Below, in pieces: positions 1 to 64,000 of a DNA stretch of 64,000 bases. The DNA lies in assembly GCA_965153355.1 (NCBI GenBank), contig OZ231126.1:4092001-4156000 (forward strand), read 5' to 3'. How positions within the stretch are numbered: the first letter of the stretch is position 1; each line of letters starts with the position of its first letter. The notes beneath the pieces were generated by a model. It was given only the letters and a program-made list of their open reading frames with translations, searched no databases and was not told the DNA's origin. Made by a program: the position numbers and the translations under genes. The DNA comes from Flaccisagitta enflata. Taxonomy: Eukaryota.

Positions 1-650
1 TGGTGTGACATACATTGGAGAAAACTGGGTGGTGTGACATACATCGGAAAATTCTGGGCTGTGTGACATACATTGGAGAAAACTGGCTGGTGTGACATAC
101 ATTGGAAAATTCTGGGCTGTGTGACATACATTGGAGAAAATAGGGTGGTGTGACATACATCGGAGAATTCTAGGCTGTGTGACATACATTGGAGAAAACT
201 GGCTGGTGTGACATACATCGGAGAATTCTGAGTTGTGTGACATACATTGGAGAAAACTGGGTGGTGTGACATATATCGGAGAAAACTGGGTGGTGTGACA
301 TACATCGGAGAATTCTGGGTTGTGTGACATACATTGGAGAAAACTGCGTTGAGTGACATACATCGGAGAATTCTGGGTGGTGTGACATACATCGGAGAAA
401 ACTGGGTAGTGTGACATACATCGGAGAATTCTGGGTTGTGTGACATACATTGGAGAATTCTGGGCTGTGTGACATACATCGGAGAATTCTGGGTTGTGTG
501 ACATACATTGGAGAAAACTGGGTGGTGTGACATACATCGGAAAAAACTGGATGGTGTGACATCGGAAAAAACTGGATGGTGTGACATACATTGGAGAATT
601 CTGGGTTGTGTGACATACACTGGAGAAAACTGGGTCGCGTGACATACATT
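1..650. repeat. ~29-30 bp minisatellite (TGTGACATACATTGGAGAAAACTGGGTGG), probably inside a Helitron/Helentron-like element ending near 731
   Basis: About 22 tandem units, followed by (GGAC)n and the perfect hairpin GTGTTCCAC-TATC-GTGGAACAC at 710-731. ORF 170..649 is a translation of the repeat. Confidence 0.9.
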
Positions 651-1151
651 TTTACATAGGAAAAATCTGGGACGGACGGACGTACACACGGAAAATTTCT
701 TAATATTTAGTGTTCCACTATCGTGGAACACAATGAGTGAATCAATCCGTGGAAAAAGAAAAAGAAATCTTCATGAGTGATTGCACAGTAAACATAATTC
801 TATCGCCTTTAGAAAAAGGTTCATTCGATATGTTTGTAACTCTGTCTTTATCTTTATCTTAGTCTTTATCGCGAGGTTTTATCATCACGGAGTTAAATTT
901 CACGACTTATACTAATTTGTGTCAATTTAACTTTTAAGTTATGGATTGTTTACAAGGACGTTGTTAGTGTCCGTCTGGATCGAGTCATCGTCAACGTAGC
1001 TTTTCGACGGAAACGGCGAGTCTGTTAATACTATAGCCTATAACGCCCTTAAATCAAGGCCCAAGTCATTTCCCATACCGTTCCTATATGATCTGGCGTA
1101 GTAAACATCTTAAGCTTTCCAGTCAGTCCACTTTCCTGACACTCCACCTGA

Positions 1152-9977
<8,826 letters not shown>

Positions 9978-10803
9978 CCTTAAATGTCGCTTGAAGTGAC
10001 CACGGCGATAATGACAATGCGGACAACATTTGTTGTTATTCAACCGGCTCACGTCCTTCAACCTTTAATTCTCGCTGCCAAGGAAGTGGCTGAAGCTCAT
10101 CGCCACTGAAACCATGGCGATAACGATGACAACACCAAAAACAATGACAAGACTAAAGTAACTGTAACAATGTTCCTTGATGGCCAAACTGCTTGCGTCT
10201 CTTCAACCTGTGATTCTCGCTGCCAAGGAAGAGGCTAAAGCTCATCACCCCTAACCTTTAATGACACTGAAGTGACCATGAATGACACTGAGTGAAGTGA
10301 CCACGGCGATGGTGACAATGCGGACGACATTTACCTTGATAGTCAACCCGCTTGCGTCTCTTCAACCTGTAATTCTTGCTGCCAAAGAAGTGGCTAAAGC
10401 TCATTACCACTGAAACAATGGTGAGGATGATGACAATACTAACGACAATGGCAACAAGATAATAGCTATATAACATTGCCCCTTGATGGCCAAGCTGCTC
10501 ACATCTTTTTAACCTGTGATTCTCGCCGCCAAGGAAGCAGCTAAAGCTCATCATCACTGACCTGCACCCGTAATGCCACTTTATGAAGTGACCATGGCGA
10601 AGATGACAATTTGAATGACATTTACGATGGTCAACCCGCTCGCCTTTCTAAAGTTAACCTGTGAACCGAAGCTCATTACCACTGACCTGTCATGACACTT
10701 TATGAAGTGACCATGGCGATGATAACATTTCAGACACAATTTGCTTTGATCGTCAACCCGCTCGCATCTCTTTAACCTGTGAACCAAAGCTCATCACCAC
10801 TGA
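9978..10803 (+). repeat. Six degenerate copies of the PAK terminal coding segment plus stop codon, in the 3' UTR or flank
   Basis: CAACCTGTGATTCTCGCCGCCAAGGAAGCGGCTAAAGCTCATCACCACTGA-like copies end at ~10109, 10254, 10413, 10560, 10685 and 10803. Confidence 0.9.
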
Positions 10804-11749
10804 CCTCCTACATCGAGTTAGCGAAAACGTCGAGGATTGTACGGACGACGACGACCACGACGTCGGCAACAACGATGATTCGAACAATCATCAAGCGAAG
10901 ATGGTAGATTGCTCATGATCAGCGGAAATGACGTCACTCTCTGCATTCTCAATGTGGCTGCAAATAAAAAATAACCTCCCCATTTACGCTTTTCCGCGTT
11001 CCATTTGACATTGTCTGACCTTTCGTCGTCGACGCTGCCATTGGACTGAGTCTCAGAATACGTGTAGACCTGTTCTCATGATATTCGCCCGATAGCTCAA
11101 TGTTCTACTATGTTCCACGAAATTATTCATGAAAGCCACTTTTGGGTCTCGACCTCTACGTAAACTCTCCCGAAGCTCCGATGAGATTTATATGGAATTC
11201 CTTCATCTTTCCTTGTAAGACGATTACAGATTCTACAACCAACCAGCAAATTCGCGGTACCGTCGCCGCATTTTCTCGTTATTCCGCGCTTTGCCTTGGA
11301 AATCACTCTAAATCTAATGCAGAACCTAGACTTGGTTTTCGCCTTCCGTTGTCGGCGTGTTTCATTTGATAGCTCGGCGCTCAATACTGGCCTAAACCAA
11401 TGCCCGTACTAAGCGTAACCCTAATGCCTAATTCAATATTAACACACCGTTCCTAGCTTGAAACGGAAACCAATCAACAATGAGCGTCTTCTAATCTTTT
11501 ATCCGATAAATTGTTATTAGGCCCTCTTCTTAGATTTTGAAATGAGGACCAGATCTCAATTTCTACTCTTTCTCTCTCTCTCACACACATACACATTCAC
11601 ACACACAACTTCACAAGCCATCTCTCTCGCTCTAAAAACGTTTTGATTCAATTTGTAAGTGATAACCATTAACTTCTCATTCGCTTTCATCTTTCGTCAA
11701 CTTTCTCTAGTGCACTGTCTTTCTGTCTTTCTGTCTTTCTTTCTTTCTG

Positions 11750-11800
<51 letters not shown>

Positions 11801-12547
11801 CTTTCCTTCCTGCTTTCTTTCTCTTTCATTCCTGCTTTCTTTCTTTCTTTCTCTTTCTTGCTTTCTTTCGATCTCTCTTTCCTCTTTCTTTCACTCTCAG
11901 GCTGACGCGAAGTTACACTGATGGATTAAATTTAGAAGAGCGACTCATCCGACCTTTTTCTAACCAACCCAGTGACAAATATTCAAGCAATGAATGAATT
12001 CAGAACGTTTGTTTTAAGAAAGGATTAAAGAATAGATTCCGGATACTAGCGATTTCGCTCATGGTAATTTATGCAATTTTGAAAATTTTGGTATCGTGTT
12101 TGGTTGCTGGTGATAAGCGTAAATTTAGGGAATAAAAAAGTGATTCTTCTTTTGTCATCCGGTCTCACTGAGGAGGTCCAAGTGTGAATCTGACCAAAGG
12201 GAAAATTGTTGAAAAAAAATGAGATCGAGTGAGAGAAATTACCCAAATGCTCTCTCCCTTAATCGAGATTTGATAATAAATTTTGAGAAAAAAATAAAGC
12301 TAAAAGGGTTCTCATATGTAATTGATGTGAAAATCCAAGCTGCTGAGGCTGTGGTGGTGCAAACCCGGCATGAATTGGAGGTCGAACTGACACCTTCGGC
12401 CTTCTTAGATGTTCATTGTTCAGGACTTGATCTTGAGGGTCATATTGTCAGTAGCACTGATGGACAATCCTTATGGTTTCTTCTTCTGTTCATGCTTTCT
12501 TGCATCAACTGAATGTCTGTCAGTTTATGCTCTTTCGGTATTTGTAT

Positions 12548-12650
<103 letters not shown>

Positions 12651-13625
12651 CAATTAAGCTTCCCTCAAGATGATAGGTCTTTTCACTCGATCATTTTTTT
12701 GCAGGTTCCTCTTTTTTCCTTTCTCGTGACCTCCAAGCCTCCATTAAGCATAATTACAGAGATGCGATTTCTCTTTGAAAATGAACCACCATTTTGGCAA
12801 TGAAAAAGGAAATGGGTTGTCTAGACGCTGAAACCCATCCTAGGCATTCTTTAATTCTCATCTTAGGTTAAATGGCCCAACCTCAATCACTCACCGGAAA
12901 TGCCTCGAGGCTGTTCTACCATCAAGGAAATAAGTTTACTAACGCTGTCAATTTTGAAAGAGTGCTTATTTTGATGAAAGTACAAATTAGCTATTGGTTA
13001 ATAGCTTTAGATTTGTTATATTTGAAACGGGTAAGATAACTTTTCAAAACTGGATCATTCATTTATTGTAGTTCTATTCCTTTTCTTTGCGCTTTGAATC
13101 TTATCGCATTTTAATTCCAAAGATACTTTTTACTAAGGAAATCTTCCAATATTTGCGCGAATTTTTATTGAAACATTTTCTAATTTCCGGTTTCAAAAGA
13201 GACTCAAAATAAAAAACAGCAAAATTTCAGAACTGAAAAAGTAAGGAGTTTATTGGCAGTTAAGTATTTCTGATGCATATAGGAGTAATATCTTTCTAAA
13301 GTTAATGCTACTTTTAAAGTTTGGCTAAAGTTTTAAGTGTAGTTATACTTATTTTCAAGATAGCATGACAGTGTTCTTCATGGCTAGCTGTTAATTGTAC
13401 CTCATGGCTACTTGTTAATTGTACCGGGCGCTGACGCTGTCATGATGCCGCTGCCGGAATGAATCCACTTCTACCGGTCAACGGCAAATCATATCCATAA
13501 AACCAATCCAAAAATCTCCCAATATGGAACTACATTTCAGCCTGATGGGAACTCCGACTCGAGTAGACCAAAATTTGATTTGTATATTGATCTTTGTTGC
13601 GTCCACAAGTGAGCGACGTCAGACT

Positions 13626-13803
13626 TATTAGTCGCGTGCACGCGACTTTACAACCCGCTTTGTCCGTCGGCTGGTCGGTCACGTTTTACTTTTTTTTTTT
13701 TTTTTTTGGCCCCACTTCTCCTGCCCAAATGGTCAAGTGACTTCAAATATGGCCCCTTCCCACCCGCACGTGACTAGGGTAGCCATGTATCCGGCCTTGT
13801 TTT
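13626..13803 (+). mobile_element. Short non-autonomous Helentron/HINE(DINE-1)-like element, family A; other copies at 14143-14308(+), 20183-20365(-), 33262-33407(+), 41783-41965(+), 44367-44510(-) and 55465-55658(+)
   Basis: Shared layout: T-run, 5' palindromic AGTCGCGTG..CACGCGACT, (GTCG/GTCC)n microsatellite, GCCCACCCG plus a 3' subterminal repeat, GCCGTGTATCCGGC hairpin, then CTTGTT into a T-run, with no TSD. The classification is inferred from structure. Confidence 0.7.
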
Positions 13804-16138
13804 TTACCCTTCCCACCGACCGAGTGACTGTCTGCTCTTATTAGACACGCGGTTTTCTTAATCAAAAAGTTCATCCTGGACTATGTACGTCAAAAGAGGG
13901 CAGCTTCTATTACGTCCATCATTTAGTATGAAAATATTTTCCTTTGAATTGGGGGGGGGGGGAGAGACTCATTTTCTTTCTGGCTTTCTTTCTCTTGCTT
14001 TGTTGCCTTTCTTTCTTTTTTCCTTTCTTCCTTTCTTTCTTCCTTTCTTTCATTATTTCTTTTTCTCTCTGAAATATCGCGGGCGATCATCTTTCGCCTA
14101 CTTGATCTCAAGCCGAGCCTTCAACATTTCATTCCGCCGATTTTTTAGTTGCGGACACGCAACTCTATAAGAGGCTTTGTCCGTCCGTCGGTTGGTCGGT
14201 CGGTTGGTCGGTTGGTCCGTAGAGGTGATCGAGTCAAAAAGAGGGAAAACTCGCATTTCCGCCCCTGCCCACCCGTCTGCAAGTGGTGGCCGTGTATCCG
14301 GCCTTGTTGAAAAAACACACTGGTTGAAAAAAAAAGACTAAAAACTGAAGTTGAAAAACAAGAAATATATCATTGTATAGTGAAAAATGTTGCCTGAAAG
14401 CGGAGATTAGGAATGGCGCAAAGTTGTTGGATTTTCACACAAACTGAAAAAAAATTAGAATTTTTGGTGCTTCTTTTTTATATGATTTTTTTTTCTCCTG
14501 ACGATGCAATGCCTCTCTCTCTCTCTCAACTGTCTAGATCTATTTTTCTACGAGCATCATCACACGATCACGCGTTCTCTTCTTTGATTTGCATTTCATT
14601 TTGTGATTTGTCTACTGAGTTGTTTTTTACTACGGTATGTTTTTTTTTTCTCTTTCTTTGCGTTTTTACTATCCCGTCCAAAATATGTCAAAACTGTTAT
14701 TTAAAGAAATTATTTCCTCGGCTTCCTTTTTCTACAGCGTACATCCATCATGTTTTTTTTTTACCGCTTCATTGAAATTCCTCAATGCGTCCATAATCAT
14801 TATCACTATCATTGTCATCAGCATCATCATTTTCATCATTGTTGTCATCATCATTGTAATCGTGTATTTATAGATATTAATTTCTTTTACCTCGCTGACA
14901 CTTTCGCGCGCTTAAAAAAAAGAATTTAAAAACGCAATGGATTCGCTCACAAAATCTTACATCTAGTGATATAACCGGTCGAGGGCAGTGATAATCGTAG
15001 ATTTCATAAGTAACTAATGATTCTTAATTAGGTAGGATTCGAGAATCGACGGGCCAACCATGATATATATGTTGAGTGAATAAATGAATTTAATTTAAAA
15101 AACAAACACAAATACAGCGTAGGGCAATTGGAACAAACTTGCTTTCAGGGATAGTCAATGAAAGCCGATAAAAGCGTTTACTTTGTAACATTAATTTTAA
15201 GTTTAAAGTAATTAATATATTTCACTATGAAATGATTAGGTACTATTTCTAAAGATAATGTTTAAAAAATCTTCTAAGGCACTTTCAATATGATGGATAA
15301 CTTTAATTCAATCGATGAGAAAACTTATATCACATATTTATCATAGCTGGTCCGCCGTTTCCCGAAATATGCCATAAGCAATGTTGTTACGAGTGACTCA
15401 CGGGCCTCCGCGGTGGAATTTTCCCGTTTAAAAAAGCTGCGAATTTTAATATTTCCTCGTCGCGAAACGCATTTGAACTTAGTTCCTGCATATTCCGAGA
15501 TGTTGGATCAAATCCAACTTTTAAGCTCGTGTTTATTTTCATTGTAATTAAAAATCCATAGTTGCCAAGATTATGTCCGTCAAATTTCGATTTTTAAAAC
15601 GGAAAGAGCGAATATACGAAATGGTTACAAGTTGCAAAAAAAAAAGGAAAACTGATCTGTGAACATTAAAAAAAAAAAAAATTATATGAACAATTTCGCC
15701 TAATGAATGTTTATTTTTATCGAGAAATCTCTCTTTTTTGTGTCCGTATTCTTTTAAATGACGTATTATTATTATTATTTGCGTACAATTGATTAGGTAA
15801 GAAAACAGAACGAAGGAAATCGATTCATGCATGGTGATAATCACACTCGAGAATCAATCAAATCAATCAAAAAGAATAATACAAAAACTTGCTTCCGTGT
15901 GTCAAAAACACTATAAAGTATATAAGCGGCTCTCGGTGGAAAAAAGAAAAAAATAAAGCAGCAAGTACAAATATATAAGCAATCAGAAAATCCTTCATTA
16001 TAGTGATTTAAAAAAAAAAAAAGTCATTCTTTTTTTCCCCCGTGCGCTACGGTTGACGTCTAGCAGGAAAAAGCGCGAGAGACGCAAAAGTTATCATTTA
16101 AAGTATAGACGAGAAAGACGCAAAAAACACCGCCAACC

Positions 16139-17755
16139 ATGTTGAAGTGGATAAACAGTGACGGGCGTAATAAGAATCCGGAAGTGTTCGAGACGGTGGT
16201 CGAGGGTCTCAAGACCATCTACAAACAGAAGATCTTCCCATTGGAGGAGCATTACCGCTTCCACGACTTCCACTCGCCCGTTCTGCAAGAGGCCGACTTC
16301 GAAGCCAGACCCATGATCCTCTTAGGTCCTGTTTCTAGTTGTGACAATCGCGTTTTGAAAGGGCCACTCGGTCGCTCGCTACGTTCGTTCGCTCGCACCG
16401 CTCACTCCGCTCACTCGCTCCGCAGCGCTCCGCTGCGCTTCGCTCGCTTTGCTCGCTTCGCTCGCTCGCTCCGTTCACGGGCTCGCTCACTCACTTCGCT
16501 CACTCCCTCGTGGGACAGTGGAAATTATAGAATATGTGTTCACGCTGTAAATGTGTTCAAGGGGAACAAACGCGTTTTACATCTTCACTGGAAACACGCC
16601 CTTAGTCGGCCAATATTCAACCGGCAAAACCACCTTCATCAAGTATCTGTTGGAAAGGGATTTTCCGGGGATTAGGATCGGACCGGAGCCGACCACCGAC
16701 CGATTCATAGCCGTCATGTACGGAGATCAAGATGGGGTGAGTTTACAAACGAGCTGAGAGAGCGAAGGGCGATGTGTAACCGAGTTTGTATTGGCGATTT
16801 ATTACTTTGGTTGTATGATATTCAAGCTGGAATACACTTTTTATTTTTTATAAGAACCTAGTTTATAAGAACATCAAGGCTTTAAATAGCTTCAGAATTA
16901 AGAACATCTTAAGAACATATGAAAGCTTCAAATTATGAGAAAAAAAAATGTTAATGTTAAAACTAAAAATTTTTTTGATAAAACACTTTAAATAATATGA
17001 TTACTATAAAATTTTATTTTTTTTATTATTTTTAATCAAAATAATAAAAGAATATCACCAGATATCACAATTTAGTATCTACTTTAGTATTTACTAACAT
17101 GTATGTATTAAGTATTATTAAATAACAATGAATTATAATGTTTGTTATAGCTTTTATAGTACAGTTAAGCTTCACTAGAAGGCATTTGAAGGGACTGAAT
17201 CATTCTATGCCTTCAAGGCGGGATGCCTTATTGCCGAGTATGACTTTCTCTATGGTTTAGATTGATAATTGTTTCTCTCTTGTAGACAATACTTGTCAGA
17301 TTGTCATGCCATGTGTTAGGAAAATTACATACGTACTGATAAACATAGTGCAACTTGAAGATTGTAAGATACCAAGTGACGGACCGAGTGTGGATGAACG
17401 CAGCATGTGAGAAATGCAGACAAATTTTTGTCTAAAATCAAGGCCAAGAATTTTACCAATTTTATGGGTCACGATCTATTTCTTACTTCTTATTCAAAAT
17501 CAAGTTAAGATAGTGAATGGTAACTCGTGGCTTTGGGCGGCATTCTTTCTCCCAATTTCGTATCGTCATCATCGTCATTTGAAGTCGATGATATCTGCAA
17601 CCTCGGTTTCATCTTGATCGTCGATCGCCATCGTCATGGCAATGCATCAAAATCGGGATCATCGAAAACGCCATTGAAACTTGGGAATCACCGATATCAA
17701 CATCACAAACATCGCTCTTAGAAACCAAGACCTTCATTCTTCTTCTTCTTCTTCT

Positions 17756-17802
<47 letters not shown>

Positions 17803-20800
17803 TTCTTCTTCTTCGTGCCTTCCAAGCGAGCACGAAAAACCGTAATTCATACCTATTTTATGCCTTCTAGTGAAGTATGCCTTATAGGCGAGTGCGCTAT
17901 AGACGGGTTTTCTTAACAATAGAATTAAGGCAAAAAAGTTGGGACTTTTGATAATGTGCCATTTAGCGAGGGATGCCTTATTAGCGGGTGCGCTCTAGTG
18001 AAGCTCGACTGTACTTGAAATTAAGAACGCTGTAAGAACGTTGAAGGCTTGATTTGACCCTAAAAATAAGAACATAAAGCCTTTGAAAAAAAAATGACGT
18101 TCTTATAAAAAATAAAAAGTGTACAACTGTGAATCGGTTGCGCTCAACTTGTGCAATGCAGACATGAATGCAGCTTAGCTCGCTTGCATCCGTTCAGCTC
18201 CGATATCGCGATAGTTGCGACAAACCGGAAATTAAATTTCTCTCTTTCGATTCATGTAAATTTTCGATCCTTGGTATTATTCCCAGAAAGTAAGTATTGT
18301 TGGTTTGATATCATTATGTCATGGACTTAAACCCAAACTGTTCTTACCAACCTTTCCAACCAACTTACACCTCAGCTCTTGTCAAAAGACGGTGTCGATA
18401 AGTGGGGGAATTGCAGGGGATGGAGGGGAGGGGGGGGGGGGAATTTGTTCTGCAGTTACTCAGTCGGGATAAACGTGAACGTGCCCCTAAAGTTACTATT
18501 TTGCCGTCGTTAATCTTTTTGTCCATCTTTCCTAAATTGTGAAATCATCCAAATTCCTCTTGTTACATCGTTAACTTGATTCTTTATATTAACCCTAATC
18601 ATCTTTGTAACTTAAATCTAAGCTAATACATTCTTCATTGATTTGTCCTTATTAGGTGGTTCCCGGTAACGCGTTGGTGGTCGACCCTAAGAAGCAATTT
18701 CGTCCTTTGTCCAAATTTGGCAACGCCTTCCTTAACCGGTTCCAGTGCTCACAAGCCAAAAGCGACGTTCTCAGATCTATCAGTATTGTCGACACCCCAG
18801 GAATCTTGTCAGGTAATTGCATATGAATTGAGCAGGTCATTGTTGGTCTACTTGATACTTAGTTTTGTTTGTCGAGTGGAGTCTCCTAGGAGTTGTGTTT
18901 TACCAGTTATAAGTCGCATATCTAGGATATATATTGGATGATGTAGGATCAACCGAAATCCAGTTTTACCGTAACTCTTTTGTCAACCCTCGCTTTTGTA
19001 AACCCCCCCCCCCCATTTTGGATGTTGAGGCATGGTGGCGCTTAGGGGTAAACTATCTGGCTCTACTTTGTTTGAACGTTTCGTGTTCTATGTTGTGACA
19101 GTTTTAGAATTTGAAATAAAACACCAAATGAACCCCAATCTCTCTAAACTCTTTTAACGTACCTGTCCCTTTGTTCCATCTCCATTGACTCCACTCTTGA
19201 CCAAACTTCCCCCTCCCTCCCTCCGACCCCACGCCGTTTTCTTCTTCCCCCCCCCTCCACCCCCCCTCACAACATCCAACGACAGGCGAGAAACAGCGCA
19301 CCGATCGCGGCTACAATTTCACGGGCATCCTGGAGTGGTTCGCCGAACGCGTGGACCGCATCTTGCTGCTGTTCGACGCCCACAAGCTCGACATTTCCGA
19401 CGAATTCCGGCGCAGCATCGAAGCTCTCCGCGGCCACGACGATAAAATCCGCATCATCCTCAACAAGGCCGACATGGTGGATCATCAGCAGCTGATGCGC
19501 GTCTACGGCGCCCTCATGTGGTCCTTGGGTAAAGTCCTGGCCACGCCGGAAGTGGCGCGCGTCTATATCGGCTCGTTCTGGGATCAACCTCTGCATTTCG
19601 ACGCCAACCGGAAGTTGTTCGAAGCGGAAGAGCAGGATCTCTTCGGCGACTTGCAGTCTTTGCCGCGCAACGCCGCCTTACGGAAGCTCAACGACCTCAT
19701 CAAACGCGCGCGACTCGCCAAAGTCCACGCCTACATCATCAGTCATTTGAAGAAGGAAATGCCGTCCGTGTTTGGCAAAGAGGGCAAGAAGAAGGAGCTC
19801 ATCAACAAGCTCCCCGAAATCTACGAGCAAATCCAACGCGAACATTCGATTTCTCCCGGGGATTTCCCGCCCATCGAACGCATGCAGGAAGTCCTCGAAC
19901 ATCAAGACTTTAGCAAATTCAACCTCTTGAAACCGAAAATGTTGGAGACGGTGGACAAGATGCTGGCCGAGGACATCGCCAGATTGATGGCGCAAATCCC
20001 GCTCGAAGACGGCGCCAAAACTGGCGGCGAAGTCGAAGGAGGCGCCTTTCAGGTACAAGTTCTTTTTTTTTTGGGGGGGGGGGCCCCCCCTCTTATAGTC
20101 GTGGAGACGGATGTTTTGGAAGGCGAGTTTTCGCCAGTCGATTCCTTCATTTGCACGTCGGTTCATTGGGACTCGTTGAGAAAAACAAGGCCGGATACAC
20201 GGCTACCCTAGTCGCGTGCGGGTGGGCAGGAGCAGTGCTGGATAAGGTCACCAGGGCATCTGGGCAGGAGCCATATGCTCAAAAACGCCCAAAAAGTAAA
20301 AGGGGACCAACCAACCGACGGACCGACATAGCGGGGTGTAGAGTCGCGTAGCACGCGACTAAAAACGCAACTGCCAGAGGCGTATGACAGTGGACCGCCA
20401 CGGCCTTGTCTGATGCACCGACTCTGTGCGTCAAACCTCAAATGAGCACAAATCACGCATCTTTATACACTTTTTGGGCAGCGGCCCCGAAGGGGCCGAT
20501 GACCTATGCTTTCACACAGGGGAAATTTTTCCTCCTCCTTCTCCAGCGTACCCCCCCCCCCCCAGCCTCAAGCCTCAGAGGCCAAATTCTAGCCTAGATG
20601 TCTAATTTCCAGTCACCCGCCCCTAAATCCTAGCCTCAAAGCCCGAATTCCTACCCCAAATCTCAAATTCTAGGCTCAAAGCTTAAATCCCAGCCTTGAA
20701 GCTCAAATCCCAGCCTCGAGGCCCAAATCTCAGCCTTGTTGCTCAAATCTCAGCCTCGAGGCCCAAATCCCAGCCTCAAGGCCCAAATCCCAGCCTCAAG

Positions 20801-21728
20801 GCCCAAATCCCAGCCTCAAGGCCCAGATTCCAGCCTCAAGGCCCAAATCTCAGTCTCGTTGCCCAAATCCCAGCCTCAAGGCCCAATTCCAGCCTCCAGG
20901 CTCAAATAAAAACAGCATAGGTCATCGGCCCCTTCGGGGCCGCTGCCCCTCTCACCGCCTCAGACCCTCATACACTCACTTAGGGGCAACGGGTACCGCT
21001 GACCATCTAACGCTTTTGCGACTATTATTTTTTATAAGAACGTCATTTTTTGGCCAAAGCCTTTAAAAGAGATAGAGATAGCTACTAATAAATTAACTAT
21101 GATGTTCTTGATTTTAGAGCAATTTCAAGCCTTGACGTTCTTATAAACTAGGTTCTTATAAGAAATAAAAAGTGTACACGCTTTCTTTATGAGATAAACA
21201 ATTATTCCCTTGAAACCACGACATATGTGAATAACTGCCTTTATCCCCCCCCCTCCCCCCACCTCTTCCCTCCGCCGCCGCCTTACACGTCCCTCACCTT
21301 TTCTCAAACCAAACCACAAACAGTCTGTCACCGACCCGGAAGTGTCTCCCTTCGGTTACGGACGCGGCGAGGGCGTCGACGCCGGTCGAGGCGAGACGGA
21401 TTGGGTCGTCGGCCACGAAAGATACAAATACGACGAAAAGTTCGACATGTTGGATCCCATCAACGGCAAAGTCTCGGGGGCCAAGGCCAAGAAGGAAATG
21501 GTCAAATCCAAACTGCCCAATAGCGTGTTGGGGAAAGTGTGGAAATTATCGGATGTCGACAAGGACGGCCAATTGGACAAAGACGAGTTCGCTTTGGCCA
21601 TGCATTTGATCCAAGTCAAGTTGGACGGGCACGATTTGCCGGATGAACTGCCCACGCATCTCTGCCCGCCGGCGAAACGCGGCGGCGGCGCCGATGGGGA
21701 AGGAGGACAAAATGGATTCTACGAGTGA
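16139..21728 (+). CDS. EHD1: EH-domain-containing protein (EHD1/Past1/RME-1), dynamin-like ATPase, 548 aa
   Basis: Exons 16139-16325, 16606-16736, 18656-18812, 19286-20052 and 21324-21728 (1647 nt, phase consistent). Motifs: PMILLVGQYSTGKTTFI (P-loop), IGPEPTTDRF, DTPGILSGEKQR, NKAD, and a C-terminal EH domain (LPNSVLGKVWKLSDVDKDGQLDKDEFALAMHL). Confidence 0.96.
16325..16601 (+). mobile_element. PIF/Harbinger-type MITE forming EHD1 intron 1 (Introner-like; intron 16326-16605)
   Basis: TTA target duplication at 16322-16324 and 16602-16604. Imperfect TIRs GGTCCTGTTTCTAGT / ACTGGAAACACGCCC (12 of 15 match). Internal CGCT-rich repeats are shared with the copy at 45501-45748. Confidence 0.9.
16835..18121. 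mobile_element. Tc1/mariner-type MITE with TA TSD; related fragments at ~8335-8407 and ~21025-21176, and a related element at 47701-48173
   Basis: TA|CACTTTTTATTTTTTATAAGAAC...GTTCTTATAAAAAATAAAAAGTG|TA. Confidence 0.8.
17162..18011. mobile_element. Tc1/mariner(pogo)-type MITE nested in the 16835-18121 element; contains a (TTC)n tract at 17737-17814
   Basis: TA|CAGTTAAGCTTCACTAGA...TCTAGTGAAGCTCGACTG|TA. Confidence 0.75.
20471..21028 (+). mobile_element. Helentron/HINE-like element, family B, with an internal 20-bp minisatellite (CAGCCTCAAGGCCCAAATCC); other copies at ~26570-27087(-), ~53570-53988(-) and ~57683-58348(+)
   Basis: 5' TTTT-GGGCAGCGGCCCCGAAGGGGCC, inverted subterminal GGCCCCTTCGGGGCCGCTGCCC, and a conserved GGGCAACGGGTACCGCTGACCA near the 3' end, all shared between copies. 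Confidence 0.7.
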
Positions 21729-23773
21729 TATGGAAACCTTTTTTTGTTGTGTGTGTATATATATATATCGCGTGAAGAACTCTATATGATTACACCATCA
21801 TCATCAACCCTCTCTCGGCCTCGCGCATGCGCGCGTATGTCACAGTCCAAAATAGCGTGATAAGAGGATGTATTGAATAAATGATTCGCGCGCGTGCGTG
21901 AAGAGAACGCGTGCTATATCTGTATAACTAATGGGCCATGACTCTTTGAGGTATCCATTTGTAGAAAGCTTGCTCCAGAAGCTGCCGCAGGATTCCTGTG
22001 CCAATGCTTCGTAAACATGTTTGTGCTGGAAAGAAAAAGGGGTGGGGCGAGACAGGCTCAAAGGTCGTTTAATTTACTCGTGAGAGGTCATTTAATTTAG
22101 TTTCAAGCTATTTTACAACTAAAAGAAAATGTCACCCACGTAGCAGGCTTGATCTAAGCTCACGCGCGTCTTCAGGCCGTGTCTTCACAGCAAGCATCCT
22201 TTCCGTTTTCATGCGTCTCTTGTTTTCATTAAGAGGCAAAGTAACTAAAACAATATCGCAATTCCCATTTTGGAGCTTACCGGGATTTTATTCATCGCTT
22301 TCAAATTTCTAAAAAATAAAAATCACATCATAGGGGAAATGGGGCCCTCCTGTCCTTAAATCCCGCTTCCCTGGATCACTATTAACATGAACGACGTTCG
22401 CCGAGATATGTATTGTCCCACTCTTCATCCTTTTTCCTCTCCAAACCTGGTCCCCCCCACCCAACGGACCGTTTGTGGAACTACTAGTCAGCCATTTATG
22501 TATGCGTATGTTTTTCTGTTGTTACAAGAATTGACGTTTAAAAAAAACAAAACACGTGACCTCTCTTCTTCCGCATGGTGTTGGAATCTTGATAGAGAGA
22601 TCCATTTATAATTTAAAGTAATGATCACACAACTGCCAATTGTACCGGAATGCTAAACAAATTCTGTGTTGCCGCTTTCAAGGTTAACAATCACATAAAA
22701 AGGTGAAAGAGAATTCTTTATCCGCCGGAGACTTTGACCACTCTTTACTGTCGAGAGTGCCCTGGCGCGCGTTTTGTTGACTGACGCAAGTTATACATAT
22801 AATTTATAAATATTTCCTCGTGCCTTTATTTCGATTTCTCCAGCGATTGACTACGTAAATGAATATCAATGGAAATTCGGAAATGTATAATTGCGTGACC
22901 ACTTAAAATCTTTTCCATCGCCGCTCTCACCCCCTTCCTTCCCCCCCCCCCTTATCTCCCCCTTCCTCCCATGTCCCTTCGAAGCATTTTAGTGTTACAT
23001 GCGCAGGCCTTTGCTTGCGGTTGTGTTACGTGGGGAGGGGAGTGTCCGTGTAGTCTTTTTTTCTCTCGAAAAAAGCTCATTCTTCTTCGCTTTATCACGA
23101 GTTTTACTTTCGATTGACACCCAGTCGGTCTGTCTGTCCGGTCTTCCACTAAAGCCATGTTTATGAGTTATGCCCACTAGATAATGTTAACAGAAAAGCG
23201 GCATGGTCGAGTTGCTTCCCATTTCTCTTTGAGGTACTGGTGTGCTTGTACCGCTATACACGTACTTGTTTAGATCCAAGTGAAACAGATGATCTTTTTT
23301 TCTAAATTCTTGAGTTTTTTTGTGTCATCCTTGGTTGTTTTTTTTACATAAAAACAGAGGTGAACAAGTATATTATAATGTACGTACAAATTGAAACACG
23401 ACAATTTTTGCTGTATAATTCAGTTTTATCTCTCTTTTTCTCGTTATTAGAATATAATTCCATCCCTCATTAGTTATTATTTTATTTAGTTTGGTTTTTC
23501 TGTCGCTATCCCCTTCCCTTACCATTTTTTACTTTTTTTTTCTCTCTCTAATTTCCTTTTTTCGCTGTTGGGAACCTAAAAGTAAAAAAAAAAATCTGTC
23601 TTTATAGGTGATATAAAGCATGTACAAGTTTTGATCTTTTTATACTTATCAAAAAGTGTTGATTTAAAAGAAAAAAAGACTGAAATCGCTCCATGTCCTG
23701 AGCCCTAACGTTGCTTGAAATTAAGAAAACAAAAAAGAAATAAATGATAAACTACCACGGCTATTGAAAAAAA

Positions 23774-27303
<3,530 letters not shown>

Positions 27304-30300
27304 ATGTCGCCTCGCAAACGCGCCTCCTCTCGAGCTCAGAAGGCATCACGGTCGTCGCCAACCAGCGGCAAAGGTCGGTGACATGCACAACCACAACCAC
27401 GTCAATACCAATACTGGAATACTAGTACTGGAAAGAGTATCTGGCCCAGAGGTGCCGATTCTGTGTAGCATGGTAGCAATGCTACGCGGCAGATAAGCGC
27501 TGAAGTGCAGCAGATATGGCTAGCCCAGGGCCATACAGGAGTGAGAGGAAAGAAGGAAGGAGGGAAAGACAGAATAAAAGAATAAAGAAGGAAAGAAAGA
27601 AGGTTGGAAAAAAAGAATGAAGGAAGGAAGGAAGGAAGGAAGGAAGGTCGGCCAATGTGTAAGTTTAAGGAAATCTGCGCAGGTGATCTATTTGACCTGT
27701 AATCAGTGGTTCTAATCCTCATTTTCATATTGCAGTTTTTTGTCCCCGACGAACAGTTTTCGTCGGTGACTATGTGATAGCAGTGATGCGTTGTCTGTTA
27801 CTCTGTCTGTCTGTCTGTCTGTGTCAAACCCTCTCATATCTTCTGAACCAGGCCTCAGAAGTTTATGAAACTTTACCAGTGTTATTTTTATGTCAATGGG
27901 AGCTTGTGTACCAATTTTCAAAAAAATTCATTAACTTTTACTACCCTTTGCCTATTATTTTTGTAGTAATATTTTACTGGACTTAGGCAATTTACATAGG
28001 TAGAGGGTAGTAAAAGTATGTGAATTTTTTTATAGTTTGGTATACAAGTAAAGGGTACTAAATAAACAACCCCTGCAAAATTTGAATTAAATCTGAGGTC
28101 TCTTGTAGGAGATATTAGCTTATCTATTTATTTAGTAATATGTTACTAGGACTTAGGCGATTTACATAGGAGGGTAGTAAAACTATGTGAATTTTTTTTA
28201 ATTTGGTATACAAGTAAAGGATGTCAATTGAACAGCCCCTGCAAAATTTGAATTAAATCTGAGGTCTGGTTAATAGATGATATTAGCTTATTAAAGTAAT
28301 AATATGTTGCTAGGACTTGGGCAGTTTAAATAGGCAAAGGGTAGTAAAGGCGTGTGAATTTTTTTTCAATTTGGTATACAGGTAAAGGATTTTAATTGAA
28401 CAGCCCCTGCAAAATTCGAATTATATTTGCAGTCTGGTTTATAAGATATTAGCTTATTTATGTATTAATGTTACTATTACTTAGGCGATTTATATAAAGG
28501 ATTGGAGTTGATGAATTTTTTTACTTGCTCATTCATTACATTTTGATTTTTCTTAAGGTTTGCCAACATGGATTTCAAGATTCATCTTCATTCTTCAACT
28601 ACAGTCATCATCTTCAACTACAGTCATCATCTTCAACTACAGTCATCATCTTCAACTACTGTCATCATCTTCAACTACTGTCATCTTCAACTACTGTCAT
28701 CATCTTCAACTACTGTCATCATCTTCAACTACTGTCATCATCTTCAACTACTGTCATCATCTTCAACTACTGTCATCACCTTCAACTACTGTCATCACCT
28801 TCAACTACTGTCATCACCCTCAACTACTGTCATCACCTTCAACTACTATCATCACCTTCAACTACTATCATCACCTTCAACTACTATCATCACCTTCAAC
28901 TACTGTCATCACCTTCAACTACTGTCATCACCTTCAACTACTGTCATCACCTTCAACTACTGTCATCACCTTCAACTACTGTCATCACCTTCAACTACTG
29001 TCATCACCTTCAACTACTGTCATCACCTTCAACTACTGTCATCACCTTCAACTACTGTCATCACCTTCAACTACTGTCATCACCTTCAACTACTGTCATC
29101 ACCTTCAACTACTGTCATCACCTTCAACTACTGTCATCACCCTCAACTACTGTCATCACCCTCAACTACTGTCATCACCCTCAACTACTGTCATCACCTT
29201 CAACTACTGTCATCACCCTCAACTACTGTCATCACCTTCAACTACTGTCATCACCTTCAACTACTGTCATCACCTTCAACTGTCATCACCTTCAACTGCT
29301 GTCAGCTAACTACTGTCATACTACTGTCATCATCTTCAACTACTGTCATCACCTTCAGCTACTGTCATCACCTTCAACTACTGTCATCACCTTCTTTCAC
29401 TGTCATCACCTTCACCTTCTGTCATCACCTTCAACTACTGTCATCACCCGCAGCTTCTGTCATCACCTTCAACTTCTGTCATCACCTTCAACTACTGTCA
29501 TCTGTTCAACTATGTCATCATCTTCAACTACTGTCATCATCTTCACTACTGTCATCTTTTTGACATTTTTTAAAAAAATTTTTGTTGAAATTTTTTTGAA
29601 ATTTTTTTAGAAATTTTTTTAGAAATTTTTTTTGAAAAATTTATTGAAAAATTTTTTGAAAAATTTTTTGAAAATTTTTTGAAAAATTTTTGAAAAATTT
29701 TTCGAAAAATTTTTTGAAAAATTTTTTGAAAAATTTTTGGAAAATTTTTTTGAAAAATTTTTAAAATTTTTTGAAATTTTTTTTTTGAAAATTAGGTTTA
29801 AAAATTTTTGGAAAAATATAAAAAAAATTTTCAAAAATTTTTATGCTCCAAATAAACCACTGGGAAAAGCCGATCACTTGGTCTTGTTTCCCTTGTGTTT
29901 GCGGAGGATAATCTAGCAGAGGACAATTATTCTTTGACTTGGTGAGTGATATTTGTTTTTAATTTGGTATACAAGTAAAGGGTACTAAATAAACAACCCC
30001 TGCAAAATTCGAATTAAATCTGAGGTCTGATGTAGGAGATATTAGCTTATCTATTTATGTAGTAATATGTTACTAGGACTTAGGCAATTTACATAGGTAG
30101 AGGGTAGTAAAACCATGTGAATTTTTTTTTAATTTGGTATACAAGTAAAGGGTACTAAATAAACAACCCCTGCAAAATTCGAATTAAATCTGAGGTCTGG
30201 TGTATGAGATATTAGCTTATTTATGTAGTAATATGTTACTATGACTTGGGCAATTTACATAGGTAAAGGGTAGTAAAACCATGTGAATTTTTTTTTTAAT

Positions 30301-31085
30301 TTGGTTACAAGTAAAGGGTATAAATTAACAGCCCTGCAAAATTCGAATTAAATCTGAGGTCTGGTGTATGAGATATTAGCTTATTTGTAGTAATATATTA
30401 CTAGGACTAGGACTTAAGCGATTTATATAGAGGATTTGGTTGTTGAAACTTTTTACCTGCTCATTCATTACATTCTGATTTTCTTTAGGTTTGCCATCAT
30501 GGACTTCAAGGTATGCCATCATGGACTTCAAGGTATGCCATCATGGACTTCAAGGTATGCCATCATGGACTTCAAGGTATGCCATCATGGACTTCAAGGT
30601 ATGCCATCATGGACTTCAAGGTATGCCATCATGGACTTAAAGGTATGCCATCATGGACTTCAAGGTATGCCATCATGGACTTCAAGGTATGCCATCATGG
30701 ACTTCAAGGTATGCCATCATGGACTTCAAGGTATGCCATCATGGACTTCAAGGTATGCCATCATGGACTACAAGGTGTGCCATCATGGACTTCAAGGTAT
30801 GCCATCATGGACTTGAAGGTATGCCATCATGGACTTGAAGGTATGCCATCATGGACTTGAAGGTATGCCATCATGAACTTGAAGGTATGCCATCATGGAG
30901 TTCAGGGTATGCCATCATGGACTTCAAAGTATGCCATCATGGACTTCAAAGTATGCCATCATGGACTTCAAAGTATGCCATCATGGACTTAAAGGTGTGC
31001 CATTATGGACTTGAAGGTATGCCATCATGGACTTCAAGGTATGCCATCATGGACTTCAAGGTGTGCCATCATGGACTTGCTTTAA

Positions 31086-31118
<33 letters not shown>

Positions 31119-34100
31119 TTTTTTGAAATTTTTTTTTTTGAATTTTTTTTTTGAATTTTTTTTTTGAAATTTTTTTTTGAATTTTTTTTTTTTGAAATTT
31201 TTTTGAAATTTTTTTTCTTTTTTTTGTCGTGTATCTTCTCGAGTCGCGTTTACGCGACGAGAAAGCTTCAAAAATTACAGTCCCCAGTCGGGGACTGTAA
31301 TTTTGAAGCTTTTTAACTTCATATAAACCAATGAACATTCTTAAACAAAAAAAGTATTTTCTTATTGTCGGATCATGATTTATATTAATGACAATAAAAA
31401 GCCTCATGACAACGAAAATAATCGAGTATGAATGATTCAATTCTAAAATCTGTTTTCCATCAAATATCTAGCAGTTTTGTTTGAAGGGATCATTAGAAAG
31501 AGAAAATGACACGATTTGGCGAAATTATACGATCCGATGGTCTTGGAGACGCTGTCAGTCTCAGTCAACCATGCGGCATCTCGGAAGCGACCCCACGCCA
31601 TGCTCTTGTGACTATCCTTGGTTGCTAAAATGGGACTGTTATGATGGTGTTTGGACTGGGCTGGATACACGGCAAGATGGTCACGGTTGGTTTGGCAGGG
31701 GCAGTGATGCAAAAACCGCTCGCAATTCAGGATTAAGATGGACCTACTGACGGACTTATATGGCAAATTCTAGAGTCGCGTGTCCGTGACCAAAAACGAT
31801 TGAACTTTGTTAATTTGCATTAGTTCTTCACCATATCTGCGGCTAAGTGCACCTGAGACTCCTATATCACTGACTTTTGTTTTTAATGGGGGTGCAGTCC
31901 TACACACTATCCACAGCCTAGTTGTAAATTTGAAAAGTGCGGCAGCTTCTGCTGTATTTTTTTATGCTACGCGGCAGTTTAGCAGATTCGGCACCTCTGA
32001 TCTGGCCAAACACCCCCTCCTCATTGAAAGAAATTCTTCTTGAAACTAACAAATCTTTGCGCTTTCATTTATGATCGAATGATCAAAATTTACATATCTC
32101 TTTTTCCTTTCCTTCCCCAACCGACAGGGAATCTCAAAACTCCTATTCCGGAATCGCCTCCCAAGAACAACTCTGCCGCTCAACCCTCAGAATTCTCATC
32201 ATCATCTTCTTTTACCTCGAAAGACTTTTCCACCGCTCCCTCCTCCTCCTCCAACTCTTCCTCCTCCTCCTCCACACGAACGGGATTTTTGTGCATTCTC
32301 TCCGCTTTCGCCCTCAGCGTTTCGCTTCTGTATTTTCTCTACACGAAAACTCCGCAGCTCACAGGTGACTTGATCGCTCTCCGCTTACGTCTCTTCCTTA
32401 TTTTCTTTCCCCCTTTTCTGCCTAATTCATTCTCTCCCTCATGTGTTCTTCCCTTCCTGTTATCTTGCGCTTTTGTAGGTTCTTACTGGAATTTATTCTA
32501 TCCATTGCTCTATCCCGCTTTCCTTTCTCCCGTTGCCACCCGCCACCCACCCCCCACCCACTAGTTGTATTTCCCCATTCCTTCCCCCCTTCCATTCTTT
32601 TTATCGTTCCTCCTTTGTTTCCACCACAGGTCTTGAATCCCTGAGTGCGTCCTCCACAAGACCCTCTTCAGCCAAAAAGTTGACTCTCTATACTACTCCT
32701 TGACTCATCTCTCCTCATTGCTTGTATTCTTTATCATTCTTTCTCTCTTTCTACCCCCCACCCCCGTCGTTTTATTGCCATTCTATTCTTTTTATCGTTT
32801 CCTCCTTTGTTTCCACCACCTTGCATCCTCAGCTTTGTCCCCCTCATGCTTCAAGACCCTACATAGCCCAGGTCTTTAAGTTGATTCTTTACAAGTTGAT
32901 TCTCAACCACTCATCGCTCTCTACCGCCCTGTTTCCCCCCCCCCCCCACTTTTCCCCGCAGACGAAGAGCGGGCTCTGGTCAAATATCCTCGTTCTTTGG
33001 AGGACGCCAAAGGGTTGGCCCAAGTTCTCTCCGCCTACAAAGACGATCATTTCGGCTACATCGTCTTGGGCTTTTTCGCCATCTACAATTTCCTGCAGAC
33101 CTTCGCCATTCCGGGCTCCATTTTCCTCAGCATCTTGTCCGGGTTTTTGTTCCCTTTTCCTCTCGCGTGTTTCCTAGTCTCGCTCTGCTCCGCCCTCGGC
33201 GCCTCTTTCTGCTATCTACTCAGGTGGGAGAATTCATAGAATAATTCAGTCTTTGTCGCCATTTTTTAAGTCGCGGACTAGCGACTCTAGGACTTGCTGT
33301 GTCGGTCTGTCTGTCGGTAGGTAACGAAAACCAAATGCGAACGTTCTTTTGCTATTCCGCTCCTGCCCACCCGTCCGCGACTAGGGGGGAATGTACACGG
33401 CCTTGTTATGTGCGTCCTCGCACATATCTAAGAGGTCACGTATGTCCGTTGGTCGATCTGTCTCTGTTGCCTGTTGGTCCGTCGCGCTGACGTTAAAACC
33501 GCGCATTAAAAACGCCGATTTTAGCGTCTTCATTCCTGTGACCTCGCATGAGTTTCCACATCCAATTTCATTCCATCGTACATTCATTCCTTCTTCATGT
33601 TCATTTGTTCATTCATCGAAAACGTTTATTCATACTTTCTTAATCTGCGAGGCACACATATTGGCCGTAATTTGACCTTGTTGTCAATTATCCCACCTCT
33701 TCCTCCTGACCCCCACATCTGAAATAATGAACCTCACTCTTTTAATTGTTTTATTTACCTTTGACTAATTTCTTTTCCTGCTTTGGCTGGTCAAAATACT
33801 TGTCTGAATGGATTATCTAATAAAGATTCCAGTAGAGTATTTTTTTTTTCTTCTCAGCTTAAGGAGTAACAGACTTTTCTTGTTTTCAATAAAAAAAAAA
33901 TGATCTTGAAAAAAAAATCGAATGTGGCTAAGACTAAGACAATACAAGCTTTACCTAAGCAACGAGTGTTCTGAGAATTCTCCTATGTATCATCGCATAT
34001 TATTCCCATATTGCAGTTCTTTCGTGGGTAAGCCTTTGATGCATCGATATTTCTCGTCCCGCGTCGAGGACTGGAGGCAGACGGTCGATCGTCAACGTCA

Positions 34101-37100
34101 TAACCTTCTCTCCTACATCATCTTTCTCAGAATTACTCCATTCCTTCCCAACTGGTAAGTTAGTAGTGAGACAGACGGTCGATCGTCAGCGTCATAACCT
34201 TCTCTCCTACATCATCTTTCTCAGAATTACTCCATTCCTTCCCAACTGGTAAATTATGCGTGAATCTTTTTAGAAGATGGTATGGTGGGGATGATGATAA
34301 TACCGGATGGAACGATAGTCACCAAATCACGCCGACTTCCAGATCTCGGGATGGTAGGTGGGCCTCTAAAGGTGGGACCCACAGGAACAGTCTTCCATCA
34401 AAGAAGCCCAAAGAAGGTTGTTGCCACGCGTTTAGGATGAGCAGCCATGAGTTCTAAGTCCGGTTGTACCCACTTATATCACATGAGAAGGGCCTTTTGA
34501 GAGAGATGGTAGATGATTAGACCAGGGACTGACACAAACCACACTAAACCTACTTTCATCACATTCAACCACCGACTGAAGCAAAATGTAAAAGAACATC
34601 GTAAAATGAGAATGATAAACGAGTAATGTGGCAATAAAGGAATAACAATGCCCTGTAGTAAATATAAAAGTATTTGGGCTAATATTGGGTCTAGCATGGC
34701 TATTTGAGAGCTTTATGAATATACAGTCATTAGCCATGATTATTGATGGTAGTTCATGGGTCCATGATTCATTTTGGGCAGTGAAGACTGGATGGACGGC
34801 CTGGAGGATGGAGATGGACGTGATGGTTCTTGATGAGGCGCCCATCTTCCAGGGGTATCGACCGCGTGACCTCGTAGAGAAGAGAAAGGGCAAGAATTGA
34901 GATCCTAACAGTCGATTGGCCGGACTAAGACAGATGGCCTCATCTGTACCAGCGTACAGACTGTGATGGACAGAAGACTTGGTCTCTGTGCCATGCAACT
35001 TTGATTCATGGTGAATCAAGCAACAAACACCTGGGATGATGTCGCTGATTACCGAGAACCACCAAGGCACGATAGGATTCACATCTGCCATGGACAGTGT
35101 GTATAGTCGACTGAATTAGGAAGACCTAGAGGTCGGATTTGCGTAATGGTATGAACAGTCTGCAACAAATGAGCGATATGGTAGTAAATATCTGAGGATC
35201 GGAGAATCGATGTCGTAGAAGGGTCCGGAGTAAGATGGACAAACGCCCGGGACGTTGTCATGACGTTCGAATTGTAACTAATCCCTAACTGAGTAGTCGA
35301 CGTCTAAGGAGGAATGAGAGCAGTTTAAGGGAATGAATGGTTCCGCGATGTAGAACGTTTTAGTCGAGAGATATGGAACAGCGAGAAAAAAAAATCATCA
35401 ACCCTTACTAAACTCGTGAGGTAGGTATTGGGAGGCGATGAAAGAAAGCCAAACCAAACTCTGACCAAATGCTTGACATAGGTCGAGTGGGGCCTTTTCC
35501 TATTTTTACCTGAAACTTACTCTCGACATGGCTGCAACTAAGTCTCCATCTCCTCCACTCGCTCCTCCGGTATTTGGGAATTGAGCCGCCGGATCAATCG
35601 GCGCAGATATTTTATTCGCTCTTACTTCCTGAAGTATTTCATCCATTGTAAATTTCATTTCGTCCATTGTAGAATTCGTTTTGTGACGCCACTCTGATAG
35701 ATTCGCTGAAAGTTGTTTCTGTCCTTCCTTGATATCTTCAATGTCGTCGGAATTTTTTTCACTCTGTCGGAGAGGGCCGCGATGGTAACAGCCTCTGCCG
35801 TTTCCTTCTTTTTCTTCTTCTGCTTCTTCTTGGATTTAGATTTTTTTCGTGCCTCGAGGAATGAGGCGCCGTCGTTATCGTCGCCGTCGTAGTCGTCGCC
35901 ATCATTGGAAGAGGAATCGGAAGAATTAGAACTGACGTCATGAGCCATCTCGTACCTGCACGCAACGTCAAGAGCCTTGTCCCACGTTAGGTCAGCTTCA
36001 CTGTGGAGGTAGTACTTCATGTGACGTATCTGGTTCTTATCCCTCTTTCCTCTCCTATCTCGAATTCCCTTCCGGAAGCGCCGAATTCCTTCTCTTATTT
36101 TCGCTGAGTTTTCCACTTTTCTTTGCCCAACGTTGAAATGATCCGGCATGTCCGAGTAACGATTCAGGTCCTTTTTGACTTCCTGTGCAAAATCTTTGAG
36201 GCTCTGACCTTTCTTACGTTTTGTGTATTCAAAATCCTCCTGAAACCGTTGTTTTTCTTGAGGGTCGGTAAATTCTTCCGTGAGCTTTAGTACCATCGAG
36301 AAGTAATTCTCTTTTTCAGCATCAGTAAGGCGATGGTACGCATCCAACGCTGTTCCAACTTGGAGACGTCCGGAGATTGACCTGACAATTTCTGCATCCA
36401 CTTCGTCTGTCTGATCGTGCGTGAATCCGAATGCGTACCTGATCTTCTCTCTCAGGCCATTCATCCAAATCCCGAAATCCATGGTTGGTTTGTAGTCGGG
36501 ATAAGAAATACATCTTCGGCGATAAGCATTTGTCAATTCTTGACCAGATTCTTGATCGTCGTCCGCCATGATCTAAGGACTCAGCTGGTTATCGGATTAG
36601 GGGGATATGTTGAACGTTGGCTGAAGTCTGGTAATGATCTCGGCCCTGGACCTCGACCAAAAGAGAGGGAGCAAAAGTGAGATGGGGAAACTTTTGCTCT
36701 TTTGGAGCGCAAGTCTCTGGAGAAGATGGGATGTTTCAGGCGATCGGAAAGAAAGTTCTGCCAGGCGTCTGAAGATTCTCGTTTGTTCGTCGCGAAGTTG
36801 TTGATCTATAAAGCTGTCTATATACAGTCACCCTTGGGGCGTGTATCTACAATTTATTTACAAATGATCATTGAAATAAAAACCGATAAAAACTTGGTCT
36901 CACGCTGGGCTAAAACCAAGTGGGATCGATTTGTGTCTCGAGACTGGCCGTATAAGATAGTTTGGATTTGGCCATGGAATGTTAAAATTTGCAGTAATAA
37001 GCAGTCCGGAAATTATTGATGAGTACAGTTTGAAATTGTTAAGAGTTCCGGAATAACGCAAAATGGAAGCCGCCACTCCACCTTAATCAAATCGGGAAAA

Positions 37101-40100
37101 AGTTGATGTTAGCACTGTTTCTATGGTTTGTGTGTGTCAGCCCCAGTCTCAAGGCCAATGATTTTGATCAGTCCATCATTACGGGGATTTTGAGAGCGAT
37201 CAAGAGTCTTTTCACAAGAAATCTGTCCTAGAATTGTTTCTGACACTATTTTCGGGGAGAGAAGGTTGGGCGGCGTGGCCATCGGCGCCCTCGCACGTAG
37301 CGTATTTTTTGCGTAACCTATGCACGTCTTGCGAAGAGACATCAGTTGCACCACAAAAGAGTCAAAGATTTTCATCCTCTGCCCACAACGAGACCTTCAT
37401 TTTTCTTCGGACTTTCATCCGGAATTTTACTTTTCCCTTCAATCCCCGCCTGGATTGCCCCGCCTATGGGAAGACTGAATTGTGCGTCGTAGTGAGCGGT
37501 CCCTTATACTTGTTTCCAGACCCTTTCTCACTCTTCCTGTGGCAGACAGACTGATTACGGCTCGCCGATGAATGAAATGATGCGACTAAGTGGTCGGACT
37601 TCCCGGTCCGGTGCGCCACTTTTAGAAGATGGTATGGTGGGGATGATGATAATACCGGATGGAACGATAGTCACCAAATCACGCCGACTTCCAGATCTCG
37701 GGATGGTAGGTGGGCCTCTAAAGGTGGGACCCACAGGAACAGTCTTCCATCAAAGAAGCCCAAAGAAGGTTGTTGCCACGCGTTTAGGATGAGCAGCCAT
37801 GAGTTCTAAGTCCGGTTGTACCCACTTATATCACATGAGAAGGGCCTTTTGAGAGAGATGGTAGATGATTAGACCAGGGACTGACACAAACCACACTAAA
37901 CCTACTTTCATCACATTCAACCACCGACTGAAGCAAAATGTAAAAGAACATCGTAAAATGAGAATGATAAACGAGTAATGTGGCAAAGGAATAACAATGC
38001 CCTGTAGTAAATATAAAAGTATTTGGGCTAATATTGGGTCTAGCATGGCTATTTGAGAGCTTTATGAATATACAGTCATTAGCCATGATTATTGATGGTA
38101 GTTCATGGGTCCATGATTCATTTTGGGCAGTGAAGACTGGATGGACGGCCTGGAGGATGGAGATGGACGTGATGGTTCTTGATGAGGCGCCCATCTTCCA
38201 GGGGTATCGACTGCGTGACCTCGTAGAGAAGAGAAAGGGCAAGAATTGAGATCCTAACAATCTTGTCCCGTGACGTTTGCGTGCTTCGCATAGCAAAAGT
38301 TGGGAGTATCCCTTCACCCTACTTAGGTAATGTGGAGGAGCAAAAATCATGAAGATGACCATTTTCCTTTTTTTGAAATTCCTTCATCTTCCGTTTTTGT
38401 TTTGGCTTTAAAGTTTCTACAGATTTCCCAGAATTCAGCAAAATCCTGTGCAGTTTTGTTACAAAAAGGACAATTTTTTGTTTTAGAAAATTATGATGCT
38501 TATAAAATTAATAAAAATAAACTAAAATATTAGACCATAAGCTATGAAAAAGCTTATGAAAAGGCAGAATTGCATTTCTTTGAAATATAGAAATTTGTAA
38601 AAACTAATTCAAACAATAACAGCATAGTGTTTTGTCCCACTGCATTATGCAAATTAGGCCCTCAAAAGCAATTTTCTAAAAAACGGAAGATGAACAATTT
38701 TTGATAAAAGAAAAATGGTAAGGGTCCTAAAATTGGCCACTCCACATTAGGTAAAGAGGGCGAAAAGAAATAAACAACTTTTGCTATGTAAAGCACCCAA
38801 CCGTGACGTCCGTTCGTTTCATGTTCAAGTTAGTTGGCGAGGAAAGGTTTACAACAACCACAATAACACACAACGACAAGAATCACCTAAACCGCAACAA
38901 CAACTGGAGTGGCACATAACAGCAACACCACACAACAACAGCACTACACAACAACAGCGCTAAACAACAACAGCACTACACAACAACAGCACTACACAAC
39001 GACAGCACTACACAACAACAGCACTACACAACAACAGCACTACACAACAACAGCACTACACAACAACAGCACTACACAACAACAGCACTACACAACAACA
39101 GCACTACACAACAACAGCACTACACAACAACAGCACTACACAACAACAGCACTACACAACAACAGCACTACACAACAACAGCACTACACAACAACAGCAC
39201 TACACAACAACAGCACTACACAACAACAGCACTACACAACAACAGCACTACACAACAACAGCACTACACAACAACAGCACTACACAACAACAGCACTACA
39301 CAACAACAGCACTACACAATGACAGCAAACAACACAAAATACAAAAACACACTTCAGCAATAGCAACAACTACAACAATAGCAACGACTACAACAATAGC
39401 AACGACTACAACAAAAGCAACAATTACAACAAAAGCAACAATTACAACAATAGCAACAATTACAACAATTACAACAATTACAACAATAGCAACAATTACA
39501 ACAATAGGAGCAACTACATGCAACAACAATAACAACACGCAACAACAATAATAACGCGCAACAACACACTAGTAACATACAACCAACGCAACAATAACAC
39601 AACGCATAGCAAAAAGTTATACACAACTAACAGCAACACACAGCCAACAACACAACAAACAGTTATACACAACTAACAGCAACACACAGCCAACAACACA
39701 ACAAACAACACAACAAACAACACATTACAAACGACAACAAACAACAAACGACACACAACAACAACAAACGACACACAACAACAACAGTACAAACGACACA
39801 CACAACAAACAGCGGCACACAAACAACACACAACACAAAAACAGCAACAGAACAACAACTCTTCAGACGTAGATTAGCAGAATTGTCACAACAACATTAG
39901 CAAAGACATTATCGACAAGCACAACCACATCATTGACATCGACCTCCACAACATAAACAACCACAACCTTTTCTTTTGTGCATTTGTGATAGCCCCTTTT
40001 GATTTGTTTTGGATTGCAGGTTCATCAACATTACCTCACCCATCATTAACGTACCTTTGACGCATTTCTTTGTTGGAACCTTCATCGGCGTGGCGCCCCC

Positions 40101-40771
40101 TTCCTTCATCTACATCTCAGCAGGTCAGTGTTTGTGTGTCCGTCTGTCTTTCGGTTGTCTGTCTTCATTTACATCTCTGCAGGTCAGTGTAAAATCTGTC
40201 TGTGTGACTATCTGCCTGTAGGTTGTCTTCCTTCAATTATACGTTTCAGCGCTGCAGCAGTCCCGTGTTAAACAAGTTCGTCTGACCCCTAGGCTCCCTT
40301 CATTTAGTCCTTAGGAGCTTCGTGTGAGTCTAAGCTGTCTTTCGGTCTCATTGTCTGTCTGACTCTTTGGCTCTATTCAGCATTATTCGGCGCATTTCTA
40401 GTTTTAGACTCTATTTAGCATTCAGAAAAGTGGTTTCTGTCTGTCCATCTCACATCCCCCTTCGTCAGTACAGTAAAACATTAAACATGCCATCAATTGT
40501 AAGGTCTGTCTGCTTCTGTGATCTGTCTGTCTGTGTCATCAAAATCAAGGGCTCGGCGACAGAGAAAGTTCAGACCACGTCCGTCTTCCTTCGTTGACAT
40601 CCATTTGAGCCTCATTTCTGATTCCTACCTCCTCCAGGTCAAACTGTGCACTCTTTGACATCGACTTCTTCGATTTTAACTTGGTATCAAATCGGCCTTC
40701 TCGCCTGCATCGCCCTTCTCTCGCTTCTACCAGTCTTGCTCAAGGACAAATTGAAGAAGAAATTCGAGTAA
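27304..40771 (+). CDS. TMEM41B: TMEM41B/Stasimon (DedA/VTT-domain ER scramblase), 314-aa core model
   Basis: Exons 27304-27373, 32128-32364, 32962-33223, 34017-34154, 40020-40123 and 40638-40771. They encode FLQTFAIPGSIFLSILSGFLFPFPLA...YIIFLRITPFLPNWFINITSPIINVPL..FFVGTFIGVAPPSF and a C-terminal KKKFE* di-lysine motif. The start exon is less certain than the core. Confidence 0.9.
28590..29560. repeat. ~20-bp satellite (TCATCACCTTCAACTACTGT-like)
   Basis: Long tandem array; the ORFs in all three frames are repeat artefacts. Confidence 0.95.
30490..31078. repeat. 22-bp satellite (GCCATCATGGACTTCAAGGTAT)
   Basis: About 26 near-identical tandem units with no spacers. Confidence 0.95.
34268..38259 (-). 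mobile_element. Young non-autonomous, gag-only LTR retrotransposon in a TMEM41B intron
   Basis: Near-identical direct repeats at 34268-34910 and 37620-38259 (one 3-bp indel and one substitution seen). TSD ATCT(T) at 34264 and 38260. The minus-strand LTR starts TGTTAGG. A PBS-like TGGCGCACCGGACCGGGA lies at 37618->37601. No RT or integrase ORF. Confidence 0.88.
35655..36569 (-). CDS. Gag/capsid-like protein of the LTR element
   Basis: 304-aa ORF in the element's sense orientation, with LDAYHRLT..Y..MV.KL.EEF and an MHR-like KRKKGQSLKDFAQEVKKDL. The similarity is judged by eye. Confidence 0.7.
   Translation of the reverse strand: MADDDQESGQELTNAYRRRCISYPDYKPTMDFGIWMNGLREKIRYAFGFTHDQTDEVDAEIVRSISGRLQVGTALDAYHRLTDAEKENYFSMVLKLTEEFTDPQEKQRFQEDFEYTKRKKGQSLKDFAQEVKKDLNRYSDMPDHFNVGQRKVENSAKIREGIRRFRKGIRDRRGKRDKNQIRHMKYYLHSEADLTWDKALDVACRYEMAHDVSSNSSDSSSNDGDDYDGDDNDGASFLEARKKSKSKKKQKKKKKETAEAVTIAALSDRVKKIPTTLKISRKDRNNFQRIYQSGVTKRILQWTK
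38930..39320. repeat. 16-bp minisatellite (ACAACAACAGCACTAC), followed by C/A-rich low-complexity sequence to ~39860
   Basis: Seen directly in the sequence. Confidence 0.9.
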
Positions 40772-42668
40772 ACAGAACAAAGAAAAGGGGGGAGGGAAGT
40801 GAAGTGAGGCTGAGGAAAGGGTTTTTGAGTTAAAGCTCGTGGTCGCGGAAGTTTTTGGACTGTGGCAATCGGCCAATGTCAACTTCTTTGCAAGTTCAAA
40901 CGTATTGGGGTAACAGCCGATTGTAAACGACGACTTTGGACCGGTTCTGAATTCTGTCAATTGACCACTTCCCTTCGTTTTCTAACCTTTTTGCGTCTAG
41001 AGCGTTAATTTCGCTTTGCTATCGGAAACGCAGCGATTGCAATCGATATCCTACAATCGGAAAACTTTCTTCAGTTTTTACTAGCTCGCTATTATTATTT
41101 TGGTCTGTGATGTGGGTGGATTAGGGAAGCTTAGCCGAACTGAGCACACCTATATGCGCCTATGATACAAACAGTGATGATGTTACCGGTTATTTTGATA
41201 TCAAGCACGGAACGTTTATAGCGTCTTTCTGTGGTGCCTTGGACCTCGTTATTACTATTTGCCACTTTCGTTATTAGATCGATCGATCTCAAATCATTGC
41301 ATTGCATCGGATATTTATTGAAACCATTTTCCTCGCGGAGCTTTCTGTATTACCAAAGCACAAAACGATTGTGTTATTATTTCTCTTGTCTTTTTTTGTC
41401 AATTCGCTTTCGAGCTCGAGAGCGTTATTAGATTGATAACTAACCCCCTCGAAGCGAAGGTCAGTGATTTTAGTTTTCTCAAAAAAAAAAAAAAAAAAAA
41501 AAAAATTTACAAACATGAACGCGATAGTTTCGCTTTTGATTCTCGATGTAGCTAGATTCCTTTTTCTACATTTTGCAGGGATTTCTCTCAACAGATGACT
41601 GTCGAGCTATGCCAAGGCCACAGTTAACTTGTGACGGTAAATGCCATGGTCTTAGATAACTGAGGCGTTAAATGATTAGTTTGAAGATGAGAGCTCGTTG
41701 GTGTGTGCCCGTCTCGCTAACTAAATTCCTTCGTAGGTCAATGAACGAGGGGAATAAAGATTTTTGAAATCGCATGAAGCTGTTTAGTCGCGTGCTACGC
41801 TACTGTTTACCCCGCTTGGTCGGTCGGTCGGTTAGTTGGTAACATTTTACTTTTGTTTTTGCGGTCTTTTGCCTCACTGCTCCTGCCCAAGTATTTTAGT
41901 TACCTCCAATATAGCCACTGCTCATCCGCACGCCACTGGGATAGCCGTTTATCCGGCCTTGTTTTGTCAGGAAATAGATTGAAAATGAAAAGCCAGTAAT
42001 CAAAAGAGACAAGCTTGATTTATTGCGACCGATCCGAAAGAACGAAATTTAGTAAATGAATCATGAAATTGACAATTCGATCGAATGATGATTATGCAGT
42101 GTAATTATATCACTTGATTTTGTAAATGAGTTGATAGCAGGAATTTGAGAGAGAGAAATCAGATAAAAAAAAGACCATCACCTGAGAGCGTAGAATAAAG
42201 GTTTCATAGAGACAGTTGATTGAATATAATAATACCTTCATCGGCTGATCTAATATACAGCTGGATATTCATTTATGCAGTGTGTAAAGGAGATCTAGGT
42301 TTCAAAAGTTTGAAATAACACACGGTGCACAATTAGGCGGAAAATTAATGAAATATATATCATGTATTCTCAATTATCGGTGAGATAGATATGTATTCCT
42401 AACTATCTTTGAGATAGCAAAGTGGAATTGGTTAAAGACATTTTGTAGTTTCTACTTTATTAACATTGATATTTTCCGCAAAATTGTGCAGTATCTGCCA
42501 CGAATTGAGAGATAGCCAGGATATACTACGCGCTATGCTGGCGCCTAACATTCACACCCTTAGGCACAACTGGTATTTAATTTGTACAAAATAGACGAGA
42601 ATTCTCTTTTCTTAACGGCTTGGCGAGACCGGTGTGAAACGCCTCGTAATAGCGATGGAAAGATGTGA

Positions 42669-45600
42669 CTACTGCGCGTTCTTGACAAGTGGCAGTGGCT
42701 GATGTTCCAACTCCAACGTGGAAGACTTTTCTTCCGTCCCCGTCTTCGTCGTTGCAGCGTCTGTCTCCTCTTCCTCTTCATCAACGACGTTGACATCGAC
42801 GTCATTCTCCGATGCGGATGTCGTCGACGCCGGCCGATCACTAAGCCGTCCCTCGGCCACCTCCTCTTCCCCTTCACCCTCTCTTTCCTCTCCCTCCTCA
42901 ACGATTCCATCTCTATTAGCCGTATTCATTCCCACCACATTCGGCGAAATCTGCAAGTCCTCGTTATCGTCGTTTGCTTTCGGTTTGAGGAGGAGGTGAT
43001 CGGCCACCATCTCGACCACTCCTCCTCCTCCTCCTCCACCAGTGGCCACTTTCGCCGTCGCGTTGGAGGAAGTGACGGGAAGTGACGCCACTGAAGACGA
43101 CGCGGAAGATGTCGACGGTCTCGAGAGATCCTTGACGACGGCATCGTCGAGTGCGGGCGGCGAAATGGAGACGCGGGTCGACGATCTCTCCAGCTGAGTC
43201 GGCGGCGCCATTTGAGGCGGCGTTGACGTCAGCATTCTCCGCGCCAGTAACGACGATGACGCGGCGGCAACAGCGGCGTTGGAATAGCCGGAAGCCGAAG
43301 CCGCCGCGGCCTGAGTGGAAACTCCCATCGCTCCTTTCCCATTCTTCTCCCTTCCATCTCTTTGATGCAGCTGCAAATCTCTTTGCACGGACGGTTCCAC
43401 GTTGTATTTGGAGTTGAGCATAGCCGCGACTTTCTCCAGCGTGTCCCGCGGACTCGTGTGTTCCTTGATCAAGTTGATTTGATCGTAATAAGTGGTGTTG
43501 CGCTTCTTGCTCAAGTCGAGGATGTGATCTTGCATGGAAGCGGGTTTGGGTCGAGGTGGATTCGACTTGGAGACGAGGTTTAACGGCCCCAAAGGAGGTG
43601 GGGAAGAGGAGGAAGTGGAAGAGGATGTTGTCGCGTTGATCATCATCATCGACATCATCGCCGCCGCTGAGGAGGAGGAAGACGATGATGCCGACGGTGG
43701 CAGGAAAGATGAGGAAGAGGAAGGTGACATTGCGTGATGCCGATCGCGGTGCAGCGAATCTCTGCAGATGACAAGTGGAGAAAAATAAAGGTGGTTAAAA
43801 CAAATCGGTTCTTACGAAAACCGAGTTAGTACAGTAGATGTCGTCTAGACTTGGAAATACGGGGGAGCTCATAACTTGAGCATCAATACAATGAGGGGAT
43901 TGATATCTTGCTGGTGTTATGTATAGACTCTAAGGGGTTGACGATGGGGTATGGCATCCCCCTACGGCTTACCTTACAAAAAAAACTTTTAGTATAAAAT
44001 ATAAGGATCAATCATTTTTATGGCAGAATTTCAGCTTCATTCATTTTCTTTAATTGCAAAACCAGCCTGGGATTCGAACCTGGAACCTTCAAAGAAACAA
44101 ACTGATCACAAGAATTCTGAAGTTCAGTAAGTTAACCACAAGACCAATTCCTGCAACTGTTTAAGTGGAGTGAATTGGAATTAGTATATTCAAAAAAAAT
44201 TTCTATCCTCAAGAGCTGCCATACCCCATCGTCAACCTTATAGGACATAAGCATTATACACACACAGTTTCATTTCACTGGTGTAAATGGTAGTTACGAT
44301 ATAAGGGCCCCCCTATTTACAAGTATAGACGACATCTACTGTACTTTCTATGACGGAAATGCTAATAACAAGGCCGGATATACGGCAATACAGTCGCGGA
44401 AGGTTAGGGAGAAGCGGTAATGCGAAAACCGCTTTCAATTCAAAAATGAACGGACGGACGGACCGACCGACCGACACGGCAAGGTGTAGTCGCGTGTCGG
44501 CGACTAAAAATATGTATTGTATAATTTGCAATTGCTTGCTATCGTATCTTGTTCGTCGTCTCAACGACTAAATCTTCTCTTTCTGTTGCCCTGGTTGTTC
44601 AAAGACCGCGCGGTAATGGAATGAATGAATGAAACTTTGTGACATGTTACCTGGCAGTTTTAAACACGTCTGTCTGTTCTCCCAAGATGTCCATATGATC
44701 TTGATCTAAATGCATTCTAAGAATGGCGGCGGAAGGGAAGGCCTTGTCGCAGATCCGACAAATGAACGGATGGAATGGAGAAGAGGGTAACCGACCGGCA
44801 TCCTCGGCGCATCGCTGCAACGCCATCTGTTGGGAAGCGGGAATGAGGGAAAGGAGATTAAGAGATATCTGATCGACTGACGTATAGAACGAAAATCGCC
44901 ATCGAAGAAAATATGTGACAGTTAGAACAACGTAACGTTACTAAATGAAATGAGTCTTACACTCATCAAATGCCCCAAAAAACTAATGGTTGTCACAAAG
45001 ACGGCTTAAATGCAGGCCTGATTTTTGTGATTTTTCTCACCGAGCCAGTTGGGCTCGCTCCTCACAATTTGACAGAGCCCGAAAGGAAAACCATGAGACC
45101 GGTAAAAATGTCATGCCTAATTTTACAATCATATCAGCCTAGTTTTATAAAAGAAGCTAATGATTATATGATGTAATGATGAAATAATCACTTCAAAGAT
45201 GATTCAGTTTGTGAAAAAAATCGTAAAACGACTCAAAACTTGATGATTTTTCATACATTTCACTGAATCAGCTTGAGCACATTAAATCCATCCCATCAAT
45301 GACAGAGAGCCAGCCGGGCTCAGAGCTTGCAAAACATGAGAGCCCGAGAGCAAAATAGAGAGCATCGGGCTCGCGGGCTCGCTCTAAAATCAGGCCTGCT
45401 TAAATGTAAGAAATAGCCATAACCTTTGGAAACCATTGGAGCGTTACTCAACAGCATTTGACGACCACTAATCGTAATAATTTCATGACAGTCAAACTAA
45501 GGGGGCGTTTCTAGTCAGAGACAACCGCGTTTTGAACTGGCCACTCGGTCGCTCGCTACGTTCGTTCGCTCGCGCTCACTCGCTCCGCAGCGCTCTGTTT

Positions 45601-48600
45601 TGCTTCACTCACTCGCTCCATTCACAGGCTCGCTCACTCACTTCGCTCACTCCCTCGTGGGACAGTTGGAATTCTTGAATATGTGTTCACACTGTTATCG
45701 CGTTTCACAGGAAGAAACGCGTTTTTGGCGCTCACTAGAAACACGCCCTAAGAAATATCTCGCCAATGAGACTGACCTCTCTGAATTTGTTGGAGGAAAA
45801 GTCCAAGTAGTTGAGATCGCCGAAGCCCAAAGGCTTGGAGGCGATTCTGTTTTCGCTGAGGCCGAGACTGCTGCTGCTGCTGCTGAGGCCGAGACGATGG
45901 ACGCTTTGCACGTGCAACGAAAACTCGCGCGGGTTGGTAAAGGTCAAGTCACATTCCGGACACGCGCTTGCCACCTGACAAGAGAAGAAGCGAGATGATT
46001 TTATGGCTCAGATCAGTGAGATGTTCAAAATACAGACAAAAGTGAAATACAAGAAGATAACCCCCCAAAAACTGTAGCACCCCCCCTACAGCCTCGACTG
46101 TAGATTAAAGAAAGACATATAAGATAGGGAATGGAAGCTTATATCAATACAATTAGCCTTATTAAAGCGATTTTGGAATTTCATTCCCAGTAAAAAGTTA
46201 TAGCTAAAAAATTAGTAAAAAAATTTAGTTAGTTTTTAAACTGTAACTCTTAACTGGGAATAAAATTCCAAAAATCGCTCTGATGAGGCTAATTGTATTG
46301 ATATAAGCTTTTATTCTCTATCTCACATGCAAATTTTCATTCAGCGGTTGCGGCTGTAGGGGGGTGCTAGTTTTTGGGGGGTTAACTTCTTGTATTTCAC
46401 TTTCGTCTGTACATACATGTACATATCTCGGACAACAAGGGACAGTTAAATTTTAGTTCATCAGGTGTTATTGAAAGGTTTCTGCCATTGCCAATGTAGG
46501 AAATTAAGAGTAATGGCTTAAACTTTAAAGGGATGAGGTCAAAGTTTGTTACAGGCGGATTTCCGTTACTCTCGGGTCCATTACAGCGGGGTAGAACTAA
46601 AGACACCATTTCCTGCATACCGCTGCGCCTTTGCTGTGTTCTTCCATGTGAAATTTGTATCCGATTTCCGAGAGGAATGTTTTGGAGCATATTGGACAAG
46701 TCAATTGAGACGCCGGAGAGTATCGCGATGATGCCGACGACGATGTTGACGAGGCCAAATGAGGAGGAGGAGGCACCAGCGGCGGTGGTAGTGGCAGTGA
46801 CCCGGCTAGACCCTCACTTTGCTTCGCCGTCGTCTTGCCCAGGCTTGTCTGTGCGAATAATGGTCGGTCGGTTTATTACAATGACTTGATAAAAGTTTAA
46901 ATGTCAATGCGTTAAGTGTATAAATTGCCAGTGTAGGAATTGTGAGACATCGATTTTCTTACCCCAGCTTCTTCTGCTTGCTGCTGCTGCTGCTGTTGCT
47001 TCTTTCTTTTCATCGCGTATTTATCCGCCTTTGTGGGTTTCCCAGATTCGCCGCCATTTTCTTCCGGTTTCTTCTCTTCGCCTGAGTTGTTTAGATGAAA
47101 ATTTACATTAGCAACTAATATCATACTTAGTCAACTACCGCGAGCTCAAACACTGCACCGATACGTACATTCAAACGCCGATGCATGGCGTACTAATAAC
47201 TGTGCCAGCGCAATGCGGCCTTGTGACGTTAATTGTAGCTGTATCATTTGCCTAAACCTGAGAATTGTTCAATATTCCGACAGTTTTAAGTAGGGATATG
47301 GAAGCAAGTGACTGCTTTCAATTAAGAGGATGGGATAGCTACAAGTATCGCCGATACCATTGGAAATGTAAAATGGAAGCGGAAGCGGAATCAAAAGCGG
47401 CAGAAGCGGCATTAAAATCGACCGCTTCCACATCCCTAGCACTGAGCTTTGCTTCCGTTTTCTTCCAGCAAAAACTCACCATTAGCAGCGGCGGCGACGG
47501 CGTTGGCCGATTTCCTCTTCCTGCCCCTGTTTCCTTTGCCAGAGTACTTTTCCTGTATCTCCTCCGCGGTCGTTGTTCCTTCGCGTTCGTGAATGCGCAA
47601 ATGACGGTGCATGTTGCCGTTAGTCGTAAAGGCCATGCTGCACAACGGGCACACGAATGGCCGCTCGCCTAGTGGGGGGGGGGATGAGGGAAAGTGGATA
47701 CACTCTTTATTTTTTTTTAAGGACCAGTAAATTTTTTTTGAGCCTTGGATGTCTTTATATTATCAAAAATTTGAGGCTGTTCTTAAAATGTCTTTAATTT
47801 TTTCTTCGCAAGGCAAGTATCTAACTATTGTCAAATGTAACTATACCTAACTAAATAAAATATAAAAAAAATAGATATGACAAATTGGTTTTAAAAGAAA
47901 ATAAACTTTTCAAACTAAAAACACATCAACAATTCAACATAAAGCAGGTTCTTATGAAAACAATCACAGCACTTTTTTTCTAACACTGCCAATCTTCTTG
48001 AGAGAAAATTTTTGCCGAGGCCGAATTTGAGAATTTGAGAATCTCACTTGAGAGAAGATTTTTGCCGAGGTCTTATTTGAGGCTGAGCCTTGTCCTTAAA
48101 ATGTCCTTAATTTTTGGCTAAATCTCAGCCTCAATGTCCTTATAAACTTTGTCCTTACTCAAAATAAAGAGTATATATGACAAGAGGATGGTAAGGTAAG
48201 GTAAGGTTGTAGCGCCCCTAGGCGAACTCCTGTTCGCATTGCGGGGGCCTCGGATATCGCTCCTCTGTGTGTATAGTAGTTTTTTTTTCCTCGTTTCGTC
48301 ACCAGATCTGAGTTCATCTTTTTTCTACTATACATCTTTAGGTTTTTTCATTTTTCCATCCGTCATACGCCGTCTTAAACCCATTCACCGACTTTTTTTC
48401 TCTCACTTCATCTGGAATTTTATTCCAGATATTTGCAGCCCGTACATTAAAGAAATTTTTTCTAATTTCCAATCGGGCGGTTTCCACTTTAAGTACATTT
48501 TTTTTCCGTCTCTCTCCTTCCTCCGTGATCACCACGTTTTGTCTCGTTGGCCTTTGTCCTTCATCTTCAACCTCGAACCATTGCGTCTTATCCACGTGGT

Positions 48601-51600
48601 TGAACCCATTCAGCGTTTTGAATGCTTCAATTGCGTCGCCCCTTTCCCTTCTTTCTGTCAATGTTGTTAAGCCCACGTCCTTCAATTTTTCTTCGTAGGT
48701 TTTTCCTTTAGCGTCCGACAAGAGTCTGATTAGTCTCTCTTGCACTCTTTCCAGCGTCTTTCTATCCCCTTCCATCCACGGGTTCCATGCCGCGACTGCA
48801 CACTCGAGCTTAGGCCTTATGAAGGTCTTATGAAGGTCTTATGAAGGCCTTATGAAGGTCTTATAAAGGATGGTAAGTATGGTAACTAAGTACAAATGCA
48901 ATGGCAAGCAGGAGACTAAATCTTTAATCTACTTTCAAAGATTATAGTTGTCGTTTCTATTCATCGGCTTTGACCGGGTTTATCTACTGCATTTGTTCGG
49001 TCCACGGCTTGTGATTTTAGCTAGCTTCGCTCAACCGGCTTCACCGGCTCACAGAAATCGATCCTACAAATTGACGCGCACATTCAATCATTCATTGACA
49101 TTTGTACTCACCCGAGTGGACCAACATGTGTCGATCTAGCGAGCTCTGGGAGCTGAGAGCTTTGCTGCAGAGGGTGCAAGAGTGAGTGAGAGCGGCGCCG
49201 GGTGTGGCGCCTTCCTCCGTCGACGCCGGAGATGTGGGACGTGGAGAATGTTTTTCTGAAGTAACCAAAAAAAAAAATGAAAGTGGGAAGTTTTATGTTT
49301 TTGATTCCTCAAAATTGGACAAATGGCAAATTATCGTGGTGCTGTTGTCGTTCTTGCGCAATATGGCCTGTTTTGAAATTTTATCTACCATCTATCTATT
49401 ATTTTTTGGCGACGGCTAACTCTTTTCAACCTAGTTTACAACACCGCATTGATCGCGTAGTTAATCATGGCACACAGGAAACTCGTTGAATGATTGTGTT
49501 TATGTAGGGTCTTAATTCTACCATTGGTATGACCTTTGTTAGTAGATGTGAAACTGTAGAAACGAATTCTTTCCTTGGCAATTCATTCAAGTTTGACTCT
49601 CGCATCCTCGCGATGGAAAATCAATCAAGACTCTGAGCCAATCATCCATGTGCAAATGTAACAAAAATCAATCAAGCTAATTAACAGTTTAACACTCGCC
49701 CAACGGTCCAAGTATGGGAAATATTGTATCCTGTGTCGATGGACCCGTTGCCAATTTCGGGGACAATCAGCCTTCCGAGCAACAACAAGAGCCGCAAGCG
49801 CAACAACAGCATCCTCAACAACAATTGCAGCTGCAACAGTATCACCATCATCATCCAAGCCAGCAATACCCACTCGAAAGCTTCCAGAACGATCTTTTCC
49901 AGAAGCCGACCTCCTACGCGCATTTGCCTTGGCACATCCTAGAACAGATTTTCGAGGCGGTTCCGCCCGAATACAGACTCGTCGCCGCAGCCGTTTGTCA
50001 ACCGTGGAAGAACGCGCTTCTCGAGCTGCCTTCCTGCTGGCGCGGAATCAAACTGGGTCTCTTCTCCAACCGCTTCACGATCTTGACCGAGCATCCGTCC
50101 ATACAACATGCCGATTTATTCCCGCTCACGCTCGTTCGAGAAATCCAGTTCAGCCCCGCGATTCCAGCGGTTATTCGTGGTAGATACGAAAGCCCTGATT
50201 ATGCGCCTAATTCAAGTTATTACCCAAAGCGTCTTTCTGACCAGTTACAAGCAATCCCGTATCATTGGATTCGTCTGGCTTTGACACGCGCTCCGAAGCT
50301 AAAACGGTTGGACCTGTCCCGGTTGAAAGTGGGAGATGAGGACGAGGACGCTTTCAGGTGAATATATACAGCTCGTCTATGGACAGGTTGTTTTCGCACT
50401 GATAATGCCATGTGGGTATACTTTTTCGACATCTTCATTCTTCAGCCCAATGACTGCTGATTAGTTTCTCTGGGAACTGAGTGCGTCAGTGCGCCGTTAA
50501 GTAATACAACAATTGGTTGAGGTAATCTCCATTTTTAGCAGTCGAGACGCAGCTCTTTGAGAGGCTTTGCATGTTCGTCGGTCCGTTGGCCCATAAGGCA
50601 CGAGTCGGAAAATGGAAAAACGCGCGTTTTCGATGTTTTTCGGATATGCATGTTGTTGGGGCGGGCATGGGGTGATGATGGGGGTTGGATTCCCCTGCCA
50701 AGCTGTCCGCAACGATATTGTGACCCCGTGTCACTTGTTCCGCCCCAAGATCATGATTGTAAAAAAACTGTTTCGGCTTAACACAGGGCGTTGTGGTACG
50801 ACAGCGCGAAGGATAGTCAATTGACGGACCTCCGATTGCCGACGGGTTTTCACCTGACCGCCCAATGGCTGAAAGATCTCGCGGCTAAACATCCACGCAT
50901 CGAGCATCTCTCCATCTCCACGCCGTGTGTAAGAATCACAGCCGATTCATGTGAAAATCCGTTTGAAGACTTTGCAAATCTGATATCTTTGGATCTGAAG
51001 CATGGGTACTGGGAAAATGGTGAGCCTCACTACGGCGATCCTCAGGCAGTTGGGCCCATTCTCGACCGTCTGCGGTTACAGTCTCTGAAGATATCATACC
51101 CATGTTGTCTCGTTCCTAAAGCGCAAACTACGCCCAACTTGATAGAGCTACTGGTTCATCTCCAAGTTGACTATTGCCTGGGTATGAAAGACGCCGAGAG
51201 AATCATATTAAACTGTCGTCTATTGGAGTCCTTGCAATTTACTCGGTTCTGCATAAGAAACCCCTACACTGACAACGTTGACCGAGATTATCCGCCTATA
51301 ATCCAATCTCATCATCAGATGTCACCTCACCTCAATTCGGCGACTTTTGCGTTGGATGACGTAAATTCAAATGTGGTACGATAATATGATTTGTCCTGAA
51401 TGACTCAGTTGTCAGTGCCGGCTCAGGTTTTATGTGGGTGGAGTAAATCGGCGATTTGAAATATAGGAGTTGGATGGGTGAGTGATGGGTAGAATCTTTT
51501 TTCAGGCGGTCAGGTGACAAAGAAAATTTACATCTTTCGAAGTTGTTTCAAAGTCACCATAACCTTTCCTTAGAACCTCCAAAAGTCATTTCTTGGGATA

Positions 51601-52269
51601 TCGGCGCTTAACGAACGGTACCACAACGGAAAATGCAAGATTTTACTCAATTATGTAAATTAGAGAAACGCAGGAGAGTGCACGGCTGCTCAAAGAAGAA
51701 TTTCTTCATGTAGGGATTATAGTAAAGCCCTTTTTAAGTGCGTCCTTGAACTTCTTTACAGACTGCATGAAAATACAACGAGAGCAGTCGCGAGAAGTTA
51801 CCCAAATCTATAGCAGTACCCCCTACAGCCCATACAGTAAGTGATATGAGGTCAAATAGGGTATCAATCAAGTGCTTATGTGAATACAAGTGGCGCCATC
51901 GAGGCGATTTCTCAATTTCTTCCTATTTACGGAGATACAGGCTACAGAATGGCTTAAATCAGGCTTTTTTCAACACTCTTCAAAACAGCAAATTTTGACC
52001 CTTTCAAGAGCTGTATCTCATGAACTGAGCTGAATCTTCCAAATCGCTCCGATGGCGCCACTTGTATTAACATAAGCTTTCGATTGGTACCCTACATGAC
52101 CATATAGCACCTCCTAAATGGGCTGTTGGGGGTACTGCTATAGATTTGGGTCACGCCTTTGGACTGCTCTCGTCGTATTTTCATTCAGTCTGTATACTCT
52201 TTCTGAGTATCCATTCCAAATTTCAACGTTCCGAATCGAGGCGTTCAGAATTTATGCTTCTTTCAAACA

Positions 52270-52309
<40 letters not shown>

Positions 52310-55300
52310 ATGCTTCAGAAGTGTCAAACAGTGTTTCCTCTTCATTAGCTTGCACATACGGACTTTTGAGAAACCTTAAAACTATCAAAATTGGCACTGG
52401 CAACTTTCACTTTTTTTTCTTAAAGCGTCCGAAATAGGGTCAACCTGTCACATGACCAACTCTGATATCATTACGTCCAATTGTTTCGTTTTCTTTTTTT
52501 GCGGAGTTGAAAACATGCCAACGAAAGTAAAAAAAAAATTTCATTCAACATAGATTTCTTAACAAAAGAATATGACATTATAGCAACACCTGTGACAAAA
52601 TGTGACATGTCTTCTTAAAGCGTCCGAAATAGGGCTGGTCGGAAAAGCGGATATGGAATTTTTCTGGCGATTGTGACGATCAAATCAACGGTCGTCTTCG
52701 TTCTATTAGGCCTAGATCTAGGGACTGCGACAGATAAATCACTTTAATTCACTCGCCAGACCCCCTCTAAAAAAATATAAAATAACACATAGAATTGGTG
52801 GGTTCAAAGCAATTTTGGCGTTAATGATACTGCAACTCTTGAGCAAGTTTTTTCGTGTCAAAATATAGATAACGCCTTTATTTTTTTTTCAACTTTCTCT
52901 AATAAGCCAATAGAGATAATTCCACGTTTCTCACGGTAAGAATGAAGTAAAACTTGCCGAAAATATTAGTATTTCTCTGTGCTACACATTTGCTCCACGA
53001 TTTTTACCAAAAATTGATCATTATTTTTAACTGCAATCCCATGAAAATCGCCAATTTTTAAAAAAAACTTAAGTTCTTAGACTCAAATACGATCTCTGGG
53101 AATGATATTGGATGCTGAAAAGCCTTGGATGGAAAGTGAAGCGCAAAATTCGAGTGTAAATGGCGTAAAAACACCGGGACCGCCTGAAAAAAAATTCTAC
53201 CGATGGTCAGATTTAATTGAAGTCTTAAAGATAACCACTGTTTGAACGATGATAATGATTTCTACTCTCTCCCAGTTGTGGGCTCCAGATGCTTATGCTC
53301 GTATGCACGGATACCGCAGGTTGATGGAGATCCTCAATCTTTGCCCGACGCTCACTGATATCCGTTTGATCAGCGCGGAACGGGAATGTTCATTTTTATC
53401 AGGCAACTATCTTGATTAAAAATTACTTCTGAGATGAAACAATGACTGCAAATGGATGAATAGGATTGAAACTAGTGACGCGGGGTCACAATATCGTTGT
53501 GGGCGGGGGGCATCCAACCCCCATTTACACCTTAACTCCCACCCTACATTCAAACATACACTACTAGTCATCCAAGGATCGCATATGGTCAGCGGTACCC
53601 GATGCCCTGCTGGAAATGATCTAATAAACAGTGGAGTAAGACCAGGGCAACTGCTTCAAAGGGCTGATGTCCTATAGGACACAGGGGCAAAAATTATGTA
53701 CGTCCTTCCATCCTGGAAGCGCAATTTTGGGGCCTTTTGAGCAATTTTCTATGATATTCAATGGGAGTTCAGCAATGACTTGATTTCTTGTCAATTTTCT
53801 ATGTTATTTAATTGAAATTTCGCACATTTTTGATTTTTGCTAGTTTTCTTTGTTATTCAATGGTGAGTTTACATTTTGTCAATTATCTATGTTATTCAAT
53901 GAGCAGCTTTTGGGGGATGGAAGGAAGGATGTAAGTAATTTTTGCCCCTGTACTACGGGACATCGGCCCTTTTAGGCCACTGCCCTAAACACCTAAAGTT
54001 TCTAAAACGCTCGTTGTTCCACTTTTCAACTCGATCACCATGGATGGACCGACTTACGGACAGACTGACAAAGCCTGCGTGTCCGCAACTTTAAGAAGAT
54101 TAATTTCAAATCTTCCAAGAGATGTATTTGGGCTTGAAAGCCATTTTAACCCACTCTACTCCGGTGTGTCAAAAATAAAAAAGTTTCTTTGATCTGATCA
54201 TCAGCATCGGGGTGTGTAAACAAAACAATTTTAAGACTTTTAGCGTTTTTATTTTTTCAAATTTCAGCCATCATCTGTTTTTTTATAGCAGGAAAATATT
54301 GTCAAAAATATATATACTTTAACAGTCTCCACCTAGTTTGTTGAAAATAAGACCCAAACTTTAACTTAGAATATCAAATTTTATTACTTTTCATGATTTT
54401 GGTGGTAAAAAAACAAAATTTACCTAATCCCAACTAGAAATCAAACCAAGATATTCAAATAGCTACTTCATTACACAAAAAATTCTGATATAAAATCTAA
54501 AACACAGCAATATACAAATTAGCGTCTCAAAAGGGGTTTTGGAAAAAACGGAACATGAATGAAATTTGTTAAAATAAAAACACTAAAGGTCTTAAAATTC
54601 TTTTATTTATGCACCCTGATGTCGATGATCCGATCAAAGAAACTTTTTTATTTTTGACACACCCGACCACTCTACTTTGGCCCTTTACTATTTATTAATT
54701 GAAATTGGTGACCCTGCTTTTCATTGATGTAAAAGGATCCTTTCCGTTTTCCGTTTTCTCGGGCCAATCGGGTCCTGCTCGCGTCTGGTGGACCAACATC
54801 TCTTGCATACGTTTTTCATTGTTCTGGAATCGAGGGGAATGGCTTCGTTTGAAATCCTCGTTGGTGCACTTTCACCAACTCAAGTCTTTGACCTTGGAGG
54901 CCGGATGGCGATGGGATGGAGTCGTTGAAGATGAATCAGCCAACAACCCTGCAGCCGAATCGGTGTCGCTTCGTCAATCCCTCGACACTCTCTCCTTCCG
55001 CATGGAGGCTTGCCTTTTCAGAAGAAACAAATTTAAGAGGTGCAAATCTTCGGAGCTGTTGCGCAATGAGAAAATGTCATTTTGTATAGTAGATCTCGTC
55101 TAAACGTGAGATGACGGGGGCAAGTGTAATGAGAAATTTTTTTTGATAAGGGAACTGATATTTAAACCAATGAAACATTGCTAAGAATCAAAATAATCAC
55201 AATATTTTCTGAAAAAACAACGGTCTATTTGGCAGTTGCTGGGAAGTGCATCTATGACAAGTGGAACAATATCCCTCACTACACCCAAACTGAAAAACAT

Positions 55301-58300
55301 GGAAGGAGGCCTTGTGAGCCTTCATTGACTAGTTACTACATGCATCACTCCTACGATGCATCCTAGCAACCGCTTAACTAGCGATATTCCTGCAAAACAT
55401 ACTGTGGGAAAGTTGAAGCAAATTTGAGGAATAATTTCTGGAGTTGCATCATTGATCGCAAAGCCTTTTTTAGTGGCGGACACGCAACTCTATAAGAGGC
55501 TTTGTCCGTCCGTCGGTCCGTCGGTCGGTTGGTCGGTCTGTGGACACAAGTCAAAAAGTGAGGAAATGAGCGTTTTAGAACATTTCTAGTTGCGGACAGT
55601 TGCATTTCTGCCCCTGCCCACCCGTACGCAATTGATGGCCGTGTATCCGGCCTTGTTTATTTTTCATTAGCAAATAGTCTCTGTGAAGTACTCTCGAGTG
55701 AGAATATAGACTAACTTTTGAGTCATGAGTAATTCACCCAGTTTCTTCTTTAGTAAGTGCTCAATGGTCCATAAGAATCACTGTGTACTTGCTTTGCTTT
55801 TCAGGGTTTGCACCCCTGCCGGCGTCTTTGGGTTGATGGAAGAAATCATCGCCAGTTGGCCGATTGTAAAGCGTCTTTCTTTCGACGTCGAAGTTTCGCC
55901 GGAACAACTCGGCAGCTTTTCTGCGCGGTTCTTCGGCTCTCAATGCCTTCTAAGGGATTCCGTCCTTCCAAGTCAGAAATTGGAAGAATTTCAAGTCTCC
56001 TTTCAGGCGCGTTCAGCACATGTATATACCGCTGCATATTTACCTTTCGGGGGGGGGGGGGGGAAGAATTGATAGAAGTAACTCAGAGGAAAAAAATTTT
56101 GAATATTTTACACTTTCGGACTTTTGGTAGTTCCAAAAGAGGATGTAGGATTGCCACAAATCACTATCTTATTAAATAGTATTTGGACTCTTGAACATTC
56201 TCAATTTTGGGGTGAAAAAAGACATTGGAGAGACTGTATACACCCAATAATCGTACATTTCAAACGATCAGATATCCGACAACTGGGACGGGAACCTTCC
56301 GCAAGCGGTGATTCCTCGTGCAACGTGGGTCAATCAGGAGACACTACGGAGTTTGAAAGAATTGACCCTCGATTGCCACGCCAAGCTCGACCAGGACAGT
56401 TTCGCGATTCTCGTTAAGTCTACGCCTCAACTGCAGAGTTTCAGGAGCTTTACCAATACGTATAATTATTACTGCCAGAATTCAATGGCTCTTAGTGGTC
56501 TTCGGCTGACAGACTTGGAAGCCATTGCAGGCTGGAAACAGCTCCGCTCTTGCCATCTTATCCTGGATGTTCTCCAGAAAGATCTGGCTAAACTACCATC
56601 GTCGGAGAAGTTTGTCGAGAAGTTTGTCGAGTTGGAGGATTCCAGTTTTTTGCCGCGCTTGGTCAACCAGTGGAAAGAGGGGCTGAACCTGCTAGAGCTT
56701 ATGGACGTGTACTGTCGTGTTGTGGAGGGTGACGAATACACTGATGGAGGTCATCAATTTTATCCCGTCGTCTACGGCTGCAAGTGCGACTGCGGCGCGT
56801 TGCATTTTTGCATCGTTGCGGAAAACCCCATGGCCAAGTGTCTTGGATTCCAAAACTAGATGGAATAAGAGCTACGATCTATCCAAAAATTAGTACTAGT
56901 CCGAGAGGGTTTGTTTTCAGATTAAAAAAAAATCATGTCATGCTTACGGCGATATGCCTTGTTAATTCGATTTGCGCATTGCGCAGTTGGGGGGTGGGGC
57001 CGGGGGAACCTGGTAGGAAGAAAACATTGAAGCTGCCATTCTCTACACTCGTCACACCAGTCACCACGCAATTCTCTTGGGCCTGGAACGATTGATTTCA
57101 AGCAAGCGACATTATACGTGTTGGCATTCGATATCTGTCTACATGACAAATAATGCCATCATTCTTTTCTTGCATGCTAGGTGTAATTTAGAGCTCTTTG
57201 ACATCTTCACAGGTATATAGTCCTTGAGACGGATGAAATTGCATTTATAAACGAGATGAGGAAAGGCAAAAAAAGGCCGACGCCTTGTTTCGAAGGTCCG
57301 ATACCTCAACGCGATGAGATAGACTTTGACAAGCCGACTTCATTAAGAAATCGAGTTTTACTCGCGTTGCGCGGTCGTCTCCATTGGCATTGCGATGAGA
57401 AAATAAATTCCACCAAAGCGTCATGGCGTTGTAAAAACAACAAGATCAAGAATTGCCCGGGTCGGGTCACTACGATCATGAAGAAGGGCGCCCCTTTTAG
57501 CGTCGCCAACATCGTCAAGTTTACCACGACGCCCTATTGTTCCAGTTGCGTTTCATCCCAAACCAATGTTTTCGCGCAACGAGTCGCGGTAAGATTATAG
57601 AGGAGTTTAGACCCCTAAGGCAGACTTTAGTCTGCATGGCAAGGGCATATTCTGATATTCGCACTTTATTCTACCGCCTGTTTTTTTCGGCAGCAGCCCC
57701 GAAGGGGACAAAGTCCTGTAGAACACAGGGGCTCTTTTGTTCGTCCGTCCATTCCTTCATCCCCCAGGCCCTCTTAGGCCTGAAATATGTCCTATCAGGC
57801 CTGAAATCTGTGCTATCAGGCTTGAAATCTGCCCTCAGGCCAGCAATATGTCCTCTCAGGCCTAGATCTGCCCTCTCAAACGGATGAATGAAAGTCCCCC
57901 TGTGTTCTACAGGACTTGTCCCCTTCAGAGCTGCTGCCCTGCTTCTCTCTTACTTAAAAATCACAATCATGCAAAGCAGGGCAACAGGCAGGGTACGGCA
58001 AAGCGCCCGAGCACACGAGCATTCCTTGTAGGCAGCAAGCTATTTTTGTAGGCAAGTGAGAAAGATATATGAAATATATATTATGAAATTAAATATAATA
58101 AAAAAAAAGTTTCAACCTAAATGTCAAAGTTTTGTTTTGTCTGAATTTTCAATTGGTTGGAATTTAAGAGATTCTAAATAAATTTGTATGTTTTGACCTA
58201 GAATATATCAAAAACTTTTGGAAATTATATGATTTTATTGTAGGCAGAAAACAACTGAATAATTCTGCTTACAAGTTGGCAGCTAAAAATTTTGCCGTAC

Positions 58301-61300
58301 GCTGGCAACAGGTATTGCTGACCACATAGTGCCCTTGGGCGACCTGTTTCTATGCATTAGCTGTCAATGAATTATGGCCTTGTGATTGTATAACATAGAA
58401 AAGGTGTTCAAATACAAACTAGTTGATCTAGTTGATCCGTTTGCGTTCCAACTGATCGACCAACCAACTGACGGACATGGTCTTCAAAGTCGTGCTTTGG
58501 AGCACATGGAAAGCCAGCGTCTACATCTTATACAGCTTTACATAGGCGTCCGTCAGTTTGTAACACCGTTATCAGCTATCTGTACCGACATTTATTAGGC
58601 TAGTTCAGCGTTCAGTCTTGTTTTTCTCAATCGCTTTATCATACATGTATTGTAGGGGGAAATCACAATGCGCGGTAAAGCGGAAGGTGCGCTACCGAGA
58701 AAGCTGAGGCGGATCACCCAATAGGCTTAATAGGCTTAAGCCTAGGGCCCCGCGCCTCAGGGGGGCCCCGCGCCTGCCAAAAAAAAAATAAAAAAAAGAA
58801 AACAAAGAGAAAAAAGACAAGACAGTAACTAAAGAAAAGAAGAAAGAAAAAGAAGAAAGCAAGAGTAGAAGAAAAAAAATGAAAAGAAAAAAAGAGTTAA
58901 AGACCAAAAATAAGATCATTAAGAATCAGCATCTGCATGAGATGGTAAACAATTGCAGAGGTATTATTCAAAACAGAAACTTATAAAAGATCATTAACAG
59001 ATATCTTGTACTTTTTTTAAAGAAAAAAATGGCATAAATGGCATTATCAGCTTTGAAAACAATTTTTAGATTTTTAAAGCTAGAAAATTTCTTTTTTTAA
59101 TTTTTTTTAAATCTAATTAAAAGTAAATGTTGTAATTTGTTTTATGCTTTATAATTAATCAGTGAAAGAATATTTAAATATTTCAAATCAACAAACAGAA
59201 ACATTGAATGATGTATGACAAATCTAACTGTAAAAAAAGAAAAATGATATATAAGACGCCAGGGGATCTAAAAAAGAGATGGAAGGTCCACCTTTCAGTC
59301 AAGCCTTAAGCCTTGCACTTTGTTGATCTGCCTCAGGCTGATAAGGGAGGGGCAGATGGGGGGAAGGGGGGCCCCGCGCCCTAGCCAAGCCTAGGGCCCC
59401 GCGCATTGTTGATCCGCCTCAGCGAGAAAGACAATTCGCGAAGCCGTTCTTTCCAAGGAACCCAATTTTGTCAAAGCCGCGTCTGAGCGAGGCAGCCATC
59501 AACCCGTGCGGGGGCGACTAACAACCACGGCTTGCGGGGGGATGCCGAGCGATGTTACCGATGCCGAGGTTGGGAACAGCGAAAAAATCGGCGATGGAGA
59601 AGATTTATCTTTTGAAGTCGTAGTCGACAACGAGGACGGTCCATCATTCACCAATGAAGATGCCCTGGGAGACGCGGTTGGAGATGACGATATCATTGGA
59701 GATGCGGTTGGCGATGGTTCCTTGGATGATGCGGTTGAAGATGATGGCGCGATTGAAGACGTCGACAAAGCAAATCCTCCGATTAAGAGAGAAATTGGAG
59801 AGAGTCTTGACGCCGCCATTCAAAAGCTGGAAGTTATCAGGGAACCAGACGCCGCCGATGGCGCCACCAGCGAAGGATCTCGCGCCGACGTCGTCGCGTC
59901 GATGGAATAAAGCAAACCCACGCGGCGTCGATCATGAATGGAGGATCTACCAACGCGTCTTACAGCATGGAAATGAACGGCGAAGAATCCTCTTCCAATT
60001 CGCTGGGATCCAATGAAACAGAGGAAGCGGCCCGACTTCACAAGACGCCGGAGGAGGAGGCTGAATGGCGCGGGAGAGAGGAGGCAGCTGCCCAACTTCA
60101 CGAGACGCCGGAGGTGGCGGGATACGTTGATGCTGATGAGGAGGCGCCGCAGAAGTTCTCGCGGCAGCGCTTGCAGAGAAAATGCCCACGCTGCTGTTTC
60201 ATCTTCCCCTCCAACGATGCAGAGGATGAGCAATATCGCCGTCATCTCAAAAACGAATTGGAACAATTTCGAGGCAAGAAAGTGTGCCCCGAGTGTGAGG
60301 TCGACTGCGGGGTTCCTTACAAAATGGTCGATCACTTCTTTGCCTGCCACGGCTCTTTTAAAAAGTTCGTCTGTCAGGCCAACGACGACTGCGTCAAAGG
60401 GTTTTGGACCCGTGATAGACTTAGACTGGAAAGTTTTCCTAGGTCAGTCAGTAGCTCACTCTTTTGCATGGACCTGCTCAGCGCTTTCAATAATGCACGT
60501 TTCAAATTTCAAGGTTCTGGCTCAAATACTTTAGAAGTTATGAGCATTTGTTTGAACCATATCAAACTGAAAAAGTTCCAAGAGAATTTTTAAACTTTCT
60601 TTGAAAATATGGCCGGCAGTGAATTTCAACAGAGTCCAAGTTTCTTGAAAAAAAAGTAAAGTTACAGGATTTTGGATCTAGGCAAATCAAACAATTTCCT
60701 ACTGATTGCACCCTACTTTTAAAAACCATTTTTCAAAAAAATATTTTGTGATTTTTTTTTTAAGTCCCCAACGCGCGGAACAAAAATTTAAGTTTTTTGA
60801 AAAAAAAAATGAAAATACAAGATTTTGGATCTAGGCAAATCAGAAAATTTCCTATCGATTGCACCCCACTTTTAAAAACCATTTTTCAAAAAAATATTTT
60901 GTGATTTTTTTTCAAAGTCCTCAACGCGTGACACAAAAATTTTCAAAGTTTTTTTGAAAAAAGTGAAAATGCAAGATTTTGGATTTAGGCGAATCAAACA
61001 ATTTCCTTTCGATTGCACCCCACTTTTTTTTCAGAAAAAAATCCTCATTAAGGGCCTTTTTTGGGGCCCTTAGGGGCCCCTATGACGTTCAAAATTTTGG
61101 TTAATGAGATCAACAGAATTATGTGCATACACCAAGGTATCTTTCAGGACCAAATTAAGGCTGATTAATTAGACCTCAAGCTCCATGCCGTTAATCCCTC
61201 TGGCCCGGCCGCATTTAAAAGAGAAATCGGAAAATTCACCAGGACTCAGATTCCGGATGTAAGGTCAATCTCTACCCGTGAAGAATTGGACTCACACGTG

Positions 61301-62290
61301 CAGTTACGTCACGCGTCTTAAAAACTGCCTTTGAAACTTTAAATTTTAAAAACTGTCTTTGAAACTTGAAAACCTCGGCGTTAAATTTTTCATTTGTTTT
61401 TTTTTACCTCGTTCCACGTTTGCGTTTTTAACATTTTGTTTTTAACCGCGACGGTGTTAAACCTCACATATTTTACGCTCTTTGATTATCCAACTGTCTT
61501 TGCGTTTGCGTTTAACTTTTTATTTGTTTTTAACCGCGCAGAGTTAAACCTCACATATTTTTCGTTCTTTCATTATTCAACTGTCTTTGCGTTTGTGATT
61601 AACCCCTTATGTTTTTAAACGCGACGGTGTTGAATCTCACGTATTTTACGCTCTTTCATTATTCAACAATCGCTCTTGCGCAGAGCGTGATTAAACTGAC
61701 CAGTATTATTTTCTCCTCATCTCTTAAGTTTATTTCTGTTTGTTTTTTTGGACGGCCAAATCAACACTTATTCCCTTACTTGTCTCTAGTTGTTGGTTCT
61801 GCGAGCGAAAGTTTTTCATGATAGTGATTTTCAATGTGGAGTCCACATTGTGGAAAGTGGACAGTGCGGCTAAATCAACACTTGTCTCTGTTGTTTCCGT
61901 GTGCGATAGTTTTTCATGGTTGTGATTTCTGATATGGGCTTGTGTGGCCAAATCAACACTTACTTGTCTCTGTTGTTGGTTCCGTGAGCGATAGTTTTTC
62001 GTGGTTGTGATTTCTAATGTGGACTTGTGTAGCCAAATCAACACTTACTTGTCTCTGTTGTTGTTTCTGTGAGCGATAGTTTTTCGTGGTTGTGATTTCT
62101 AATGTGGACTTGTGTAGCCAAATCAACACTTACTTGTCTCTGTTGTTGGTTCGGTGAGCGATAGTTTTTCGTGGTTGTGATTTCTAATGTGGACTGTGAG
62201 GGCGTGATGAGTGGCCAAATGATGGAAGCAAAGCGGGCACTCGAAGATCGGAGTTTGACCGTCCAATGGATCGACCGTAATTGGCTGGAT
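42669..62290 (-). CDS. RREB1: RREB1/hindsight(pebbled)-like C2H2 zinc-finger transcription factor; 5' end not located, 6 fingers visible
   Basis: Minus-strand exons 62290-62134, 49255-49112, 47668-47480, 47081-46963, 46848-46621, 45974-45777, 44826-44651 and 43761-42669 (2304 nt, phase consistent). They encode [64 protein letters not shown] and DFSSNKF...[11 protein letters not shown], which match the RREB1 N-terminal region. Confidence 0.88.
43933..44238. mobile_element. MITE-like element with ~22-bp TIRs that contains Pol III A/B-box-like motifs
   Basis: GGTTGACGATGGGGTATGGCA...TGCCATACCCCATCGTCAACC. On the minus strand: TGGTCTTGTGG (44146-44136) and GGTTCGAATCC (44080-44070). Confidence 0.6.
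45013..45398. mobile_element. hAT-type MITE
   Basis: Perfect 13-bp TIR CAGGCCTGATTTT; 8-bp TSD CTTAAATG at 45005-45012 and 45399-45406. Confidence 0.9.
45501..45748 (+). mobile_element. Second copy of the Harbinger-type MITE family (inside an RREB1-like intron)
   Basis: TAA TSD at 45498-45500 and 45749-45751. TIRs GGGGGCGTTTCTAGT / ACTAGAAACACGCCC. The body (GCCACTCGGTCGCTCGCTACGTTCG...CTCCCTCGTGGGACAGT) is homologous to 16325-16601. Confidence 0.9.
46033..46409. mobile_element. Palindromic Tc1/mariner-type MITE
   Basis: TA|CAGACAAAAGTGAAATACAAGAAG...CTTCTTGTATTTCACTTTCGTCTG|TA; the inverted symmetry extends through most of the element. Confidence 0.85.
48196..48866 (-). mobile_element. 5'-truncated CR1-like LINE (ORF2 C-terminus, 3' UTR and (CTTAC)n tail)
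   Basis: ORF 48338..48775 has [13 protein letters not shown]...RRERGD.IE.FK...FFNVR...WNKIP...FK motifs typical of the CR1-clade ORF2 end. TSD AGGATGGTAAG at 48185-48195 and 48867-48877. Confidence 0.85.
49714..56859 (+). CDS. F-box/LRR-like protein (~820 aa), nested antisense in the RREB1-like intron
   Basis: Exons 49714-50357, 50787-51375, 53276-53402, 54736-55039, 55805-56006 (or 56021) and 56272-56859, phase consistent. F-box [33 protein letters not shown]-like [21 protein letters not shown] and LKELTL. The middle exons are less certain because one GC donor is needed. Confidence 0.72.
51488..53201. mobile_element. 1.7-kb non-autonomous DNA transposon with a 4-bp TSD
   Basis: GATG|GGTAGAATCTTTTTTCAGGCGGTC...GACCGCCTGAAAAAAAATTCTACC|GATG. 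Confidence 0.7.
51759..52192. mobile_element. Palindromic Tc1/mariner-type MITE nested in 51488-53201
   Basis: TA|CAGACTGCATGAAAATACAACGAGAGCAGTC...GACTGCTCTCGTCGTATTTTCATTCAGTCTG|TA. Confidence 0.85.
54160..54666. mobile_element. Mutator-like (MULE) MITE with long TIRs
   Basis: 9-bp TSD CCACTCTAC at 54151-54159 and 54667-54675. The TIR TC(C/G)GGTGTGTCAAAAATAAAAAAGTTTCTTTGATC... extends for about 90 bp. Confidence 0.85.
57256..57600 (+). CDS. FLYWCH-like zinc-finger ORF or exon (a host exon or a MULE transposase remnant)
   Basis: LALRGRLHW...[20 protein letters not shown] resembles the WRC-x-C-x-RV-T FLYWCH core. The terminal His pair is not visible. A possible donor GCG|GTAAG lies at ~57588. 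Confidence 0.35.
   Translation: MRKGKKRPTPCFEGPIPQRDEIDFDKPTSLRNRVLLALRGRLHWHCDEKINSTKASWRCKNNKIKNCPGRVTTIMKKGAPFSVANIVKFTTTPYCSSCVSSQTNVFAQRVAVRL
57989..58304. mobile_element. hAT-type MITE inserted into a family-B element
   Basis: TIRs CAGGGTACGGCAAA / TTTGCCGTACGCTG; 8-bp TSD GCAACAGG at 57981-57988 and 58305-58312. Confidence 0.9.
58704..59422. mobile_element. hAT-type MITE
   Basis: TIRs CTGAGGCGGATCA / TGATCCGCCTCAG; 8-bp TSD CGAGAAAG at 58696-58703 and 59423-59430. Confidence 0.9.
59542..61321 (+). pseudogene. Disrupted C2H2 zinc-finger gene (acidic N-terminus, about 3 fingers)
   Basis: The ORF from ATG 59542 stops at ATGGAATAA (59910), but one extra A would join it to ORF 59934. The last finger [27 protein letters not shown] is split by the insertion at 60416-61273. 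Confidence 0.65.
60416..61273. mobile_element. hAT-like insertion within the last zinc finger, with internal ~150-bp tandem repeats
   Basis: Direct repeat ACCCGTGA at 60408-60415 and 61274-61281; degenerate TIRs TAGACTTAGAC / GTCAATCTCT(A). Confidence 0.75.
61740..62133 (-). repeat. ~82-bp tandem copies of the RREB1-like finger-1 exon end plus donor
   Basis: Four copies of CACATTAGAAATCACAACCACGAAAAACTATCGCTCAC..GAGACAA|GTAAG-like sequence on the minus strand; one copy lacks the donor. Confidence 0.9.
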
Positions 62291-64000
62291 CTGAAACAAG
62301 AAAAAAAGAGTAGGACAACGAGGAATTAAATGGTTATGTCGAGGTGCAAACGAAGAACAAATTTGATGGGTCAAAACAATATGTTCAACAATTTCAATTT
62401 TACCAACTTACATTTTTTTCAATAAGGAATATGATTATTATGCTATATCTATTATAATTTTGCATTGAAAACACTGCAGCATAAAAGGAAGACTGCAGAG
62501 CCTGAAAAAATGGGAGAAAAAAGAAGAAATTCTGAAGAAAATCCGAGTTTGCAATTTGACCTGTCTTGGGGAAAATTCTAAGACTCTTTCTAATAGCAAA
62601 ATTTTGCATTTTCAAAAACATGGCCTTATTCTAAAAACATTTAAGATAAGGGCCATTTTCTTAGAAATGCAAAATTTCATAATTTGTCCAAGTCTTAAAA
62701 TTTTCCCTTTTGAGGTTCTTAATTTTTGCTCTTTTTTTTTTTAGGAATCTATAACTTTCAACAATCATTTCTTGTCTTTATCGCTTAAACAAAGAATTGC
62801 CTTTACCATACTGGCTTTTCTTTTGCTAATGAGATTATGATAAACTACAAAACAAAGAAATTTATTAAAAATATTTCATTTTAGTATTGAATATACTTAT
62901 AAATGGAGACTGAAACCAAAACTTTCCCTTCCTTTGCACCCTGACTTATACTGTTTTTAAAAAAGCCTTTCTTGAGCTTTCTAAGTAGCTTCCGTGAAAA
63001 AAACGGAAATAGATGTCTCGGTCGCATGTATGCTGGCAAAGGCCAAAGGTGTTGATGTGACTGAAGTAATTGTTGATAGCTCGATACTTGCAATAAAACT
63101 GCCCGTTTACGTATTAAAATGGACATTTAGACCGACGGACAAACTATCATCGTATTAGATTCGATTTCACGCGGCTGAGTTTAACACTTAAATCTTTTAC
63201 AAGGAGTTGTTGAGCTTAGTGGGGTTTTCATGTTGTATGTGTTTGTGATGGTGAACAGCTGGTTGGCCAAACAAGAAGCATCTTGCGTTGGAGCCTTTGG
63301 TTCCTGAATGATTGCCAGCCCAAATAACAGCTGTTATTTATTACTTTCTTTTGTGATCCTTGAAGTATCGCATAATGGCCTGTTGGCGTTTTAATTCATA
63401 CTGCTATTGACAGAAAATAGTATTTGTAGATTGCTTTTACACGTTTTCTCTTTAAGGTTAAGTTACTCATAATTAGGAAGTAAAATACTAAACTGAGTTT
63501 TTGTACGAGCTCCGACAGAGGCTGGCTGCTCTTTCTGGGGGTGCAGAGCAGTTTCTGAGCGGAGAATTCTGCTCTTTTGCAACTTCAGTCGCAGCAGACA
63601 GACGAAATATTTTAGGTCGTGCATTGTTTCGTGTCTTTTAGTTGGTGAGTCATTTACAGTTGTCATTTTCAGAAAAAAAAAATTTACAGTTAAGATCAGC
63701 GACTAAAAAATGTTAATCAAACCAATAGAAATTCGATGCAAAAACTTTCAGAGATGCAGTTTATAAGCTGCTAAATTGTGTTTGCCAAATATTGAAGCTG
63801 ATCGATTCATTCATAACTTTGTGACAAAAAAAAAATTAATGCATAACCATTATTTCATGATTAGCAAGTCGCTTCGTGAAAATTCTCGGCTCTAGTTAAA
63901 TGTAAATGACTAAAGAAACCCAGTTTCAACGATTCTCACAAGTGGTTTCAGTAAATTGGATTTAAGAGAATTGGATTTAATCAGAAAGACAGAATAAAAT

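Follow-up and report, generated by a model that had tools for sequence, protein, structure and literature searches.

The 64-kb stretch of DNA analysed here, referred to as the window, carries on its forward strand a complete gene for an EHD protein, an EH-domain, dynamin-like ATPase (Table 1). The gene encodes an N-terminal helical part, the P-loop GQYSTGKT, the EHD helical domain and a C-terminal EH domain, and the 62 amino acids specified by the first part of exon 1 align to the N-termini of EHD2 and EHD4 (E = 5e-17). Its three ordinary introns are all of the GT-AG type, with donors that read GGG/GTGAGT, CAG/GTAATT and CAG/GTACAA and have a purine at +3 in every case, and the exons beyond the first are all open. 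Exon 1 of the window differs from the sequences of three DNA runs (X1, X2 and X3) at positions 16177, 16282, 16288 and 16656, and all four differences are synonymous, which, with the other exons open and the introns GT-AG, indicates that the gene is under constraint. Intron 1 contains repeats of very high depth at 16819-16935 and 17872-18222 (word depth up to 839,000 in X1), and a T10 G11 C7 run lies directly past the donor of intron 3 (20066-20095). Three reads of a poly-A RNA run (X23) fit the gene from 16131 on, preceded by about 106 nt of other sequence, a 17-nt piece of which is absent from the window at up to two mismatches; this leader could derive from a 5'-UTR exon located upstream, beyond the window, or else from a paralogue or a divergent allele.

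The remainder of the window is rich in repeats. Two direct repeats of 646 bp (34268-34913 and 37620-38262), 99.2% identical and 3.35 kb apart, resemble the LTRs of a young element, and the minus-strand ORFs between or within them (35658-36572, 34477-35115 and 37829-38383) gave no Pfam match. A family of three copies, each about 185 bp long and about 75% identical, occupies 13625-13804, 20181-20365 and 41783-41965, while long spurious ORFs arise from an extended (CT)n/(GA)n microsatellite and from a number of minisatellite arrays (24440-25130, 28500-29610, 30420-31110 and 38890-39550). A VTT/TMEM41-like exon was recognised by eye at 32880-33239, where Pfam returned no match, and a multi-exon C2H2 zinc-finger gene extends over 42669-47759 on the minus strand.

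Table 1. Features of the EHD gene, its exon 1 insertion and the related MITE copy, in window coordinates
Feature	Position	Strand	Remarks
EHD exon 1, part a	16139..16325	+	ATG at 16139; last base is the first of the split Val codon
TTA duplication, left copy	16322..16324	+	
Non-coding TIR element, MITE of PIF/Harbinger type	16325..16601	+	277 bp; sub-family with 5' end GGTCCTGTTTCTAGT
5' TIR	16325..16339	+	GGTCCTGTTTCTAGT; source of the GT at 16326-16327; 12/15 complementary to the 3' TIR
Candidate intron	16326..16605	+	280 nt; TAG/GTCCTG ... CCCTTAG/TCG; absent from X1, X2 and X3 contigs
3' TIR	16587..16601	+	reverse complement GGGCGTGTTTCCAGT
TTA duplication, right copy	16602..16604	+	its A and the native G at 16605 form AG
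EHD exon 1, part b	16606..16736	+	P-loop GQYSTGKT; E = 3e-20 to EHD4
Stop codon met if the element is retained in mRNA	16673..16675	+	
Conventional intron 1	16737..18655	+	GGG/GTGAGT ... TTATTAG/GTG
EHD exon 2	18656..18812	+	
EHD exon 3	19286..20052	+	Pfam DUF5600, the EHD helical domain (E = 2.4e-48)
EHD exon 4	21324..21728	+	EH domain (E = 6.3e-21) and stop
Second MITE copy	45501..45748	+	248 bp; TAA duplication 45498-45500 / 45749-45751

Exon 1 of the EHD gene is interrupted by a transposon insertion. The site reads ...CCC ATG ATC CTC TTA/GGTCCTGTTTCTAGT...ACTGGAAACACGCCC/TTA GTC GGC CAA TAT TCA ACC GGC AAA ACC, such that the interrupted codons are those of L-L-V-G directly before the P-loop. 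Because G is the first base of the element and C its last, CTTAG stands on both of its sides (16321-16325 and 16601-16605), and taking out the 280 nt that begin with the GT at 16326-16327 and end with the AG at 16604-16605 restores the EHD frame exactly. When aligned to EHD4 (7sox_A), the sequence before the element (16139-16324) corresponds to residues 1-45 and that after it (16608-16736) to residues 47-89, and the EHD2 alignment likewise leaves one residue between the two parts of the exon; hence the split codon G/TC, encoding Val, fills the gap. The TIRs are imperfect, with 79% of positions matched over 19 nt when the flank is counted. That the element is not a chance arrangement follows from its match to the second copy in the window (E = 1.4e-59) and from the excess of the TIR motif, which at up to three mismatches was found six times in the window against 1.04 expected, four of the six being the termini of the two copies. 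An initial sequence-only reading of this DNA had placed such an element within L-L-V-G before GQYSTGKT, with a frame-exact GT..AG removal, and both the sequence and the EHD alignments agree; its two caveats were also sound, as retention of the element would shift the frame to the stop listed in Table 1, and the donor GTCCTG is weak, having C at +3. The element further contains an ATG at 16551, from which an open frame continues in phase into the P-loop exon (MCSRGTNAFYIFTGNTPLVGQYSTGKT..., 16551-16736); if used, this start would give an EHD protein without its first 62 residues.

The second copy of the element has 76.6% identity to that in the EHD gene over 273 nt, and sits in a conventional intron of the minus-strand C2H2 zinc-finger gene, where the donor, GTCAGT, precedes it by about 27 nt. 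Both copies are small and non-coding (277 and 248 bp), both are flanked by a duplication of TTA or TAA (TTA at 16322/16602, TAA at 45498/45749), and all four of their termini fit the pattern G(N)5GTT (GGTCCTGTT, GGGCGTGTT, GGGGGCGTT and again GGGCGTGTT). Termini of this form, together with a 3-bp TTA/TAA duplication, are the search criterion for PIF/Harbinger elements given in the available text of PMC2213677, and on these two properties the family is of the PIF/Harbinger type. The assignment to PIF/Harbinger MITEs with a TTA duplication that was first made by inspection is therefore upheld by target-site duplications, termini, small size and abundance alike. A piggyBac origin, which would entail a TTAA duplication, was ruled out, as the flanks give TTA and TAA. 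No Pfam match to a transposase was found among ten long ORFs or exons of the window, in which Rfam likewise identified no family, and exact-pattern scans with two conserved 22-mers recovered no stretches from JGI metagenome, prokaryote genome or viral contigs.

The MITE family is very abundant. The summed word depth in X1 is about 2.9 million for the element interior against about 130 for the unique flanks, a difference of four orders of magnitude that recurs in X2 and X3, although this sum is a rough guide to abundance and not a copy number, the interior being CG-rich and of low complexity. A protein search with the ORF that reads through the insertion returned, among its best 120 matches, 14 EHD N-termini and about 106 ORFs through other copies, the latter being spurious ORFs on separate short metagenome contigs. 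Two types of 5' end were distinguished within these best 120 matches: GAFLV, representing the GGGGGCGTTTCTAGTC end of the second copy and of contigs diverging at 16343 (53 ORFs), and GPVS, representing the GGNCCNGTNTCN end of the EHD copy (36 ORFs). The residue preceding the former was K (AAG, that is, TAA followed by G) in 24 of the 53, and that preceding the latter was L, the sole sense reading of TTA, in 14 of the 36, supporting a TWA duplication across many copies. A scan of the window for the combined TWA and TIR pattern at 12 or more matches of 14 returned the second copy only, and missed that in the EHD gene because it has 11 of 14. Both window copies lie in the context C-TWA-G (CTCTTAGTC and AACTAAGAA; n = 2). 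In maize, the consensus target of PIF is a 9-bp palindrome around TTA. An extended target preference around the duplicated site is more generally described for PIF/Harbinger elements in the accessible portion of PMC2836001, covering 9 bp in plants and 15 bp in vertebrates. With both copies in C-TWA-G, an AG would be made on the far side at every insertion into such a context, and to this extent the idea put forward in the sequence-only reading holds and can be taken further.

The state of the insertion site in other DNA was established by aligning the three DNA runs, and the RNA run from the same study, to positions 16000-19500. Contigs of all three DNA runs join 16320 to 16601, which, with the cut moved by +5, is the GT..AG junction 16325/16606, and skip the same 280 nt. 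The depth of the joined contigs is 134.8 in X1 (where the local unique depth is 83-135), 207.2 in X2 and 6.2 in X3. These contigs represent genomic DNA rather than spliced RNA, as they run on into introns: that of X2 begins at 16205, crosses the joint and reaches 16856, having entered conventional intron 1 by 120 nt; intron sequence is also present in X3 (18494-18645), and over 18099-19362 the depth of X1 is alike for exons and introns. At 16177 the window's T is replaced by C in all three runs, and at 16656 its A is replaced by C in X1 and X3, meaning the haplotype that surrounds the element in the window is unseen in their contigs. The same empty site was found in metagenomes, represented by a 90% cluster of the exon 1 protein with 14 members on 23 contigs. 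All 14 read ...RPMILLVGQYSTGKT... uninterrupted and then enter intron 1, read through as 'VS...'; in nine of them the first part of exon 1 is 100% identical to the window, and one (P0121) shares the start of intron 1 with it, while at least ten different continuations into intron 1 occur among the 14. No EHD N-terminus joined to the element was present among the best 120 matches of the read-through ORF.

Among all the DNA samples examined, the filled site was therefore seen in the assembled haplotype alone. The empty site in 3/3 DNA runs and 14/14 metagenome sequences identifies the uninterrupted exon as the ancestral and common state, and as it is carried by many haplotypes, recent insertion is favoured over excision. 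Hence the insertion is a rare, young, polymorphic allele, which provides direct evidence of the recency claimed in the sequence-only reading. That reading had also named a null or haplotype-specific allele as the outcome that would overturn it; the haplotype-specific part of this outcome is what the DNA runs and metagenomes reveal. The empty alleles also indicate that there is no older intron at this position in Flaccisagitta enflata. Three more distant EHD homologues from metagenome/Logan contigs (P0054, P0064 and P0078) carry, where Q meets Y in VGQYSTGKT, a short in-frame stretch of some 20-26 codons, which is probably a short lineage-specific intron; being 8 nt further downstream than the MITE site, it occupies another position. 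Other EHD homologues end exon 1 elsewhere, after LLEK, DFPG or VMHG.

The explanation we prefer, with a probability of about 0.58, is that the window has captured a young, low-frequency insertion allele from which removal of the element is most likely absent or inefficient. Under this explanation, a member of a very abundant and recently active PIF/Harbinger-type MITE family would have transposed into CTC-TTA-GTC within exon 1 of an otherwise intact, constrained EHD gene, duplicating TTA on insertion, with the assembled haplotype filled and the uninterrupted exon being the usual state of the population. By its sequence, the G-GT start and the far-end TTA-G would permit exact spliceosomal removal, but were this to fail or be inefficient, as is most likely, the allele would be a null or hypomorph, its transcripts frameshifted to the premature stop and probably subject to nonsense-mediated decay; its rarity and presumably heterozygous state would account for its being tolerated. 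Given how active the family is, it would not be unlikely for one reference haplotype to carry such a null in the heterozygous state. The insertion, its family, the target-site duplication, the polymorphism and the intact state of the rest of the EHD gene are the observations on which this explanation builds.

A rival explanation is that the element already functions as a nascent intron, an Introner-like gain observed at a stage when it still segregates, with its GT taken from a variant TIR and its AG from the duplicated TTA and a native G, such that splicing would remove the element with one copy of the duplication, leaving a normal EHD mRNA and a nearly neutral allele. We consider this possible, but clearly the less probable of the two. 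Several points speak for it. Firstly, the GT..AG removal is exact and restores the frame, with one residue left between the exon parts in the EHD2 and EHD4 alignments, and this geometry, being a requirement of any spliceable insertion, counts against a rare null. Secondly, the architecture, with one splice site from the element and the other from the target-site duplication, is that of Micromonas IE1 and other Introners. Thirdly, the C-TWA-G context of both window copies implies that the target preference itself would supply the AG. Fourthly, the T at position 3 of the element, which makes the GT, looks unusual for the family, as would be expected if only spliceable insertions in exons survive, and this too is a point against the null. 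The intact state of the rest of the gene also fits a functional intron.

The significance of this T can be judged from the family ends among the best 120 ORF matches. The commoner 5' end, GGGGGCG (53 of the best 120), has no GT at the needed place, and for ends of the GPVS type, all four informative variants (EP twice and RP twice, with no DP or SP) imply a purine at position 3, albeit as read indirectly from ORF residues in a small sample. The GT of the EHD copy thus appears, from these sequences, to be a peculiarity of that copy rather than of its family, and a rough estimate of the chance that it arose by accident, without selection for spliceability, is 1 in 20. The broader suggestion that this is an intron-generating family is not supported, as one of the two window copies is a candidate intron while the second is merely contained in a conventional one, and the family ends mostly lack GT.

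The remaining splicing signals are mixed. At the acceptor, a branch-like TTCAC lies 19 nt upstream and is followed by CCCTTAG, making this site no worse than the other EHD acceptors, two of which are likewise C/A-rich; furthermore, the TIRs can pair, bringing both splice sites together, and these properties are also arguments against the null. However, the donor TAG/GTCCTG is very weak, matching the U1-complementary consensus (as generally known) at -2 to +2 only, and the predicted fold does not exceed those of shuffled sequences in stability (z = 0.44), which speaks against a nascent intron and rules out RNA structure as a special feature. A U12-type intron, the donor motif of which is (A/G)TATCCTT, was ruled out by eye, the motif being absent from the donor. 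The RNA run, of which about 6 in 100 parts were sampled, placed 11 reads on the 3.5-kb stretch and left 16234-16350 and 16585-16701 uncovered, such that it contains neither a spliced read in favour of the intron nor data contrary to it. Eight metatranscriptome runs contain 0.07-0.20 of the sampled words and are neutral as to splicing. Moreover, joined RNA is no proof of an intron unless phased to the insertion haplotype, as the empty allele gives an mRNA identical to that produced by exact splicing. The absence of the allele from 3/3 DNA runs and 14/14 metagenome sequences also weighs against a nascent intron, although contigs of X1-X3 drop rare variants, and hence the insertion could exist in these samples at a low share. 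Meaningful exact splicing of the EHD copy is accordingly doubtful. Were it to occur, this would be a transposon-made intron at its birth in an animal, with a rare allele in an exon of an essential gene and exact spliceosomal removal of a PIF/Harbinger MITE; on the same tentative reading, each insertion would gain its acceptor from the preference for C-TWA-G targets, such that one G-to-T substitution at position 3 of the TIR would suffice to make an intron generator of an ordinary MITE.

Two further explanations concern the origin of the filled site rather than its splicing. The insertion might not be germ-line, having arisen somatically or in the sequenced material, or being a minority molecule chosen by the assembler; the two DNA runs with the best coverage of the region, X1 and X2, bear the same species label and yield the empty site alone, at full depth, and their sequence departs from that of the window both to the left of the element, at 16177, and to its right, at 16656. 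Yet the clean 3-bp duplication and complete TIRs are those of a true transposition and not of a chimeric join, and X1 and X2 may derive from individuals other than that assembled, quite apart from the loss of rare variants from their contigs, making this explanation improbable. Least probable of all is that the element has long occupied this site and that the empty alleles arose through precise excision, for although mPing left no footprint in 109 of 110 excision events in yeast, with one copy of the duplication removed, according to the available text of PMC2836001, and a site so vacated would look exactly like the observed contigs, the empty site occurs on differing synonymous variants (X1, X2 and X3) and with at least ten intron 1 continuations among 14 sequences, while the filled site is seen in the window alone.

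Several known systems resemble this locus. In Introners, as described in the accessible portions of PMC11282704 and 10.1101/2022.06.06.494994, the element brings one splice site and the duplication completes the other, leaving the mRNA unchanged; they are reported in copepods, and show a 6.5-fold excess in marine organisms (Gozashti et al., 10.1101/2022.06.06.494994). Like Micromonas pusilla IE1 and other TSD/TIR Introners, the EHD insertion is a non-autonomous TIR element of small size, flanked by a 3-nt duplication, in a marine host, and, judged by its sequence, its 5' GT would come from the element and its 3' AG would be completed by the duplicated target, with the coding sequence unchanged on removal. 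However, Introners are defined by hundreds to thousands of copies acting as introns with demonstrated splicing, whereas the EHD copy is a single candidate intron, with a weak donor and a family whose ends mostly lack GT. The element also resembles Tourist-like MITEs such as mPing, which, in the available text of PMC2836001 and PMC2213677, have TTA/TAA duplications, TIRs of at least 14 nt with G(N)5GTT, sizes of 100-500 bp, high copy numbers and precise empty sites; it differs from them in that its host is an animal and its TIRs are imperfect. A closer ecological parallel is the tunicate Fritillaria borealis, also a marine planktonic animal with MITEs in exons and TSD/TIR sequences at intron ends, in which exonic MITE insertions are neutralised by splicing (PMC11282704, in its available text). 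That species has AG-AC and AG-AT intron ends and an altered spliceosome, according to the same source (PMC11282704), whereas the EHD candidate is GT-AG and the three other introns of the gene are canonical. The proposed mechanism of intron gain is thus already known from Introners, and the value of this case would be that it is polymorphic and testable. In this respect it recalls Daphnia pulex, where intron gains are reportedly attributed to the repair of double-strand breaks involving short direct repeats, whereas the EHD insertion belongs to a repeated transposon family. In both, an aquatic invertebrate population is polymorphic for whether a newly arrived intervening sequence is present, as the available text of PMC4202315 describes for Daphnia.

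The meaning of this allele therefore differs between the two leading explanations. If the element is unspliced, the allele is a transposon-induced loss of function of the ordinary kind, captured by chance in a reference assembly, and gene annotation should not list the EHD insertion as a conserved intron. If it is spliced, it would be a dated, population-level case of intron gain from a DNA transposon in an animal, with the ancestral allele still segregating; synonymous markers at distances of 51 and 148 nt to the junction are available, and both the splicing efficiency of a newborn intron and its fitness cost would then be measurable.
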